In this document: piece by piece, positions 1 through 64,000 of the stretch
How positions within the stretch are numbered: the stretch's first letter is position 1
How the letters are laid out: every line of letters starts with the position of its first letter
Position numbers and translations under genes: made by a program
IMG/VR virus record: IMGVR_UViG_3300032053_000040
Span: 13,292-77,291 of that record
Length of the DNA: 64,000 bases
Source of the DNA: a virus
Reading direction: 5' to 3' (one strand)
The notes under the pieces: generated by a model
Seen by the model: only the letters and a program-made list of their open reading frames with translations
What the model was told of the DNA's origin: nothing
Database searches by the model: none

Positions 1-1763
1 CTCAAGAATTCGTCAAAGAGTTTACAAAATGGGGCCAGGAGACAGAGATCCCCGGTGTAGGTAAAACTCTTCAAGACATTAATGTAGATCTCGAGCCCAT
101 CGATAAATTCAAGTCTGAGATAAAAGATATCTCGACCACTCTCGGCGATTCCCTTAAGCCAGCTCTTTTCGCAGTTAACAACGTCCTCGAAGCCTTCAAC
201 GAGTTCCTGCAGAACGTTCCCGGTGCCGGGCCAGTCATAGCCATAAGCATAGGATTTGCAGCCATAGCGTCAACTGGCATCATCATGGCGGCAGCGTTGC
301 TAAGTGCTTCAACTGCTTTAGGGATAAGTTCAGTCGCTGCCGGCGTAGCTTCCGTCGCTATAGGGGGGCTTAGGCTTGCCATGACTCTTCTAGCAGCCCA
401 TCCCATCATTGCAGTTCTCCTTATCCTGGCGACCATATTGATCTACGTAGCCACTCGCACAGACCTATTGCAGAAAGCCTGGGAGAAGCTCCAGGGGATC
501 AAGGTAGGCGAGATCATAGGTGGCGGGATCGCTTTTGCCGTTGCCTTATGGGAGAAGGGGGTCAAACTTGCCATGTCCCTCTGGGATATACTGATGAATC
601 TAGGAAAAATGGGCGGGATTAAACTGCCACTTGCATTAGCTCTCGGCCCTCTTGGACTGGTCTTTGGTATCGCCCTTCCTCTCGTCATAAAGCTGCTGAC
701 ATCGATGGTCAACTGGGGAGAACTCTCGACCAACGTCCTGAAATTTATTCAGCAAATCCTGGAGGATTTACTGAATGTTTTCGAACCGGTCTCCAATTTC
801 ATCAAAAAGATTTACGATATGTTTGTATGGCTGTCAGAAACGCTCGGTATCACAAAGCCTCCTGAACCTGGAGTGACGAGGGGGGGAAAAAGTGTCGAGA
901 TGCCTTTAGCCGGGGGGGGCGAATTCAAACCGTCAAATATCCTCGGAGGTGCTGGAAATTATTATATCAAAGACTTACTCGAAGAGCTTGGTTATTTTTC
1001 CGACATACCAGAAGCCTTACTTGCGATGGCTAGAAACGGGATCACTCCAATATACGATAGCGCCGAGCAACCTGGTGGGGTGGTGGCACCCGGCGCGACA
1101 GAGCCCGAAAAGGAGCCCGAAAAGACCAGTAAAAAGTATGATCCTAACCTCTGGTACAAGACCGATGCTGGCGACCTCATCACCGGGACAATAGCAACCG
1201 AATTAGCAGCTCGGTTCGGAGTGGACTACGAAGGACCGTTTACAAAGGAAGGCCATCCAGTAGGCCAAACAAAAGCCGCTCCAATAGGAAATGTGCTGAA
1301 GGATATTAAATCGGTTATAGAACCCACTCCAAAGGATATCAAACCCATCATAGACGAGAAGCCATTTGTCCCTCCACCAAAACAGGACATTGTAGAGGCG
1401 TATGATCCTAAGTATGATCAAACCCTCTGGACATTCGGCGGGCAGGAAGGAGCCACGATTACCAAAACCGGCAAGATGATGGTCCATGGTCCGATTGAAG
1501 AAGTCGTCCCGATGGCCGAAACTATACGAGGCCCGGGAGCTGTTGCCAGGGCCCTACGTGACCTCGACCTCTTCCAACGTTCACGTCCGTTCCTGGAGGG
1601 TGACCAAAAACAGCCTGGACAGGTGATTAGCGTCAATTTCAATTCTCCATTGATCGGGGAGGCCACTATTGCAAGCCAATTCGACCTTGAGGATCTGATG
1701 TGGCAGCTACAAGGCAAAATCGCGGATAAGATCTTGAGAGAACTAGGGTATCTGAGGGGTTGA
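1..1763 (+). CDS. Tail tape measure protein, C-terminal part (5'-truncated by the window)
   Basis: Frame is open from position 3 into ORF 285..1763; Ala/Leu/Gly/Ile-rich amphipathic helices; lies directly upstream of baseplate genes. Confidence 0.75.
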   Translation, partial: QEFVKEFTKWGQETEIPGVGKTLQDINVDLEPIDKFKSEIKDISTTLGDSLKPALFAVNNVLEAFNEFLQNVPGAGPVIAISIGFAAIASTGIIMAAALLSASTALGISSVAAGVASVAIGGLRLAMTLLAAHPIIAVLLILATILIYVATRTDLLQKAWEKLQGIKVGEIIGGGIAFAVALWEKGVKLAMSLWDILMNLGKMGGIKLPLALALGPLGLVFGIALPLVIKLLTSMVNWGELSTNVLKFIQQILEDLLNVFEPVSNFIKKIYDMFVWLSETLGITKPPEPGVTRGGKSVEMPLAGGGEFKPSNILGGAGNYYIKDLLEELGYFSDIPEALLAMARNGITPIYDSAEQPGGVVAPGATEPEKEPEKTSKKYDPNLWYKTDAGDLITGTIATELAARFGVDYEGPFTKEGHPVGQTKAAPIGNVLKDIKSVIEPTPKDIKPIIDEKPFVPPPKQDIVEAYDPKYDQTLWTFGGQEGATITKTGKMMVHGPIEEVVPMAETIRGPGAVARALRDLDLFQRSRPFLEGDQKQPGQVISVNFNSPLIGEATIASQFDLEDLMWQLQGKIADKILRELGYLRG

Positions 1764-1767
1764 TTTC

Positions 1768-2208
1768 ATGCAGCTAAACGACAAAGGCGGGCTGTCGAAT
1801 CCGTTCGAGTCGACGATAGATAGCTATGGCGATCCATTCCAGGTAGAGATAGGGTCGATAAAACTCGGGATAAGAAGTATGGTTAATCCCGACCAATCCA
1901 GGACGAACCCTATTGAAATCAAATGGAGCCAGGAGAATAAGGTCGAAGAACAGGATACTCCAGGTGATAGACCCAAGACGGAATGTACCATTTCAAACGG
2001 ACTGTATTACTGCACGATATCGTTTGCCACCAAGCAGAAGGATCTTTTGGAGCAAGTTGAGAAGATGAAAGCAGGACCTCACGTCGTAAAAACCTATTTC
2101 AAAACCGCCTGCATGTACTTGATGAAAAAGGACGTCACGCAACCAAAAGGCATGAAAGATCCTAAGCAAAACGTCGTGCTCAATCTCAAAGAGGCCTACG
2201 ATGCTTAG
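1768..2208 (+). CDS. Tail/baseplate protein (tube-initiator-like by position)
   Basis: 146-aa beta-rich ORF between tape measure and hub genes. Confidence 0.45.
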   Translation: MQLNDKGGLSNPFESTIDSYGDPFQVEIGSIKLGIRSMVNPDQSRTNPIEIKWSQENKVEEQDTPGDRPKTECTISNGLYYCTISFATKQKDLLEQVEKMKAGPHVVKTYFKTACMYLMKKDVTQPKGMKDPKQNVVLNLKEAYDA

Positions 2209-3604
2209 TTGCACGATGACTATCGGAGGTAACGACGTATCTAAATGGGTCATGAAGATCCATTGCGAGCAAACGATAGATTGCAGGAAAGACCCGGACA
2301 AGGTAGACATCCAGCTATCGAACACCAAACTTCGATGGCGTGGCAAATTTGCCCCTAACGACACGATCGAGTGCGTTGTGCTTAGAACAGCCTATAGGAA
2401 CGTTAACGGTGGATGCAAGGAGACTCGGTATCCTCCAATCCAGCTATTCAAGGGAGACGTCCAGAAAGCATCCACTGATGAGAGGATTGCCAAAATAGAA
2501 GGTTCATGCTATATCGGGGGCATGTCCGGCAACCTTCCCAAAAACGTAACTTACCACAAAGGGACGCCTATCGATTTCATAGTTAACGATCTGCTTGACC
2601 AGTTCGAGTACAAAGGAGGGCGAGCGCCTGTTGACACTAAGGTATCAGTCCTCCCGCGTAAAGATCTGATCTATAGAGCAGGTACCGATTTTTTGGGCGC
2701 ATTTCAAACCCTTGCCGATCTTACGGGCTCATGGTACTTCGCAGACGAGTACGGTATATTCTATTATGTGGATCCCAAGATCCTAAAATATGCCAAATAC
2801 CTGAACGGCTACCTTCTCAATGGAGACGACACTGCTGCACTGATAGGCTATGCAAACGTTGTCCAGGTGATTGGAGGTACGCCTTACAGACCGGATCAGA
2901 TCGGCGCAGAGATCCCGACTCACTACCCGACCCATCGAGCCAAGGAAGAGGACGTCCAGGCTTTTGCAGCTAACGGCCGGATTGAAGCTCCGCCCGTCTA
3001 CGTTCCGGAAGCCAACAAGGAGACATGCGAGAAGATGGCTAAAAATCTTCTGGCTTACTTTTCACAGTTTGAGGACCATTGCAAACCAATAGTTGTAGGC
3101 ATATGCCCCGCACCGGGAGCCTACGTTACATATTCTCCACGGAACGGAGCAGATATTCTCCCAACACGATGCGATGATGGACCAATTCCTGTCGTGGGCA
3201 ACGTTACTGGCGTAATCGTGAGACGAGTAGTCGATTACTCCACCAAAGGGCTCATTACAGAACTCGAAGTTTCGACCCAGATCAAGACAGCCGAAAGTCC
3301 TTATGGAGATCTATCAGGTGCTGGCGATGACCTGGAGGGTGACGCCGACAAACTTGATAATATGCCAAACGAAGTGCTACAAAGGTTACTCGATCTCATA
3401 AGCAAACTCTTCCCTGGATCCGAGGGGAGAGAGACCGCGAAAGAAGCCGAAAAGCAATGGGACGCAGTCGGAATCAAGTTCGATGACGTTGGCGCATACC
3501 GGACTGATGCCAACGGAAACATCGTCCGGCTGAGTGATGAAGAGGCGGCTTCGTATATTACCATAAATGAAGCTGCCGCATTGCTAGGAAAGGATTTAAC
3601 ATGA
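2201..3604 (+). CDS. Baseplate hub protein (P2 gpD/Mu gp44-like)
   Basis: Pattern DKVDIQLSN...LFKGDV...IVNDLL...FQTLADLTGSWYFADEYGIFYY; synteny. Confidence 0.65.
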   Translation: MLSCTMTIGGNDVSKWVMKIHCEQTIDCRKDPDKVDIQLSNTKLRWRGKFAPNDTIECVVLRTAYRNVNGGCKETRYPPIQLFKGDVQKASTDERIAKIEGSCYIGGMSGNLPKNVTYHKGTPIDFIVNDLLDQFEYKGGRAPVDTKVSVLPRKDLIYRAGTDFLGAFQTLADLTGSWYFADEYGIFYYVDPKILKYAKYLNGYLLNGDDTAALIGYANVVQVIGGTPYRPDQIGAEIPTHYPTHRAKEEDVQAFAANGRIEAPPVYVPEANKETCEKMAKNLLAYFSQFEDHCKPIVVGICPAPGAYVTYSPRNGADILPTRCDDGPIPVVGNVTGVIVRRVVDYSTKGLITELEVSTQIKTAESPYGDLSGAGDDLEGDADKLDNMPNEVLQRLLDLISKLFPGSEGRETAKEAEKQWDAVGIKFDDVGAYRTDANGNIVRLSDEEAASYITINEAAALLGKDLT

Positions 3605-4725
3605 ACGCCCGAGACAGGAACATCAATTCAGCTAACCACGACGACCGGATGATAGGTCGGTTTGAGATCTGCGAAGTCCAGGATGTCGGGCCTCATCGCC
3701 AACCGTGGGAGGGCGACAAGGATTTCAACTGGGTCGAGGTCCTGCTCAAGAACCGGATGATCCCCAAAGAGGGAGAGGGATCTGAAGGAGACAAAGTTTT
3801 GCGTCAACGAGTCCTATGCTTACAGAGGAATCATGGCAAGTTCCAGGGTGAAACCTGGGCCCCAAGGATAGGCGACATGGTACTTCTCGCATGGATCTAT
3901 GAGAATACTGCTTACATCCTCGGCACGGTCCCATCGATCGAACAGGAGCCGGTGTGTAGACCGAATAGCACGGCCAAGAACCCGGATATGGTTATAAAGT
4001 GGGCTAAACATAAAATGCCTACCAAGCTTGGCGGATTTGAAGACTATGTTGACTTTCCTCTTCCCGAGCACCCGGACTGTCTGAAGATCTGGCACCAATT
4101 CCAGGATCATGTCCTCTGCCTGGACTGCAAGCAGGGCCACGATACGCCATCTTGCAAGTTCTGCGACCACATAGACAAGATCCTGCACTCAAGCAATCTG
4201 AAAGCCTTCTCCTTTGAGTCGGACACCACTCGAGATAAGCCCTGGAGGAACAGGTACACCCATCACTGCGGGTCGACGCTCTGGTTCGACGAAGACGGCC
4301 TGATCCACTGGGAGAACCAGGTAGCCGAAGAGGCACGATCTCACGGTAATTATTTCCCAGACGGGACAATCGAGCTCCATTCCGGCCCCGACGACCAGAA
4401 AGGAGCTCGGGTATTGCTATATGGCGATAAGTCTGCTTATCCCGGCCAGGTCGAAATCGATAATCTAGTCAATGCGGCCCATGTCAAGATCTACCAAAAC
4501 GGCAAGATAGAGTTGAACCGACGCAATGGTTTTATAATAATCGAAGAGAACGGCGAGATAGTTCTGCGTGGACCAAAGATACGATTCGAAGCCGACGTGA
4601 TCGAAACGATAGGAACAACAGTAGGCGTATCCGGTTCGCAAGTAGTTAACATCAGCGGAGACGAGGTTAACATCACCGCCAACACTGGATCGTGCAGCCT
4701 AATCCCACCGCCCCCGGAGGAATAG
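3601..4725 (+). CDS. Baseplate spike (gpV/gp45-like)
   Basis: N-terminal OB-fold signature PRIGDMVLLAW...AYILG; C-terminal beta-helix repeats (xIxxxGxIxL). Confidence 0.7.
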   Translation: MNARDRNINSANHDDRMIGRFEICEVQDVGPHRQPWEGDKDFNWVEVLLKNRMIPKEGEGSEGDKVLRQRVLCLQRNHGKFQGETWAPRIGDMVLLAWIYENTAYILGTVPSIEQEPVCRPNSTAKNPDMVIKWAKHKMPTKLGGFEDYVDFPLPEHPDCLKIWHQFQDHVLCLDCKQGHDTPSCKFCDHIDKILHSSNLKAFSFESDTTRDKPWRNRYTHHCGSTLWFDEDGLIHWENQVAEEARSHGNYFPDGTIELHSGPDDQKGARVLLYGDKSAYPGQVEIDNLVNAAHVKIYQNGKIELNRRNGFIIIEENGEIVLRGPKIRFEADVIETIGTTVGVSGSQVVNISGDEVNITANTGSCSLIPPPPEE

Positions 4726-4729
4726 AACG

Positions 4730-5212
4730 ATGCCTTTCGGCGATATGAGATTTAACGGAAAAATATTCGAGACAGGGATATGCAGATGCCACGGCTGGGG
4801 AGACCTAGTCCTAAATTCGCAGGGAGATATAGACGTCGTAACCGATGAAGAAGAGTGCATCACCCAACGGATAATCATCTGGATGGGCACCCATAAAGGA
4901 GAACGTCTCGACCCGACCATAGGCTGTGTGATCCACGATTATATGCACAAGCCCATTACGTCGCAGAACATGAAACACCTCAGATCGGATGCTCTCTACC
5001 AACTCCAATCGATTTTTCCAGATTATGATGTGAAGATCGACCTGGTGATTAACCAGGACGAGGACCAACGCAACAAGGTAACCATGTATGCCTGGATAGG
5101 TAAATTTGAGGTCTCTCTTAGGGTAGACAAAGAGGGCTTCAAGGAACTCTACGAACAGGTCAGAACTACCTTGAGAGAGATGGGATTCGGCGCAGTCTGG
5201 AAGGAGAGATAA
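4730..5212 (+). CDS. Baseplate wedge gp25/gpW-like protein
   Basis: GDLVL...QRIIIWMGTHKGERLDPTIG motif; precedes baseplate J. Confidence 0.75.
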   Translation: MPFGDMRFNGKIFETGICRCHGWGDLVLNSQGDIDVVTDEEECITQRIIIWMGTHKGERLDPTIGCVIHDYMHKPITSQNMKHLRSDALYQLQSIFPDYDVKIDLVINQDEDQRNKVTMYAWIGKFEVSLRVDKEGFKELYEQVRTTLREMGFGAVWKER

Positions 5213-5213
5213 G

Positions 5214-6647
5214 ATGAACGAGATTAAAACACCTACGAGAATCGTAGACGAGATCAAATATTATCTTCAGAAGAGACATCCGGGCATCAGGGACTTCTCT
5301 GATTATTCGATGAACTCCATCCTGACGGAAGCCATTGCCATCCAGGTTTACCTATTGTACAAAGCAATCTACCAGAAGGGGTTAGACCTATCCATAATGA
5401 CGGCGACAGGCAAGGCGTTGGATGCGTTGGTGGTAGATCGGCTCCCAGATGGAAGGTATCCTGGAGCCAAGTCAGTCGGTCAGGTAACTTTCAAAAGGGT
5501 CGATGGGGCACCTACGACGATCAGCATTCCTGCCGGAACAATAGTTGCGAGGGATGCTGATCTTTATGGTCCGGTTTATTTTGTGACGATCGCCTCGTGC
5601 CAGCTCTTGCAGGACGAAACTGAAGTAACAGTGGATGCCCGGGCCCAGGAGGCAGGCGAACGGGGGAACGTCGCCGCCTACACTATTGACCTCATCATGA
5701 CGCCGATCCCTGGCCTCCACCAGGTCGAGAACCGACTGCCATTTGACGGCGGAACAGATTTCGAATCTGACGCTGACCTTACGGATCGCTACGTCTACAC
5801 CGTCTGGCAGCCCGGCAGGGCTACGGTCGAAACACTCGAGGAGCACATCAAAGCCATAAGCTCGGCAGTCAGGGAAGTCAAGGTGTTCAGTCTGGGGTTC
5901 GGAGACGTCGAGATAGTCGTCGACTCATCAGACGATATAGAGGATCCTCCAGCCGCGATCTGGCAAGCTATCCGGGAGAACCTTGCCGCAGGATGCACCT
6001 CCATAGGCGTAATTGGAGCTCGTCTAGGACCAGATGGAAATCAGTTCGGTCTGGAGGATACAAAAGGCGGGAAGATCTTCATCCGACCTACTGAGACCAC
6101 AGCGAACACCGATGACGTAATACCGATCAGCTACCTTGACATTCTCGGAAGGAACCGTAGCGGGTCGGTTCATGTTCCAGAGAGGACGCCCCGAGGCCTA
6201 ATCCTGCCTGTAACTTTGGAAGAGGAGACCGACCTGGCAACTACAATTATAAGCGCCGATTATAGTGATGACAACAAATACGATATCCTGATGGGGCTCG
6301 GCGAACCTCCCTACCTCTACATCATGCCAGAGCTCGTTTATGTGAGCATCTCTTTCAAGGCTAAACTGACGGATACTCCGGAAGAGGACCTCTTGGCGAA
6401 TGTCGAGCAATCGTTGAGGGATTGTCTGAACGCATACGCTATAGGTCTCGATGTGGAGTATTCCGATATAGAGAAGTTCATCCACATCGATTATTCCAGC
6501 AGAAGAGAATTTGTGGGCCTGGACGAGATCCAGGAGTTCAAGATCACAGTGAAAGGAGCAGAACTTGTCAAGTTCGGCGACAAGTTCGATATAGAGAACG
6601 ATGAAAAGATAGTTGCTGGCGCCATAACACCAGAAGAGGTTGAGTAA
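5214..6647 (+). CDS. Baseplate J-like protein
   Basis: TATGKALD...IPAGTIV...GERGNV...GGTDFESDADLTDR, typical of Baseplate_J. Confidence 0.9.
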   Translation: MNEIKTPTRIVDEIKYYLQKRHPGIRDFSDYSMNSILTEAIAIQVYLLYKAIYQKGLDLSIMTATGKALDALVVDRLPDGRYPGAKSVGQVTFKRVDGAPTTISIPAGTIVARDADLYGPVYFVTIASCQLLQDETEVTVDARAQEAGERGNVAAYTIDLIMTPIPGLHQVENRLPFDGGTDFESDADLTDRYVYTVWQPGRATVETLEEHIKAISSAVREVKVFSLGFGDVEIVVDSSDDIEDPPAAIWQAIRENLAAGCTSIGVIGARLGPDGNQFGLEDTKGGKIFIRPTETTANTDDVIPISYLDILGRNRSGSVHVPERTPRGLILPVTLEEETDLATTIISADYSDDNKYDILMGLGEPPYLYIMPELVYVSISFKAKLTDTPEEDLLANVEQSLRDCLNAYAIGLDVEYSDIEKFIHIDYSSRREFVGLDEIQEFKITVKGAELVKFGDKFDIENDEKIVAGAITPEEVE

Positions 6648-6924
6648 CATGGAAGGATTGGACTATCCGACACTTTTAACGGCCGCCCTGGCGGTTGTCG
6701 TTGCGTTGGGGGGCGGAGTTGCCCTTGTCAAGCTCAGGAGCAAGGCAGTAACGTTCATGGAAGAAGCGGCAGAGATCCTACGGGACATGTCGATGCTACT
6801 TGTTATGTTCTCCGCAGCCATGACAGACGACAAGATCACGACGGAGGAATGGAAAGAGATCGGACTAAAGGCGGTCGAAATCAAAGATCATGTAATGACA
6901 CTCAAAGAAGATCTCAAAATCTGA
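6640..6924 (+). CDS. Small membrane protein, holin-like
   Basis: N-terminal TM helix, DDKITTEEW motif, located after the tail module. Confidence 0.45.
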   Translation: MSNMEGLDYPTLLTAALAVVVALGGGVALVKLRSKAVTFMEEAAEILRDMSMLLVMFSAAMTDDKITTEEWKEIGLKAVEIKDHVMTLKEDLKI

Positions 6925-7152
6925 CACATGATAGAGAGGGGGTATGCACAGATTCGCACTCATCATAAGTCTGCTGGTCTTTTGCAGTATCATGACCGCA
7001 GGAGACGATCAGATTGCATTCTGTGATGGAGATGAAACTCACTGGGCACTTCTGGATATCGATGTTGGATTCGGATTTGGATGTTGTAAAATTCCAACTC
7101 CAGAAGCTTTGTTAACCACAAAAATGGTAGAAAATGGTGCTTACGAGTTCAA

Positions 7153-7437
7153 ATGAACGACACAATAGGGATATTCATCTCATTCGTAGTCCTGATACTC
7201 GGATTCAGCGTGTTCTACATAATGTGGGATAACTCGTGCAAGAAGTGGCTCGAAACGGCGAAGGCACGGTGGGAGTGCTGGCGACGGCTTCATGGTTGGA
7301 TGGATAAGACCGAAGACCTGCTTGACGAGATGGTTGACGATCCGAAAGAGGTTGCGCTTTTCGAGGAAGTTAGGCGAGCACGATGTGAGTTTGATAAATC
7401 CCAAGAACACCTTAAAAAACATTTAAAGGAGAAATGA
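7153..7437 (+). CDS. Membrane-anchored hypothetical protein
   Basis: N-terminal hydrophobic helix; ATGA overlap with 6944..7156. Confidence 0.5.
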   Translation: MNDTIGIFISFVVLILGFSVFYIMWDNSCKKWLETAKARWECWRRLHGWMDKTEDLLDEMVDDPKEVALFEEVRRARCEFDKSQEHLKKHLKEK

Positions 7438-7441
7438 TTTT

Positions 7442-8179
7442 ATGGACGGCAATGGCGGAAGTGATTATAGGACGATTAGATTGTTTGTAGTCGCCCTCGT
7501 AGTTTTTGCCATACTACTTGGAGGGGGACTTTGGGTAATGGGCTATTTAGGTTATGCAAACGTTCTCAAAGAATCCTTTTCTGGATATGGTACAGTCGAT
7601 ATAGAGCATTATACGGGAAACACGATGGACAGAGCATCTATTGAGAATGCAAATTTGACTTACGAGGCACATAGGGTCTGGGGGGTAGACGATGATAAAG
7701 AAGAATTCGTAGGTTATGTCGAGATAAGTGGCGCACGTGGTGGCAGCAAGTTCAAGAATCGATACGAAGTCAGGTCTCGAGGCGCTGGATATGCTCATTA
7801 TTACGGTGCGTTCAATATTAGCGGCGAGTTCTCGGGCAGTGCTGAAATAACGGTGATCACAGGATCCGAAAACAATCCAGCGAGCATAAACAGCCTCTTC
7901 TTGATGGATAGCAAACGAGGAAACGCAACTTTCACCGGCCGTGTTTATAAGTATCAAAACGGAAAACCAGCGACAGAATCTGAGACAGAACTTGTAGGAA
8001 AGTTTGCACTTGAAAGCTATCTAAACGTCACAGAATCTCCCAAAACGCCGGACGATTGGCTAGGGTTCTGTGCAGAAGTAAACGCGGGCCTGCCTGATGG
8101 CCTCATGATACTGCCTGCTGGCACGACGCTAGAGGAAGGTAAAATAGCACTCGACAAAGCCAAGAAAGGCGCGGGGTGA
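7442..8179 (+). CDS. Membrane-anchored or secreted beta-rich protein
   Basis: N-terminal TM helix and several N-x-S/T sequons. Confidence 0.55.
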   Translation: MDGNGGSDYRTIRLFVVALVVFAILLGGGLWVMGYLGYANVLKESFSGYGTVDIEHYTGNTMDRASIENANLTYEAHRVWGVDDDKEEFVGYVEISGARGGSKFKNRYEVRSRGAGYAHYYGAFNISGEFSGSAEITVITGSENNPASINSLFLMDSKRGNATFTGRVYKYQNGKPATESETELVGKFALESYLNVTESPKTPDDWLGFCAEVNAGLPDGLMILPAGTTLEEGKIALDKAKKGAG

Positions 8180-8184
8180 GGTGA

Positions 8185-8598
8185 TTGAAGTTTGGGAAGA
8201 TCGATATAGGCTCGACGGAAGCAATCAGCGACTACTTCCAGAAGAACTATCCCAGGACAAGCCAGATCCTCGGCTCCTTCCGACTGTTCAATTCAAAAGA
8301 GATCGCCGCACTCCTCAAAATCCTCCAGCCAGGCCTCCAGGTAACTTTGCATGCCTTCCGAGGCCTCCATGCGCCCGGGAACGCTTACTCTTTTCCCAGG
8401 TACATTAGGGTCGAGAGAGACGGCGAGCTCTTTCGCGTAACCAGAGAGAAGGCCGTGAAAGAGAGGACACCTGTATCAATACCGGCTCAAGACGTGGCTG
8501 AAATCTATCTCGACACGGCAGAACTCGGGTTCATGTTTGCAGAGATGGAAATGAACGTCTCTCGCAAGTGGCCTCCACCGGACAGGTTCCAGATTTGA
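8185..8598 (+). CDS. Hypothetical protein
   Basis: ORF preceded by SD-like GGGGTGAGGTGA. Confidence 0.5.
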   Translation: MKFGKIDIGSTEAISDYFQKNYPRTSQILGSFRLFNSKEIAALLKILQPGLQVTLHAFRGLHAPGNAYSFPRYIRVERDGELFRVTREKAVKERTPVSIPAQDVAEIYLDTAELGFMFAEMEMNVSRKWPPPDRFQI

Positions 8599-8605
8599 TC
8601 TCAAG

Positions 8606-8812
8606 ATGAGCGTAGCTCAAGACAAGATCCTGGAAGCGCTGTCCACGGATCCGGACGGTGCTCTATCGATCCTGGCAGTAGCTCACATGCTCGCTATAGA
8701 CGAGAGGACGACGGAAAACGCCATCCAATCGTTGAAGAGACACAAACTAATTGATAGACGTGTTGGCAGGGGCCCCCGAGGGGTTCCTGTGTTTCTTTAC
8801 TGGCGGTGTTAA
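8606..8812 (+). CDS. Winged helix-turn-helix protein
   Basis: QDKILEAL...SILAVAHMLAIDERTTENAIQSLKRHKLI wHTH pattern. Confidence 0.65.
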   Translation: MSVAQDKILEALSTDPDGALSILAVAHMLAIDERTTENAIQSLKRHKLIDRRVGRGPRGVPVFLYWRC

Positions 8813-8814
8813 AA

Positions 8815-8850
8815 TTGAACGTATACCCTCAAAACGTTCAACCTTTTTTT
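8815..8850 (+). terminator. Hairpin plus oligo-T terminator
   Basis: TTGAACGT/ACGTTCAA stem followed by T7. Confidence 0.6.
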
Positions 8851-8907
8851 GATCTGAGATATCTTAAAATATCAGATATATCCATGTAAATCCTTGAGGG
8901 ATTTTGG

Positions 8908-9267
8908 TTGATAGAGGAAAAGGATCACATCAGAATGTCCAGGCGGAAAAGCATTATGGTAATGTCTCCTCTTCTAGTTCTTATGATATCAGGCGCTTTC
9001 GAGACCGAATCCGGGGGAGCTGGTCAAGTCACTCCGCTAAACGCTGCCATGCGAAACAGCTCGGTTGATATCACACGGTCATCAACCGTCGATATCAGCG
9101 CCGAACTCAGCAGGACACGTGCTCTGCTCGAAGCGGTTATTGACGTCTTGAAGGTAAAAGGCATATTGAGGACAACCGACATCGTATCCGCCGTCGAGAT
9201 AGTGAACTCAATGGGATTATGCGAACCTCTCAAAAGAGAAGCGGCGCTTATCGATTATTTAGAATGA
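8908..9267 (+). CDS. Hypothetical protein
   Basis: ORF downstream of an AT-rich promoter-like segment. Confidence 0.4.
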   Translation: MIEEKDHIRMSRRKSIMVMSPLLVLMISGAFETESGGAGQVTPLNAAMRNSSVDITRSSTVDISAELSRTRALLEAVIDVLKVKGILRTTDIVSAVEIVNSMGLCEPLKREAALIDYLE

Positions 9268-9309
9268 GCGGGGAAAAATATAAATACCAATCATGCTTAA
9301 CTTAATAGG

Positions 9310-9456
9310 ATGAAAAAAAGGGATATGGACCAAATAAGCGTAACCGTGAACCGGGGGTTGCTGCGTTATTTGGACGCCGCGATCCTGGAAGGGACATTCG
9401 AAAACCGTAGCCATGCGGTCAGAATGGCGATAAGAAGAATGAAAGAAAATGCCTGA
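9310..9456 (+). CDS. Ribbon-helix-helix (CopG/Arc-like) regulator, 48 aa, absent from the ORF track
   Basis: Hand translation MKKRDMDQISVTVNRGLLRYLDAAILEGTFENRSHAVRMAIRRMKENA; TATAAATA upstream at ~9279. Confidence 0.8.
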   Translation: MKKRDMDQISVTVNRGLLRYLDAAILEGTFENRSHAVRMAIRRMKENA

Positions 9457-9931
9457 CCCCGCAACGGGCCAGGACGGAGACGAAAATATGCAAGAAGACC
9501 TTGCACCTAATGATATAAATAACTTTGCCGAGCAAAGTATTGACCTGGTAGCCAGATTAAACCAGGCGCTTGATAGGACAGAGGAGCTGGAATTGCATAT
9601 CGAAGAGCTGAAGATCCAGCTCGACGACATGCAGAAGCTTCGCGAAAAAGACCAGCGATGCGAAGCCGAAGCGCGACGGGAGATGTGGCATCTTCTCAGG
9701 TCATCTTTACCTCAAAAATCTGACCAGGATAATACCTATTCTGAAGCTCTTCTTCTCATGCTGGCCGGATCCGGCGGAAAGATATACTATTCACAAGCCA
9801 AGAAGCTTCTAGGAATGAAAGATTCAAACTTCTCGCGTTTAGTCTCCTCACTGAGCAACAAAGTAATCCTACGAAGGATGCCTCATGACAAGCGCCAAAA
9901 GATCATCCAGCTCAGGAGTGAGGAGCAATAA
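9449..9931 (+). CDS. Coiled-coil plus C-terminal wHTH (MarR-like) protein
   Basis: GGKIYYSQAKKLLGMKDSNFSRLV...HDKRQKIIQL. Confidence 0.6.
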   Translation: MPDPATGQDGDENMQEDLAPNDINNFAEQSIDLVARLNQALDRTEELELHIEELKIQLDDMQKLREKDQRCEAEARREMWHLLRSSLPQKSDQDNTYSEALLLMLAGSGGKIYYSQAKKLLGMKDSNFSRLVSSLSNKVILRRMPHDKRQKIIQLRSEEQ

Positions 9932-10905
9932 CGATTGTTACCAATACTTGCAGAACTATGATAACTAATTTGTAAATAAATAGCGGCAAAACAAAAACCT
10001 GGAAATCCCCAAAAAAAGAGAAAAAACACGTTGAATTTACGTGTTTTATATATATGTATTATTTTGGAATAGGAATAGAAAGTAAATAAGAAAAAAGAAA
10101 AGAGACTAAACTGGTAACCTTCAAAATACTTATCATACTTGCGAAACTATTTTCTCCCTCCAAAAAGTATAAATATCCCTAATCCACAAATAGTATCTTC
10201 ATGATACTAAAGTCTGGTGTCTGGGAAGATCCTATCAGGGTTGCCACCATAACCAGAAGGATCAGGTTTGACGGCCAGAAAAGGCTATCAGACTTTAGTT
10301 TCCGAAGGCGCTCAACCAGAACCCGATAACTTGGTATCCCGGCTCCCCCAAGGCACGGCCCAAAAACCAGGTGTCCGGGTCAAATGTCTTTTTTCGGTTC
10401 TAATAGAATCCTCAGCCACATTTTTACCCCCCCCATTATATATCACAAAACCAGTAACACTCACAATCACGAGCCTCACACGCAGCACCTACCAATACCG
10501 ATTTCAAGCCATTCCTATATACTATGGCGCGTTTTAAATACTCCCCACCAAAAATAATATGCCAATAATAACACACTCCCAAACAATCATAACACTTAAC
10601 ATTTTGAGATTAACACAAGACTATCTACCACATAAAATAAACAAACACTAACCCAAATTTTAGCAGCGCCTACCAATAGCGATTTTTGTAAAGACCATTT
10701 TTCAAAAATTTTTACATAATCACAATAAATAAAGTAAATCCCACCGCTAAAAAATATTATATCAAAACTAATTAAACAAGTTTACAGATGATGAAAAGCC
10801 CCCGTCCCCCGTATCATCTGATTTTAATTTTAAATGTTGCAAGATATCAGTTACTTTTAAATAGCCGTTATGCTCTAGGTTTAGGTTATCCAGAGGTCGA
10901 AAATA
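9932..10905. other. Large AT-rich non-coding region, candidate replication origin or control region
   Basis: No credible ORF; imperfect direct repeats ATACTTGC(AG/GA)AACTAT and GCAGCRCCTACCAATASCGATTT; A/C-skewed. Confidence 0.5.
10206..10394 (+). ncRNA. Candidate structured small RNA (two stem-loop domains)
   Basis: TATAAATA at 10168; ACTAAAGTCTG/CAGACTTTAGT stem 10206-10299; second hairpin 10321-10380; T6 at the end. Confidence 0.5.
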
Positions 10906-12195
10906 ATGAAGGTCCCGGTATCTGATGTTTACGTTCCAGCATCTAGGCGAGCTCTTGATCTGGAGAAGGTAAAGGAGATTGCTGATAGCATCCGCGAGAT
11001 AGGTTTGCTCTATCCTATTACTATTGTTAAAAACGATATTCCTGATGCCAAAGAACCCTGGAGACTTGTCGCCGGCAGGCACCGCCTGGAAGCAGCCAGG
11101 ACGGAGCTTAAACAGGACGAGATCGAGGCCACCGTAATTGATCTCGACATGCTGCATCAGGAGTTGGCTCAGATAGATGAGAACCTCATGCGTGCCAGAT
11201 TACATTTCATCGATGAAGGCGAAGCCCTAGCCCGCCGAAAAATCATTTGGGGGATACTATATCCCGAGACAAAGGTCGGCGGAGACAGACGCAGCCAGGA
11301 GTATATATCAAAATCAAAACGAAATGATTTCAAGCAGAAAGGATTCGCTCAGGATGCGGCTGCCAAACGTCACGTAACCCCCAGGACTATCCATCAGGAA
11401 GTCCAGATAGCGACACGGCTCGCGGGACCTGTTAAAGATCTGGTGAAGAAAGAGGATATGCAAAAGGCGGAAGTTCTTCGACTGACCAGGTCCCCTCCAG
11501 ACGAGCAGATGAAACTTGCCAAGATGATCGAAGCCGGCGAGGCCAAGACCGTCCGAGAGGCTGAGAAGTTACTCTACAAAGAGAAGACGATCCAACGAGG
11601 TAGGAAGGCCAAGGTCCAGCTCGATGCCTTGTTTGAGGTAGGCGACTATGAGGAGCTCATGGGTCTCATGACCGAGGGCAGTATCTCGGCGATAGTGTCC
11701 CATATCCCGCCAGGAATCGATCTGGAGGCCTTCCTCAAGCACTCTATCAGGGTGCTTGGCCCAGAGGGACAGATGGCACTCCAAACCACGCCAGGAGGTC
11801 TGAGACAAATCCTGGCCCATATCCCAGAGGATCTAAACTATGTCTGGACGATTGCAAACCTACTCAGCCATACCACCGACAAACCCGACGAGATCAGGTC
11901 GAGTTGGTTGCCAGTCGTCCTGCTGGCCAAGAATGGGATACGCCAGGGAGGTTCGGATGTTATCGTGCGGAGCAGCGAGAACCTCAAGTCTACAGAAGAT
12001 TGCGCGGTTCAAATAATCAATCGCGTCAGCAAACCGGGTGATATAGTCCTGGACCCCTTCTTAGGAGAGCACATCATGTCTTTGATGGCCGCGCACATAG
12101 GTCGAAAGTTTAGGGCTATATCCAAAGACCAGGAATCAGTCGACCTTGCAAAAGGACGTCTGGAGGCTCTCCAGGGAGTCCTCTTCCAGATCTAA
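10906..12195 (+). CDS. ParB/Srx N-terminal domain fused to a degenerate DNA methyltransferase-like domain
   Basis: LVAGRHRLEA...IDENLMR (ParB); KPGDIVLDPFLG...GRKF (MTase motif I region); no DPPY. Confidence 0.8.
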   Translation: MKVPVSDVYVPASRRALDLEKVKEIADSIREIGLLYPITIVKNDIPDAKEPWRLVAGRHRLEAARTELKQDEIEATVIDLDMLHQELAQIDENLMRARLHFIDEGEALARRKIIWGILYPETKVGGDRRSQEYISKSKRNDFKQKGFAQDAAAKRHVTPRTIHQEVQIATRLAGPVKDLVKKEDMQKAEVLRLTRSPPDEQMKLAKMIEAGEAKTVREAEKLLYKEKTIQRGRKAKVQLDALFEVGDYEELMGLMTEGSISAIVSHIPPGIDLEAFLKHSIRVLGPEGQMALQTTPGGLRQILAHIPEDLNYVWTIANLLSHTTDKPDEIRSSWLPVVLLAKNGIRQGGSDVIVRSSENLKSTEDCAVQIINRVSKPGDIVLDPFLGEHIMSLMAAHIGRKFRAISKDQESVDLAKGRLEALQGVLFQI

Positions 12196-12258
12196 TCTCT
12201 TTTCTATCGTTTTTTATAGGGCAAAAGTTTATATAACATTTTATGATATCTATAGTTC

Positions 12259-12864
12259 ATGCGAGAGCTTGAGCTACATGGTGATATCGAAACTATTTTT
12301 TCAGAGGTAAAAGAACAGCTTGCGGCCGAACTAAACCAGCCGGTGGATACCTTGAAGGCCGTGGGCCTGCGTTTCGTACTTTACGACGAAGAACTTGACC
12401 AGGTGTACGAACGACAGGCTTCTTCTGCTGATTTCAATATGCGGAAGTTAATTCCGGCGATAACGGACGAGCTGGGACTGAGCCAGGCCTGGAACGTAGT
12501 CGTCAAAACGATGGCCGCAGTAACTTCGATCCTCGAACGGGATAACCTCGCCCACCACGATTCTATCTGGTTTGTTGATAACTACCTGGAGGAGGGCCTG
12601 GAGGGACTGAAGCTGGCGCTGGTCTTCGAAATCCTTGACGTCTTTCCAGAAGACGAGCTGGAGGAAATCAAACGGGAGGTCCAGGAGCAGATCAAAACCC
12701 TCATCGATGCCTATCTCACGACTCAGAAGCCGCAACCAATGAGAGACCTGGTTAGGCTGGCGTCCAGGACGATTCAGGTTCACATCTACCAGAAGGGTGA
12801 TGAGGTGATGGAGAAATTGATCGAGGAGATGAAGGTGGGATCAAATGCGACTGAAATTCTCTGA
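12259..12864 (+). CDS. Hypothetical acidic protein
   Basis: 201-aa ORF just downstream of TTTATATA. Confidence 0.6.
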   Translation: MRELELHGDIETIFSEVKEQLAAELNQPVDTLKAVGLRFVLYDEELDQVYERQASSADFNMRKLIPAITDELGLSQAWNVVVKTMAAVTSILERDNLAHHDSIWFVDNYLEEGLEGLKLALVFEILDVFPEDELEEIKREVQEQIKTLIDAYLTTQKPQPMRDLVRLASRTIQVHIYQKGDEVMEKLIEEMKVGSNATEIL

Positions 12865-13216
12865 CCCCCGGGTCCAGGCAGCTCTGGACGAGATGGAGAA
12901 ATCGCAGGGCAAATTCAGATCGGAGATGACCCAGATTCTGAAACGACTAGAAGATCTGCGAAAGATCCGTTGTGGAATCGATATCCTGCCGGAAGGCGAT
13001 TTTTGGGAAGGCAGGCCGCTCGAACCAGAACCCGAACCAACTCTGGAAGATCCTTATACAGAAGTCTGGGGTATTGTAGGCGTGATAGGCCTAAGTGATG
13101 TCGAACTGCTAGGCTTTCCCGCGTTAACCGAAGCACTACGTAAGTTCGAGGGTAAAGAGGTACGGATAGAGATAACGAGCAAAGAGTTTATTGATGAGAT
13201 TCTGGAGGATTGGTGA
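12845..13216 (+). CDS. Hypothetical protein
   Basis: Overlapping operon-style ORF. Confidence 0.55.
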   Translation: MRLKFSDPRVQAALDEMEKSQGKFRSEMTQILKRLEDLRKIRCGIDILPEGDFWEGRPLEPEPEPTLEDPYTEVWGIVGVIGLSDVELLGFPALTEALRKFEGKEVRIEITSKEFIDEILEDW

Positions 13217-13337
13217 AATATGAAACTAGAACCTGTAGACCCTCTAGCCGGATGTTCGAACGACTGTGATGATCTTGCGAGAGCGAAGAGGATCGCAAGG
13301 GCAATGGCTGCCAGGAAGGAGATTGAGAGAGACATCC

Positions 13338-13586
13338 ATGAGTAAGACATATTATCTTCGGGATATCAGCACTATCAAGTTTCTTCGTGGCCTTGCCGAC
13401 AAAATAGAGTCAGGCGAATTTGAAGCTGGCCATGGATACGTGGTGGAGAGGAAGACCAAAGGCCGCAAGTATATAAAATTCACCGGCCTGATGGAGATCA
13501 AGTTCTGGCTAAAAGATACCTCCATCGAAGGAAAGTCATCGGATGAGGATGTAGGATGGCCGCCTCCCTTCGGCGACGTGTGGTGA
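13338..13586 (+). CDS. Hypothetical protein
   Basis: Probable start ATG at 13338 (MSKTYYLRD). Confidence 0.5.
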   Translation: MSKTYYLRDISTIKFLRGLADKIESGEFEAGHGYVVERKTKGRKYIKFTGLMEIKFWLKDTSIEGKSSDEDVGWPPPFGDVW

Positions 13587-13592
13587 ACAACT

Positions 13593-13808
13593 ATGGCCGA
13601 GCACAGAAACGATCCTGACGAAAAACTATCACCTCCCCTTTTGCAACGTTTTGTAGGCAAGAAATGTGAGATCCAGCTCCTCTCGGGCAGGACAGTAATC
13701 GCCGTGCTCATCGGCTATCGGAAGTATGAGCTTCTGGTGAGCGAAGGAGGTTGGGAGAAGGTTATCAATAAGCACGCAGTAGCGAGCGTATCATTTAGAA
13801 GAGACTAA
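13593..13808 (+). CDS. Hfq-like Sm-fold protein
   Basis: Sm1 GKKCEIQLLSGRTVIAVLIGYRKYELLV; Sm2 VINKHAVASV (cf. Hfq VYKHAISTV). Confidence 0.8.
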   Translation: MAEHRNDPDEKLSPPLLQRFVGKKCEIQLLSGRTVIAVLIGYRKYELLVSEGGWEKVINKHAVASVSFRRD

Positions 13809-13827
13809 CTAATTTTGGAGTGATTTC

Positions 13828-14871
13828 ATGGTAAGATGTGACGAATTCTACAACAAGTGGCAACGCTGCGGAAACTTCTGCGAGAAGCATCCCAAGACGG
13901 CCGAAAGGATAGAGAAGTTTCTCGATAAAATCCTGCCCCTTCTCGAAGAAGAAGTGGCAAAAAGTGAAATACTGAAAGGAGCCCTAAAACCGAAAGGGCC
14001 AATCATCTCAGAAACAGCATCCCGTGAACTTCTTGGCGAAGACGAAAAAACTCGCCGGGAGATGGCAAGGCAAATAGTAAAGAAGGCAGAAGAAAAGGCA
14101 ATTGACGGAAAGCCCGTAATGGTGACAGCACCAGAGGTCAAGAACATCTGGGACGTGGTTCAACGGACGGCTGAAAAGAAGTCCAAGTTCAACCTGACCA
14201 ACGACAACATCGAGTGGGCTCGGTACACCTGGAACCCGGTCACTGGTTGCCTGGGTCCGGATGGAAAAGGTGTATGCAGCTACTGTTATGCCCGGGACAT
14301 CTCCATGCGTTTCTACCATACCTTCGAGCCTACGTTCATTCCCGAACGCCTTCATGCTCCGCAGAACACAAAGGTTCCGCAGAACGCCATAGAAGAGCCT
14401 GGGTATAAGAACGTCTTCGTTTGCTCTATGGCCGATCTTTTCGGTGATTGGGTCGACAAAACCTGGATCGAACGTGTCATGCTGGCAGTTACTGAGGCAC
14501 CCCAGTGGACGTTCATATTTCTGACCAAGAACCCAAAGAGGCTCCTGGATACAACCTGGCCGGAGAACGCTTGGGTAGGGACTACTGTGGACGTCCAGGC
14601 CCGGGTAGAGAAGGCCTGCGAGGTCTTCAGAGATCTTGAGGCTCCGGTGAAGTTTCTCAGTTGCGAACCTCTCCTCGAACCTCTGGAGTTCAACGACCTG
14701 TCGATGTTCGACTGGATGATCATAGGCGGCCAGAGTGAGGTCAGCTCCTCCCCGGCATTTCAGCCGGATTGGATGTGGGTCGAGTCTCTATTGATCCAGG
14801 CCCGCAAGTTCGGCCTGAAGGTCTACTTCAAACCGAACCTGGAGAGCAGACCGAAGGAGTTCCCGACATGA
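13828..14871 (+). CDS. Phage Gp37/Gp68 (DUF5131) radical-SAM-like protein with N-terminal extension
   Basis: IEWARYTWNPVTGC...CSYCYA, VFVCSMADLF, LTKNPKR, FLSCEPLL, DWMIIGG. Confidence 0.9.
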   Translation: MVRCDEFYNKWQRCGNFCEKHPKTAERIEKFLDKILPLLEEEVAKSEILKGALKPKGPIISETASRELLGEDEKTRREMARQIVKKAEEKAIDGKPVMVTAPEVKNIWDVVQRTAEKKSKFNLTNDNIEWARYTWNPVTGCLGPDGKGVCSYCYARDISMRFYHTFEPTFIPERLHAPQNTKVPQNAIEEPGYKNVFVCSMADLFGDWVDKTWIERVMLAVTEAPQWTFIFLTKNPKRLLDTTWPENAWVGTTVDVQARVEKACEVFRDLEAPVKFLSCEPLLEPLEFNDLSMFDWMIIGGQSEVSSSPAFQPDWMWVESLLIQARKFGLKVYFKPNLESRPKEFPT

Positions 14872-15059
14872 ATAAACTTTCAAAATGCCCAAAATGCCTG
14901 TATAGGTGGGAACGACGGGTAAAGGCTCCCAAAGCCTGTCCGAGATGTAAGACCAGGCTCGATGTAAAGCGAAAGATGTCCAATCTAATATATACGGACA
15001 AACCCAAAGATTACAGCAGGTTGGATCTCATCACAGAAAAAGGAGAGATCGAAAGTTAG
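14868..15059 (+). CDS. Zn-ribbon protein
   Basis: CPKCLYRW...PKACPRCKT; ATGA overlap with the preceding gene. Confidence 0.7.
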   Translation: MNKLSKCPKCLYRWERRVKAPKACPRCKTRLDVKRKMSNLIYTDKPKDYSRLDLITEKGEIES

Positions 15060-15457
15060 TGAGGCAAAATGACCATCAAACCGAACCAGGAGAGCAGACC
15101 GAGAGAGTATCCTCTGAGATAGAGGTGATAAAGATGCCTGTATTTCGATACGATATGATTGACCATGATATAGTAGAGAATGTGCGTGTCTGCGTGAGAC
15201 ACGATCAAAGTAATTCGTATCCGATCAATATACCTGATATGAGAACGCGGGCCGTTTTTGCTCAGGAAATAGAGGAGGACAGACAGTATTTACGTGATCT
15301 TGAGAACAAAGTATCCATGCTACAAAATGAACTCAACGAGCTGAAAGAAAAGAGCTCTATCAATAAAAGGCTCTTACGTGTCGAAGAAAAAGTAAATGCA
15401 ATCGACCACCGACTAAAACTCGACAAGATTCTCAAGGCAAGCTACCAAAACCCATAA
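15059..15457 (+). CDS. Hypothetical coiled-coil protein (true start may be downstream)
   Basis: ORF track; C-terminal heptad repeats. Confidence 0.5.
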   Translation: MRQNDHQTEPGEQTERVSSEIEVIKMPVFRYDMIDHDIVENVRVCVRHDQSNSYPINIPDMRTRAVFAQEIEEDRQYLRDLENKVSMLQNELNELKEKSSINKRLLRVEEKVNAIDHRLKLDKILKASYQNP

Positions 15458-15508
15458 ATATCAATACACCATATTAAACTACATGGCAGATTTAGGAGGG
15501 CAAACAGG

Positions 15509-17524
15509 TTGAATATGTGGGAGGAATTCCTCTCGGATAGGTATTATCCGAAAGTCTTGGATCTAGCCGAGCATTTCCCGGACAGACGTAGCCTTTACGT
15601 TAACTTCCGGGACGTCGAGATATTCAACCCGGAGATGGCGGATCGTATCCTCGAATCGCCACCACAGGAACTCAGTGATGCCCAAACAGCTCTGCGCTCG
15701 GTCGACCTACCGCTTGACGTAACCTTCGATGAAAACACGTTTCTTCGTATCCTCAACCTCCCCTTAACCCAACGATACCGTGCCAGCCAGCTCCGAGCGG
15801 AACACGTCGGCAAACTAATAGCTATCGAGGGCATGGTCCGGACGGCGACGGAGATCCGGCCTAAGATAGTCTCAGCGATGTACAGGTGCCAGAGGTGCGG
15901 CCAGGAGTTCTTCAAATCTCAATCCGGCTTCCAGTTTGACGACAAGAACATTCGTTGCGACAACGATGCCTGCGATAGGGCCGGTCCCTTCAAGTTACTC
16001 CTCGACCAGAGTCGTTTCATCGATGCCCAACGGTTGCGTCTGCAAGAATCCATCGAGGATATAGGAGCCCGATCCATCCCCCAGATCCTGGAGATAGAGG
16101 CCGAAGGAGACATAGCAGGCACAATAAACCCCGGCGACCGCGTAATAGTCAACGGCATAATCACCTCGTACAGGAAACCAGGCAATATTGCCCTATCGAA
16201 CTACTTCGAACTCTACATGAAAGTTGTCTCAATCGAGATGGAAGAACAAGAATATGAAGAGATAGACATCTCCATGCAGGACCAGGCCGAGATCCTGAAG
16301 CTGGCCCAAAAAGGAGACGTCCTCGCCCAGTTCAGGCAATCAATAGCTCCTTCAATATACGGAAACGATGTCATAAAGGAGGCCCTCTCCCTTCAACTCG
16401 TTTCCTCGCCAGAAGTCAAGAACTTTGACGGAACAGTCAACCGGGGCGACATCCATGTCCTACTCGTAGGAGATCCTGGTGTAGCCAAGAGCCAGATGCT
16501 CAGGTACATGGCAAAGATATCTCCCCGGGGCCTCTACACCTCCGGCAAAGGCACCACGTCGGCCGGGCTCACTGCGACCGCAGTAAAGGACGAGCATGGC
16601 GACGGTCGCTGGACTATAGAAGCCGGCGCTCTCCCCCTATCCGACCGGGGCATCTGTTGTATAGATGAAATGGATAAGATGAACGAGAAAGATAGAGAGG
16701 GGCTACACGAGGGCATGGAGCAACAAACCGTAAGTGTCTCAAAGGCAGGCATCTCCGCGACTCTACGTTGCCGCTGTTCCGTCCTGGCCGCTGCGAACCC
16801 TACTGCCGGAAGGTTCGATCGAGCCGGCATAATAGCCGACCAGATCAATCTCCTCCCCACGCTCTTGAGTCGTTTCGACCTAATTTTTATCTGCCTGGAC
16901 GTGCCCGACAAAGACCAGGACCGCGAACTCGCTGATCATATCCTGAACGTGCGAACCCATCCGCAATCCAAAGCTCCCGTCATAGAACCGGCGCTCCTTC
17001 GCAAATACATAGCCTACGCAAGGAGAAACATCTTCCCCGAACTCTCGGAAGAAGCCGGAAAGGAGATCAAAGAGTTCTGGCTGTCTTTGAGGGGCCAGTA
17101 CGGGGGCAAACCCAACCAGCCCATTCCAACGACTGCGAGACAACTCGAAGCTCTCTACAGGCTGGCATCCGCGTCTGCAAGGCTCAGACTCTCTGCGACT
17201 ATCGATGGCCAGGATGCCAAGAAGGCAATCGACCTGACGGAATACTGCATGAAACAGGTCGGAGTCGACCCGGAGACCGGCCTGTTCGACGTAGGCGTGA
17301 TAGACCTGGGAACTCCCAAGACGGAATCGGACAAAACGTTAGTCGTAGAACGCATAATCCGAGAACTAGGTCGGCAATCCCAGGGCAAAGCAGCCGAAGA
17401 GGAGATCCTGGCAGCAGCCTTCCAGCAGGGTATAGACGAGGACCGAGCCAGGAATATCATCTCCAGGATGAGGAGGGATGGGCGATTGGTTGAGCCACGA
17501 AACGGGTTCTACTCGTTTCCATAA
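15509..17524 (+). CDS. mcm: Archaeal-type MCM replicative helicase
   Basis: Zn finger CQRC...CDNDAC, Walker A GDPGVAKS, Walker B IDEMDKM, Arg finger SRFD, C-terminal wHTH. Confidence 0.97.
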   Translation: MNMWEEFLSDRYYPKVLDLAEHFPDRRSLYVNFRDVEIFNPEMADRILESPPQELSDAQTALRSVDLPLDVTFDENTFLRILNLPLTQRYRASQLRAEHVGKLIAIEGMVRTATEIRPKIVSAMYRCQRCGQEFFKSQSGFQFDDKNIRCDNDACDRAGPFKLLLDQSRFIDAQRLRLQESIEDIGARSIPQILEIEAEGDIAGTINPGDRVIVNGIITSYRKPGNIALSNYFELYMKVVSIEMEEQEYEEIDISMQDQAEILKLAQKGDVLAQFRQSIAPSIYGNDVIKEALSLQLVSSPEVKNFDGTVNRGDIHVLLVGDPGVAKSQMLRYMAKISPRGLYTSGKGTTSAGLTATAVKDEHGDGRWTIEAGALPLSDRGICCIDEMDKMNEKDREGLHEGMEQQTVSVSKAGISATLRCRCSVLAAANPTAGRFDRAGIIADQINLLPTLLSRFDLIFICLDVPDKDQDRELADHILNVRTHPQSKAPVIEPALLRKYIAYARRNIFPELSEEAGKEIKEFWLSLRGQYGGKPNQPIPTTARQLEALYRLASASARLRLSATIDGQDAKKAIDLTEYCMKQVGVDPETGLFDVGVIDLGTPKTESDKTLVVERIIRELGRQSQGKAAEEEILAAAFQQGIDEDRARNIISRMRRDGRLVEPRNGFYSFP

Positions 17525-17562
17525 CGCTCTTCCATAGAAAATATTAAATTAAAGGACTGACC

Positions 17563-17889
17563 TTGAATATCATGATGGAACAAAATACAGTCACGCTGGA
17601 ATCGCTGAAGAAGATCGGGTTCAACGAGACGGAGGCCCGGATACTTGCAGTTCTCGATGCCTCTCAGTTCAAGACGACCGTCGAGATAGCCGACGAGCTG
17701 CTCTACAAACAGTCCCAGATCAGTCGGGCCACAACGCGCCTGGTCGATCTAGGTCTGGTTGAGTTCGGCGAGATCAAGGGCTCTCTAGGTCGCCCGATGA
17801 AGGCGTACAGGTTGGTTCCATCTGCCCTCTGGAACTATCGGCATAGGCTCCTGTCAGAGGCCAGAAAAGCAATCGAGGAGATTGTCTGA
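17563..17889 (+). CDS. TrmB-like wHTH transcription regulator
   Basis: LKKIGFNETEARILAVL...EIADEL...QISRATTRL...GRP..AY. Confidence 0.8.
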   Translation: MNIMMEQNTVTLESLKKIGFNETEARILAVLDASQFKTTVEIADELLYKQSQISRATTRLVDLGLVEFGEIKGSLGRPMKAYRLVPSALWNYRHRLLSEARKAIEEIV

Positions 17890-18200
17890 TGGCCAAAGAT
17901 CTCAGTATCAACGAAAACCTGATCAAAATCTTTGTAGCCACTGGCATGAGACCCGAAGAAGCCAAGGTGCTGCTCTATATGCTTGATGTCGAAGACGATG
18001 CGGTCGTCCAGTCATATGCAATTCGAGCCGCAACAGGCATGAGCCAGCCCCAGATCTCCAGGGCCTTCCAGGGTCACATCAGACGCGGCTGGATAGATGG
18101 CATAAAGCATCTCGGGTACATCCGAACAAAGAGCGTCCGGGCTATCAAGATGGAGATCCTCAAAAGTTATCGGGATGTCGTAGCAATGGCATCTATATAG
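17889..18200 (+). CDS. wHTH regulator, paralogue of the preceding gene
   Basis: GMRPEEAKVLLY...TGMSQPQISRA...RGWI. Confidence 0.7.
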   Translation: MAKDLSINENLIKIFVATGMRPEEAKVLLYMLDVEDDAVVQSYAIRAATGMSQPQISRAFQGHIRRGWIDGIKHLGYIRTKSVRAIKMEILKSYRDVVAMASI

Positions 18201-18231
18201 AATTAAAAAACGGAAGGAGGGCACGCATAAT

Positions 18232-18795
18232 ATGATAAACAAGATAACCTTCAAGGCGGACGAGCGGCTAGTGATGGCACTCGATCTGCTCCAGAAGGAA
18301 GCCAATTTAGATAAAGACGACGTGATCAACAGGGCGATCTACTTTTACCTGGATCTCGGAGGTCCGGACGGAGAGTTCCGTCTCAAGATGCAACACGCAC
18401 TCAAAGACATCTTCGGTTTCAACGACCTGGTAGGCCTGGATAAGTTCATCGAACGCCAGGTAGCTTATTATCTATCCCAAAAGGAGCCATCGCCGCCTCC
18501 AAAAAACACATCGGACCCATCTATCGTTGAGCAGATCCAGACGTACAAGCCAAAGTTGGACGATGCTCTTGGAATTCTGGCTAACGAGCTTGATGGTGGA
18601 AATGATATAAAAGCGGAGGACGTTGCTGCACGATCTGGTCTAAATGTATCCCTCATGTCGCGAATGCTATCCCATTTCGGGATTAATTCCATTCGCAAAC
18701 GTGCAAAAGGCAAACGATCAACCGTCTACGAGCCGGACCAGCTAGACAACGTGAAACAGGCCCTGGAGGGATTGGCAGATGCAAAATCATCATAA
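18232..18795 (+). CDS. DNA-binding protein (N-terminal RHH, C-terminal HTH)
   Basis: KITFKADERLVMALD...KDDVINRAI; EDVAARSGLNVSLMSRML. Confidence 0.6.
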   Translation: MINKITFKADERLVMALDLLQKEANLDKDDVINRAIYFYLDLGGPDGEFRLKMQHALKDIFGFNDLVGLDKFIERQVAYYLSQKEPSPPPKNTSDPSIVEQIQTYKPKLDDALGILANELDGGNDIKAEDVAARSGLNVSLMSRMLSHFGINSIRKRAKGKRSTVYEPDQLDNVKQALEGLADAKSS

Positions 18796-18985
18796 AACGG
18801 AGATCGCTGAAGCGGCAAAGAAAGGCGCGCTTAGTTTTCTAACCAAAGATCAAATCACGGACCCCAACGCATGTTCTTACTGTGGTGGACAACTTTGGTA
18901 TGGGCAATATTATGATCGCAAGTTGAAAATGATGAGGTTCACAGAGACACGAAGGTGTGGAAAATGCCATCGTCTAGAGAGGTAA
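18779..18985 (+). CDS. Small Zn-finger protein
   Basis: CSYC...CGKC. Confidence 0.55.
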   Translation: MQNHHKTEIAEAAKKGALSFLTKDQITDPNACSYCGGQLWYGQYYDRKLKMMRFTETRRCGKCHRLER

Positions 18986-19022
18986 AGCGAAAAAAATATA
19001 AGCTGCGGAGGTGAACAAGGAT

Positions 19023-19130
19023 ATCAGGATAGGCTACGACAACTAAAGTGACTTCTGGATAAGATCTTGGGGTTCTAATTGTATCACCACATATACCTTC
19101 CCCAGGATCGCTGTCGAGGCCTATCCTGAT
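19023..19130 (+). ncRNA. Candidate structured small RNA or 5' leader
   Basis: Perfect 12-bp ATCAGGATAGGC/GCCTATCCTGAT stem; nested CGACA/TGTCG and GATCTTGGGG/CCCCAGGATC; TATA-like AAATATAA ~25 nt upstream. Confidence 0.6.
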
Positions 19131-19141
19131 TTCTTCTCTAA

Positions 19142-19420
19142 ATGCGACTCATTAAGCGGATCGATATAGACGTTTTCATGGTAGAGTCGACTGACGGCGA
19201 CAAGTGCTACCGTGTGGAGTACGTGCGGGGTGTCTGGGTCTGCAATTGTACCGGCTTCCTCATGCACGGCATGTACCAGGACAAAGATTGCATCCATATC
19301 GCAGTAGTCAAGCAAAAGTTCCCAGAGATCAGTCGACGCGCATCCACGATCAAAGTCCGTTGCTCCAATCCTCTAGGATACGAGATAGATATGCTGGCCT
19401 GGGCCAGAGGTGAGGTCTAA
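19142..19420 (+). CDS. SWIM Zn-finger protein
   Basis: YRV...CNC...DCIHIAVV. Confidence 0.75.
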   Translation: MRLIKRIDIDVFMVESTDGDKCYRVEYVRGVWVCNCTGFLMHGMYQDKDCIHIAVVKQKFPEISRRASTIKVRCSNPLGYEIDMLAWARGEV

Positions 19421-20152
19421 AGATGCAGAAGTTAAGGGATGACGGAATGGAAAAAGACAACGATATCCCCGATCTGGTTGAGGTACTTGCGGTACTGATC
19501 TGCTGGATTGGTATGATTGTTTTTGTGTATCTCTCTCGATGAAGGTGGTTAGCAAACATGTGTAACGTTTCAGGTGTAAGCAGGGCGATGATAGCCCACG
19601 GGTTGATAGAAGCAGTAAAGCAACTGCCAAATGGCAGGAGTTTTCTTCTGAAAGATGTCGTCCAGAACATGAATCCTGGAAATGCAGCGACTCTGCTCAA
19701 GTTCCGGGGTCTTATCAGGTTGGCTAATAGGGGGCCCTACGGTAATCCCCATTCTTGGAGAACCACGGAGAAACACCGGAGGCTTCTTGAATACTGGGAG
19801 GAGCGGGGGGTATGACATGAACCCAGTTGAATCGATGGGTCTACTCGTGATAGGTGGAATCCTAATCTGGATGATTTGCACAAAGATTACAGATAGTCGC
19901 GATCTCCCCTATCCGATGGAACATATCTACCTGAAGAGGCTAGACCCGGAGGTGGGCACGAAAAACCTACCTCCATGGACAATTATTAATGATTTCAAGT
20001 GGACGTATTCAGAGTCAGATCGAGCCTACATCGCGTTTCATAAAAACCAAAAATTCAAGTTACTCCAGATCGCAGCTCGCGGAACCTATGCGGTAGCAGT
20101 AGAACGCATCTTTGGGTTCGATATGACAATTTAATAGAAAAAGAAATAAAGT

Positions 20153-20485
20153 ATGACCGATGCAACTTCCGTTATGAATCCGGTGAAAAAGTTACTGGAG
20201 TTGGACAGGCAGGCCGGCGAGAAGCTCACGGCCAGGCTGGAAGAGGCGGAGGCTTCTGAAGGCGGTAAGAAAACCAAACGAGGGCTTCAGATTGCGGTCT
20301 CCCTTGTTCTCATCCTGGGAGGGTTCTTTTTTATACTCGTTGGTGTGGGGATGATCGCAACGTTAATAGGAATACCTCTCGGTATAGGATTCCTTCTAGC
20401 TGGGGGTGCTCTAATCGCAGCCGGCGCGAAGTTCTGGAATTTCAAACCAGGGACGGAAAAAGATATAAGTTCAGGAGGTGCATAG
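20153..20485 (+). CDS. Two-TM membrane protein
   Basis: Long hydrophobic hairpin containing TLIGIPLG. Confidence 0.65.
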   Translation: MTDATSVMNPVKKLLELDRQAGEKLTARLEEAEASEGGKKTKRGLQIAVSLVLILGGFFFILVGVGMIATLIGIPLGIGFLLAGGALIAAGAKFWNFKPGTEKDISSGGA

Positions 20486-20646
20486 AAGACCTGGGACGAG
20501 CAGAACAAGTCGACTTACCCTATTTGTCGAATCCCTTCGATATCTACACCTCCGCTGGCGAAGCGTCCGGTGGCATCCGGGCCGGCGGAAAACCTGGTCG
20601 GCTCTTAGATCACTCATCCGTTGAGACTGCTCGTCCCGGTTCTTCT
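20484..20646 (+). ncRNA. Candidate multi-branched structured RNA
   Basis: 20-bp closing stem (one mismatch, one G-U) and at least 3 internal helices. Confidence 0.6.
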
Positions 20647-20678
20647 TCTCTTTAGTCTGCGGCAAACAGAGGTGTTTT

Positions 20679-21026
20679 TTGATGGATAACGAAGAGTTCA
20701 TGCGCATAGTGGGTTGTCGAATGGCTAAATGTCTATCAGTGCTGGAGCCAAAGGGGAAAGAGTATTCTCGTTCACATGACCGCCTATGGAACTTCCGGCG
20801 AGCTGGCGAGATTCTAGGAAACACTCCAGAAGACGCATGTCTAGGAATGATGGTGAAACATTTCGTCAGCATAATGGATATGGTCCGGGACTGCAACGAG
20901 GGCAAATCCACCCCACAGGTGACCAAAGATGAGAAGTTCAACGATCTCCATAACTATCTCTACCTGCTCGAAGCCCTAATCAGCGAACACAACAATCCGA
21001 CGCTGGAAGATGATACCGAACTATGA
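20679..21026 (+). CDS. All-alpha NTP pyrophosphatase-like (nucleotide-modification-associated) protein
   Basis: KGKEYS...DRLWNF...KH...EKFNDLHNYLYLL. Confidence 0.6.
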   Translation: MMDNEEFMRIVGCRMAKCLSVLEPKGKEYSRSHDRLWNFRRAGEILGNTPEDACLGMMVKHFVSIMDMVRDCNEGKSTPQVTKDEKFNDLHNYLYLLEALISEHNNPTLEDDTEL

Positions 21027-21337
21027 AATACTTAGATGAACTGGATTTAACACCATTAGAGTTTATCTGGCTTGGGATAATAATTATAATGGCGACAATA
21101 TGGTTGTTCCTAATAATCATATTGATTAGGGTATTTATTTAGGATGGAGACTTCTGGTGAGTATGACCAGCCAGTGCGACTCCTGTGGCGCCGAAACATG
21201 CGAAGGATGTACTGCCGTCCCTTTTATGAGCATCGAGACAGATGACGGCCTCCATCTCATCATTCCTCCGTGGAACAAGAAGAAGCCACCAGAAGAAGTG
21301 AAATCAAAATGGGACGTCCCGATCTATATCTAAAACC

Positions 21338-21709
21338 ATGAAACCAAGATCAGCTAAAGCAAAAGGACGCTCGTTACAGAACGAGGTCCGCAACCAGATC
21401 TGCGACCAGATGTTGATCTCTCCGATAGACGTTCGGTCCACTCCGTCGAGCTCATCAGGCTGCGACATAATCCTATCCGGTGCGGCTAGACAAAAATTTC
21501 CCTGGGCCGTCGAATGTAAAAAGGTAGAACGGCTCAACGTCTGGTCTGCCTGGGACCAGGCCGCCAGGAACGCAGCCAAAGAATCTCTCAATCCTCTCCT
21601 AGTGATCAAAAGGAACCGCAGCGAAACGCTGGTGGTCCTCAAGTGGGACGACTTCATGGAATTAAACAAGCAGAGGTGCAAATGTCCTCCGACAACGCCC
21701 TCGTCTTGA
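21338..21709 (+). CDS. Holliday junction resolvase-like PD-(D/E)XK nuclease
   Basis: SAKAKGR...GCDIIL...AVECKKVERLN...AWDQA...PLLVIKRNR. Confidence 0.8.
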   Translation: MKPRSAKAKGRSLQNEVRNQICDQMLISPIDVRSTPSSSSGCDIILSGAARQKFPWAVECKKVERLNVWSAWDQAARNAAKESLNPLLVIKRNRSETLVVLKWDDFMELNKQRCKCPPTTPSS

Positions 21710-22698
21710 CCTACGATAGCAATTCAGACATCTACGAACTTGTAGATCGCGCCGTGGGGCAGCCAAACGAAAAAGGAATAACAGTCCTTCGAACTCCAAG
21801 TCTCTTCAGTGCTCTCTCGTGCGCAGAGTCCTATCTGAGGGAGAACCCGGTTGAATACGGTCTGAGGTTGCGTGGCTTCAATTCGCCTCGTGAAGATCCT
21901 GAGCCATCCAGTGGCGATTGAGATCATGGTCTCACCAGTAGCGATGCGGATGACCATATTCCTGATCAAACTATCGATACTGACTATGATCTCCAGGTAA
22001 CTTTAAATATCATAAAAACTTATTTAATAAACAGGTGGGTTTAGATTGGACGACAAAATCCAAATCGAAACAATTGCCTGGCGAGATATTGAGCAAGATT
22101 TCATAGTCGAGCTTCATGCAGAAAAGGAGGTGTACCAGGAATTCTTAAAAATACTAGGCGACAACCAGCCTGAAAAGCAATATATCACCGCTCGCCACGA
22201 TGGCAAAAAGGTTCTGGTCCGCACAATCCTAAACCGCGATCAGTTGAACAAGCTAATCATGCTTGCGTGCCCGGAAAGATACATGAAGCTCCAGGGTGAG
22301 ATTGAAAGCGCAATTATCGAATCAAAATTACGGTAAGGAGTGATTGAAAGAATGAGTGAACTAGGCGAAGCGGTAGACGCCATTATGGAAACGGCACAGA
22401 AGGCATCGCACATCAATTACGACAGTCGTGGAGACATGGAAGCCAAGAACAAAAAGCTGAGGATGATCTCACAGCTTCTTGGCGACATCAAAGGATACCT
22501 CAAGGAGGCCCAGAAAGCCGAAAAGGACGAAGCGGCCATGCTAGGCAGCATCTTCCTCACCGACAGCCGGCACGTCTCTCTGGACGAGTTCGAGGACGTT
22601 CTCGTAACGCCAGGAGAGGATGTACCAGCGGGCGATCTTGCAGAGGATATAGCCAATCCACCCGGCCTACTTTCTGGAGGAGACGACACGGAGGTATC

Positions 22699-23253
22699 TT
22701 GAGTTCAGGCCCCCTCCCCCCCTCCGCACCTCCCCCCCCTCCCCCGGGATCAACCGCCCAGCACAATGAATCACAGGACATATCCCTGCGCTCGGCACCG
22801 GGTACATGTTGTCCCGAAATGCAAATCAAGGACGGCATATGCGAAGGCTGCGGGAAAGTCTACATTGCGCAGAGGCTCGACGCACTTTACGCCAGGATCC
22901 CGGACTTCAAGTGTCTCGAAGGCTGCTCTCAGTGCTGCGGCGCGGCAGTCCCGATGCTCGAGATAGAGTCCGAGAGGTTCAAACACAAACGCCGCACCAC
23001 GAACTTCCACCATTGCCCACATCTTAAGAAAGGCAAATGCGACGAGTACGACAAGAGGCCGATGATCTGTCGAATGTTTGGCACCAGCGAGCACCCCCAT
23101 CTCAGATGCCCGATAAACAAAAGCCCCAAGAAGCTATTGACACTGGGAGAGACCAACGAGATCATGAAGGAGTACGAGACGTTAGCTCCTCTCGGCCTAC
23201 CGTTTCTGATCAAACGAACTGGATCCATAAGGATCATAGGCAGGCGAGCATGA
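22699..23253 (+). CDS. YkgJ-like CxxCxxCC (Fe-S/Zn cluster) protein; start uncertain
   Basis: CLEGCSQCC...CPHL...CDEYDKRPMICRMF. Confidence 0.75.
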   Translation: MSSGPLPPSAPPPPPPGSTAQHNESQDISLRSAPGTCCPEMQIKDGICEGCGKVYIAQRLDALYARIPDFKCLEGCSQCCGAAVPMLEIESERFKHKRRTTNFHHCPHLKKGKCDEYDKRPMICRMFGTSEHPHLRCPINKSPKKLLTLGETNEIMKEYETLAPLGLPFLIKRTGSIRIIGRRA

Positions 23254-25430
23254 ACTGGGCTCTATCGTGGGCAGAGATCGTCGCGATTGTGGCATGTTTC
23301 CTAGCAGGATTCCTGATGATTCCCATTCTTCGCGTCTTGGGGATCCGGGGGCGAACGTGAGCAAGAAACGTGACATTCTAGCAGTCATCGCATCACTCAT
23401 CTCCGTATTATCCTTCCTGGCCTACCTGATATCAATTCTTAACGGTAGCGTCCCTATTTCGACGACCACGACCGACGACGGCCAGCAGACGATAGTGTAC
23501 TTCAAGTTCATAGACCAGGGCAATTACTACATCCTAGACTACAACGATAGCCTCCACCAGGTCGGCAAGAAAGACTTTGAGGATGCAGAGATCATGAAAC
23601 CAGTGAGGATACGGAAATGACCGACAAGCTAACAACACATATCAAAGGACTAAGATATTATCACTCAGGTCACTCAGCATATGCAGCAAAACCGGATTGC
23701 ATCATCGACGAATCACCGCTGCAATTCGATTACTCCCTTTACCCAATGCCCCCTAGCAAATCGATGCTATCGAGCATATTATTTACTCCCCCCACAAAAA
23801 GTGATATCCGCGAACGCCTGGCAGCATTAGCACACGATCAATGGAGCGGCTGGATGAAGTACCTATTCAAGAAATGCCAGATGAACGATGACGGCACGGT
23901 GACGATTCCGGCCTGGGCAGTCGAAAGATGGTCCCGTCAGATGTTAACGGGATATAAAGACCTGCCAGAGGATGAGAAGGAGAGCGACCGGAAAGAGGCC
24001 GACAGATACCTGATGATAATCAATGAGAACGGGAGGTGATAGATTTGATAGATAGGACAAAGATAGACGAAGCAATTAAAGAAATCAGTGAAGCCAAGGC
24101 ACAAAACAGGGAACCAGAAGTTAGCCTTCTTGGTACCCTACTCGAATCCATTGCGTTGCACGTCGAAAGAAGGATAGACGAGAAGATAGCAGAGGCCCTA
24201 AATATTCGAAATAAGGAGATCAAGGATCTGCGTGGAGATAGAGACGACGCTAGAAAAGAGATCGCATGGCTACGAGCAAAAGAAGACAAAGGAATCTCCT
24301 CACCAAATGGAGGCACTGGAGGATAAGCCATGACGCACAAGATCTACTATTCCAAAAAACAGGACGATGTTTATCTATCTTCCTGCTCCAGCCATGATCT
24401 CTTCTCATTTTACGCATACGCCAAGCTCACTGATGGTAGAATCGTCCGATATACTGAGATGTGTGATGGAGAACCAAGTGGAAAGTGGGACGATTATATA
24501 TTCCTGGGAGAAGGGGATTGGTACCGCTCCTCAGATAAGCTTTTAGCAGGTCCTGATATCTGTAATTTTCCAGGATCCTCAGCAGCGGAGGCCGGTGACA
24601 AGTCATGAGATCCGAAGAGGAGATTCGAGAAATGCGTGAAAGTAACCACACACGCCGAGCAAATTTGAGTAGATGGATGGCGTTCCTCCGATGGTTCGGC
24701 CCGGAGAAGCAGGAGGAACGATGACTGCAATTTTCTGGAGATGTCAGAACTGCGGAAAAGAATTCCCTGGCGGGATATACCCCACACGGCCGTGTGAATT
24801 CTGCCAAGGATCTGTAGTAGAGTACACATATGCAGACCCTGAATTACAAATCGGAGGACACCATGCCCATTGACGACGCTTGGCTTCAGCGGGTGCGAGA
24901 ACTTTGTGATGATGAGTCGGCTAGAATATTCGAAGAAGAAATCCGAGGGATATTAGATACGCCCGATGCCCGAGCAAGACAGAAGGCTATTTATAAGTAT
25001 CTCCTTGAACATCTGAAAGAAGCCCTGGCCGAAATCGAGAAGATTTGGGTCGAGATCGATGAGCATACCTTAAAACGAATCGAAGCGGAAGCCAGATTAG
25101 GGGCATCTATCCAAGATTTTGAAGAGAAAATTGAAGAGAGTGATACCAAACTCTCCCAGCTCCGCGAGGCGCTGGTGTGCGAGCGGGCAAAACCAATATG
25201 GGGCGACAAGGATGAAGCCCGCCATCTACTTGCCGAGGAATATCCTGATTTAGCCCCCTGGCGCGAAGAGGATGCGAAATGAGCGAGATGAAAGTCGATG
25301 CAGGAGTTGTTATTGATTTTGAGAATTCCACGGTAAGACAAGGACCCACTATTGTGGGCATGGTACGAGGTCTTGAAAAAGAGATCGTCGCCATCAAGAA
25401 GCGTCTCGATGCCCTGGAGGATGCGAAATC

Positions 25431-25874
25431 TTGATAGATAGCGACGATCCGCATAATTGGTTATTGCTTTCTCGGATGCCCGAGTTTTGGGAGATGGCTG
25501 GTCATCTATCCTCAGAAGAAACAACACAAAGATGGGCAGAGATTCCGGTATATTATAAACCATTGGCATATACTATTATTCGGTTATCAATCTGGATGCC
25601 AGGATGTTCGTGCTTCTTTTTTAGGCAAATGCTTTTCATATGTTATAAGCGCCTTTTAGAACGAGGGCAGATTGATCTTGAGAGAAAGCCCATCAAACCG
25701 GTTGATATTCACCTTCCCTATTATTGGTATGGGGATGGTGTTATGGTTCCACCTGAATATATTGTGAAGATCTCCAACGGGATCGTAGGTTTTAGGTGTG
25801 ACGAATCGGTGGAAAAGTGCCTAATGAGCAAGGAAGAATGCAGATTTAGAGATGTCCTGGAGGAGAAGAGATGA
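25431..25874 (+). CDS. Hypothetical protein (lower GC)
   Basis: 147-aa ORF with PYYWYGDGV. Confidence 0.5.
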   Translation: MIDSDDPHNWLLLSRMPEFWEMAGHLSSEETTQRWAEIPVYYKPLAYTIIRLSIWMPGCSCFFFRQMLFICYKRLLERGQIDLERKPIKPVDIHLPYYWYGDGVMVPPEYIVKISNGIVGFRCDESVEKCLMSKEECRFRDVLEEKR

Positions 25875-26314
25875 AAGTCTACCTGGCAAGCAGTTGGAAG
25901 AACATTGTTATGGTTCGAAAGGTAGCAGAGGATCTGAGGAAGAAAGACATCGAGGTAGAGGACTTCACCGACCCGTCAAATGGACACCATACCTTTTGCT
26001 GGCAGGATATCGAACCATCGGTTCGGGCTCACCTAAATACCAAGACCTTTGTCCAGGATCATCGCACAGTAGAAGCCTATTTCGAGGACATAGGCAGGAT
26101 TGAATGGTGCGATGCTCTCCTCATGATAATGCCCTGCGCTAAATCCTCGCATATCGAATTTGGATATGCCAAGGCTCTCGGGAAGAAGTGCCTCATATAC
26201 TATCCAGGCGGCCTAGTGCAGGGCGAGTTCGAGACTATGTACGTAGGCGCAACCCTCATCACCGACGCCTGGGACGAAATCGTGTCCTACCTGAGGTGGG
26301 GGTATAGGACATGA
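25871..26314 (+). CDS. Nucleoside 2-deoxyribosyltransferase-like protein
   Basis: KVYLASSW...FEDIGRIEWCDALL...SSHIEFGYAKALGK. Confidence 0.8.
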   Translation: MKVYLASSWKNIVMVRKVAEDLRKKDIEVEDFTDPSNGHHTFCWQDIEPSVRAHLNTKTFVQDHRTVEAYFEDIGRIEWCDALLMIMPCAKSSHIEFGYAKALGKKCLIYYPGGLVQGEFETMYVGATLITDAWDEIVSYLRWGYRT

Positions 26315-26633
26315 TCACCGTAACCATTAGTATCAATGGCAAAACGATCTACGCCAGGAGCGCAAGACACACAGGAGATAGTGAAGACGGAGTAGCCATT
26401 TACACGCTTGACACTGGGGACAAGCTCCTCCATGTACGCAAGGATGGCGCCGTGGTCCTGGCGAAGAAGATGTTAGATACGATATTCGATATATGATCAC
26501 AGAACAGAGGATGGATAAGGCAAATTGATATAACCGGCTGTTTTATAGGAACTTTTAAATACTAAAAACGTTCATAAATCCAAATCATCCCATAAGAATA
26601 AAGGTGGGCACAAAAAAATAGCAACAGAGAGGT

Positions 26634-27125
26634 TTGATAGAAATGTACGGAAAAGCAATGGTTGGATTGGTGATCATGCTCATATCAGCATGTTCAATGG
26701 TGGCAACGGCTGAAGACATCTCCCTCAAGGCTGGAGGTATCTCTATGAAATTCCCAGTTGAGGGTGTGGTATCAAAGCAAATTATAGGCCCCGAAGTTCA
26801 GCTCCTGACGACCGGTGGAGCATCAGCTCACGTCTCAATTGAGTGCAGGGGCGAAGGGGTGTTCGCTTCGCTTCCGGCCCCGGAACAGGTGAAGGATGTT
26901 CTCACCAGGATGCTGCCCACTGGCACAAAGGCAACTTATGAGTACGGCGACAATTGCGCAGTAATAGCCAAAAGCGACGGCAAATTCACAGCTATCGTCC
27001 CCATAGATCCCTGGCACTTTGCCTTGGCAAAATCGGACAACCGCGACCTGATCCAGGCAGTCATCATGGCAAAATTCAGTGGTCAGATGCTGACCAACTC
27101 CGGGGACGTTGACGAAAACCCATGA
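26634..27125 (+). CDS. Secreted protein with signal peptide
   Basis: N-terminal signal sequence; AT-rich promoter region upstream and terminator downstream. Confidence 0.6.
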   Translation: MIEMYGKAMVGLVIMLISACSMVATAEDISLKAGGISMKFPVEGVVSKQIIGPEVQLLTTGGASAHVSIECRGEGVFASLPAPEQVKDVLTRMLPTGTKATYEYGDNCAVIAKSDGKFTAIVPIDPWHFALAKSDNRDLIQAVIMAKFSGQMLTNSGDVDENP

Positions 27126-27126
27126 T

Positions 27127-27150
27127 CAGCGGTGACGACCGCTGTTTTTT
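27127..27150 (+). terminator. Hairpin plus T6 terminator
   Basis: CAGCGGT/ACCGCTG followed by TTTTTT. Confidence 0.6.
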
Positions 27151-27301
27151 AATTTTTTTGGGCGGAAAGATAAATGGAAAACGAAACCAAGGATCAACGA
27201 GCCTATTCTAACAACGAAGATCCGAGCGGCAAAAAGACGCTTGAACCTATCGTCATCCACGGATTGGGCAGTGGAGAATATTCTTACTATTAACATGGGA
27301 T

Positions 27302-27388
27302 GCCGCTTTAGCTCAGGTAGGCCAGAGCGCCCGGCCTGTACTGAATCAGGAAACCGGAAGATCGCCGGTTCGACTCCGGCAAGCGGCT
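27302..27388 (+). tRNA. tRNA-Thr(UGU) with a 12-nt intron at 37/38
   Basis: Acceptor GCCGCTT/AAGCGGC, U73, D stem GCTC/GAGC, T arm GCCGG-TTCGACT-CCGGC; bulge-helix motif CCTG/CAGG with TAC and AAA bulges. Confidence 0.75.
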
Positions 27389-28219
27389 TTGAATGGAGAA
27401 AACAATGCAAACAAATTTCAAGATAGGCGATAAAGTTTTATTCCTGCCAGGAGCAGCTTATGGATCCAGGCCCTTTCCAGAGTGCGAACGAGGAACGATA
27501 ACAGGCTTCTCCACAGGATTAAGGCCAAGATTATCCACCATCAAAGCATACGATCACAAAAACTTTGGTGGGCCGATGATCCAATCCCATCCTATAATTG
27601 TCAAATGGGATAAGAAACAATTTAGATTGGCCATCTCCTCAATAAGTCCTAGCGATCTAATAAAACTGGATGACCTGTGATGTTCAACTGCATATTCGAC
27701 GTTGACTGCGACACCTTCATAATAGAGCACATAAACTTGTTTGAACGACAGCAAGGCAACTTCAGTCGTCTAGTACGAAACCTGGGTAACCACGGCTACG
27801 AGATCCAGGTCCTCAAGCCAGCCTACCAAATGAGAGAGATCCTATCCCATCTAGGATTCATTCAGGTAGGAGAAGATTGGATAAAACCAAAGGGAAGTGG
27901 TGAGCTGCGCAAGATCCCACGATTCTCATCCGACCCAACGTTCGAGCCCTTTTTCGAATTTAAATTAAAATTGGCGCCAGATGCTGTTGCAGGAAACAAG
28001 ACTTCTGAAATTATCTAATAAGCAGCCATACGAAGGTTCCCACCTCACCGATTCCAAAGACTACCAGAATATGCCCCCTCCCCCGCCCACACCCCTACCT
28101 CACGAGCTCCAAATGCCCCTCAAAAGCATATTCGAGGCTATAGAGGATTATATCTCTCTAGCCAAAACTTAACTATCTGCCATGTTTCTTCCCGTCAAAA
28201 TCGTTCTTAATATACTGTT

Positions 28220-28357
28220 TTAGGAAGTCCCCCCTTCTCTGCCGACCATCACTTCCTAAGTGCGGTACGAAAGTGTTTTGGAAGTCTCTCTCCGGGGCAA
28301 AACCCAAAAAAAGAGACTGTTCCGGCCCTAGAATTGCAGCAAACGACTTATAGGGCC
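28220..28357. ncRNA. Three consecutive intergenic hairpins (candidate sRNA or leader)
   Basis: TTAGGAAGT/ACTTCCTAA, GTCTCT/AGAGAC, GGCCCTA/TAGGGCC. Confidence 0.4.
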
Positions 28358-28436
28358 ATCGCACAATTTTATAACCGGCGAGCTTTAAAGTTTCCGCGAA
28401 AGAACGAACAATCCATACCTTTTCAAGGGGGAGACG

Positions 28437-29390
28437 TTGGATACTGACGCCAAAGGTCGTTTCCAAAATGGAAACAAACAGTTTACCAAGCAGAAACGTG
28501 ACTCTTTAGGACATTTTTTGTCGGCGAAAGCGCCGCTTGGTAACGGTTCCGATAGAAAGAAATTCTCTAAAAAAGAAGTTGAGTCGGCGATCAAACTCAT
28601 CGAGAACTCCGGCTATTTTGTAACCAAAACCCCCCTCCAGCAGGGGTACACATTCGACCTCGACATCGATCCGGTGAAGGGCAAGACATACAAGATCGGC
28701 TGCGTCTCGGACACTCACCTCGGGTCCAAGTACCAACAGCTCAAGAGCCTCCATCGGTTCTACAAGCACTGCGCAGACGAGGGCATAACCACGATCCTCC
28801 ATGCCGGCGACATATGCGACGGCATGTTTGTCTATAAAGGCCACGAGTTCGAGGTCTTCCGACATGGTGCAGACGAGATCTGCGAGTACGTTTGCCAGAA
28901 CTATCCAGACTATGGGATAACGACCGAGCTTCTCTGCGGCAACCACGATGAGTCTCTATATCGGCGTTCCGGGATGGACATAGGCGAAGCAATAAGCAAT
29001 AAGAGGAAAGACATAATCCACAGAGGATTTCATAGCGCAAATTTCCTCGTGGGCGACTTGAAGATAGCACTGCACCACGGAATCGGTGGAACGGCCTACG
29101 CCAGATCATATAAGTGTCAGAAGCTTGCAGAGGCACACGTTGAGGACGATCCCGCAGAAGCCGCCAGGATCATAATACTCGGTCATTACCACTGTTCATG
29201 TATCCTTCCCGACTACATGAAATTTTTTATGGTACAAATGGGATGTTTCCAGGCACAAACGAGTCTCGGCCGGCGCCTGGGCCGCATCCCCGATATAGCC
29301 GGCATAATCCTGGAGTTCAAAGGTGGCAGATCATTCAGCGTGCCTAAGTGTACCTATCTCAAGTACGATAGCGTAAAGGAGGACTACTAA
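28437..29390 (+). CDS. Calcineurin-like metallophosphoesterase
   Basis: SDTH, HAGDICDG, GNHD, HHG and GHYH motifs. Confidence 0.9.
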   Translation: MDTDAKGRFQNGNKQFTKQKRDSLGHFLSAKAPLGNGSDRKKFSKKEVESAIKLIENSGYFVTKTPLQQGYTFDLDIDPVKGKTYKIGCVSDTHLGSKYQQLKSLHRFYKHCADEGITTILHAGDICDGMFVYKGHEFEVFRHGADEICEYVCQNYPDYGITTELLCGNHDESLYRRSGMDIGEAISNKRKDIIHRGFHSANFLVGDLKIALHHGIGGTAYARSYKCQKLAEAHVEDDPAEAARIIILGHYHCSCILPDYMKFFMVQMGCFQAQTSLGRRLGRIPDIAGIILEFKGGRSFSVPKCTYLKYDSVKEDY

Positions 29391-29655
29391 GTTCAGGCCA
29401 AGTCTGCTTTGATTTTCCCCAGTTGGTACACGATACTTAACACGGGAGCAAGGTTGGTGTCTCAACCGGGGGTCTCCATTATAAAAAAATATCTAGCGAT
29501 CTCGTTTAAAATCGATTTTAAGACACTTTTTTTCATCCCCCCACCTCCAATTACCTTTTCTGATTTTTCATGGCCTTAAATCAGATTTAAATGAACCCAT
29601 AGCGGCGACTGTGTTTTAGCACCAAAACGCAACAGTTTCCATCTGATTCTGAGAT

Positions 29656-29968
29656 AGAACGATCATCAGAAAACTGTCAACTACCCCACCCTGAAGGATG
29701 TGGCTTGCGACTACGCAAAAAGTCGTGTCGCTATCGGCTGGTTGACTCCAGATGGCGAATCCTGGGATTATTCCGGCAGCCTGCTTTGGACGGAGAGCTT
29801 GACGCCGTTAAGTGGTTAAGTCGTTTCTGCTTAACTCGGCCCAGATCCTTGCGGATCTCATGCCTTCCAAAGCGATTGATTTCCGTTCACCGTCTCTCTT
29901 CGGTTGTCCGAAGTGCCCTACCTTCTTGCGAAGGCGGAAATCTGTTTCCTGGCCTGTTACCAGGGAAC
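29656..29968 (-). ncRNA. omega-RNA-like structured RNA with a putative 3' guide
   Basis: Minus-strand TTAATATA promoter at 29992-29999; nested helices with GCAA tetraloops; GTCAAC/GTTGAC terminal pairing. Confidence 0.6.
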
Positions 29969-30075
29969 TATAGAGATATTATGCTTAATGGTATATTAAG
30001 GTATTTGCGGCAACGGTGGGGCCAATTCATCCCCGCCCTGAAGGATGGGGTCTTCTTGGACACGGAGAGAAAACT
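29676..30075 (-). mobile_element. Non-autonomous IS200/IS605-family element (400 bp, no tnpA or tnpB)
   Basis: Two related subterminal hairpins CCCCACCCTGAAGGATGTGG and CCCCGCCCTGAAGGATGGGG; minus strand ends GGGGTAGTTGAC and starts immediately 3' of TTTAT. Confidence 0.8.
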
Positions 30076-30170
30076 ATAAATACCTACCATGTATATATAT
30101 CATAACCAATCATTTTATCCCCTAATAGGTTGGGGGATAGGTTGGCTAAAAAGGAGGCGAAAAGGCGATG
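30068..30170 (+). repeat. 103-bp duplicated promoter/leader/SD, copy 1
   Basis: Matches 34583..34685 except one base; BRE-TATA (GAAAACTATAAATA), leader hairpin, AAGGAGG, ATG. Confidence 0.95.
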
Positions 30171-30371
30171 AAATACCAGGTTGAGGTCCAGACTGTAAGG
30201 GGTCTCAAATTCAGCGGGAAAGTAGAGGTTGACATCCCACCAAGTAGAGGCGTAAAGCTCCCCGGATTCAGAAGCGCGATTCCGGTCAAGACCTTGAGGG
30301 CCATAAAGAGCCAGGCCAAAATACAGCTCGGCGAGGAGATCAGGGCCTTCCGAGTTCTGGACGTGGTCTGA
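30168..30371 (+). CDS. Small basic hypothetical protein (first gene of early operon 1)
   Basis: Follows the duplicated promoter and SD. Confidence 0.65.
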   Translation: MKYQVEVQTVRGLKFSGKVEVDIPPSRGVKLPGFRSAIPVKTLRAIKSQAKIQLGEEIRAFRVLDVV

Positions 30372-30372
30372 G

Positions 30373-30645
30373 ATGAGCCTGATAGACGGGGAGGAGTTCG
30401 ATTACCTTGGAACAAATGAGGATGCCAAGGCAGGAGATCTCGAATTAATTGCAGAGGCTCTTAGCGAACTCATGGACAAGGCTAAGGAGATAGTCGATGG
30501 AACCAACGAGGAAGACTACTTCAAAGGTTACATCCTGGGCAACTTCGATTCCGACAGGTATGGATTCCTCGGAAAAGGAGTCATGGACTCATTCCGAGAG
30601 GTGATAACGAGGCTGGAAAACGACGGCATGGAGCCGGCCGAGTGA
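30373..30645 (+). CDS. Small acidic hypothetical protein
   Basis: Operon-style spacing, D/E-rich. Confidence 0.6.
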   Translation: MSLIDGEEFDYLGTNEDAKAGDLELIAEALSELMDKAKEIVDGTNEEDYFKGYILGNFDSDRYGFLGKGVMDSFREVITRLENDGMEPAE

Positions 30646-30749
30646 GGCGATCCAAGATGCCCATCATTTTCATTTATGGAATGTTCTCTCTCATAATCGG
30701 GGGGTACTGGTATCTTTCCGAGATGAGGGTGTAAAAGGAGGCGAATAAG

Positions 30750-30944
30750 ATGGAGATGGTAAAACCGAAGTGCAAGCTCATAGGCGAGGATGGAAATGTC
30801 TTCGCTATAATGGGCCAGGTCGGCCGTGCTCTGAGGGCGAGCGGCCAAAGCAACAAGGTGAACGAGTTCATGGAAAAGGTAACCTCGTGCAGAAGCTATG
30901 ATGAGGCCCTGCGAGTAGTGATGGAATACGTGGAGGTGGAGTAG
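30750..30944 (+). CDS. Conserved small viral protein
   Basis: LIGEDGNVFAIMGQV...SYDEAL pattern; AAGGAGG SD. Confidence 0.65.
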   Translation: MEMVKPKCKLIGEDGNVFAIMGQVGRALRASGQSNKVNEFMEKVTSCRSYDEALRVVMEYVEVE

Positions 30945-31538
30945 ATGCCCCTCGACAAAATTTTGGAAGAGATTGAAGCCACCAAAGGATCCGCCCAAAA
31001 GTGGTACGATATTGTGTACTATGGCGACCAGGATCTCGGGGTTCAAAATTGCCCCCTATGTCTCCTTTATAACGAGTGCATGGATTGTCCCATTGGATGG
31101 ATAACCGGCGAATACGTCTGTAAGGACTCCCCATACAGGTCCTGGTCAATCCACCAATTGCAAAAGCACAAGAGATTTGGTGGCAAAATAGAATGCGACG
31201 TCTGCCGCGAAAGTGCTAACTGGGAACTCATGTGGCTTCAGTTTGTCGAGGGAATGGTCAGCTACGGATATGAGAACGAGGAGGCTGGGTAGATGCGGGT
31301 AACCAGGATAACAGGAATCTCAAAGGATAGAGCCAAATTCCTCTTGGGACTTTTCGGGCCAGACGATCTCGAAATCCAACAGAAGACCATCGATGAGCTT
31401 CGATCATTGGCCGATCTTCTCGATAGCGGGAATTGTGCTGTAGCTGGTCTTGAACTGAACCGTGGACCAGTAAGAGGCCAATATGCAGGACTACGAAGCA
31501 TTCGTGTGAAATATTACGACAACGAGGAGTGAATTAAA

Positions 31539-32141
31539 ATGCACATGGTAATACGGGTCCTGGTCTATGCCGAGGACGCGGAAGAGGCGATGGGCATAGC
31601 ACGAGGCGTGGCGGATGAGCTGTGTGAGAACCAAGAGCCATTCGACTACTGGACAGATTTCATGGAGGAGGGCGGGGTTGTAGCCGGCAAAGATAGGCGG
31701 GGCGAAATCCTGGCTGTCCAGCAAGTCTACACCAGGAGGCACAAGTGCGAATCGAGGGCCGGCCTGAAATTTGTGATGGACGGTATGAAAGCCATAAAAC
31801 GCGAATTCAACCAAAACCTGAAAACCGTCCGGGCCTACCTAACGACCTATGGCGACGAAGAGCTTTTCAAAGAGAAAAAGCGCAAATCGACAAACCTCGA
31901 CCAGGTGGAAATCGATGCCAACGAACTAAGCATAGTCAACAATGTCTCAATGTTCAGATATTACTGCCATTGTCTCGGGCAGTACAGAGGATCTGAAATC
32001 TGGCTATACGACCAAGAAGGCTCGGGACTCCGAACTCCATTCGACCTATGGCGCGTGCTTGAGCACAACGAGAGAAGCGGAATAGCCGACCCAAGATCGG
32101 ATATGCCGCTCTGGGTAATCCCGTTCGATGTCCATTTCTGA
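31539..32141 (+). CDS. Hypothetical viral protein
   Basis: 200-aa ORF with PFDYW and terminal WVIPFDVHF. Confidence 0.6.
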   Translation: MHMVIRVLVYAEDAEEAMGIARGVADELCENQEPFDYWTDFMEEGGVVAGKDRRGEILAVQQVYTRRHKCESRAGLKFVMDGMKAIKREFNQNLKTVRAYLTTYGDEELFKEKKRKSTNLDQVEIDANELSIVNNVSMFRYYCHCLGQYRGSEIWLYDQEGSGLRTPFDLWRVLEHNERSGIADPRSDMPLWVIPFDVHF

Positions 32142-33033
32142 GGTGATAAAAGTATGAAAATGCACAAACGCTGTCTGATGTGCAGAACCGCGTGGCCTTC
32201 GAATGGCGAGTGCCGCGACAATCTACTCATCAAGAGGCAGCTAGCGGTCCTTGAGGAACGAGACTTCATCCTGAGCTACTGCAAGACTACGATAAATATC
32301 ATGAACGCCTTCGGGTTCAGCCTCCCTCGAATCGAAGATGCGGCCATCCCCTGTCCCGGGTTCGCCCTGGCAGAGACGGATTGCTACGTCTGCGGCGCCG
32401 AGATCCCCGAACCGACAAACGGGATGCGTATTCCGGGGATCTACTCTTTCGAGGAGGGAAGCTGGCATCCAGTCTGTAGCGATCAGTGCGAACGCCAGGG
32501 AACCACATACGAACGCTACCTGTTCGACCAACAGACCAGCAGCTTGATCGAAAGGCTGCTTGTGGCCGAGACCAAAGGACAAGGACAAGGACAAGACCAG
32601 GACCAAGAGGCAGAAGCATGAGGAAAGACTTCTCTGTGAAAGACATCCGGCTCATCAAGTCCTCTCCTCCAGACAGGGGGCCAAGAGCCGGTGACGCAAT
32701 TATCCTTGCATCCGAAAGCTGGTCGATCGCAAAACGTGGCGCGATCGGATTCTTAGGAGGCTGCGTAGACCAGGACCAAGAAGAGTTCAGTATCTGCTTC
32801 AACGCCAGCAAGTACAGGGACGCCGGCGTAGTCTCCTGCTCCGGAGGTCCGGCGACGATAGTCACTCCGGCCGGCGAGCTGAAGCCCACCAGGTTCAAGG
32901 TAGGCTCCTGGTACTGGAAGTTCAAGAATAACATCTGGAAGGCCCACAATGGCGAGGACTACTGGATGGAAGTTCCTCTCTGGAAGTGGATACCGAAATA
33001 CAACTGCTGAAAAAAAGTATAGGTGAGATTGAA

Positions 33034-34179
33034 ATGGACGACGTAGGGGTAAGACCCCCAGAAACTATCGATCTATCTCAGATCGATATGCCCGTAAGGA
33101 TGGACGACCGCAGCTTCGACCGCAAGATGCTCCCGGATCTGATAAGGCACCTCCAGGATATCAGGGACCACAGCGTAGACTACGTGGCCCCCGGCGAGAA
33201 GATGACCTTCCAGCCGACCAACGATGCCCACGAGTGGGAGCTGGAGATAGCGACTGAGGAGGGGATCAAAATATTCCATCCGACCAACTGGGCCCAGAAG
33301 CAATCGGTAGACCGCACGCCCATACCACGTAGATATCATGACGATATGTTACGAGCCGGCAAGTCCCCGTTGGCTACAACGAACCTGAACTCCTGGTACA
33401 GGGACAAAGAAGGCATGATGGTCCGCACAGTAGGCGACAGGTTCAGGGCGATGGTGAGCCCGAGCTTCTTTGCCTATGATAGTTTAGACATGCTGAAACA
33501 GGTCGCCGTGAGCATCAAGACCATCAACGACTCGCGCCTGACGACTGAGCAGCCTGTCCAGTTCTATAAGGCCGACTGCTCGGAAACACACATCTACCTG
33601 GACCTCATAGACGAAGGCCAGCAGTACGACATAGGCAAAGGCGACATGTACAGCGCGATGCTTATAGTCCAGAACAACGAGGTCGGCGCCGGATCGATGA
33701 GCATCGAGCCCGGGTTCTTCAGGTGGGCCTGCATCAACAGGGCCATCAAATCCCCGGTACTCAGAAAGATCCATCGAGGCGAAAAGCTGGACGAAGGCAT
33801 ATTCTCCCCCGAGACTCGTAAGCTGGCCGCCGAGCTCTGGCACCGCCAGGTAAGGGATGTCATGAACTCGACACTGGTCAACCATAACCTCTTTGAGGTC
33901 TGGGCCCAGGAGCTCAGGGAATCCAAAGAGATCAAGGTGGTGCCTACCGTCTCCGTCAAGAAGGTAGCAGAAGAGTTCAAGATAACCGACGATGAGGTCC
34001 AGCTCATCCTGGACTGCATGATGAGCGACAAGACCGTCGAGCCGGACGACAGAGACTCAGCCTACGCTATAATCCAGGGCATGACAGCCGCAGCGAAACA
34101 GATGCCGCCAGACAGGAGCTACGAGTTCGGCAAGATGGCCGGAGAGACCAGACAGATCCTGACGGTGCTGGCAGCCTAG
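33034..34179 (+). CDS. DUF932-like protein
   Basis: MMVRT...RAMVS...IVQNNEVGAGS...RWACINR...RKIHRG; SD AGGTGA upstream. Confidence 0.7.
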   Translation: MDDVGVRPPETIDLSQIDMPVRMDDRSFDRKMLPDLIRHLQDIRDHSVDYVAPGEKMTFQPTNDAHEWELEIATEEGIKIFHPTNWAQKQSVDRTPIPRRYHDDMLRAGKSPLATTNLNSWYRDKEGMMVRTVGDRFRAMVSPSFFAYDSLDMLKQVAVSIKTINDSRLTTEQPVQFYKADCSETHIYLDLIDEGQQYDIGKGDMYSAMLIVQNNEVGAGSMSIEPGFFRWACINRAIKSPVLRKIHRGEKLDEGIFSPETRKLAAELWHRQVRDVMNSTLVNHNLFEVWAQELRESKEIKVVPTVSVKKVAEEFKITDDEVQLILDCMMSDKTVEPDDRDSAYAIIQGMTAAAKQMPPDRSYEFGKMAGETRQILTVLAA

Positions 34180-34461
34180 ACAGCCAGCAGACATCAAAAA
34201 CAGGTGTCGAAAAATGACGGACGATGAAAAGATAAGCGGAACGATGTTCCTTATCGCCCACGGTCTTTTTCTGTACGCCGGGTCAAGGCTTGGCGACAAA
34301 GAGATGAGGGTCGATGACATCTTCCTGGCCCTCTGCATAGAAGGTCTCCAGGCGCTTCGCAACAGAGACGAGAGGGCAACAGAAAACGCAATCGAAAAGC
34401 TAGGAGCCTTTGCAGCAACGGCGGCGACCGTCATGGGCAGAAACGGTAACTAACCCAACGT

Positions 34462-34539
34462 GGCGACCAGAGGGTCAAACCAAAGTCATCGGTTCAGCCT
34501 CCTTAGCTCCGATGACGATTCTCTTTTCCTCTGGCCGCC
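34462..34539 (+). ncRNA. Long hairpin with an anti-SD apical loop
   Basis: GGCGACCAGAGG/CCTCTGGCCGCC and GTCATCGG/CCGATGAC stems; loop TTCAGCCTCCTTAGCT; T-rich 3' end. Confidence 0.55.
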
Positions 34540-34582
34540 TTTTACCCTTTTCGATTTTGATTTCCGCTAGACGGCGATTCAC

Positions 34583-34685
34583 AGAAAACTATAAATACCT
34601 ACCATGTATATATATCATAACCAATCATTTTATCCCCTAATAGGTGGGGGGATAGGTTGGCTAAAAAGGAGGCGAAAAGGCGATG
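34583..34685 (+). repeat. 103-bp duplicated promoter/leader/SD, copy 2
   Basis: Near-identical to 30068..30170. Confidence 0.95.
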
Positions 34686-35021
34686 GCCTATAATCAAAAG
34701 GATGACGTTTACATAATAGATGCCAAGGGCAAAAAGGCGATCAAAGAGCAGCTCAAGGATGCAATTCTCTGTGCTGGAGCGGATCACGTAACCTTCAAGC
34801 GCGATGGGACGATAGAGGCCAAGTTCAGCTATTTCTACAGGATGGGGAATACCCCAAAAAGCGTATGCTATAAGCTGACAAGAGCAGTTCCGGGCCTGAA
34901 GGTTGTGGATGCTTGGGACGATTTCGCTAGGTGGCCCAAGACGAGCTATTTCCATATACTGGTGTTCTATGGAGAGCAGGAGAAGTACAACGAGATCATT
35001 GCAAAGAGGTGTGGAAATTGA
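34683..35021 (+). CDS. Hypothetical protein (first gene of early operon 2)
   Basis: Follows the duplicated promoter and SD. Confidence 0.65.
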   Translation: MAYNQKDDVYIIDAKGKKAIKEQLKDAILCAGADHVTFKRDGTIEAKFSYFYRMGNTPKSVCYKLTRAVPGLKVVDAWDDFARWPKTSYFHILVFYGEQEKYNEIIAKRCGN

Positions 35022-35346
35022 AGTCCGTCACCTACTGCCACGAGTGCAAAAAAACACTCCTGCGCACAAAAAATAAGAAGACAGCATGTGCGGCTGCCCG
35101 GGGTCATATGGCAGCAACGTCCCATATCCTGGTGTTCGGCTACACGTTAAACGAGGCCTGCGAGAAGGGGCTGATCGGAAAGGTGGTCTAAGATGGACGA
35201 GAAGGCCATAGAGAAATGGATAATCCGCAACGAGATGCGGATTGGCGAGCTCAACAAGAAGGGCAAGTATTGGTGGAACAGCGATGAAGTGATGCGCCTG
35301 GAGAAAGGGCAGGATAGGCTCATCAAAACGCTGGAGGGATACTGAG

Positions 35347-35592
35347 ATGCAAGTCTCCATAATAAACTCGGACGAGGGACTCTTCAAGGTCACCAGCGCC
35401 AAGGATGAATCAAAGTTCTACGAGGTCCAGCTAGATCCCCGGGTGGCAACCTGTACCTGTCCACATTTCAAGCTCAGGTGTGCCAGGGCTGGCCTGGAAT
35501 GTAAACATATATCCCAAGTTAGAAGCATTTTGGTGGATGTGAATAATGAAAACAATTGTTTTGACACAGGGATATGTAACAATGGTGGATGA
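35347..35592 (+). CDS. SWIM Zn-finger protein
   Basis: YEV...CTCPHF...CKHI. Confidence 0.8.
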   Translation: MQVSIINSDEGLFKVTSAKDESKFYEVQLDPRVATCTCPHFKLRCARAGLECKHISQVRSILVDVNNENNCFDTGICNNGG

Positions 35593-36040
35593 TTGGAATT
35601 ACGAACGATTGAATCGATATAAGTGGCACGTAACTAAAAGGCATGTTTATTTGTATGCAACCCGCAGTTATAGTTGTAAAGGGCACAAGAATAGTATCGG
35701 AATGCACAATGTAATAATAGGAATAAAAGGCGTTGATCATATTAATGGCAATGGTCTAGATAATCGCGAATGCAATCTAAGACCTGCAAGCAGATCACAA
35801 AACGCCGCGAACAGAGGGCCGCAAAAAAATAACACAAGTGGATATAAAGGTGTATATTGGCACGCAAAAATGAAAAAATGGCGGGCAATGATTATGGTAA
35901 AACCAAAACTGAAATCCCTTGGTCTTTTTGACGATATCAAAGATGCGGCAAACGCCTATAACGAAGCCGCGAAAAAATATTACGGGAATTATGCAAAATT
36001 AAACAATCCGAAGATAGAGTTCGAGGAGGCAGAAACGTGA
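35546..36040 (+). CDS. HNH endonuclease with AP2 domain (homing endonuclease-like)
   Basis: VDHINGNGLDNRECNLR; NTSGYKGVYW...WRA...LGLF...AANAYN; AT-rich. Confidence 0.92.
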   Translation: MKTIVLTQGYVTMVDDWNYERLNRYKWHVTKRHVYLYATRSYSCKGHKNSIGMHNVIIGIKGVDHINGNGLDNRECNLRPASRSQNAANRGPQKNNTSGYKGVYWHAKMKKWRAMIMVKPKLKSLGLFDDIKDAANAYNEAAKKYYGNYAKLNNPKIEFEEAET

Positions 36041-36807
36041 ACGATATCGAGATGGATGCAATTAGGGCAGACGAGGCAATGATGGAGGATTCATATTGCA
36101 TAGAACTCAGCGACGAGAGCGAGGACGATTACGAATCCTGGGATGGGATAAGATAGGTGGTGAAGATGGAACCATTTGAAGGCCCATACGATCAGCATTT
36201 CGAATATCTCAAAAACGAACTGATGTTGTGTGCGCTAGAATTAGGGTGCAACGTGGCTTTGCTAGATGCCCTAAAGTTCAGCCGATCTAAAGACGACCTG
36301 TGCAAAACCGTGAACCAGGCGACAGGCGCCGGATCACAGCGGTTCAAGGAGTTCGCTGAGATATTTCTTTGTGGATATGATAGGAGGAGAGAAAAATGCA
36401 GCTCAAATCCATAAGCGAGCTGTCGATAATATTCGTTCGGCATATAGCGAAGCAGCCTCTCCAGGGCGAGCCAGGATACGGCAGAGGATATACAGATGAA
36501 GATGTTTTGTCCTGCATAAATATGTGCAGGGACATTATCGAACGTGAGGGATGGTAGATGGTGAAAGTTGAGTTGTTCAGGCTGGCGGCACTATCCAAGC
36601 CAGCAAAGAAAGCTTGCAAGACAACCGGGCAGAGAAGGTGGTGGATGAAGGGGCCGAACGGGTTCGTTAAACTGCCCTACACGCCAGGCGACCAGGATCT
36701 CAAGGCGGAGCTCGACCTGGAGCCGGGGACGTACACGTTGGGAACAGGCCCCTCAGGGAAGCTCGGGTACAGGGAGACGATCATAGTAGGCGAGGAGGTG
36801 GCTTGAG

Positions 36808-37356
36808 ATGGGCGTAAACGAGGATCTGGATGCGCGGGATGCGGCATTATGCAAATGTGGTGACCTTCCTCATCCAGAATGCCCCCTGCATGGAGTCGGG
36901 TCTGAGTTGGGCCACCAAGACCAACAAGACGGTGGGGTGATATCTGAATTAGAGGAGCAAATCCAGGTAGTCAGGGAAGCCAGGAACCGCTTCTCCGTCG
37001 AGAAGTCTAGCCTGGATGCTGCTAGATTTGTCTGGGAGGAAGGGAATCGCTCCCAAATCGAGCTAGTCGATAGCATCAAGGTCGCTCTCCAGGCAGAGGA
37101 AAACAAGCTTCGGGAGATGACGATTGGGGTATACTTCTGGACAAAAAACAAGAAGCCAGCTCCCGGCGTAGGGATCAGGCTCGTGAAGATCTTCAATTAC
37201 GATACAGAGAAGGCCAAATCCTGGGCAGTTGAGCATAACTTCACGAATTTGCTGGATCTAAACGCGGCCAAGTTCAAAAAGGCGGCAGAAGGCTTATCCC
37301 TGGATTTCGTGGACGTAGAGGAGAAACCGACCGCAACCATAGCCGAGGTCCTATGA
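36808..37356 (+). CDS. Coiled-coil protein, possibly Gp157/Gam-like
   Basis: Helical N-half and GVGIR...YDTEKAKSWA. Confidence 0.4.
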   Translation: MGVNEDLDARDAALCKCGDLPHPECPLHGVGSELGHQDQQDGGVISELEEQIQVVREARNRFSVEKSSLDAARFVWEEGNRSQIELVDSIKVALQAEENKLREMTIGVYFWTKNKKPAPGVGIRLVKIFNYDTEKAKSWAVEHNFTNLLDLNAAKFKKAAEGLSLDFVDVEEKPTATIAEVL

Positions 37357-37674
37357 ACCGCTACGACTCAATCCTGGCCGGCCTGCAATGTCTCACAGAC
37401 CGGCAGCTATCTTCTCTGGTCCTGGAGATCCGGGCGGAGCAGATGAGAAGAGAAGACGAGAAACACGTCCTGGCCGTGGAGCACTATCTGTCAAAACCGA
37501 AAGAGGCAACGGCATGAAATTCGAGGCCAGGATCAAACGCAAAGGCTACACCCGGATCATAACACTCAATGAAGCCAACGAGCACGATGCCATGATGGAG
37601 GCTGCACAGAAGGGACGTGTCCTGTGGATCAAACAAGTACATTAATATCCGATAAACCAATATTTATTTCCGTG

Positions 37675-37740
37675 GGCAGCGTCCGTCAAGGCGGCGCAAG
37701 GCCGGTTCGAATCCGGCGGCTGTCGTGGCCCAGAAGGGCC
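37675..37740 (+). ncRNA. Mini tRNA-like element (acceptor and T arm, no anticodon arm) plus a downstream hairpin
   Basis: GGCAGC/GCTGTC stem, CCGTC/GGCGG hairpin, GCCGG-TTCGAAT-CCGGC T arm, GGCCC/GGGCC. Confidence 0.6.
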
Positions 37741-37753
37741 AAGGTGACAAAAA

Positions 37754-38332
37754 ATGGAAGCAATAGAGAGCTTCATAGGCCAGCTAGGCGAGCTGGAAAA
37801 GATGGGACGAGAGGTAGAAGGAATACTGACGGCCACGATAGACCAGGAGACCGTCATCCTCGATAGGATAGTCGAAAATCTCCTCCCGATGATGAGGTTC
37901 ATGGACTACAAAATCCAGGTACACGGACACTCGATAGGCTATCAAACGAAAGAGTGGCTGTACGAATATTCCGAGGAGAAGGGGCTGATCCTGGTTAACA
38001 ATACCAAACAGCGTTCTGATGATAGGGACAACAGAGGGTGGTACGAAGGGGATATCCTCGTGCTGACAAGATCAGGCAAGTTTATTCTTTTCACCCAGGA
38101 AGGCGATTGGTCACGGTGGCAGGGGGAGCATAGCCATTTCAACAATACTGCGACCGACATGGATACCAAAGCTGCCATAAAACGCTATAGCCTTCAGGAA
38201 ATTGTAAAAGGCCTGAACGAGTCCTTCAAGGAGGCAGTCGAAAAGGCCAACAAGAAGAAAGCGATGCTGAACAGCCGCATGACCCAGCTCCAGGCAATCG
38301 AGAATATCCTTGCGGGAAAGGAGAGTGCATGA
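37754..38332 (+). CDS. Hypothetical protein
   Basis: 192-aa ORF with AGGTGA SD. Confidence 0.65.
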   Translation: MEAIESFIGQLGELEKMGREVEGILTATIDQETVILDRIVENLLPMMRFMDYKIQVHGHSIGYQTKEWLYEYSEEKGLILVNNTKQRSDDRDNRGWYEGDILVLTRSGKFILFTQEGDWSRWQGEHSHFNNTATDMDTKAAIKRYSLQEIVKGLNESFKEAVEKANKKKAMLNSRMTQLQAIENILAGKESA

Positions 38333-38679
38333 GCATGGCAAAACCATTCCGGCAGCTCACAAGAGCAGAAAAGGAAAAGATAGCACAGGCCAGGGAGTTA
38401 TACAAGAACTTCCTGGACGAGGACGAAGACACGAAGGGAATACTCGACAAGATCTACGGAGCCGGGAAATGGCACGCGCTATTCGATGCTCAAAGAAGGG
38501 CCCTGTGGAGGACCGGACGGGAGATGAAGTGGGAAGGCCTCATAAGCCACTGTCGAGACTGCAACGACTTCTGGAAATTCACAGCAGAAGAGACTCTGGA
38601 AGTCACAGACAACGACACGTTCTACATGGGGTTGGGGTCAGTAGCTCCCCCTTAATTCCCCCTCCATTTTTGAGGTCTC

Positions 38680-39477
38680 ATGGAAAAATGTGATCGTTGC
38701 GGCGATCCAGGCGCATCCTTCGTGGAGACGGATCCGGAGTGCCGGCTGGGTATCTTCATGTGCCCAAAGTGCAAACTATGGTGGGATAGTGAAAAGCGTG
38801 GTGAAGCTATATCGAGATACATTGTAATAGGCAGCTCCCCGTGGTCAACAAAAGTTTATCAAGAGACGATCTGCACGTTTCCTGGTGAGTGGTATTTCCT
38901 AGATGCCCCCGATCTTGACCACCTCAGATCAGTGAAACCGTCTCTGGTTTTCTTCCTCCACTATTCCAAAAAGGTTCCTGACGAAATCGTAAATGGCTTC
39001 GAATGTGTCTTGTTTCATATGACAGATGTTCCGTTTGGTCGTGGAGGCAGTCCTCTCCAAAACCTGATAACCAGAGGTCTTCGGAAGACAAAGCTCACAG
39101 CACTGCGGATGACAAGCGACTTCGATGCTGGCCCCGTCTACCTTCAAAAAGATCTTTGCCTAGAAGGGAACGCAGAGGAGATATACCTCCGAGCAACACG
39201 TCTTGCAGCAGAAATGATCAGGCAAATTTCTCTCGAAAGGCCTATTCCGAGGCTACAAACCGGAGATGTAACAGTATTCAAAAGACGCAGGCCTGAAGAA
39301 AGCCAAATCTCTACGGCCTCTTCTCTACTGGAACTACACGATCACATTCGTATGCTCGATGCTGAGGGGTATCCTAAAGCCTTCATAGATTTCGATGGGT
39401 TTAGGTTTGAGTTCAGCCGTGCTGCTCTCTATAGCGATCGGATAAAAGCCGACGTGGAGATCAGAAAGTTTATATAG
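38680..39477 (+). CDS. Formyltransferase (Fmt-like, sugar N-formyltransferase type) with N-terminal Zn ribbon
   Basis: FHMTDVPFGRGGSPLQNLI...DFDAGPVY...IRMLDAEGYP. Confidence 0.88.
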   Translation: MEKCDRCGDPGASFVETDPECRLGIFMCPKCKLWWDSEKRGEAISRYIVIGSSPWSTKVYQETICTFPGEWYFLDAPDLDHLRSVKPSLVFFLHYSKKVPDEIVNGFECVLFHMTDVPFGRGGSPLQNLITRGLRKTKLTALRMTSDFDAGPVYLQKDLCLEGNAEEIYLRATRLAAEMIRQISLERPIPRLQTGDVTVFKRRRPEESQISTASSLLELHDHIRMLDAEGYPKAFIDFDGFRFEFSRAALYSDRIKADVEIRKFI

Positions 39478-39503
39478 TCGTATCCTGAACAGATATCAAG
39501 ACG

Positions 39504-40172
39504 ATGTTCGAATCTCCGGAGAGAGTACTCGTCGTCGCAGCGCATCCCGATGATGAAGTTCTTCTTTGTGGTGGATCTATCGCTAAACTCTCAGAGCGTG
39601 GCTCATCTGTAAACATCCTTTTTCTCTCAACTGGCGCGGTCTCTCGCACAGGCGATTTTTCAGAGGTAAACATTCTGCAAAACTACGCAATCGAAGCCAG
39701 CAAGATTCTTGGATCAAGTATCTTATCATTCGACTCTTTTCCCGATAACGAGATGGATTCCCTACCACGTTTGGATATCATAAAAAAGGTAGAATCTTTT
39801 ATAAATCACGTAAGACCGCAAGTCATATTCACTCATTATCCTGGTTGTGCAAACATCGATCACAGACGCACATGCGAAGCAGTTATGATCGCCACCAGGC
39901 CCTGGAAAGAACGGATCAACGTCTTTGGAGGATCGGTCTTGAGCAGCACGGCCGTCCTCTATCCGTCTGAGTGGAGTCCGCAATTCTTCGTTCACCTCTC
40001 GAAAAGCCACGTTAAAAAGAAGCTTAAAGCTCTATCAATGTACATCTCCGAAACCGGGCCTATGCCTCATCCACGATCAAAAGCTGCTGTTTTATCAGAT
40101 GCCATACTGACTGGCTCGAGGTGCTATTCAAAATATGCAGAATCTTTTATGGTCTTAAGGGAGCACTGGTGA
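39504..40172 (+). CDS. PIG-L/LmbE family N-deacetylase
   Basis: VLVVAAHPDDE...FTH...DHR...KKKLKAL...AESF. Confidence 0.92.
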   Translation: MFESPERVLVVAAHPDDEVLLCGGSIAKLSERGSSVNILFLSTGAVSRTGDFSEVNILQNYAIEASKILGSSILSFDSFPDNEMDSLPRLDIIKKVESFINHVRPQVIFTHYPGCANIDHRRTCEAVMIATRPWKERINVFGGSVLSSTAVLYPSEWSPQFFVHLSKSHVKKKLKALSMYISETGPMPHPRSKAAVLSDAILTGSRCYSKYAESFMVLREHW

Positions 40173-41140
40173 TGGATCTCGACGGAGCAAACGTACTGAT
40201 AACTGGTGGAACAGGGACATTCGGTCGAGAAGCCTTAAAACTCCTCCCCCAGTTCAGGCCTCGCCGGCTAATCGTTTTGAGTCGGGACGAGTATAAGCAG
40301 CATTATCTTCAGAAAGAGTTTCCAGAAAACGATAGCTCCATATATCGCTATATTCTTGCAGACGTCCGGGATAAAGATAAACTCTCAGTTGTGACTCGTA
40401 ACGTTGACGTCATCTTTCATGCAGCGGCACTTAAGCAAGTTCCCTTCTGCGAGACGAACCCCGACGAAGCCATCCAAACCAACGTATTAGGTACGAAAAA
40501 CGTTTGCGAAGCCTCCATGAAGAACGACGTTGACTCTTTGATATTCGTCTCCTCGGACAAAGCAGTAGAGCCAGTAAACCTCTACGGAGCTACCAAGATG
40601 GTAGGGGAGCGGCTAGTGAACCAGTACAACTTCAAGTCCGACCACACGAAATTCTTCACAGTCCGTTACGGGAACGTTTTCAACAGCCGGGGCTCAGTAG
40701 TGGAACTTTTTCACCAGCAAAAAAGCGAAGGGGTTTTGACGTTAACTCATCCAGACATGACGAGGTTCTTTTTCCTCATCCAAGATGCCATCTTGTTTGC
40801 GGCTGGCGTAGGCGGTGCAGGAGGAGAAATTTTCGTTCCGGCGATGAAATCCATGCGAATATGTGACCTAGCAAAAGCGATCGCTCCTGAAGCAGAGATC
40901 AAGATCATATTAAGGCGTCATGGCGAAAAGGTTCACGAAAAGCTTATCTCTTCCGACGAAGCGGACAGGACAGTATTCAAAAATAATAAATATATAATTC
41001 TTCCAAATGACAGGAGGTTCAGTTTCTCGAGATATAATAATTCTCCCAAACAAGAAGGTCTTATCTACACGTCCGATCGCTGCTGCATGGATCTCGATGG
41101 AGTCAAAGAATTCTTAAGAAATCACGACAGAAATATATAA
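40172..41140 (+). CDS. pseB: UDP-GlcNAc 4,6-dehydratase (PseB/FlaA1-like)
   Basis: TGGTGTFG, SRDEYKQ, HAAALKQVP, SSDKAVEPVNLYGATK, VRYGNV..SRGSV, MTRF. Confidence 0.9.
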   Translation: MDLDGANVLITGGTGTFGREALKLLPQFRPRRLIVLSRDEYKQHYLQKEFPENDSSIYRYILADVRDKDKLSVVTRNVDVIFHAAALKQVPFCETNPDEAIQTNVLGTKNVCEASMKNDVDSLIFVSSDKAVEPVNLYGATKMVGERLVNQYNFKSDHTKFFTVRYGNVFNSRGSVVELFHQQKSEGVLTLTHPDMTRFFFLIQDAILFAAGVGGAGGEIFVPAMKSMRICDLAKAIAPEAEIKIILRRHGEKVHEKLISSDEADRTVFKNNKYIILPNDRRFSFSRYNNSPKQEGLIYTSDRCCMDLDGVKEFLRNHDRNI

Positions 41141-41193
41141 ATACAAACAATGACATACAAGATACCAACTAAAATTAAAAAAGGTGATGGGCG

Positions 41194-41901
41194 GTGGCTA
41201 AAGAAAAGAGACCTATAAAATATATCGAAGGCTACTCCGAAAGCCTCTGGAAATCGCTAGTCGTCAAATCAATCCGGATGGGGTGGATAAATGGCCTGGT
41301 GGAAGCTGAAAAAAGGCTTCCCAAATCTACTATACAGAGGTTCTTAATCAGCGGTATATTTGAAGATCTATGGCCTCATCCAAGCGAAATATGGGCAGCG
41401 ATAGATATGGCGAACCGTGGGGATTACGCAGGTCTCTTGAGCATAGACCCCCACCATGGAAAAGGTCTCTCTGAAACGTACTGCAATTATCACCCAACGT
41501 CGGACGAGTATTGGTACAACAACCGTGAGTTTATATTCGAGAAGCTGAAAGAAAATCTCCCGGGCCTCTACGTGCCCACAAATTCGTTAGGGAACGCTCT
41601 TAACTGGATGGTCCATAAACATCTCATCCCCCAAAAATCGCGAACGCTGGACGAAACCCCATTTAGAGGCATCCCTCCAGCATTCGCCGATCAGCACACG
41701 CCAGAGGGATGGGAAAGAAAAACCCCCTTTACTCTCCTCTGCGGCCATCCCAAAAGCCATCGCATGCTGGGCTCGCAAGTGCAAAAGATTGGATGGGATG
41801 GCATCAGGCGTCAGGTTCATTCGGAAGGGATCCTGCCTAAAAAAGAAACACTCCCCCCAACAACAAGGCAAGGCCAGCAGACTCTCATGGTGTTTTTCTA
41901 A
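41194..41901 (+). CDS. Stand-alone MgsA/RarA C-terminal-like domain protein
   Basis: SLVVKSIRMG...IFEDL...IPPAFADQHTPEG resembles SALxKSIRxG/EDIG/DxHTxxG; no Walker motifs. Confidence 0.5.
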   Translation: MAKEKRPIKYIEGYSESLWKSLVVKSIRMGWINGLVEAEKRLPKSTIQRFLISGIFEDLWPHPSEIWAAIDMANRGDYAGLLSIDPHHGKGLSETYCNYHPTSDEYWYNNREFIFEKLKENLPGLYVPTNSLGNALNWMVHKHLIPQKSRTLDETPFRGIPPAFADQHTPEGWERKTPFTLLCGHPKSHRMLGSQVQKIGWDGIRRQVHSEGILPKKETLPPTTRQGQQTLMVFF

Positions 41902-41902
41902 A

Positions 41903-43078
41903 ATGCTCAACGAAGAACCAAAAGAAGTGCTCTGGCTCGTGGCCGGAAACGAAGAAAATGAAGGTATGATACCGATCATGGAGAAATACAGAAGCCTCTC
42001 AAATCTCCTCAACACCAGGCACGTTCTTGTTACTAATTCGAAAAACTATAATATTTTTCAGGGGTCAACTTATTTTTTCGATCCGGGAACTAAGCAACTC
42101 AGCCTTCCAGAGAAATATAAATTTCTAGTTAATATGGCAGATATGCACGGCCTATTCGATTCGGCTGATATGATGGTTATAGGTGGGTTCTATCCAGTAG
42201 TGCTTATTATGGCGTATGCTATTGATTGTAAGATGACCTCGAAAACAAGAAAGTTCTGCACCAAACCGATAATAGTAATGAACCCCAAAATCCCCGAAGG
42301 AGAACTATCCGACATTAATCCGATCTACCTCGATCCTTTCTGGTGGATGTTAGGGCATTACGATAACATTACTCTTGCAGTCGGCCAGCTCAAAAACGAG
42401 ATGTATCTTGCTAAAAAGTATCTCCTCAAGTTCTATCCTCGTGCTAAAGTGAAGCAAACGCTGCTGCCCTTCGTAGAATATACCTACGATGATAGTCCCT
42501 GGTCTGAAAAGGAAGACAAAGTAATCTGGACAGGAAGGTACAATTCTCTTAAACAACCGGATCTGGCACTGAAGACGCTTGTGCTCTTGGAATCAGTTGG
42601 AATCAAGACCGAGATGTACGTCCCTACTGCAAAAGCATCAAATACCGGCAAGGTACGAAAGGCACAGAAACTTCTTTCCGAAGTCAATATCAACTTAGAT
42701 AGAGAGAGCTTCTGGCAAAAAGCTGGTTCTGCAAAGGTCATCCTTATCACCCCCTTGATAGAGGGGTTTGGAACAGGCATGATGGAAATAATCAGTCGGG
42801 GAGTTATACCTGTTATATGGGGCGCAAAATGGAACAGAGATTACATCTCCCCGGACGAGGATTGGCCTCTGGTATTCAAGTTGCCTGGAGAGGGTGCTGA
42901 GATGTGTAAACTTGCCCTCAAAGATTACGATTACTATGCACGCCTTCTGAGAGATAACTTAAAGAAGCGTTACTCAAGGGGGTACGATTGGGAGTTCTTA
43001 TTAAAAGGCGTTTGGAAGTCGCATATCAACGGCAGGCATAGCGAAGAGTTCTCATTAGAGTATAAAATTTATGACTAA
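41903..43078 (+). CDS. GT-B glycosyltransferase (GT4-like), divergent
   Basis: WTGRYNSLKQP and E-x7-E motif EGFGTGMME..SRGVIPV. Confidence 0.8.
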   Translation: MLNEEPKEVLWLVAGNEENEGMIPIMEKYRSLSNLLNTRHVLVTNSKNYNIFQGSTYFFDPGTKQLSLPEKYKFLVNMADMHGLFDSADMMVIGGFYPVVLIMAYAIDCKMTSKTRKFCTKPIIVMNPKIPEGELSDINPIYLDPFWWMLGHYDNITLAVGQLKNEMYLAKKYLLKFYPRAKVKQTLLPFVEYTYDDSPWSEKEDKVIWTGRYNSLKQPDLALKTLVLLESVGIKTEMYVPTAKASNTGKVRKAQKLLSEVNINLDRESFWQKAGSAKVILITPLIEGFGTGMMEIISRGVIPVIWGAKWNRDYISPDEDWPLVFKLPGEGAEMCKLALKDYDYYARLLRDNLKKRYSRGYDWEFLLKGVWKSHINGRHSEEFSLEYKIYD

Positions 43079-43760
43079 AAATAATAAAGCAGCCCAAGAT
43101 ACGTATCTCTCGCTGGAAGAGATAGATCTGGATCTTGTAGACGACAACGAATTGTCTGTAAACGAAGAGGATGATCACACGTTCCAGCGTTTGAGAGACG
43201 AAATCAAATCGCGTGGAATGGTAGACGTCCCGACCGTTCGGCCTATCGAGGGGGGTAGATATAAGGTTCTCGGCGGGCGTCATAGACTAGCGGCTTCAAG
43301 GGCAAATGGTAACAAAAAAGAACACGTAGTTGTCTACCGTAGAGCCATAAAATCCAAGGAAGACGAATTCAACCTCGTCAACAACCTGAACGCCATCAAA
43401 GGCACTCTCCGCAAAGGGAGCATCCTGAAAGTTATCAAGCAGCAGAACCTCGATCCCACGAAGCTCGATATACATAAAATGCCTTATGATCTTCTGATGC
43501 CTGTGATAACTAGCGAGGATTTCGAATCCATCCAGAATGAAGCCCAACGTAACGCAAAGATCAACGCCATGTCCCTCTCGATAGCGAAAGAGATTGCAGC
43601 TACGCTTATAGACGAGAGGGACGAGCTCCTCTCTTTCATGGTCGTCAAGGACAAGCCGGTCGCAGTGATCCGCATCCCCTTCCAGAGTTCGAAAGAGGCT
43701 CGGGAGAAGGCGAACTCTTTGAAAAACATAATCCAGAAAGCCCTGGAGGGCATAATTTGA
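43071..43760 (+). CDS. ParB/Srx-like N-terminal domain protein
   Basis: LRDEIKSRGMVDVPTVR...YKVLGGRHRLAA...NLNAIKG. Confidence 0.85.
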   Translation: MTKNNKAAQDTYLSLEEIDLDLVDDNELSVNEEDDHTFQRLRDEIKSRGMVDVPTVRPIEGGRYKVLGGRHRLAASRANGNKKEHVVVYRRAIKSKEDEFNLVNNLNAIKGTLRKGSILKVIKQQNLDPTKLDIHKMPYDLLMPVITSEDFESIQNEAQRNAKINAMSLSIAKEIAATLIDERDELLSFMVVKDKPVAVIRIPFQSSKEAREKANSLKNIIQKALEGII

Positions 43761-44467
43761 AAGTGTTCATGAACCAGCCCAACTATCTGCCTTGGTATGG
43801 CTTCATGGGCATGATGTCTCAAGCTGACGTCTTTCTTGTGATGGATGAGATCCAGTACGAAAAAGAGGAATGGCAGAATCGCAACAGGATCACAAGCAGC
43901 AACCCCAAAAGGTGGGAATGGATTACCGTTCCTGTCAGCGCCTCATCGAAATCCAAGATCTCAGAAGTGTCTTCGGTTGGAGCGTGGCGCAAGCAGCACA
44001 TAAGTCAAATCCACCACGCCTATAGCAGAGCAGCCTATTATGAGTGCGTCTCAGGGGATATCTATTCTGCTATATGGGGATCTACAAACTCTTTGCTAGA
44101 TATCGATATGAGGTCAACGAAAACTCTAATGGAGGTCTTGGATTTCAAACCGGATATCAAGTACATGTCCGATCTAGGATGCACCTCCAAAAACCAGCAG
44201 CTTGTCCAGGATCTAGCCGGTTCGGTAGGCGCTGATCAGATTATCGTCCCGAAGAACGCATTGAAATATTGGGATCTCTCTAAGAAGACTAGCCAAGATC
44301 TGTTGATCCACGAATTCCCAGATATCTCTTACAAGCATTTAAATATCTTCGTGCCAAGATTATCAGTAATAGACATGCTATTCAATCTAGGCCCGAAGAC
44401 CAGCAGGAATCTCATCATGGACTACGAGAAGTATGCCATAACAGAGGTAATTCATGGAACCGGCTGA
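43757..44467 (+). CDS. WbqC-like protein
   Basis: QPNYLPWYG, WQNRNRI, WITVPV, LSVIDMLFNLGP. Confidence 0.92.
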   Translation: MKVFMNQPNYLPWYGFMGMMSQADVFLVMDEIQYEKEEWQNRNRITSSNPKRWEWITVPVSASSKSKISEVSSVGAWRKQHISQIHHAYSRAAYYECVSGDIYSAIWGSTNSLLDIDMRSTKTLMEVLDFKPDIKYMSDLGCTSKNQQLVQDLAGSVGADQIIVPKNALKYWDLSKKTSQDLLIHEFPDISYKHLNIFVPRLSVIDMLFNLGPKTSRNLIMDYEKYAITEVIHGTG

Positions 44468-45083
44468 ATATAGTCAGGCTCTCAGGGAATTTAGTGATGA
44501 TCCCAGGGCGGTAGGGTACAACGGTCCTCAGTCCCAGGATCTCATGTTCTCAAGGTTCCTTCAGCTTTTCAAGTTTGAACGAGATCAAATCCGTGTTCAT
44601 GAAGTGGGATGCGGATTATGCCATTTCAAGGAATACCTGAAAAACAGGCGAAGAGTTCTCTACTCTGGCAATGATACTCTCAGGGATATGGTCGTCTTCT
44701 CCAGACAGAAGCACCCGGAAACTGCTATTTATCACGGCCGCTTACGGGACAATCTCCAATTTCTTTATACGGATTACGTGGTTGCCATCACGACCTTCAA
44801 CGAATCACCAAAAGAGGAGTTGCTGGATGAGCTGCAAGTTATGTACGCGGCCGCTAAAAAGGGGATTGCCTTTGATTGCTTCTCAAGTTACGTCGATTTC
44901 ATAGATAAGAAGATTACTTATATAGACCCTGCGGAGATGCTATCTTTTTGTCTCCAAACCCTCTCCAGGCATGTTTTTTTAGATCACAGCCTCCCCAACT
45001 ACAGATATGTGGTCTTTGTCTACAAACCTGCTTTTATTGATTCGATATATCCTAATAAATCACAATATTTTGCAAAAAAATAA
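44454..45083 (+). CDS. Class I SAM-dependent methyltransferase
   Basis: VHEVGCGLCHF...DYVVA..TFN...KGIAF..FSSYVDF. Confidence 0.85.
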   Translation: MEPAEYSQALREFSDDPRAVGYNGPQSQDLMFSRFLQLFKFERDQIRVHEVGCGLCHFKEYLKNRRRVLYSGNDTLRDMVVFSRQKHPETAIYHGRLRDNLQFLYTDYVVAITTFNESPKEELLDELQVMYAAAKKGIAFDCFSSYVDFIDKKITYIDPAEMLSFCLQTLSRHVFLDHSLPNYRYVVFVYKPAFIDSIYPNKSQYFAKK

Positions 45084-45098
45084 CTGAGCGTGTTATGA

Positions 45099-45752
45099 AT
45101 GGAACCAGAAAAAACACCACCGGGACAAGTTGCTAAGAAGTACACTCTGATAGTTAACGGCGAGGAGATGCTTCTACACGATCCGTCGCCAGAGGTTGTG
45201 GAGAGCCTACGTGCCTCGGGACATGAAGTCAGGGAAGAGGTAATCGCTAAGAAGCCGAGGTTCTCCAAGATCACCTCGGAGATAAAGGGGAGGCTTCTGG
45301 AGTTGCTCGCTTTGGGGAATACATTTATGCACTCTTGTAACGTGTTGGACGTCTCTCCGTCTTACATAATCGAGTACAGGGCCAAATATCCTGCTTACGA
45401 TGCCAAAGTCCGAGCAGCGATGAAGACCCAGCAGGCTGCTATGGCAGATGCTCTGTACACTACTGGAGTCGGCGGTAACGTTACTGCCCAGATATTTTTC
45501 CTCGTGAACCGCACCAGGTTCTTAAGGAGCAGCGATCCTGACAAGTGGATGAACACCCAGAACATCGAAGTTAGCGGGCCAGGGGAAGGGCCACTTGAGC
45601 TAATGTTTCTCTCGCCTGAAGAACGGGAACGCCGAATATTAGAGCTTTTGGATAAAAAAGCAAAGGATCTGCCCGGGGCTTCTGTGCGACCCAAGTTCCG
45701 TGAGCTGGCAAAAAACAAAAAGAACACGAAAAATGGGGCTAAAAGAGGCTAA
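45099..45752 (+). CDS. Terminase small subunit
   Basis: HTH plus GNVTAQIFFLVNR...DKW...IEVSG..EGPL; directly upstream of TerL. Confidence 0.85.
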   Translation: MEPEKTPPGQVAKKYTLIVNGEEMLLHDPSPEVVESLRASGHEVREEVIAKKPRFSKITSEIKGRLLELLALGNTFMHSCNVLDVSPSYIIEYRAKYPAYDAKVRAAMKTQQAAMADALYTTGVGGNVTAQIFFLVNRTRFLRSSDPDKWMNTQNIEVSGPGEGPLELMFLSPEERERRILELLDKKAKDLPGASVRPKFRELAKNKKNTKNGAKRG

Positions 45753-45772
45753 AAAGAATCGAAAGATGAAAT

Positions 45773-47329
45773 TTGGTTGCGAGTTTGAAACAACCGACCG
45801 CGAGTAAAACTTCCATGGCCGCTTCAACGTGTAAACAATCCTCTCTGAATAATCCATACACGTTGAGTTTACTCCAGGAAGACGAGAAGTACCAATCCGA
45901 AGAGCACCTTCTAAATTTCACGACTGTTGCCTGGCCCATAATAAACCCGGCCACAACGTTTCTCCCCAACTGGCATATCGAATTGATCTGCGAATATCTG
46001 ATGGCCGTGACTCTCGGCGAGATCAAACGCCTAATAATAAACATCCCGCCAAGGTACGCGAAAAGTACCCTCGTAAGCCAGATGTGGCCGTGCTGGGAGT
46101 GGCTCCATATCCCATCCCAAAGGTGGGTGTTCGCAAGCTATGCCTCCGACCTGTCGGTCCTGCAAAGCATAAAGCGCAAAGACATCATCCTCTCTGATTG
46201 GTACAGGATGAACTGGTCTGAAATAGTAAAGCTCCGGGAAGATCATAATAGGAAGGCCGATTTCGTCAGTACAAAGAAAGGAGCTATGTACTCGACCTCA
46301 ATCGGCGGCCAGGTAACGGGTATGGGTGGCAACCGGCTGGTTATCGACGACCCCACGAGCCCTCAAGAGGCCGAGTCAGAAGCAATGAGGGAGATGGCGA
46401 ACACCTGGTACTCAAATACGTTCCAATCTCGTCTCGATGACAAACAAACAGGATCTATAGTCCTAATCCAGCAGAGGCTCCACCAGAACGACATGACTGG
46501 ATACCTCACTGGCTTGGACGTCATGGATCTAAACAGTCATGTGCTCGAGGGAGAAGGCTGGACGTTACTAAGGATCCCGCTCATCTCCGAGCAGGACGAG
46601 GACATCTATTCGCCTATCGGCAACAAGAGGCTCATAGTATCCCGCAAAGAAGGCGATCTGCTCTGGCCCGAACGAGAAGGCATGGAGCAGATCAAGGAGT
46701 ACCAAAAGTTTGAGTACATTTTCGCTTCGCAACAGCAGCAACGCCCCTCCCCCAAGAAAGGCGCGATGTTCGAACGAGATTGGGTGCAGCAATACGATCA
46801 CCTCCCCCCCGATATAGAAGCCTATATTATGTCAATAGATGCCACCTTCAAGGGCGGTCCCAAGTCGGCTTTTGTGGCAATCCAGGTTTGGGCTTGGAAG
46901 AGACCGAACATGTACTTCGATTACCAGGTTAGGGAGAAGATGAGTTTCACCAAAAGTCTCGACGAAATAATCAACGTGCTCGCTCTTTATCCTGGTCTCA
47001 CTTCAAAATTGATAGAAGAAGCCGCAAACGGCGATGCCATAATCGACGTGCTATCGGAGAAGATCGGGGGGATTGTGCCTGTTCGCCCCGTCGTTTCAAA
47101 AGAGTCACGGGCTTCATCCGTTACCCCCCTTTTCAGGTCAGGCAACGTCTACGTTAAGAAAGCTCCCTGGACACACGCCTTCATAAACGAACTGCTGAAC
47201 TTCCCAGGCTCAACGTACAAAGACCAGGTAGATGCCATGAGCCAGGCCATATATTACATCCAAGAAGTGTTCGGAGGTCTCGGGAAAGAGAAACGAGCTC
47301 TGTTCGCTTTCGGGAGAGCCATACGATGA
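45773..47329 (+). CDS. Terminase large subunit
   Basis: INIPPRYAKS, LVIDDP, QQRLH..D, SID, IEEAANG, DQVDAMSQA. Confidence 0.96.
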   Translation: MVASLKQPTASKTSMAASTCKQSSLNNPYTLSLLQEDEKYQSEEHLLNFTTVAWPIINPATTFLPNWHIELICEYLMAVTLGEIKRLIINIPPRYAKSTLVSQMWPCWEWLHIPSQRWVFASYASDLSVLQSIKRKDIILSDWYRMNWSEIVKLREDHNRKADFVSTKKGAMYSTSIGGQVTGMGGNRLVIDDPTSPQEAESEAMREMANTWYSNTFQSRLDDKQTGSIVLIQQRLHQNDMTGYLTGLDVMDLNSHVLEGEGWTLLRIPLISEQDEDIYSPIGNKRLIVSRKEGDLLWPEREGMEQIKEYQKFEYIFASQQQQRPSPKKGAMFERDWVQQYDHLPPDIEAYIMSIDATFKGGPKSAFVAIQVWAWKRPNMYFDYQVREKMSFTKSLDEIINVLALYPGLTSKLIEEAANGDAIIDVLSEKIGGIVPVRPVVSKESRASSVTPLFRSGNVYVKKAPWTHAFINELLNFPGSTYKDQVDAMSQAIYYIQEVFGGLGKEKRALFAFGRAIR

Positions 47330-48465
47330 CCCGGGAAACTTTTTTGCCTTATGCACGACAGAAGATTGAGGAAGATGACATCCGGGCCGTGAACGAAGTT
47401 CTAAGATCGGATTTCATAACAACTGGCCCGAAAGTAATAGAATTTGAAGAATTTTTCTCAGATGTAGTCGAAGCGGAATATGCAGTCAGTTTCAGTTCCG
47501 GGACAGCAGCACTCCATGGGGCCATCTACGCTGCAAATATCGCAAAGGACGATGAAGTTGTGACCTCTCCGCTAAGTTTTTGCGCCACCTCAAATTGCGT
47601 TCTCTACCAGGGAGGACGCCCACTCTTTGCAGACGTAAGTTATGATACACTCAATCTTAACCCCAACGAGGTTGCCGATTTAGTCTCTACAAGAACCAAG
47701 GCCATCTTAGCAGTGGATTATGGAGGCCATCCCGCAGATCTGGATAGTTTAGCTCAAATCGCGGAAGATTCCAATCTTCTTCTGATAGAAGACGCATGTC
47801 ATGCCCTCGGAGCCAAATATAAGGGAAAACCAATTGGCGGAATTAGTGACATGACAATTTTCTCTTTTCATCCGGTAAAACATATAACAACTGGAGAAGG
47901 AGGGATGGTTACAACCAACGACTGTGATCTTGCAAGACGTCTGACTCTTTTTAGGAACCACGGAATAGGACTTGATTTTAGGCAACGAAACCTGATAAGA
48001 ACGTGGAAATACGAAATGACCGATCTCGGATATAATTACAGGTTGACTGATATCGCATCTGCGCTTGGCATCTCCCAACTACGCAAACTCCCCGAAAATT
48101 TAAAACGTCGTCGGGAGATAGCAGCCATCTATAATAACGCATTTCAAAAAATACCGGGTCTGGTGTTGCCGAAGGAGCGATCGAACTCGATCTCGTCCTG
48201 GCACCTCTATCCTGTTAGGTTCGATTTCAATATTATAAAATCGTCTCAATCAAGAATCTATTCGGACATGCACGCCGAAAACATAGGCGTTAACGTTCAT
48301 TATATTCCGATTTATGAACATCCATATTATAAAAATCTAGGTTATTATAAAAAATGTTCTGTAGCGGATGCCGCTTATAAATCAATCGTCTCTTTACCGA
48401 TGTTCCACGGAATGACAGATTTTGATGCGGCAGATGTGATAGAGACATTAAAAAATGTGATTTAA
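47326..48465 (+). CDS. pseC: DegT/DnrJ sugar aminotransferase (PseC-like)
   Basis: SSGTAALH, IEDACHALG, FSFHPVKHITTGEGG, GYNYRLTDI. Confidence 0.9.
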   Translation: MTRETFLPYARQKIEEDDIRAVNEVLRSDFITTGPKVIEFEEFFSDVVEAEYAVSFSSGTAALHGAIYAANIAKDDEVVTSPLSFCATSNCVLYQGGRPLFADVSYDTLNLNPNEVADLVSTRTKAILAVDYGGHPADLDSLAQIAEDSNLLLIEDACHALGAKYKGKPIGGISDMTIFSFHPVKHITTGEGGMVTTNDCDLARRLTLFRNHGIGLDFRQRNLIRTWKYEMTDLGYNYRLTDIASALGISQLRKLPENLKRRREIAAIYNNAFQKIPGLVLPKERSNSISSWHLYPVRFDFNIIKSSQSRIYSDMHAENIGVNVHYIPIYEHPYYKNLGYYKKCSVADAAYKSIVSLPMFHGMTDFDAADVIETLKNVI

Positions 48466-48483
48466 ATCAGAGAGGTTAAAAAT

Positions 48484-49164
48484 ATGGTAGCAAGAATAGA
48501 AATAGAAGAGATCAAGCCACCAAGGCACGTATCTGATCTCAGGTGCAGTCCCTGCCCAGTCGGAGAAATAATTCGCCCACACGCGCATCACATCAGCGAG
48601 CCCTGGCGCAGTCCATGCCTATCCAAAGAAACGAGGGACCCACACACGCACACGCACCAAGTCAACACGCTTTGGCAGGTTAGTGACGGCAACTTTTATG
48701 TTGCTCATCCCACGCAACCGATAAAGGATCTCCCCGTAAAGCTCGAGGTAGGCGTTAGGCCATCCGGTCTGACTGAGATCCACACGCAGAAGATTATGTT
48801 TGCGGCAGGGATGTTCCCTCACCCCTATCAAGAGAAGCGAAGGATAGTACGATGGTTCAACGTGGCACGACTAAATGAGCTCCCAAGAGACTACCTAAAC
48901 GGACGCGGGCCCAGGTATTTCGAAGATGATGGCAATGTAACCCTCAATTGGCCCACTCCAAATAGTTTACTATGGCCAATTAAGACAGTGATTCTTCACG
49001 AAGGGATGATCCTGTCAGAAGAAACGTACCAAGAAGTTCTCCATTGGATGCGGTGTGCCGGCGCCAGGCTCGGAGCAATACAGAAGAGGGAGAGGCAAAA
49101 GCAAGACGAAAAGCCCAAGGACATCCCAAAACCGCTCGAACCTACCTACGTGGACATAATTTAA
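48484..49164 (+). CDS. Hypothetical protein
   Basis: 226-aa ORF with SD GAGG. Confidence 0.6.
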   Translation: MVARIEIEEIKPPRHVSDLRCSPCPVGEIIRPHAHHISEPWRSPCLSKETRDPHTHTHQVNTLWQVSDGNFYVAHPTQPIKDLPVKLEVGVRPSGLTEIHTQKIMFAAGMFPHPYQEKRRIVRWFNVARLNELPRDYLNGRGPRYFEDDGNVTLNWPTPNSLLWPIKTVILHEGMILSEETYQEVLHWMRCAGARLGAIQKRERQKQDEKPKDIPKPLEPTYVDII

Positions 49165-49224
49165 GTAGTCCCATCTCACAAAATATGGCATCAGACGCTG
49201 AAAAACAAATCTTAATGAACCGGA

Positions 49225-51042
49225 GTGGGGGCGATAGAAATTGTAGCAAAAGCAGCATCAAACAAACCAGCTAAGTTAAGGTCATCAAAACGAACTGATT
49301 TCCCGCTGATCAAATCTTTTTTCTCGAGATCCAAAGGCGGATCGGAGATCCTGGCGATCCAGGAGATCATAGGTAAAGGCATCCGAGAGTTCCTGATCAC
49401 GGAGATCTCACCAGAGAACAGGTTTGCCTTCTATCGGTCGATGGAATCGTTAGACCCAGAGCTACTGATCGCCAGGAACTATATCTCTCTGATGATCCAC
49501 CGAAATTTTCTCGGCATGGCACTCGACACAGTGGATCCGTCCTATATGCCTTCACCCGATTTCCTTGCCCGCGTGAACTCAATCCTGGCCGAACTCAAGT
49601 TCACTTCGAAACTGTTCCCTCTGATGAAAGATTTCGTCCGGGGCAATGCGTTCGCTAGGATAATCAGAAGCGACGTAGACAACCATATCAAAGATGTCGA
49701 GATCCTGCCGGCCGATTCAATAACGATAGTCTCCGAGGAGTTCACGACCACAAAGAAGAAGAGTATCCTGATCACCGAGGCGGATTATTACATAATTAAC
49801 GAGCAGAAGGACGTTAACAGAGAGAAGTATCCTATCGATCCCAACCGCGTGGAGGGGCCAGAGGTCGAGAATGATGAGATCTTGCCTGAAATAATCCTCT
49901 CTCCCGCGAACATGATTCATTTTGCCTGGGATGCAGAAGCCAACGCTTGCAAGGACAAGTTAGGCCGAGACACGTATAACATCTGGGGCAAATCGCCTTA
50001 CGACTCGATTGTAGTCTACGTAAAAGCCAAACTGATGATCATGACCGACTACCTACGATGGGTCCGTATGGGGATCCCGAGGTGGACGGCAAGCGTAGAC
50101 ATGTCCCTCTTGAGCGATCTTAATCAGTATACCGGGACAGACGACGAACGAGTAGTTCTGGCGGAAAGGCAAGGCAAGGAGCTCTTTGACAAGATTGAAG
50201 AGAGTTTCTACTATCTAGACCAGGACGAAGAGAGCCCGACTTTTGACAAGAAACTACCTGTCGAACCGGATGCTATATTCTTCCATACCAGCGATCTCAC
50301 ATTCGAGCAGAAGGGCGGCGCCAACTCTCCAGACGTCCAGATCCTCGGTATAACGCAGGAGTGCAATAGGGCGATAGCTTCGGCAATGGGCGTGCCGATG
50401 TCGTTGCTAGGTTATGAGGAAGGCTCCACCTATGCGATTGGTCGTGTTACTTCTCGGTTCACAAGTGGCATAGGCGGAGGGCTCCTAAGATCACTCGAGG
50501 ACACCCTCATCACGTTCCTGAAACGGGAGTTCACTCAACGAGGCTGGGCAACGTCTCCCAAAGACTGGGATAACCTCTACACGGACTACGAGCGCGACGA
50601 TACTGAAGAACTCATGGCCGTCCAGGCGGCTGAGACTGCCAAGGCAACGGCGATCAACTCTATAGCGACGGCTGCCAGGACGTGTTACGAGGGTAGCTTG
50701 CTGACCAAAAACGAGTCCCGGGCCCTGCTCAGAGACGGCCTGTCATCTCTCGAAGGCCTTCCGGACGTCGTGGGCGGAGATGAGTTCAAACCCTTGCAGC
50801 CCCTCGTCTCTCCCTCGCCGAACTACTTCATGCCGGCCGTAGAGAGGTCGAACCAGCCCCTATCCGGCGACGTCCAGCCCGGCCAACCCGGATCCGAGCC
50901 GGACCATCCGACCCTCCCCAAGGATCAGCCCTCTATGGAGGCGGGCGTCAAGGCCGGTCTGCTCGATAGCTACACCTGGTTCATCGAAGAGGTTGCCAGG
51001 AAAGCCGAGGAGGGGAAACTTCAACCACAGTCGAAGGGGTAG
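49225..51042 (+). CDS. Portal protein
   Basis: GNAFARI...LPADSI...MIHF...WGKSP...IASAMGVPMSLLG; synteny. Confidence 0.88.
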   Translation: MGAIEIVAKAASNKPAKLRSSKRTDFPLIKSFFSRSKGGSEILAIQEIIGKGIREFLITEISPENRFAFYRSMESLDPELLIARNYISLMIHRNFLGMALDTVDPSYMPSPDFLARVNSILAELKFTSKLFPLMKDFVRGNAFARIIRSDVDNHIKDVEILPADSITIVSEEFTTTKKKSILITEADYYIINEQKDVNREKYPIDPNRVEGPEVENDEILPEIILSPANMIHFAWDAEANACKDKLGRDTYNIWGKSPYDSIVVYVKAKLMIMTDYLRWVRMGIPRWTASVDMSLLSDLNQYTGTDDERVVLAERQGKELFDKIEESFYYLDQDEESPTFDKKLPVEPDAIFFHTSDLTFEQKGGANSPDVQILGITQECNRAIASAMGVPMSLLGYEEGSTYAIGRVTSRFTSGIGGGLLRSLEDTLITFLKREFTQRGWATSPKDWDNLYTDYERDDTEELMAVQAAETAKATAINSIATAARTCYEGSLLTKNESRALLRDGLSSLEGLPDVVGGDEFKPLQPLVSPSPNYFMPAVERSNQPLSGDVQPGQPGSEPDHPTLPKDQPSMEAGVKAGLLDSYTWFIEEVARKAEEGKLQPQSKG

Positions 51043-51263
51043 TCGATGCCCAAGCCGAACGAAGATGCCAGGAAGTCAAGCCCCGGGGCGTGGCTCTATA
51101 AGAACTACGAGCTCTACCATGCCAGGGCGTTGGTACTCGAAATCTTCGGTCGTACCTTCTCTGATGTCGCAGCCGTTCGGTATTACAGACGTTATGTAAA
51201 ACGAGAACCCGCATCATATGCCAAACGAAGCAGGACGAACATGCTAAAGAAAGCCTGGTTAAC

Positions 51264-52721
51264 ATGGTCAACGTTGGAACACCCGTAGCTAACCCAGAGA
51301 TTGCGAAAGCTCTCGACGGCCTGAACAACCGGTTCGAGCTTAACCTGGTCGAACACTTCGAACGAGCTTATGGCTACGGGTTCGCTCAGGCAACCAAAGA
51401 GGCCGCCGGGTACTACCCGCCCCAACTCCAGGGCCCAGACGTAGGCCGGCTGGTAGGTGTTGCTAAACAGATGACGCAACCCATGAAAGATTATAACCAG
51501 GCGCTGGCCTCGAAAGTAGAGGGGATGCTAACCACGATGATCGAGGAAGGCAAATCTCCAGGGTACATCGCCAGGGAACTCAGGTCCAGCATCCCCGATT
51601 TCCTCAAGAACGAGCCAGTCAAAATCCAACGTCCCGGGAAGAATCCGGTCATGTTCACGGCTGAATCCTACGCTGATATGGTTTCTCAAGTAGTTCCCTA
51701 CAAACTCCGAAACGAGGGGTACGTCTCCAGGCTCAAGCAGGGCGGCGTAGCTGATGGCTGGGAATGGATAGCTACGGAAGACGAACGGATGTGTCCGGAG
51801 TGTGGAGAGAAAAATGGCAAAATCTTCACCTTCAACGACCCAACGCCGCCAGCCCACAATGGCTGCCGGTGCAGGCCCAAAGGCCACTACACGAAATCGC
51901 TAGAGGAGCTTGCGAAAGAGGTGGAGGAAGCTGAAGAGAGGATGCCCCCCTCCAGGCCCGTCGACGTCCCCCCTCCACAAGAGATGGCCGCACCAGGGAT
52001 AGACGTTCCCATGCCGCTTCTGGAGAGCAAAGAGATAGATTTTGAGAAGAGTCCTACAGTTAATCGATATCTAAAAGAAATGAGTGAAGCACAAACCACT
52101 CCGACGGCGACTCCAAACGATACGGTGCTTGAGGGGTTGGCCAAAGAAGCCGGTTTCGACCTCCCTCCGATAAAAGTAAACGATAAAGAGCTTGACGAGA
52201 TAATAAAAGCTGGACATCGAGAACTTTATCGAGGAGTTACAAACGAGGCATATGCAAATGATTTTATAAACGGAGAATATTTTGGTGGCAAAGGCGTATG
52301 GGGGAATGGAACCTACACAGCATATGGTTATAAGGAGATCCCAGGGATACCAGCCAAAGATTGGGGCAATTATGGAAAAATTGTTGCCGATGTGTTTGCC
52401 AAAGGAAACGAAAAATGTATAATAAGAATGGCATTAGATAAAAACGCAAAGGCAATTCAAATTCAAGATCTTGAGAAATTGGTAGCCAAGGATTACTCAC
52501 GATACACTGATGCAATGTTCAAGAAAGTACATGCCATGCAAGACGCGGGCGTTGATTTTAATACAATTCACAAGTTGCAAAGTAAAATTACAGCAGGTTC
52601 AAATATAATTTCCGATCCTGGTCGTGTAGCATTAATGTATGGATATGATGCGATTGATGTGCCTCAAAATGGATACATGATTATATTAAACCGCAAAGCT
52701 CTATACGTGGTAGGTAAATAA
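51264..52721 (+). CDS. MuF/SPP1 gp7-like minor head protein with C-terminal toxin-like extension
   Basis: WIATEDERMCPEC...PPAHNGCRC; C-terminal LYRG...GKGVWGNGTY...GYDAI. Confidence 0.85.
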   Translation: MVNVGTPVANPEIAKALDGLNNRFELNLVEHFERAYGYGFAQATKEAAGYYPPQLQGPDVGRLVGVAKQMTQPMKDYNQALASKVEGMLTTMIEEGKSPGYIARELRSSIPDFLKNEPVKIQRPGKNPVMFTAESYADMVSQVVPYKLRNEGYVSRLKQGGVADGWEWIATEDERMCPECGEKNGKIFTFNDPTPPAHNGCRCRPKGHYTKSLEELAKEVEEAEERMPPSRPVDVPPPQEMAAPGIDVPMPLLESKEIDFEKSPTVNRYLKEMSEAQTTPTATPNDTVLEGLAKEAGFDLPPIKVNDKELDEIIKAGHRELYRGVTNEAYANDFINGEYFGGKGVWGNGTYTAYGYKEIPGIPAKDWGNYGKIVADVFAKGNEKCIIRMALDKNAKAIQIQDLEKLVAKDYSRYTDAMFKKVHAMQDAGVDFNTIHKLQSKITAGSNIISDPGRVALMYGYDAIDVPQNGYMIILNRKALYVVGK

Positions 52722-52970
52722 ATGAATCCGGAGTTAAGTCGTAGGGTGGCTAAAGTTATCGACATCATGGTTATGCTAGGCCTCTCGATGGACGATCGTA
52801 TGGCTCTTGCACAGAGGGTCGATAGTACAGACTCTTTTGAAGATCTCCCTCTCAACGACCAGAAGAGCATCCTGGCAGCCGAAAAGCTCGTGGCATCCGG
52901 GAAGACCTTGCAGCAGATCATGGAGATCGCCATTGTAACCAATCCCGATTATGATATCTTACAAAAATGA
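52722..52970 (+). CDS. Small helical protein (candidate immunity or partner of the MuF extension)
   Basis: Starts directly after the MuF stop codon. Confidence 0.45.
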   Translation: MNPELSRRVAKVIDIMVMLGLSMDDRMALAQRVDSTDSFEDLPLNDQKSILAAEKLVASGKTLQQIMEIAIVTNPDYDILQK

Positions 52971-53330
52971 AACTCGCGAGGGATACTGATTACAAATGTC
53001 CGACACTAGGCGCGGCAAGAAGGCTCGTCGAGCACTTCGTTGGGCATCCCGTCGAGATGCAGCCAATGCAAGACGACGAGAAGAGCTATCTGCTAAACCT
53101 CAAAGGTCTTCAGTACCTAAAAGGCAACGTGATATGGACAAACGACTTCATGGAATGGCACGTCCACAGTCGCACGATTCTAAACCTAAGACGACAAACG
53201 CGAGGTCTGATATGAACAAAGTTATGGATTACGACGAGTCTTTTGAGGCCAGGGCCTTTCGAGGCATGAAGTTTCTCGAAGATGATTATCTGGCTCTCAA
53301 GGAGCTCACGCCAGAACAGATCAAATACTA

Positions 53331-54374
53331 TTGCGAGGGACGATGGATGTAGATGTGACCATTATCATAAAATCTAAGTCAGTCGATGCGTCCAGGATTC
53401 TCAGCATGATTGCAGCACTAAAAAGCGATACAGACATCTCGATAGGTTCATCGGCCACGGTGCCTAATGTACCCAGGAATACAGTTCCGCATGATATTTC
53501 TCCCCAAACCGAGCAGGATTCTAAAGAAACTGAGAAAGTCCCGGCCGGACCCTGCTCCCCCGACTCTAGCCCAGCGCAAGTCGCTCATCCAGAGATCGTA
53601 GAGGTTCCTAAAGCTAAAAAAAAGGAGAAAGTTGCCCCCAAGACCCCAGAATCCCCCGAGCCCGGGAGGAATAAGTATGGTAGGTGGGACCAAGACATGA
53701 CTCCCGAGATCGATGCAGAGATCGAGCGTCTGAATATTGAAGGCTCGACGGCGAGAGAAATCTCAGGGAAGCGTGCCGCCCAGGGCATCATGATCACCTG
53801 GCAGCGGGTGCGGGGAAGAATTGCATATATGGCCCGTAAACAGCGTCAGAAAAAGGCGATTCCGGAGATAACTGAAGAGGTAGATTCTGAGGTAACTCTC
53901 GAAACACTCGATGCCGCCCTAGATAGGCGGATCATGGAAATGTACTCCCGGCCGACATGCAAGGAGATCTCAGCAGAGCTTGAGCGAGAAGGCATCGATC
54001 TTGCCCCGAAGGAGATCTCCCAGCGGGTCAAGGAGATCCAGCTCCGGAAGATAGGCGAGAAGGTCGGGCAGACGATTGAAAAGCAAGTTCCCACACAGGC
54101 GAACGTAGCCGAGAGCATCCCCGCGCCCATAGAAGAGACTCACCCCGAACCCGTGCAGGAATGCGCAGCGCTGCAGGCAGATGGCGGGCCACAGAAAGAG
54201 GACACTCCTGAGAGATTCGTCACTCCCTCAAAAATAAGCGGCACAATCTGGGATCTGACCAACGCCGGCCTGACGCCCAAGGATATTTCCGAGCATCTCA
54301 ATTTGAAAGGGCTCATGTGGACCGAAGAGATGGTCGAAAGGCGGCTTGAAAAGATAAAATGTGGAGCAGCATGA
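53331..54374 (+). CDS. Protein with repeated HTH-like units and a Pro-rich linker
   Basis: Three (G.T)..EIS..L...G units. Confidence 0.55.
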   Translation: MRGTMDVDVTIIIKSKSVDASRILSMIAALKSDTDISIGSSATVPNVPRNTVPHDISPQTEQDSKETEKVPAGPCSPDSSPAQVAHPEIVEVPKAKKKEKVAPKTPESPEPGRNKYGRWDQDMTPEIDAEIERLNIEGSTAREISGKRAAQGIMITWQRVRGRIAYMARKQRQKKAIPEITEEVDSEVTLETLDAALDRRIMEMYSRPTCKEISAELEREGIDLAPKEISQRVKEIQLRKIGEKVGQTIEKQVPTQANVAESIPAPIEETHPEPVQECAALQADGGPQKEDTPERFVTPSKISGTIWDLTNAGLTPKDISEHLNLKGLMWTEEMVERRLEKIKCGAA

Positions 54375-54540
54375 GGGCCATCGTGCCCATGAACCAGGGT
54401 GGCCTAGAGATCTGCGGCAATTGTATTTTCTGGGAAGCCCTTAAGGGCTTTGGAGATCTTGGTGTATGCCCGGCCAAAAGAGCCCGAGGGGACAAATGCA
54501 CTACGACCAATCGCAACCAGCTTTGCAACGAGGAGACAGT

Positions 54541-54699
54541 ATGCCAGTAAGATCCTGCTCAGAAAACAATCGCCCGGGATACCGATGGGGCGAAGAAGGA
54601 AAGTGCTACACTTATAAAAAGGGGGATAAAGAAGGTGCTTCGAGGGCCCGCGCCAGGGCCGAACGCCAGGGAGCAGCCGTCGAGGCTAACAGGAGGTGA
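54541..54699 (+). CDS. Small conserved head-module protein
   Basis: MPVRSC...GYRWGEEGKCYTY...AERQGAA. Confidence 0.6.
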   Translation: MPVRSCSENNRPGYRWGEEGKCYTYKKGDKEGASRARARAERQGAAVEANRR

Positions 54700-55163
54700 A
54701 CATATGCAAAAGATTTCAGAGGTTATTGATAAACTGAGGTCTGAAGTCGCCTTTGAATTATCGAGCATTGCTTTTTTAATTGGTGGCTCGTTTTATAAAA
54801 AAAGGCAATACGAACTTGCAAAGCTTTTGTGGGATAGTATATGAATGACGAAGATATGCACGGCACCTTGAAGTTAGCCATAAACGATGTTCTAAGTAGT
54901 GGCAACTGTGCCTGCATCCAAATCCGATCCGAACGAGGAGTACATATCTTCCGACTCGGCGAATGTACTCCGCTCTGCGCTCGCTTCCATCAGTGCGTAA
55001 TGTATGACGAAAAGGAGAAGATACCAGAACCGCAGTCGCCAGTAGGTTTCAACCTGAACGAAGTAAGCTAAGAGGGAAAAAACGTATTTATAGGGCCATC
55101 GCGCAAAAAAGGATATAATCTGAAAACAATTTTTGGTAGGGGAGTGGGGGCTCTCCAAAATAC

Positions 55164-56804
55164 ATGGCCGAGATAGTCTCAAGGACACATCACGTTACTA
55201 ACATCAAGTTAGTTCAGTTAGGTGATTGGCCTGCTCAGGATACTAATATCCAACCTAATGCAGTCGAGATGAGACTCTCGGTGACTTATCCGGAGAATTT
55301 CAGGCTCAAATTTCTCGAAGCAACTGCCATCAAGGAGGGGGTTTGGAAAGAGGTTTTCGAGTCTGCGGCAGTCCTCAAGGGTGCGGCCTCATCTCTACTG
55401 GGCAAGTACCTTTTGTGGGGTCATCCTGAAGTCGATTCTCAACCGAATTATCCGGACGTTGCTCTAGGGCAAGTGATTGGCGTCCAATTCGATGATGAAA
55501 CCACCAGCACTAAAGTTCTCATAGCTGGCTGGGAGAACAGGATGCCGCCAGATCTCCTGGAACGTTTGGAGAAAGGCGATCCTCTCGGCGTCTCCGTAGG
55601 CCAGGTGGATTTCATGCACGAAAATGGAGGCGTATTCGACGAGAAGAATTATAAATATACAGTATCAAAAATATATTATGATCATATTGCTATCGTGCCC
55701 ATCGGGGCGTGTCAGATTAAAGATGGTTGTTTGTTAAAAGCAAAAACAAACGCAAAAGCGAATCCAATAGTTGCGAAATCGAAGTTGAAGTTGAAGTTGA
55801 ACGAGAAACAAGAAGGTGTGGAGATGGGAATGGGAAAGAAGAGTACCAAGAATCCTGCTACGAAGACCTGTCATCAGGACGAGCCGGGTGGTGGAGGATC
55901 AGTTGAGCCCCCTCCGGCCGCGAAGCCTGCGTTCGGATCACCAGAAGCTCTCGAAGAGTACGTCAAGGCTCAGTCGGCTCTGACCGACAAAGAACTGATG
56001 TTCTCACAGCTCGAGATGGCGATGGATTATGTCATGAACACGATCCTGACTAATGCCTCGAACGCATTTGATGCGGGCGATGCAGACTCTATCGTAGAGA
56101 TCCTGAACTGGGCCGTCGAGCAGTGGAAAGCCGGAGCAGTTCTGATGAACCCGGTCGAAGCAGCTCCAGTGGAGGAAACAGTTCCTAATGAGGTTACCGG
56201 TGAGAATATGAACATGGCATGGAAATCTGAGAAGAGTAAGAAAAGTCAGAAAGCTCCGGACAAGCTCCTCTATCCTGTAGTCAACAAGACGGAAGAGGGG
56301 AAGATCAGCATATCCTGGAGTGCAACAGTAGACCCAGAAGAGGCCAAGAAGGCCTTCGAAAATATCATAGGCGAGATGGAGCTATCCCTGGCAGACCTAC
56401 AGAAGAAGGCCGGCCTGACGGATGGCGCTGAGAAGGTTGCCAGAAGCATATTGATCGACGCCTTGAAGGGGGCCATGCCTGGCCTGAAGGATATGGCCAG
56501 GTACGAGACGATGCCTCTGGACATCCTCCAGGGTATCGTGGGCGATATCGTAGGTTCTTCGAAGCCTGCGGTTGATGTAACCAACCCAGGAATCGGGGCT
56601 ACGCCAATCGAAGGCGCTCCTTCCGCACCATCTCCCGCACCGACAGTAACCCTTCCAACTCCGGCACCGTCTCCAGCTCCATCCCCTTCTGTAAAATCTC
56701 CGACACCAATCACGCTTCAGAAGCCATCTCCGACAAAGGGTGGCGGCGAGACCTACCTGGAGCTCAAGAAACGGATGGAGAAGGAACTGAAAACGTCGAT
56801 CTGA
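55164..56804 (+). CDS. Prohead protease/scaffold fusion (DUF2213-like)
   Basis: WGHP...GVSVG...DHIAIVPIGAC...GC; helical and Pro-rich C-terminus. Confidence 0.8.
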   Translation: MAEIVSRTHHVTNIKLVQLGDWPAQDTNIQPNAVEMRLSVTYPENFRLKFLEATAIKEGVWKEVFESAAVLKGAASSLLGKYLLWGHPEVDSQPNYPDVALGQVIGVQFDDETTSTKVLIAGWENRMPPDLLERLEKGDPLGVSVGQVDFMHENGGVFDEKNYKYTVSKIYYDHIAIVPIGACQIKDGCLLKAKTNAKANPIVAKSKLKLKLNEKQEGVEMGMGKKSTKNPATKTCHQDEPGGGGSVEPPPAAKPAFGSPEALEEYVKAQSALTDKELMFSQLEMAMDYVMNTILTNASNAFDAGDADSIVEILNWAVEQWKAGAVLMNPVEAAPVEETVPNEVTGENMNMAWKSEKSKKSQKAPDKLLYPVVNKTEEGKISISWSATVDPEEAKKAFENIIGEMELSLADLQKKAGLTDGAEKVARSILIDALKGAMPGLKDMARYETMPLDILQGIVGDIVGSSKPAVDVTNPGIGATPIEGAPSAPSPAPTVTLPTPAPSPAPSPSVKSPTPITLQKPSPTKGGGETYLELKKRMEKELKTSI

Positions 56805-56902
56805 ATGTGAAGGTGACAAATCATGTTCACGCTTGTTCTAGGTTGATAAGATAACATTCCGCAACGAATATAGAAACAATTCTAAGGAGAGTGGGGGAAT
56901 AA

Positions 56903-57511
56903 ATGGCATTAACTGGTGAGGTCGCTGGCGATCTACGTCTCGGCATGACACGCATAACTGCGTGGCTGTTCGAAGGCAACATGACGCCAACGTCCGTATT
57001 CAGCCGAACTGGCCTCAAGAGAGAAGACCAGGTGGCAATTGAGAAAGAGATAGTCGAGGGGGAGCTCGTCGAGTTCTTCGACAACGCTGCGCTGACCTAT
57101 GTGGCAACGGGCGGTCTGCCTGTAGTCCAGAAGATATCCGGCAGCGGCGCAAAGTATGTAGCTAGGGTAATTGAGATCCATCCATATGAGGACTGTCCTG
57201 CTGCGGCCATGACAGACCTGGGCCTGATGCTGGCTGGCAAGAACCTCCGGAAGGCTACAATTGAGCCGGTCGGAATGGTCGGAATGATGACCCTCGAGGT
57301 CACCGTCGAGGACCACGACGGGGCATACACGCTGGCAGTCGGAGTACCGGCATCTCTTGCCTGGGACCAGAGTGCAGGCAAGTTTATGTACGGAGCAGGG
57401 ACGAACAACAAGCTTGTGCCTCTGCACCGCATAACCGGGTCTACTTCGGTCGACGTCGTGGCCCCTGTCCTGGTTGGAGTGGGGATGCAAACCATTGAGG
57501 TAGTCACTTAG
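56903..57511 (+). CDS. Capsid decoration/cement protein
   Basis: Beta-rich 202-aa ORF between protease and capsid genes. Confidence 0.55.
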   Translation: MALTGEVAGDLRLGMTRITAWLFEGNMTPTSVFSRTGLKREDQVAIEKEIVEGELVEFFDNAALTYVATGGLPVVQKISGSGAKYVARVIEIHPYEDCPAAAMTDLGLMLAGKNLRKATIEPVGMVGMMTLEVTVEDHDGAYTLAVGVPASLAWDQSAGKFMYGAGTNNKLVPLHRITGSTSVDVVAPVLVGVGMQTIEVVT

Positions 57512-57523
57512 GAGGGATAGAAG

Positions 57524-58525
57524 ATGGTAGACACTTACAAGGATATCGATGGCCTGCCTAACGACTACATCTGGCAGAAGGAGTTCATAGAGGGCTTCAT
57601 GATCGAGAAGTTCTCTAAGACGATGGAGTGGCTGGATTTCATCCCGAAGGTCGAGACGGATGCCGAAAGCATTGTAGGCTACAGGGAACAGTATTCCGCC
57701 GACACTGATCCGAAGAAGAGACTCCCCAGGAAGAGAACATCTGGCGCCGAGTTCGTAGTCGTGACAGCTTCTGACCTCCAGGAGATCTCGGCTATCGTGG
57801 CTCAGGCCGGATGGAGCGTAGTCTTCACGGAGAGGGCGAGAAGGTTCGCAAGAACCGACCGGGACATGGTCCGCCGGAGGCTGATGAGAATCATCAACTG
57901 GATGGGCGAGTACATGAACCGCGAGATCATAGCTTCCCTGACCAATGCCACGAAAGGCGTTGACAGAGAGACAAGCGGCATGAAGTTCTACGATAGGACA
58001 GTCGCAAAGTGGTCTGCGGAGACGGCCAACCCAGTTGACGACATGATCCTGATGAGCCAGGACATGGAGGATCACGCGCCAGGCTACAGGGCAACCGATT
58101 TCTTCGTCCACAAGGACAACTTTGCCGAGATGCTCCGGCACCTGATCAACCTGGACGTGGACAGGCCGACCAGGGAGGCTCTGTTCGGTATGCCGCAGGC
58201 CCAGATGGACAGTATCTATATTCCAGTGCTGGGCGCGACTATCCATAAGGTCCAGTACGGCCTGACCGAAGGCGACATCATGGCTATGGATCGCAGCATA
58301 ACTCCCGCGACGATGTACTACACGTACAACCCAGAGTACGCGCCCAAAGAGTTCGTACCGATGGAGAACGGCCAGACGCTCGACAACAACTTTGGCCTCC
58401 ACAGCCACAGATACCTCGAGGACAAGACTCACGAGCTAAACATCCAGCTCTGGCTTGAGAACACGATCATGGTCAAGGACGCGACAGCCGGCCTGTTCAT
58501 GCCTTCTGGATCATACGGAATCTAA
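57524..58525 (+). CDS. Major capsid protein (HK97 fold)
   Basis: 333 aa, synteny, KWSAETANPVDD..., strongly biased codons. Confidence 0.8.
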   Translation: MVDTYKDIDGLPNDYIWQKEFIEGFMIEKFSKTMEWLDFIPKVETDAESIVGYREQYSADTDPKKRLPRKRTSGAEFVVVTASDLQEISAIVAQAGWSVVFTERARRFARTDRDMVRRRLMRIINWMGEYMNREIIASLTNATKGVDRETSGMKFYDRTVAKWSAETANPVDDMILMSQDMEDHAPGYRATDFFVHKDNFAEMLRHLINLDVDRPTREALFGMPQAQMDSIYIPVLGATIHKVQYGLTEGDIMAMDRSITPATMYYTYNPEYAPKEFVPMENGQTLDNNFGLHSHRYLEDKTHELNIQLWLENTIMVKDATAGLFMPSGSYGI

Positions 58526-58545
58526 ATAGGCGGAGGCGATTCACA

Positions 58546-60096
58546 ATGGGATTTCTTAGAAAAGTCTCCAAGATAACCTCCGGCCTATTTTTCAGGTTCT
58601 CCGGCGTTCTCGACATGGGGTCCGAGAAGATAGTCAACGTAGCTGACGGGACGAATCCACAGGATGCAGCCACCAAAGCCCAGATAGACGCGATAGTAAC
58701 TGGAACCGGGTTCATGGCAGTCGATGGAACGACTCCCATGACGGGCGTTCTGAACATGAACACCCACAAGATCTCCGGAGTAGTCGATCCGACAGCTAAC
58801 CAAGAGGCAGCCACGAAGAAGTATGCCGATGACGTAGGCGGCCTCATGGTCAAGAAGGACGGCAGCGTAGCCATGACTGGCGCACTAGACCTAGGCACAC
58901 ACAAGATAAACAACGTAGTCGATCCAGCGGCCAACCAGGATGCTGCGACCAAGAAGTATGCTGACGACGTGGGCGCTTTGATGGTCAAGAAGGACGGCAC
59001 AGTTGCGATGACCGGAGCACTTGACTTGAGCACCCACAAGATCAACAACGTCGTAGATCCGGCAGCTAACCAGGATGCCGCCACCAAGAAGTACGTAGAC
59101 GACCAGATCGATGCCGTCAACGAAGATCTCCTGGCAGACGCGAAGACCTCAGTCCTACGACATGGCGTTGTAACCCTCATAGACGGAATCCTTGCCGTCA
59201 TATTCAAGGCAAGCTCGAAGGCTACAATCAAGGGGACCGAGCAGGAACCTTTCGACCTCACAGGGGTAGGCGATGGCGGGACTATTCTCGTAGAAGTAGA
59301 TGAGGAAGGCGAGAAGACTGCGACAGTCAACTTCTCTGCTGGCAAAAAGACAGGCGGGACAGCCGCATTGACTGATCTATCGCTCGAAACGGACACCAAG
59401 TTCAAGATCAGCGTAGACGACGACGAACCCGAAACGGTGACATGCGATTGGACGGGCTGCGTTACCGGCCTCCTGATAGCGGCCGAGATGGAGGAAAAGA
59501 TCCAGGCGAAGGGTGAAAAGAAGGCCTTAGTTACAGTCGCTTTCGACACCAACAAGTACGTCATAACATCGCCAACGCTCGGCAAGAACTCCTTGATCAG
59601 GATAACTGCGGCAGACGACCACGACTGTTGCGACGAACTACAGATCAGCGCGGACTATGGATCGTACACTGATGGAGCTGGAGACGTCGATGATGCCAGC
59701 GAGGTATATGCGTCCGAGATAGCAGCCGTCATAAACGGCGACATGACGGAGTTCGTTGATGCCGAGGACGACGACGGATACGTCCGGATAACCTCCAAGG
59801 TGGCCGGCCATGTATCATATCTGTTCATGGGCAACAGCACCCTCAAGACGGTGCTTGGTCTGGGACAGGGCAGAGAAGAGTTCGGCTTCGATGGCCTCGG
59901 GTACGACACCGACATGGCAGACGACGACTACACAGTCGTAGCAACCCTAAAGGATGCAGCTCAAGCAGGTCTAGGTCTTGTAGACAAGGGTCTCTCCATA
60001 ACCAACATCGGAACAGCAGGGTTCACGGTGGAATGCGAGGACGATACATCTGTTGATGACGTCTTCGTGCTCATAGCCGGCCTGGGAGCGAGCTAA
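58546..60096 (+). CDS. Virion fibre-like protein with 45-aa tandem repeats
   Basis: Repeats (K)DG..AMTG.L.L.THKI..V.DP.ANQDAATKKY.DD; acidic C-terminal domain. Confidence 0.7.
   Translation: MGFLRKVSKITSGLFFRFSGVLDMGSEKIVNVADGTNPQDAATKAQIDAIVTGTGFMAVDGTTPMTGVLNMNTHKISGVVDPTANQEAATKKYADDVGGLMVKKDGSVAMTGALDLGTHKINNVVDPAANQDAATKKYADDVGALMVKKDGTVAMTGALDLSTHKINNVVDPAANQDAATKKYVDDQIDAVNEDLLADAKTSVLRHGVVTLIDGILAVIFKASSKATIKGTEQEPFDLTGVGDGGTILVEVDEEGEKTATVNFSAGKKTGGTAALTDLSLETDTKFKISVDDDEPETVTCDWTGCVTGLLIAAEMEEKIQAKGEKKALVTVAFDTNKYVITSPTLGKNSLIRITAADDHDCCDELQISADYGSYTDGAGDVDDASEVYASEIAAVINGDMTEFVDAEDDDGYVRITSKVAGHVSYLFMGNSTLKTVLGLGQGREEFGFDGLGYDTDMADDDYTVVATLKDAAQAGLGLVDKGLSITNIGTAGFTVECEDDTSVDDVFVLIAGLGAS
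58606..59103 (+). repeat. ~3.5 tandem 135-bp coding repeats
   Basis: ATGGTCAAGAAGGACGGC at 58846 and 58981, with more divergent units upstream. Confidence 0.85.
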
Positions 60097-60203
60097 ACTA
60101 GGATAACGTAGTTGGGAGTGGGTTGGGTGGGGAGTACCCAGCCTCCCCCGTATTTTCCTTCTTGCGGGAGTAATTTAGTAGCTTAAAAACTGGAGAATTC
60201 CAA

Positions 60204-60743
60204 ATGACGGAAGCTGATTGGTTAGATGGAGACGGTAAATTAAAAAAGATCAAAGTCTCCTCTGGTGATGGAGAGCCTGGGACAGGGTATATATTCCCCA
60301 GATCTATAGACCAAACCGAAGATGGCGAAACGAACAAGGTCCGGGCTACCCAGCCCGACCCAGACGACCTGAATGCCAACGCTAACCTCCAGGTAGGCAA
60401 CGTAGACGTCTCTTCCGGGAACCCTATCCCCGTCCGTAACGATTACCTTAACCCTCCAGCAATTTTTTCAGAGGGCGACCTGGAAGGAGAGGACGAATGG
60501 ATCGCCGACCTTCAGCCCCAACGGGGGATGGTGCTGATAGAGTTCTATGGCGAGTCCTGGGATGGCACCCTCTCCCTCCAGGTCAAGAAAGGTGTAAACG
60601 GACCATGGCGAACCTGGAAGACCTATACTCAGAACGGCTACGATGTCGTCGACATTCCTGCTTCTGCGAGATACATACGTGTAGGTTTTGCGTTCGGAGA
60701 CTACGTTTCCGGCCTGGTCAGCGTATCGGCGGAGCAATCGTAA
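60204..60743 (+). CDS. Virion structural protein (beta-sandwich)
   Basis: WDGTLSLQV...W..W...ARYIRV. Confidence 0.55.
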   Translation: MTEADWLDGDGKLKKIKVSSGDGEPGTGYIFPRSIDQTEDGETNKVRATQPDPDDLNANANLQVGNVDVSSGNPIPVRNDYLNPPAIFSEGDLEGEDEWIADLQPQRGMVLIEFYGESWDGTLSLQVKKGVNGPWRTWKTYTQNGYDVVDIPASARYIRVGFAFGDYVSGLVSVSAEQS

Positions 60744-61081
60744 ATCAAAATTGTAAATCGTAAATCGTAACAGAGGAAGTCTAAAATGAGAATGCTTGAA
60801 GGACACTTTGTTGGCGAGGGCACGGTTCTCGAAAGTACGATGGTCACCCAGATATCCCTGATGTCTGAACCCGACACCAGGAACCAGATTTTTGATGCGC
60901 TAAACTACACGGTCGAACTCGGTAAAGCAGCGAGGTACATGCTGAACGAACTCATGTTTCACGAGCAAGTGCGCACTTGCAGACCGGAAAAGATGGAAGC
61001 ATTCCTCACCAGGTTCGTAGACGAGAACTGGCAAGGAGTTTTCAATGGCTCTTCCCTGGCGCCCAACTGGACGAATCACCC

Positions 61082-61498
61082 ATGAGCAAAATTCCCAAGA
61101 CCATCAAGGATCTCCAGGAGCTTGACAGGAAGCCCAAACAAGAAGCCTACCAACCAGTCCCGACTCTGAACGAGGACGCAGCATCCATTGATGGCCTGAT
61201 CGATCTGCTCATAGTGAAAGGGGTCATCCAAGGAGATAACGAGACTACGGCTGAACAGCTAGTCAAGAAGTTTATCGATCGCTATGGGTCGGCCATAAAC
61301 GGTCTCTATATGCTGCTCATCGAAAAAGAACTGGTCACAGAAGAAGAACTCCACGAGGCCCAGAATGTCTACCACGATGCAGTGAGACACTTTGGTGCCA
61401 GGGCAACTACATTCGAAGAGGTTCAAAGTTTTAGGAAGAACATGCTCCGAAAACGCCTGGGTCTCGATGCTCAAAAACAAGTTCTTCCTGCAATGTAA
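61082..61498 (+). CDS. Hypothetical protein with duplicated 'L..LLI.K..' units
   Basis: IDGLIDLLIVKGVI and INGLYMLLIEKELV. Confidence 0.5.
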   Translation: MSKIPKTIKDLQELDRKPKQEAYQPVPTLNEDAASIDGLIDLLIVKGVIQGDNETTAEQLVKKFIDRYGSAINGLYMLLIEKELVTEEELHEAQNVYHDAVRHFGARATTFEEVQSFRKNMLRKRLGLDAQKQVLPAM

Positions 61499-61616
61499 TG
61501 GCCATCTCCAGTCTCTGGAGGATCCAATCTGCTCGATATGCATGGCACTGAAAAAGAAGGCTCGCGAGAACGAAAAAATGGACAAGGAAAAAGGAAACCG
61601 TAAGGGAGAGATCTAG

Positions 61617-62009
61617 ATGGGATATTGTAATTATCTGGAAGACAAAATGCTTGATCACGCTTTTGGCGGAGCACCCTTCTCCACCCCCCCGGAAACACTT
61701 CTTGTTGGGTTGTGTACAGGAGTGGATGAGGATGGAGTTATTACCGGCGAACCGGTGGGATATAGTTATGCAAGGGTCGAAGTCGATAACGATGCCGTGA
61801 CGTGGGGGGCAGCTAACGAAGGAACCAAGGCCAACCTCATACCTATAGTGTTTCCAGAGGCCAGCGGACCCTGGGGAACACTGACCAAGGCCTTCTTAAC
61901 TGATGGCTCGAACACGTTCGCCTTCGGAGATCTCGACCCCCAAAAAATACCTACGTCTGGAGATACTATAACCATAGAGACAGGGAAGTTCAAGATAACT
62001 TTGGATTAA
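61617..62009 (+). CDS. Phage tail-fibre-associated structural protein
   Basis: NYLEDKMLDH...SYARV...FPEASGPWGT...GDL...K....GD. Confidence 0.75.
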   Translation: MGYCNYLEDKMLDHAFGGAPFSTPPETLLVGLCTGVDEDGVITGEPVGYSYARVEVDNDAVTWGAANEGTKANLIPIVFPEASGPWGTLTKAFLTDGSNTFAFGDLDPQKIPTSGDTITIETGKFKITLD

Positions 62010-62015
62010 GTCTCG

Positions 62016-63494
62016 ATGACTATAAAATATTGCGACTACGCCAACGGCAACGATACTACAGGTGACGGCAGTCGTACCAATCCCTATAAAACAATCACCC
62101 GAGCCAGTGAAGGTCTCACTGGAGGAGATGAAGTTCGATGTGCGAAAAGTGCAGCTCCATCCGCCCTTTCCGGCACTCTGACTTGGACGAATGGCAGTGC
62201 AACCGTGGCTACGTCAGTTGATCTCACTGGTGTTCTGGCAGCTAAGGATTTCATCCGCAAAACGACACTCAATGCTGCTGATTATGATGTCTGGTGGGAG
62301 ATCTCTAGTATAACCTCAACGACAATAACGCTTGCATCAAAGTTTCGGGGTTATTCTGATACTACAACGGGTCTGAAGCTTGGCGTAACGGACACCGGGG
62401 GGGCAGCAGCAACCACAACGCACGTACAGGAAATCAGCGCCAGCGGTTCAAGTGTATCGAGTAAGTTGAAGATTTCAGGGGGCTGGGATCTATCACTAGA
62501 GTCCCCTGAACAAACCGGGCTTACGATGTATTGGCAATCTGGTACCAATAGATATGGATATGGGTTATATTCTTCCTCCAAAAATTATATATCTCTTAAA
62601 AAGCTTGGGATGTTAAGATATTATTATTCATTTTATATAGGTGGATATTCGTATGACTGGGATTATATATACTCACTAAATCCTGGCTCGATGCCCATTA
62701 GCTTCTCTGCGGATACGTCGGGTTCGCAGTCTATTAATCACCATTATTCAGCAACTACTGGCACAATCAGACCTCTCTACATCTTATCATCAGATTGTAT
62801 TGTCAAAAACTCTGCTTTTGTGGGTGGTTATGGTTATCAGGTGAGTTTCACTGTATTCGAAAATTGTGTATTTGATTTGACCTTATTTAATTTTTATGCA
62901 GGAATCTCGTTTTTCATTAATTGCGATTTCAGGAGTTCACCCATAACTTCCTATACGCACGGAATTGTATATATGTATAATCCCGTCAATCTACCCAGCC
63001 TTTCTACGTTTGGTTTATCCGCTTATTATTACAACAAAGATCCATATCTATACGATCTCCCTCTGTATCGTGCTTTCTTTGTGAAAAATCTAGACGGAGA
63101 TGGGATTGATTATACTGTAACCATTGGAGGAATAGGAAAATCTAATGTTGTAGACGCTCGTTCTGGAAAATGTTTAGAAATTATTCCGGGGTCTACGAGC
63201 TACTATCATATCCAAGATTTCCAGTTCCCGGCTAATGTCAGCACAGCCCGTTCACTAAAATTCTACGCCAAAAAGTCTGCCGCCTTCGATGGGTCTGCTG
63301 ATGCCGCCATCCTCTTCATGGGAACCAAAATTACGGATTGGACTGCAATCAGCAACTTAAGCACGAATTATCAGGAATATTCAATAATAGCAGATGCGGA
63401 TGATACTCCACTGTCTGGAGTTTATGTATTGAGAATCCGCGTTCTTAAGGGGAGCGCAGGATCGATCTATATTGATGATCTGAGCCACTCATGA
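62016..63494 (+). CDS. Tail fibre/adhesin with beta-helix centre
   Basis: YCDYANGNDTTGDGSRTNPYKTI..A N-terminus; Tyr/Ser-rich centre; CBM-like end IYIDDL. Confidence 0.7.
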   Translation: MTIKYCDYANGNDTTGDGSRTNPYKTITRASEGLTGGDEVRCAKSAAPSALSGTLTWTNGSATVATSVDLTGVLAAKDFIRKTTLNAADYDVWWEISSITSTTITLASKFRGYSDTTTGLKLGVTDTGGAAATTTHVQEISASGSSVSSKLKISGGWDLSLESPEQTGLTMYWQSGTNRYGYGLYSSSKNYISLKKLGMLRYYYSFYIGGYSYDWDYIYSLNPGSMPISFSADTSGSQSINHHYSATTGTIRPLYILSSDCIVKNSAFVGGYGYQVSFTVFENCVFDLTLFNFYAGISFFINCDFRSSPITSYTHGIVYMYNPVNLPSLSTFGLSAYYYNKDPYLYDLPLYRAFFVKNLDGDGIDYTVTIGGIGKSNVVDARSGKCLEIIPGSTSYYHIQDFQFPANVSTARSLKFYAKKSAAFDGSADAAILFMGTKITDWTAISNLSTNYQEYSIIADADDTPLSGVYVLRIRVLKGSAGSIYIDDLSHS

Positions 63495-64000
63495 TATTCG
63501 ATGGATCACTTGAGCATTGGGATGGGGGTGTCGTAAGTGGGCTATGCCTAAATCCGTTAGATTACTGGGATGGCCAGCCGGTTGGCTTAGTTGGCAAATG
63601 GCTATCCTCGGTTGAATGTGATATGGGCGGGGAGTCGGCTCTAAATGCAGAATCCAAGACTGCCATGGAATCCGACTGTTCTCATGATGGGGAGAGTTCA
63701 ATCATGGCAGAAGGTTCAACTTCAATGCTTCCAGCATGCGTTTTGCAGGGCGAGGCGACGATGGCATCTGAAGCAAGGACATCCATGTTATCCGATTACA
63801 TTCTCTCCGGAGAAGGAGTAATTGGCGCAGAAGCATTTGTGTCGATGCTGGCAGCCTGCGAGCTGCTCGGCGAGGCAATGATGGAAACTGAAGCAATAAC
63901 AGCAATGTTTACTGCGTGTGTTTTGCCCGGGGACGCGACGATAAAACCAGAAGCAAAGGCATCAATATTATCTGATTGTGCTCTCTCCAGCGAAGGTTCA
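63491..64000 (+). CDS. 20-aa repeat structural protein (3'-truncated; absent from the ORF track)
   Basis: Open from ATG 63491 to the window end; units C-x3-GE-x5-E-x3-(S/A)M. Confidence 0.75.
   Translation, partial: MIFDGSLEHWDGGVVSGLCLNPLDYWDGQPVGLVGKWLSSVECDMGGESALNAESKTAMESDCSHDGESSIMAEGSTSMLPACVLQGEATMASEARTSMLSDYILSGEGVIGAEAFVSMLAACELLGEAMMETEAITAMFTACVLPGDATIKPEAKASILSDCALSSEGS

Follow-up and report, generated by a model that had tools for sequence, protein, structure and literature searches.

A mobile protein-less IS200/IS605-type element of Methanotrichaceae and their viruses with a predicted omega-RNA-like RNA and an additional 5' RNA domain

Introduction

The PATEs (palindrome-associated transposable elements) of the IS200/IS605 group were first described in Haloquadratum walsbyi (PMC3119063), and one PATE is transcribed in Halobacterium (PMC4615843). 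The PATEs of Geobacillus often encode omega-RNAs, which serve in trans (PMC10055086). For stand-alone omega-RNAs, activity in trans with compatible effectors is known (Altae-Tran 2021, summarised in PMC10691335). Protein-less elements retaining an omega-RNA are already in print (PMC10055086, PMC10691335, PMC3119063). A different combination is the IStron, in which an IS605-type element is joined to a group I intron (PMC10690162).

Here, we analysed a 64,000-nt stretch of viral DNA (the window) and found that the locus at 29656–30080 is a mobile protein-less IS200/IS605-type element, that is, a PATE or stand-alone omega-RNA locus. The virus bearing it is a probable Methanothrix virus. What is new in this Methanotrichaceae lineage is a large RNA domain added to a known kind of element.

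The element resembles the PATEs in being too short for a transposase, in having near-terminal IS605-type palindromes but no inverted terminal repeats, in the 4–6-nt target on the left, in the left spacer, which is longer than the right one, and in its predicted mobilisation in trans. The loop of its right-end hairpin is UUCA, as described for IS1341-type ends. Unlike many haloarchaeal PATEs, which are fused ends or plain deletions, it has a predicted promoter-driven RNA of ~300 nt, two thirds of which is without a tnpB counterpart. Further differences are the DUF7557 gene present in about half of the Methanotrichaceae family, the 8-bp repeat that flanks the window copy alone, whereas PATEs make no target duplication, and the home of the family in Methanotrichaceae and their viruses.

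With the stand-alone omega-RNAs (OMEGA), the locus shares the organisation of a mobilised guide-RNA locus without effector or transposase, genomes that also hold effector-bearing loci, and a would-be guide formed by the flank outside the transposon end. However, the function in trans was shown there and is predicted here, and the large extra 5' domain and the dedicated putative archaeal promoter are found only here. Among the TnpB omega-RNAs (reRNAs) of IS1341-type elements, the relatives are those of L086 and L139 (TnpB of 350–360 aa, TTTAT) and L268 (404 aa, TTCAA). The 3' ~70–110 nt are alike, including the strand pairing with the terminal GUUGAC and the penultimate and right-end hairpins, and so are the tnpB strand and the right-end boundary. 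In contrast to these RNAs, the present one has no overlapping tnpB ORF, and it has a putative promoter of its own instead of being transcribed from within tnpB. The likeness to the IStrons lies in the joining of a large structured RNA to IS200/IS605 ends, with an omega-RNA region, but the RNA described here appears to start at a promoter within the element, so that there would be no 5' exon to splice.

Results

Boundaries and Ends of the Element

The boundaries were set by homology with ~20 independent insertions and with tnpB-bearing elements. The mobile element proper spans 29676–30067 (392 bp), and its IS200/IS605 top strand is the minus strand of the window. The original prediction had described it as exactly 400 bp long (29676–30075); the homology of the left end shows that the last 8 bp are a repeat outside the element. 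The right-end boundary lies exactly at 29676, since the fixed right end ...GTAGTTGAC is common to independent insertions and the flanks of >30 copies diverge straight after it. The left end starts with CTC... at 30067 by homology, and its closest counterpart is that of L310, in which TTTAT is followed directly by CTCGTTGGGCCAAGAAGACC. This end (30018–30067, minus strand) contains the subterminal hairpin CCCCATCC-TTCA-GGGCGGGG, bordered by AAGAAGACC and GATGAAT. The GGGGTCAAGGGG stretch present in most relatives is missing from it.

Hairpins of the IS605 type had been predicted at both ends and are indeed found there, at 29684–29703 and 30031–30050. They are in direct orientation and 90% alike, and the motif has two matches in the window against 0.01 expected. 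The element has no inverted terminal repeats; its subterminal palindromes resemble IS605-type ends, and both align to tnpB elements. The left end is 88% identical over 40 nt to that of a tnpB element in L086, and the two ends are 88–89% identical over 38–40 nt to those of an element encoding a 353-aa TnpB with the Pfam domains Cas12f1-like_TNB and OrfB_IS605. These alignments, together with the coding content described below, agree with the proposed protein-less IS200/IS605-type identity.

Coding Content

A tblastn search of the element with two TnpBs for a TnpA or TnpB coding remnant gave noise only (E>0.2), and a decayed tnpB inside it was rejected on this basis. A 124-aa ORF on the plus strand was rejected as a protein, as it has no Pfam match and relatives do not share it. 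Across 15 homologues, open frames are not conserved, and the 392-bp element is without a Pfam match. The element thus contains neither tnpA nor tnpB, as predicted. The additional claim that it holds no C-terminal remnant of TnpB was right as far as a coding remnant detectable by tblastn is concerned, but the minus strand does have a tiny trace, ...VNQPIATRLFA-stop, comparable to ...VNQPIVAD-stop and ...VSPPDATRLFA-stop of TnpBs. This trace falls within the conserved 3' module of the RNA.

Fold and Putative Promoter of the RNA

The alignment of 15 homologues gave a fold of the ~300-nt RNA with 87 pairs, in which 96.8% of the cells are paired. When the partners were slid as a control, only 30–42% of the cells were paired. 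Compensatory (double) changes were seen in 50 of the 87 pairs compared with 5–13 with slid partners. The single-sequence fold is only modestly better than shuffles (z = -3.3), and the strong support for the fold is comparative; judging from the aligned sequences, the RNA is under strong selection for its fold. The RNA of the window keeps 81 of the 87 consensus pairs (80–87 in the other homologues) and is without 17 nt that are present in full in 13 of the 14 other aligned homologues, while L274 is without 9 of them. All the helices listed in the original prediction are present and covary. The GTCAAC/GTTGAC helix is invariant in the 15-sequence set and covaries only in distant relatives outside it (GTAAAC/GTTTAC in L364 and GTCACC/GGTGAC in L258).

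The TATA box predicted on the minus strand corresponds to an A/T-rich box, TTAATATA, at 29992–29999, ~22 nt upstream of AGTTCCCTGG. Homologues have an A/T-rich box at the equivalent place upstream of the RNA start, and we regard it as a putative archaeal TATA box of the RNA gene.

Rfam at the gathering threshold matched only a tRNA in the whole window. At E up to 10, the region 29300–30400 gave chance matches only, with no HEARO, IS605-orfB, HgcC, group I intron or ribozyme among them. The proposed comparison with HEARO/omega-RNA models therefore yielded no family in this region, and the lack of a group I intron match there is a further difference from the IStrons.

The 3' Module Resembles an Omega-RNA Scaffold

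The 3' module (29676–29781, minus strand), delimited by nhmmer profile matches and pair counts, is common to tnpB elements and resembles an omega-RNA scaffold. In this module, the GGCUG/CAGCC helix (helix 8, 232–236 with 292–296) crosses GUCAAC/GUUGAC (helix 11, 286–291 with 351–356) to form a pseudoknot, which is accompanied by the invariant hairpin GCGACACGAC-UUUUU-GCGUAGUCGC and the right-end UUCA hairpin. Helix 8 covaries at pairs 234–294 and 235–293, and the terminal stem, helix 11, covaries in L364 and L258. In nhmmer searches, the 404-aa tnpB lineage matched profile positions ~208–323 only and the 350–360-aa lineage ~244–323 only. By this comparison of sequences, the last ~110 nt of the RNA share homology with tnpB elements at their 3' end and right end; homology to effector-linked omega-RNA covers the 3' ~110 nt and not the 5' ~200 nt. 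The same homology places the RNA on the tnpB strand and its end at the right-end boundary, in accordance with the prediction of a minus-strand RNA that stops at the right end and would use the flank as its 3' guide.

The 5' Domain Is Seen Only in Protein-Less Elements

The remaining 5' ~200 nt form a lineage-specific domain (29782–29969, minus strand) of seven helices that covary among the 15 homologues: helix 1 and two three-way junctions (helices 2–4 and 5–7) with conserved GNRA-type loops. A covariance model, R1, comprising helices 2–7, scores 161.5 bits on the window RNA. R1 matched none of 129 sources holding tnpB, tnpA or related ends, although a strongly diverged match might escape the default Infernal filters. 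The consensus folding of 11 tnpB 3' regions gave no 5' domain, and conserved structure was found only in their last ~120 nt. A 5' domain hidden in the tnpB coding sequence was therefore not found by either method, which sets this RNA apart from the TnpB omega-RNAs; the domain was seen only in protein-less elements. The single-stranded stretches GGUAGGGCACU and AGACGGUGAACG are invariant in it, two GNRA-type loops are retained, and the GGGCAC motif is also present in the more distant protein-less lineages L263, L258 and L292.

All these features, as well as the lack of an Rfam match, would suit a new functional RNA class that rides on IS605 ends. Its 5' domain would be independent of TnpB, with a DUF7557 partner in half the family, and could act, for example, as a decoy soaking up TnpB or TnpA, a regulator or a ribozyme, while the omega-like 3' part would be kept mainly for the overlapping DNA transposition signals. 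The 45-aa DUF7557 ORF (ribbon-helix-helix-like), which is divergently linked in about half the family, points in the same direction, as does the finding that 7 of the 15 genomes positive for the RNA are without a close TnpB of either related lineage. However, the guide-adjacent part has homology to tnpB elements and maintains its pseudoknot helices by covariation, for which selection acting only on DNA hairpins is insufficient. Moreover, the DUF7557 gene is dispensable, being absent from the window element and from 6 other subfamilies, all the RNA-positive genomes checked hold several TnpB genes, and stand-alone omega-RNAs do work in trans (PMC10691335). We consider a riding RNA class rather unlikely. 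The alternative in the original prediction, a new structured RNA class mobilised by IS605 ends, fits the 200-nt 5' domain, which is absent from the TnpB-bearing relatives searched.

Relatives, Mobility and Host Range

A first scan of viral DNA with a 14-base hairpin pattern lacked specificity; chance matches made up most of its 120 loci. R1 had matches in 15 out of 61 Methanotrichaceae genomes and in none of 150 from elsewhere in the phylum. On the basis of these matches, the element lineage lives in the genomes of Methanotrichaceae (Methanothrix) and in their viruses. The right-end 22-mer was found in >120 genome loci and the 23-mer of the penultimate hairpin in 103 metagenome loci, which fall into full tnpB genes and short ORF-less elements. 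Full-length homologues of the RNA are confined to elements of 405–606 bp. The family copies are 64–82% identical and full of compensatory changes.

The mobility of the family is evident from copies, in viral contigs, metagenomes and genomes of Methanotrichaceae, that differ in both flanks. There are ~20 distinct insertion sites with TTTAT on the left, and one copy is nested in a tnpB gene (L262). The check for other copies, covariation and a cognate TnpB thus gave copies and covariation, together with candidate TnpBs that share TTTAT and have a like left end.

The window copy itself could be a dead relic, an immobile fragment of a decayed transposon with an RNA that does not work. It is the only copy in the 77-kb virus, the copy in two further related contigs (L247 and L330) is identical, so that no recent movement is seen, its left end is without GGGGTCAAGGGG, its RNA has the 17-nt deletion, and excision might be impeded by the 8 bp lying between TTTAT and its left end. 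Nevertheless, the number of consensus pairs it keeps lies within the range of the other homologues, the R1 score is 161.5 bits, and the same short left end is found at a different site in L310, the closest relative, so this form of the left end is mobile. A relic is, in our opinion, quite improbable.

Target Motif, 8-bp Repeat and Early Promoter

The TTTAT motif lies at 30076–30080 (minus strand; ATAAA on the plus strand), inside the TATA region of an early promoter. TTTAT precedes the left end at nearly all of the ~20 independent insertion sites, any departure being a one-base variant, and the 350–360-aa TnpB elements L086, L139 and L305 share it, which bears out its assignment as the target or transposon-adjacent motif (TAM) of the family.

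An 8-bp copy of AGAAAACT (30068–30075) separates TTTAT from the left end. It directly repeats 29668–29675, represents the putative BRE of the early promoter and marks the exact start of the 103-nt promoter repeat D1. The 8-bp repeat is unique to the window copy and absent from every other family copy compared (~20 insertions), and it is not a product expected of IS200/IS605 transposition. These ~20 copies and the missing inverted terminal repeats reject target duplication as a family trait, as in a DDE-type MITE. Simple gene conversion from promoter copy 2 was also rejected as the source of the 8-mer, because the complete left end adjoins it and a replacement does not fit. As read from the sequence, the repeat returns the putative BRE to a position adjoining the early promoter's TATA box, and this restoration at the early operon is probably why it was retained.

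The flank at 29656–29675 (minus strand), AGUUUUCUGAUGAUCG..., would be the 3' guide by analogy with the guide position in TnpB systems (PMC10691335). Its resemblance to the early promoters had prompted, among other readings, the proposal that the guide recruits a host or nuclease-dead TnpB to the duplicated early promoters of the virus for regulation. TTTAT+AGTTTTCT is present at both promoter copies, copy 2 matches 13 of the 16 guide positions, and TnpB-derived RNA-guided repressors exist (PMC10705468). However, the match at copy 1 is the insertion site of the element itself with the 8-bp duplication, and that at copy 2 reflects paralogy with this site, the two being 99% identical over 103 nt, and is interrupted at guide positions 10–12. 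Cleavage by TnpB tolerates TAM-proximal mismatches poorly. The guide–promoter match carries no independent signal, because the insertion-site repeat and the paralogous promoter copy produce it. Promoter targeting is not a family trait, because flank and guide are unrelated in all other members, and no dead TnpB was found linked to the element. Nothing points to promoter regulation by a dead TnpB, and we regard it as highly improbable.

The predicted empty site, CATCAGAAAACT joined to ATAAATACC, was not found in the sequences searched: an exact 22-mer scan of viral contigs gave only promoter copy 2 of a sister contig, and no contig from four sediment runs joins across the element site. Contigs break at the element ends with rising depth, which indicates many related ends in the four sediment samples.

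Candidate Helper Proteins

The element had been called an orphan. This holds in so far as it contains no tnpB; however, the virus encodes a TnpB of a different subfamily, with a different right-end hairpin, outside the window, and genomes of the host family hold TnpBs with a matching left end and TTTAT TAM, features also shared by L086, L139 and L305. The TTTAT-type 350–360-aa TnpB, represented for example by L400 and L086, was found in 5 of the 15 RNA-positive and 5 of the 46 RNA-negative genomes (p=0.10), and either close TnpB lineage in 8 of 15 versus 9 of 46 (p=0.02), both values being uncorrected for relatedness and incomplete MAGs. The co-occurrence of the RNA with close TnpB relatives is, therefore, weak. 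Meanwhile, several TnpB-family genes were found in all five further RNA-positive genomes checked, and Y1_Tnp (Y1 TnpA) genes in 5 of 5 RNA-positive genomes checked. One genome, that of L377/L388, combines the RNA with a 404-aa TnpB. The left end of one tnpA–tnpB element likewise takes the form AAGACC-hairpin-GATGAAT.

Discussion

The locus is probably best explained as a non-autonomous IS200/IS605 element of the IS1341 group, of the PATE or stand-alone omega-RNA kind, that is moved and served in trans. A Y1 TnpA of the host would move it by peel-and-paste. Its own TATA box would drive the RNA, whose transcript would run from the conserved AGUUCC past GUAGUUGAC, so that the flank becomes the guide; the UUUU at guide positions 3–6 could act as an archaeal terminator and end transcription early. 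A TnpB with the TTTAT TAM, supplied in trans, would then load the RNA, the best candidate being the 350–360-aa lineage that shares the left end. The complex would cut element-free sites carrying TTTAT+AGTTTTCTGATGATCG, and repair from an occupied genome would restore or spread the element (homing or retention). We propose that the occupied site is protected because its identity to the guide stops after 8 nt.

In this mechanism, the 200-nt 5' domain would be a lineage-specific addition that perhaps confers stability or an edge in the competition for the nuclease. Since two thirds of the RNA are without a counterpart in the tnpB elements compared, a TnpB-independent role is possible. It is unlikely, still more so than a riding RNA class as a whole, that the domain is a new structured RNA with a separate function, which would make the element more than a parasite of TnpB. 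If this were true, the 5' module might replace or recruit a protein partner, and the guide would work with a minimal or different effector; alternatively, the domain might be an anti-TnpB/TnpA decoy carried by the virus.

The locus should be annotated as a non-autonomous IS200/IS605 element with an omega-RNA-like gene and not as a viral regulator. With TTTAT as the target motif, such elements tend to land in archaeal TATA boxes, and the insertion described here may have been tolerated only together with the 8-bp repeat restoring the upstream promoter element. The lineage, which carries its own putative promoter and an RNA domain absent from its nuclease-bearing relatives, would offer a concrete system for studying what a guide RNA needs when it competes for a nuclease supplied in trans, and it would allow RNA-driven homing between co-infecting archaeal viruses to be tested. 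More broadly, it indicates that derivatives of TnpB transposons that retain only the putative guide RNA can persist over long periods as lineages of their own, in methanogens as well as in the viruses infecting them.

Boundaries of the Element

The virus record, of which the window takes up bases 13292-77291, is 77,291 bp long with direct terminal repeats, and the flagged stretch lies between a plus-strand gene block ending near 29579 and an early-looking operon whose first ATG is at 30168. Two subterminal hairpins of 20 nt each were located at 29684-29703 and 30031-30050; they are 90% alike and point the same way. The window has two occurrences of their core motif, near the ends of the element, against an expectation of 0.01, which bears out the original observation of an IS605-type hairpin at each end. 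The two ends do not form inverted repeats. Both align with the ends of an element from a viral contig (L086), the right end (RE) at 89% identity over 38 nt and the left end (LE) at 88% over 40 nt. The L086 element encodes a 353-aa TnpB in which Pfam recognizes Cas12f1-like_TNB and OrfB_IS605. As the strand of this tnpB corresponds to the window minus strand, the LE lies at the high coordinate and the RE at 29676, in agreement with the orientation assumed earlier.

The RE boundary was placed at 29676 because more than 30 copies diverge in the flank directly after GTAGTTGAC. The 22-mer composed of the RE hairpin and GTAGTTGAC was found at >120 loci of bacterial and archaeal genomes, including Methanothrix/Methanosaeta and Methanoculleus. 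In four sediment runs, contig depth at the RE hairpin (29671-29731) was 5-20x that of the flanks, so these sediments hold many elements with the same RE. On the left side, the motif at ~20 independent insertions is TTTAT, with ATTAT or TTTAC as rare variants, and the LE next to it begins in most cases with CTC (CTCG, CTCT or CTCC). The closest LE, that of L310, reads TTTAT followed by CTCGTTGGGCCAAGAAGACC, and the window reads TTTAT, AGTTTTCT and then CTCCGTGTCCAAGAAGACC. These comparisons place the element proper at 29676-30067 (392 bp); the length of exactly 400 bp given originally included an 8-nt repeat at 30068-30075. For the most part, the observation was confirmed as real, with corrected boundaries.

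The window also has a tRNA gene at 27302-27388 (Rfam, 47.3 bits); its match extends over 87 nt, longer than the 71 positions of the model, and may therefore include an intron.

The 8-bp Repeat and the Insertion Site

Positions 30068-30075 are a second copy of 29668-29675, the 8 nt after the RE. This repeat is unique to the window copy, being absent from the other copies compared (~20 independent insertions), and IS200/IS605 transposition generates no such repeat (PMC3119063). A 103-nt promoter-leader repeat starts exactly at the 8-mer: 30068-30170 (promoter copy 1, the insertion site) is 99% identical to 34583-34685 (promoter copy 2). The two copies stand before different gene blocks. Upstream of copy 2, there is a weak likeness to the left flank of the element (CGATTCAC versus CGATCATC). 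The start of the repeat and this likeness together indicate an ancestral site in which ...CGATCATCAGAAAACT was joined to ATAAATACC....

The target TTTAT is the TATA region of the early promoter, read on the other strand. A plain insertion would part the A-rich putative BRE, which lies upstream of the TATA box, from the box, and the sole survivor may be a rare derivative with the 8-mer back beside the TATA box. A second, two-step route would begin with an insertion after the near-cognate TTTCT; the element would then have been excised from the upstream TTTAT together with 8 extra bases and re-inserted. A search of viral contigs and the four sediment runs revealed no empty or intermediate form of the site. 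A sister virus contig (G001; 93-98% identical) has this element at the corresponding site. At the contig end (L247:11506-11613 / L257), which truncates it, lies a further family member that belongs to a different subfamily and is oriented the other way.

Covariation of the RNA

The RNA was analyzed in an alignment of 15 homologues, 64-82% identical to the window copy. RNAalifold predicted 81 pairs, and compensatory double changes were present in 50 of these; adding the terminal stem GTCAAC/GTTGAC as a pseudoknot gave 87 pairs, with 96.8% of the cells being standard pairs and double changes again in 50 pairs. In the control, where the 3' partners were slid by 1-3 columns, 30-42% of the cells were paired and 5-13 pairs had double changes, and none of 500 shuffles reached any observed measure. 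Every helix listed originally is among those formed by these pairs. Helix 8 (GGCYG/CRGCC), the helix that the terminal stem crosses, shows covariation of its own; the stem is invariant among the 15 sequences and compensated in more distant relatives (GTAAAC/GTTTAC in L364, GTCACC/GGTGAC in L258). The window copy keeps 81 of these 87 pairs, inside the range of the other homologues. It is without 17 nt that are complete in 13 of the 14 others, the remaining one (L274) being without 9 of them.

A Two-Part RNA in Elements without Protein Genes

A 25-mer of the penultimate hairpin retrieved 8 viral loci, and a 23-mer retrieved 103 metagenome loci. The latter fall into a class with a complete ~400-aa tnpB, the last codons of which (...ATRLFA and stop) run into the penultimate hairpin, and a class of short ORF-less elements, the only one matching the RNA profile end to end. 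The tnpB loci match only positions ~208-323 (404-aa lineage) or ~244-323 (350-360-aa lineage). Every full-length RNA homologue sits in an element that measures 405-606 bp, LE to RE, and such complete small elements recur in genomic copies. A translated search inside the elements with two TnpBs found nothing, consistent with the claimed lack of tnpB coding sequence. A 124-aa plus-strand ORF was rejected as a protein, having no family match and no conservation in the homologues. At L262:1950-3400 (and in L264), the elements are nested: a protein-less RNA element stands in place of most of a 350-aa-type tnpB, and downstream lies another RNA, of the second protein-less lineage, with the C-terminal trace RVSHPYATRLFA.

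The covariance model R1, covering helices 2-7 (160 positions), scored 161.5 bits on the window. With the E-value limit set at 1, it had no match in a further 129 sources totalling 0.8 Mb. These contained tnpB of both lineages, tnpA loci, the tnpB of the virus itself and diverse elements ending in the same RE. In 11 3' regions of the 350-360-aa tnpB lineage, consensus structure was found in the last ~120 nt only. Taken together, these results indicate that the last third of the RNA is an omega-RNA-like scaffold common to nuclease-bearing elements and that the first two thirds are a lineage-specific domain. The reading as an orphan omega-RNA is supported in part, the homology to the tnpB-element scaffold being confined to the 3' third.

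R1 was detected in 15 of 61 genomes of Methanotrichaceae, the family to which the Methanosaeta MAG with L139 belongs, with 1-3 copies each; a sample of 150 genomes from elsewhere in the phylum gave no match. This distribution points to a probable Methanothrix-type host of the virus.

About half of the protein-less family has a 45-46-aa opposite-strand ORF between the LE and the RNA promoter (L259:8259-8396, L263:1402-1542, L300:1159-1299). Two of three tested copies scored above the cut-off for Pfam DUF7557, weakly like RHH / VapB antitoxins.

Candidate Nuclease

The virus has an intact-looking tnpB (403 aa; G000:C1:1059-2270, L266) outside the window, between structural-looking genes. Its product, 31% identical to the L086 TnpB, belongs to a different subfamily, and its RE hairpin, CCCCTTTAGGGG, is unlike that of the element. 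The 404-aa lineage carries the 23-mer and has a differing LE and the motif TTCAA, both in common with its own protein-less relatives (L292, L318, L350). Other TTCAA loci are L390, L267 and L322; the RE-proximal hairpin is common to the TTCAA and TTTAT lineages. The 350-360-aa lineage (L086, L139/L400, L305) combines the element's LE form with TTTAT, making it the best candidate for the cognate nuclease.

With relatedness and MAG completeness ignored, 350-360-aa TnpBs occur in 10 of the 61 genomes, 5 of them RNA-positive (p = 0.10), and either lineage in 8/15 RNA-positive versus 9/46 RNA-negative genomes (p = 0.02). All RNA-positive genomes checked contain several TnpB-family genes and Y1 TnpA genes, and the AAGACC-hairpin-GATGAAT form of the LE recurs in one tnpA-tnpB element. 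One Methanotrichaceae genome (G049) holds many 404-aa tnpB copies, 88% identical and most listed with one internal TAA, which could be a shared pseudogenising mutation or read-through.

The Putative Guide and Its Targets

The definition of PATEs dates from 2011 (PMC3119063), and transcription has been shown for one of them, in Halobacterium (PMC4615843). According to Meers et al. (PMC10055086), they frequently carry omega-RNAs, which have to be used in trans; PMC10691335 summarizes stand-alone omega-RNAs that work in trans. The features new here are the large, strongly covarying 5' domain, which appears to have no counterpart in nuclease-bearing relatives, and a dedicated putative promoter. 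Also new are the confinement of the lineage, among the sampled genomes, to Methanotrichaceae (viral contigs hold additional copies); the DUF7557 ribbon-helix-helix-like gene, a family feature absent from the window copy; and, in the window copy specifically, the 8-bp repeat.

The would-be guide, the flank 3' of the RE, is AGTTTTCTGATGATCG, and it had been proposed to direct regulation of the viral promoters. This proposal is not supported. At copy 1, the 8 matching nt are the 8-bp repeat of the element's own insertion site. The match at copy 2 (9 nt, then 13/16 positions in total, with mismatches at 10-12) follows from the paralogy of the two promoters, and the flanks of all other family members are unrelated. 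Only the element-free form of the insertion site is a perfect target. Such a target would serve homing and retention, the standard logic of TnpB elements (PMC10055086), rather than promoter regulation.

Follow-up and report, generated by a model that had tools for sequence, protein, structure and literature searches.

We identified a virus-only, previously undescribed set of genes for making a modified amino sugar and attaching it to a putative intracellular target, most likely the DNA of the virus. Its carrier is a complete tailed-virus genome of 77 kb with terminal repeats, and it includes the 64,000-nucleotide stretch described here (the window). The set is best explained as a cassette for accessory, virus-specific sugar transfer that heads the packaging and structural operon, and no published description of it was found in the literature. 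The nearest relative of the MCM helicase of the genome is from Methanothrix, which makes the virus probably archaeal, and the carrier is thus probably a virus of this methane-producing archaeon. An archaeal host was absent from the reading given in an earlier note on this DNA.

Organization of the cassette

All genes named in the earlier note were present on the plus strand at or near the positions given there, as judged by profile, family, and structure matches (Table 1). Two starts were revised: the glycosyltransferase (GT) begins at 41903 rather than at 41789, and the open reading frame of the PseB-like protein opens at 40121, with the ATG at 40172 as the likely start. The cassette shares a one-strand block with the terminase, portal, and MuF genes; the sequence confirms the ATGA in which the stop codon of the terminase large subunit (TerL) overlaps the start of PseC, as described in the note. 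The overlapping gene pairs GT/ParB, ParB/WbqC, and WbqC/methyltransferase suggest coupled translation. The 226-amino-acid protein upstream of the portal had no match in Pfam, PHROG, NCBIfam, or Atlas, and it is 64% conserved in the related viruses L002 and L003, where its neighbors are 97 to 99% conserved.

Table 1. Genes of the cassette and its surroundings, in window coordinates
Feature	Position	Strand	Basis
Formyltransferase-like (Fmt-like) protein with N-terminal Cys4 zinc-ribbon-like segment	38680..39477	+	PF21553 Formyl_trans_C_2
PIG-L/LmbE-family de-N-acetylase	39504..40172	+	PF02585 at 83.5 bits
PseB-like UDP-GlcNAc 4,6-dehydratase	40172..41140	+	Polysacc_synt_2 at 288 bits
MgsA_C (RarA C-terminal)-like helical protein, conserved core partner	41194..41901	+	Family alignment, AF2
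GT4-like GT-B glycosyltransferase, rare virus-specific family	41903..43078	+	AF2, Foldseek, motifs
ParB/Srx N-terminal-domain protein, C-terminal half without assignment; core partner	43071..43760	+	ParB_N, family profile
WbqC-family protein (biochemistry uncharacterized)	43757..44467	+	PF08889 at 165 bits
Class I SAM methyltransferase, probable	44454..45083	+	Matches of L038 homolog, motif I-like
Terminase small subunit (TerS)	45099..45752	+	phrog_309, E 1.8e-10
Terminase large subunit (TerL)	45773..47329	+	phrog_38, E 3.6e-95; Terminase_6C
PseC-type UDP-4-keto-6-deoxy-HexNAc aminotransferase	47326..48465	+	TIGR03588
226-amino-acid protein between PseC and portal; cassette membership uncertain	48484..49164	+	
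5.8-kb segment missing in L003 (Fmt-like gene to ParB and first ~190 WbqC codons)	38499..44330		blastn

In the near-identical relative L003, blastn matched window positions 36941-38498 to 6965-8531 and window positions 44331-51186 to 8527-15407. As mapped by blastn and tblastn, L003 has no GT, ParB, or RarA-C-like gene; it retains PseC, the methyltransferase, and the 3' third of WbqC. The clean loss of 5.8 kb indicates that the cassette is dispensable and accessory.

Sugar-nucleotide and tailoring enzymes

By homology, the PseB-like protein and PseC are predicted to convert host UDP-GlcNAc to a UDP-4-amino-4,6-dideoxy-HexNAc. PseC scored above the TIGR03588 cutoff (456 versus 423.5 bits), and the PseB-like protein scored below that of TIGR03589 (309 versus 408 bits). 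These are the first two steps of the pseudaminic acid pathway (PseB, PseC, PseH, PseG, PseI, and PseF); no homolog of NeuB/PseI or of the CMP-sugar synthetase PseF was present in the complete genome, and neither PseH nor PseG was found among the cassette proteins, in agreement with the earlier note. Unlike that pathway, the cassette ends at the UDP-hexose level, and the product would be an amino-deoxy-hexose rather than a nonulosonic acid, as had been proposed.

The PIG-L/LmbE deacetylase, the WbqC-family protein, the Fmt-like protein, and the SAM methyltransferase form, again as predicted by homology, an amine-tailoring set. The Fmt-like protein matched PF21553 at 85 bits, Formyl_trans_N weakly (E 0.0023), and ArnA and Fmt distantly; in our reading of the sequence, two residues of its usual triad, His and Asp, are retained, and the Asn position is occupied by Leu. 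The deacetylase was nearest to BshB1 and BshB2 in NCBIfam, with BshB1 as its top match (E 5.6e-16, below the cutoff of that family). For the methyltransferase, the direct Pfam match reached only an E value of 0.028, but the protein carries a motif I-like VHEVGCGLC, and its L038 homolog (26% identical) matched Methyltransf_25/12/31 at ~1e-11.

SAM methyltransferase, PIG-L (in L026, L032, L037, L038, and L042), and WbqC (in two copies in some) genes recur across related cassettes. The cassette core is constant across viruses while the sugar-supply genes differ: PseB, PseC, and the Fmt-like protein in this genome, a UDP-sugar dehydrogenase and an epimerase in L026, and an epimerase and a GDSL protein in L028.

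A rare, virus-specific glycosyltransferase family

The AlphaFold model (AF2) of the GT had a pLDDT of 89 and a GT4-like fold, and its best Foldseek matches were PglH, MshA, BshA, GlgA, and LmbT. The motifs E-x7-E (EGFGTGMME) and GR....K were present, and in the family the second Glu of the former and the Lys of the latter do not vary; by homology, the protein is a retaining-type GT4-like transferase that uses an NDP-sugar. DNA-glycosylating GT-B enzymes, to which the earlier note had suggested a structural comparison, were among the matches (phage HY126 9iqz and annotated DNA alpha- and beta-GTs), but the top-ranking ones are enzymes of lipid-linked glycans or of small molecules, and this, with the generic nature of the GT4-like fold, is counted against a DNA target. 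As the note had observed for the GT, no cassette protein has a transmembrane-like segment outside a Rossmann core. The accompanying argument, that a GT without such a segment in a virus without a flippase would probably not serve a lipid-linked glycan, is not decisive: PglA and WbnH, which like PglH are soluble or peripheral enzymes of lipid-linked glycans, are also among the best structural matches.

The family comprises 42 cluster representatives among 1.84 billion. The genomes of 185,579 cellular species contained a single match, on a 4.5-kb contig itself bearing ParB and TerS. Because cellular genomes thus essentially lack the family, a recent capture of a host glycan locus, which the note had named as fatal to its reading, is rejected as the origin of the cassette.

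Conserved partners and linkage to the terminase

In each of the 15 informative contigs retrieved with the GT as the query, the next gene, within ~100 bp of the GT, was ParB-like, followed by TerS and then TerL wherever these contigs continue; the TerS proteins that follow ParB in related loci are homologous. Conservation of the neighborhood, raised as a check in the earlier note, thus extends to many divergent viruses. A RarA-C-like gene is upstream of the GT in most related loci, and the same order was found in L028, L029, and L064-L066, which form a second subgroup whose TerL differs. No capsid or tail gene consistently adjoins the GT; its constant neighbors are ParB and TerS. The association of ParB with modification genes beside the terminase, which the note had emphasized, is nevertheless not strict: ParB adjoins TerS without a GT in L057 (with NrdD upstream) and L068, so that part of the GT linkage may be due to a hot spot for insertion just ahead of a module of ParB and TerS.

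Both conserved partners belong to DNA-associated families. The ParB-like protein matched ParB_N at 22.6 bits (E 1e-4, below the cutoff), and its family profile, with an invariant G(R/H)HR..A motif, matched the N-terminal domains of ParB/Spo0J/Noc structures from the PDB (E 2.5e-8), with weaker matches to SbnI (3.5e-4) and SerK (0.23). The RarA-C-like protein had no direct Pfam match; its L028 and L029 homologs, with which it aligns on the motifs KS.R.G, ED, and D.HT.G, matched MgsA_C (PF12002; E 1e-10 and 2e-6, respectively). Its AF2 model (pLDDT 89) had MgsA/RarA C-terminal fragments as all of its VIA-wide top 5 structural matches, at low Z values of 3.4 to 4.3.

ParB folds also accompany DNA methylases. 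This genome also encodes an N6/N4 DNA methylase fused to a ParB_N domain, and in the related virus L005, a DAM-like and GNAT-like protein and an MT-A70 methylase are encoded just upstream of the ParB-like gene before TerL. DNA methyltransferase fusions are frequent among phage ParB folds (PMC12704722), phage ParB-like proteins activate thymine dioxygenases on double-stranded DNA (PMC13229309), and the most frequent neighbors of phage 5mYOX genes are GTs, ParBs, and terminases (bioRxiv 10.1101/2023.12.21.572611).

Candidate acceptors of the sugar

By analogy with the ParB partners of DNA-modifying enzymes, the leading candidate target is the DNA of the virus itself, a tentative assignment that we hold at somewhat short of even odds. 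The sugar would be transferred first, after which its 2-N-acetyl group would be removed and the freed amine redecorated; this order is suggested by the PIG-L family, in which the substrates of MshB, BshB, and PIG-L are sugars that an aglycone already carries. Conserved gene linkage and precedent suggest that the ParB-like and RarA-C-like proteins may bring the transferase to its target or activate it there. The target would be a limited set of sites on replicated viral DNA shortly before packaging, and attachment would involve a chemistry other than the known hydroxymethyl- or hydroxy-pyrimidine acceptors.

Several observations count against DNA. The earlier note's finding that the window encodes no hydroxymethylase or TET enzyme extends to the whole genome: TET/JBP and thymidylate-synthase-like enzymes were absent from three complete genomes that carry such a cassette, namely this one, G002, and Rhizobium phage RHph_TM16, so that no known DNA acceptor group would be made. 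The retention of PseC and the methyltransferase in L003 despite the loss of the GT and both partners is counted on the same side, as is the dispensability that this loss implies. In addition, several palindromes of 6 bp are strongly avoided by the genome, including CTGCAG (2 observed versus 17.6 expected) and CCGCGG (0 versus 8.2), which argues against the anti-restriction function put forward earlier insofar as it implies a blanket, genome-wide protection of DNA.

The lack of an enzyme that makes a DNA acceptor is in favor of an alternative in which proteins of the virion or of packaging (capsid, portal, tail, TerS, or even the ParB-like protein) would be O-glycosylated in the cytoplasm. The particle would then carry a glycan of the tailored amino sugar, and the position beside the structural genes would reflect late co-expression. 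Soluble phage-encoded GTs are established to glycosylate virions in mycobacteriophages and chloroviruses, and actinophage GTs of ~480-500 amino acids and giant-virus GTs were among the best viral structural matches; dispensability and the location within the terminase/portal/MuF block also fit. We nonetheless consider this reading unlikely, if credible, because it leaves the constant company of the ParB-like and RarA-C-like proteins unexplained and because it is ParB and TerS, not capsid or tail genes, that adjoin the GT.

The same unexplained linkage weighs against remodeling of host glycans, in which the soluble GT would load the amino sugar on a cytoplasmic dolichol- or undecaprenol-linked precursor for export by host flippase and oligosaccharyltransferase, altering sheath, S-layer, or archaellum glycans and, for example, blocking superinfection. 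PglH, PglA, and WbnH perform such reactions without transmembrane segments, and the WbqC name originates from O-antigen clusters (Pfam description). The best named cellular homologs of PseC are Methanosarcinales/Methanothrix enzymes (60 to 63%), indicating that this sugar chemistry exists in the host lineage, and PseC and the methyltransferase alone, as in L003, are sensible only if the pathway is finished by enzymes of the host. There is precedent for prophage enzymes changing the pseudaminic acid of the cell surface (PMC12053666). The near absence of the GT family from cellular genomes and the lack of an integrase among the genes scanned, however, make host remodeling rather improbable. Very improbable is a small soluble glycoconjugate like bacillithiol or mycothiol, with the ParB/Srx-fold protein as a SerK- or SbnI-like kinase preparing the acceptor: the MshA, BshA, and LmbT matches, the BshB-like deacetylase, and the weaker SbnI and serine kinase matches are in its favor, but the ParB profile fits chromosomal ParB/Spo0J/Noc far better, a Cys-ligase homolog is absent, and the close association with TerS across many viruses would lack an obvious reason.

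Comparison with known systems

The cassette shares with the bacillithiol (BshA-BshB-BshC) and mycothiol (MshA-MshB-MshC-MshD) pathways an implied order of retaining GT4 HexNAc transfer, PIG-L/LmbE deacetylation, and amine acylation. Unlike these pathways, it has a WbqC protein in place of BshC or MshC and a further modified (4-amino-4,6-dideoxy) donor; nothing in them corresponds to the linkage with ParB, RarA-C-like, and terminase genes.

Among the closest systems are the phage post-replicative hypermodification clusters, comprising ParB-dependent thymine dioxygenases (5mYOX clade C1, PMC13229309) and 5mYOX/ThyS-linked DNA GTs (bioRxiv 10.1101/2023.12.21.572611; PMC13326640). Shared features are a short ParB-like protein (nucleotide-binding domain, C-terminal part, no recognizable HTH), a GT with sugar-modifying enzymes, frequent proximity to the terminase, and accessory status. 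In contrast to these clusters, the cassette lacks a 5mYOX or thymidylate-synthase homolog (three complete genomes) and has a RarA-C-like protein as an additional partner. Its GT comes from a different GT4-like family, which is rare, its sugar is an amino sugar to be tailored by a deacetylase, WbqC, and a methylase, and the host is probably an archaeon.

An analogous cassette, known from annotation, is present in the cultured phage RHph_TM16 (MN988459, EVB27_120-128), in the order epimerase/dehydratase, DegT-type aminotransferase, GT, ParB-like protein, small protein, and TerL. RHph_TM16 differs in being a bacterial phage of 101 kb, in its longer GT (491 amino acids), and in having no PIG-L or WbqC annotated in this region; EVB27_120 had a weak motif match to the RarA-C-like protein (probability 21%). 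Like the present genome, it has neither ThyA nor TET/JBP. The C-terminal domain of its GT is related to that of the cassette GT (probability 88%), and its ParB-like protein belongs to the same subfamily as that of the cassette (hhalign probability 98%).

A constant glycosyltransferase-ParB unit upstream of the terminase genes

The gene cassette around the terminase genes is confirmed. It is conserved and virus-specific, and the literature searched held no paper that describes a module of a glycosyltransferase (GT), a ParB-like protein, and a RarA-C-like protein. The genes named in the earlier note, for Fmt-like, PIG-L, PseB-like, RarA-C-like, GT, ParB-like, WbqC, and SAM methyltransferase proteins before TerS and TerL and for PseC after TerL, are all present in the window according to Pfam, PHROG, and NCBIfam matches; the methyltransferase and RarA-C-like calls were made through homologues or weak structural matches, without direct family matches. 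The start of the GT gene was corrected and that of the PseB-like gene was probably also misplaced (see the table). Overlaps of 4 to 14 bases join GT to ParB, ParB to WbqC, WbqC to the methyltransferase gene, and TerL to PseC.

Gene neighborhoods were taken from related loci in viral and metagenome collections, with the GT as the query. Besides the window's own contig, 16 contigs were found, and in all 15 that had sequence downstream of the GT gene, the ParB-like gene followed directly, with TerS and TerL next where the contig continued. Thus, in the conservation check that the earlier note had proposed, the order GT-ParB-TerS was held in every informative GT-bearing locus. A RarA-C-like homologue lay upstream of the GT gene in most loci, and PIG-L plus one or two WbqC genes recurred in five (L026, L032, L037, L038, and L042). 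L037 and L042 have a class I SAM methyltransferase gene between the RarA-C-like and GT genes, and in L041 such a gene immediately precedes the GT gene. The sugar-nucleotide genes varied: PseB-like, PseC, and Fmt-like genes in the window, on both sides of the terminase genes; a UDP-sugar dehydrogenase and an epimerase in L026; and an epimerase and a GDSL hydrolase in L028, L029, L065, and L066. The TerL of the L028 subgroup was undetected by the window's TerL, and the order RarA-C-like, GT, ParB, TerS was kept there.

With ParB as the query, 11 of about 14 informative loci had the GT gene immediately before ParB. Three deviated: L068 had the RarA-C-like gene alone upstream; L069 had ORFs of 267 and 142 aa of unknown function between the RarA-C-like gene and ParB; and in L057 (TerL 56%), an intein-bearing anaerobic NrdD gene replaces the sugar cassette directly upstream of ParB-TerS-TerL. 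Given that ParB occurs without the GT in L057 and L068, the cassette may simply be one that inserts upstream of a ParB-TerS unit; among the loci examined, the GT was never seen without ParB.

The ParB-like and RarA-C-like partners

Both constant partners appear to come from DNA-associated families, one with an N-terminal NTP-binding domain of the ParB type and the other with a RarA/clamp-loader lid-type domain. The ParB-like family profile matched ParB/Spo0J/Noc structures with an E value of 2.5e-8 over profile positions 5 to 99 only, which assigns a ParB/Srx fold to the predicted N-terminal nucleotide-binding domain. At and around the GxxR arginine motif, G69, H71, R72, and A75 were invariant in nine sequences. 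The C-terminal half of the profile had no significant match to any structure, the score against TIGR00180 was 21 bits (cutoff, 58), and the scanned ORFs included no ParA. The genome also encodes another ParB-fold protein, in which ParB_N is fused to an N6/N4 DNA methylase.

The RarA-C-like protein (235 aa) has no direct PF12002 match and is tentatively linked to MgsA_C, a helical lid/oligomerization domain with KS.RGS and EDIG-type motifs, by homologues that do match and by shared motifs. Its top five structural matches were MgsA/RarA C-terminal domains but with low Z scores, and a Foldseek search of its model against the PDB returned nothing at an E value of ≤0.001. The alternative assignment as a terminase RNaseH-like domain, from the Protein atlas, was rejected, since few features were shared and neither fold nor sequence supported it.

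The transferase and its sugar

The AF2 model of the GT (pLDDT, 89) has a GT-B two-Rossmann fold. Its best Foldseek matches were the GT4-type retaining enzymes PglH, MshA, BshA, glycogen synthase (GlgA), LmbT, PimA, and WbnH, with E values of 4e-12 to 1e-9 for PglH, MshA, BshA, PimA, and GlgA, and DNA glycosyltransferases appeared lower down the list. This comparison, suggested in the earlier note, put GT4-type enzymes in the lead but did not separate DNA, lipid, protein, and small-molecule acceptors. The E-x7-E motif reads EGFGTGMME; its second Glu and the Lys of the GR....K motif (the Arg/Lys phosphate-binding pair of the C-terminal domain) were invariant across the family, 8 of 28 members of which matched PF00534. 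The family is rare: when all of 1.84 billion cluster representatives were scanned with HMMER, 42 proteins matched at an E value of ≤0.001, and among 185,579 species (one genome each) there was a single match, on a 4.5-kb contig with ParB and TerS.

PseC exceeded the cutoff for TIGR03588 (UDP-4-amino-4,6-dideoxy-N-acetyl-beta-L-altrosamine transaminase; 455.7 versus 423.5 bits), and the best match of the PseB-like protein was TIGR03589 (inverting UDP-GlcNAc 4,6-dehydratase), at 309.5 bits, below the cutoff of 407.75. Of the later pseudaminic acid genes, already reported as missing from the window, PseI (NeuB-type synthase, PF03102) and PseF (CMP-sugar synthetase, PF02348) had no match at an E value of ≤1 in the complete 77-kb genome either. 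As the predicted steps are only the first two of the pathway, a UDP-4-amino-4,6-dideoxy-HexNAc derivative is the expected product rather than a nonulosonic acid. We read the Fmt-like protein as having Leu where the usual Asn-His-Asp triad has Asn, and methanogens use methanopterin rather than folate; for these two reasons, its donor may be other than N10-formyl-tetrahydrofolate. For WbqC, no solved structure, informative literature, or characterized biochemistry was found. The 226-aa protein encoded between PseC and the portal was unmatched in searches of Pfam, PHROGs, NCBIfam, and the Atlas.

Homology thus places predicted sugar-nucleotide steps, an NDP-sugar transferase, a deacetylase, WbqC, an Fmt-like protein, and a methyltransferase in one cassette. 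Characterized PIG-L/LmbE enzymes (MshB, BshB, and PIG-L) act on GlcNAc that is already joined to an aglycone, and for this reason the likely order would be sugar transfer, then deacetylation, then redecoration of the amine, with the Fmt-like protein, WbqC, and the methyltransferase as candidates for redecorating the 4-amine or the 2-amine. Bacillithiol and mycothiol synthesis, whose transferases and deacetylase were among the best matches to cassette proteins, would be a parallel to this order.

Target of the sugar

DNA is quite possibly the target, with a probability that we place somewhat below even. It is favored by the DNA-associated families of both constant partners; by the fusion of ParB_N to a DNA methylase in the same genome; by related locus L005, in which a ParB-like gene before TerL is closely preceded by genes for a DAM-like plus GNAT-like protein and for an MT-A70 methylase; and by published precedents. 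Phage thymine dioxygenases of the TET/JBP type (5mYOX) are activated on double-stranded DNA by ParB-like proteins, and the commonest neighbors of their genes are GTs, ParBs, and terminases (PMC13229309; bioRxiv 10.1101/2023.12.21.572611). In addition, phages carry ParB folds fused to DNA methyltransferases (PMC12704722).

Besides the occurrence of ParB without the GT, two observations weigh on the other side. Every known DNA O-glycosylation needs a hydroxyl from a TET/JBP enzyme or a thymidylate synthase homologue (PMC13326640). Searches with PF12851 (TET/JBP) and PF00303 (thymidylate synthase) gave no match in the complete genome, in the second complete cassette-bearing genome (G002), or in Rhizobium phage RHph_TM16, which extends to the complete genome the earlier statement that no acceptor-hydroxyl enzyme is encoded in the window and counts against a DNA target, although a novel enzyme for this step may be encoded among the many unannotated ORFs. 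Furthermore, several 6-bp palindromes were markedly depleted in the complete genome, including CTGCAG (2 versus 17.6 expected), CAGCTG (2 versus 17.1), ATGCAT (1 versus 13.6), and CCGCGG (0 versus 8.2), as well as AGTACT, CGTACG, and CTAG, and CCGG was overrepresented (343 versus 255). This word bias points to pressure from specific restriction systems. Such avoidance argues against shielding of all DNA; modification that is sparse or site specific would be compatible with it, as would a target other than DNA. Virion or packaging proteins are an unlikely target, and host lipid-linked glycans are still less likely; part of the probability is assigned to none of the named targets.

A small molecule is very improbable. 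No cysteine-adding BshC/MshC was found among the cassette proteins with Pfam and NCBIfam, WbqC being present instead.

On the reading that DNA is the target, the complete proposal would be that the DNA of a methanogen virus is glycosylated by the virus itself with a tailored 2,4-diamino-2,4,6-trideoxyhexose without a hydroxymethyl- or hydroxy-pyrimidine intermediate, and that a ParB-like NTP switch and a RarA-C-like adaptor direct the GT4-like transferase that does so. Such an attachment chemistry would be new and common to bacterial and archaeal viruses of a widespread family, and no sugar hypermodification of DNA would have been known before in a virus of archaea; we regard the proposal as a whole as tentative and rather doubtful.

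A DUF5131 (Gp37/Gp68) protein with a C-x8-C-x2-C motif is encoded in the window and in L028 and L005 and was not found in the remaining loci, most of which are short. The two complete cassette-bearing genomes have just four proteins in common, of which this is one; its gene lies 27 kb from the cassette in the window and 1.1 kb from it in G002. DUF5131 has been placed in the radical SAM superfamily (PMC9477430), and the protein is a possible candidate for the missing base-activating or acceptor-preparing enzyme.

Relation to known systems and a cultured phage

We class the cassette among ParB-linked viral macromolecule-modification clusters. With ParB-dependent 5mYOX clusters and 5mYOX/ThyS-linked DNA glycosyltransferases, it has in common the ParB partner, the GT, and the proximity to terminase genes, but unlike in those clusters, no hydroxylase was found. 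The bacillithiol and mycothiol pathways share with it a GT4 transferase, a PIG-L/LmbE deacetylase, and the chemical logic, but their acceptor and partners differ. Among cultured phages, tblastn with the GT found no close homologue, the RarA-C-like protein returned nothing useful, and megablast of the 9.8-kb region found no close relative, whereas Rhizobium phages were reached through the ParB-like protein only. In RHph_TM16 (MN988459), the gene order is epimerase/dehydratase, DegT aminotransferase, GT, ParB-like protein, small protein, and TerL; its ParB-like protein belongs to the same subfamily (hhalign probability, 98%), and the C-terminal domain of its GT is related (88%). No published work on the DNA of this phage was found. 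RHph_Y1_11 is a second cultured Rhizobium phage that carries such a cassette.

If the target is DNA, then sugar would be attached to viral DNA without the two known ways of base preparation, glycosyltransferases would be a third kind of client enzyme for ParB-like activators, and hypermodification would extend to viruses of methanogens, which matter to the methane cycle of sediments and digesters. Should a virion protein or a host glycan be the target, the cassette would still be a viral glycosylation module that is widely distributed, exchanges its sugar supply, and is absent from published descriptions. Either way, the question can be tested with the help of a natural deletion variant, the three constant core genes, and a Rhizobium phage in culture whose cassette is analogous.

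Genome, probable host, and natural variants

The source record (77,291 bp, with direct terminal repeats), of which the window covers bases 13292 to 77291, is rated complete, and the credible genes of the window are all on the plus strand. The genome encodes baseplate J protein, portal, MuF, TerS, TerL, and an MCM helicase. The named cellular best matches of the full-length MCM were all from Methanothrix, Methanosaeta, or Methanotrichaceae (full-length identity, 53 to 55%); for PseC, the top named homologues were from Methanosarcinales and Methanothrix (60 to 63%), with Acidobacteriia scoring about equally; and TATA-like boxes of the TTTAAATA type occur in several intergenic regions. Because these features point to archaea, the virus, which occurs in sediment metagenomes, is probably a tailed virus of a Methanothrix-like methanogen. 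To our knowledge, there is no cultured Methanothrix virus. One MCM relative (P0049; 1,027 aa, 96% identical) has a LAGLIDADG domain, suggestive of a viral MCM allele that contains an intein.

The close relative L003, whose flanking genes are 96 to 100% identical to those of the window, lacks the stretch from the Fmt-like gene to ParB, together with ~190 codons at the start of WbqC, whereas the 3' remnant of WbqC, the methyltransferase gene, TerS, TerL, and PseC are kept. Because the WbqC remnant is left, this state is a deletion, and since a close relative has lost most of the cassette, the cassette is dispensable. Identity between the two is mosaic (MuF, 100%; portal, 99%; TerL, 82%; the 226-aa protein, 64%); L003 has a 1.5-kb insertion between portal and MuF, and two segments are extra in the window.

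All of these sequences are assembled contigs of short-read sediment metagenomes. At least three sediment samples, which apparently belong to a single campaign, contain the full cassette: the contigs of X1 (perhaps the source sample), X2, and X3 are identical, and X4 has a diverged form. For a putative second deletion joint in X2, one side comprises only 23 bases, and this joint was not relied on.

Positions of features in the window and in related loci
Feature	Sequence	Position
ParB_N-N6/N4 DNA methylase fusion	window	10906-12195
DUF5131 protein	window	13828-14871
DUF5131 protein	L028	382-1119
DUF5131 protein	L005	72-419
MCM helicase	window	15509-17524
CxxCxxCC-domain protein	window	22699-23253
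tRNA-Ala (GGC)	window	27302-27388
Segment extra relative to L003	window	~30401-32119
Segment extra relative to L003	window	~35345-36558
HNH_3 + AP2-domain protein	window	35546-36040
PseB-like	window	40172 (probable start)
GT	window	41903-43078 (corrected start)
226-aa protein	window	48484-49164
Deletion joint of L003	window	38498 joined directly to 44331
Putative deletion joint of X2	window	39572 to 44078
Insertion between portal and MuF	L003	15407-16916 (window 51186/51187)
Intein-bearing anaerobic NrdD	L057	45-1946
TnpB/Cas12f-like gene	L024	1059-2270

Other features of the window included a 184-aa protein with a CxxCxxCC zinc/iron-chelating domain (E value, 2.6e-5); a small homing-endonuclease-like protein with HNH_3 and AP2 domains, encoded upstream of the cassette; and a tRNA-Ala (GGC) call of 87 nt, longer than standard, which may be intron bearing or misbounded. 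Outside the window, at genome bases 1059 to 2270 (L024), the viral genome carries a TnpB/Cas12f-like gene with OrfB_IS605 and Cas12f1-like TNB domains.
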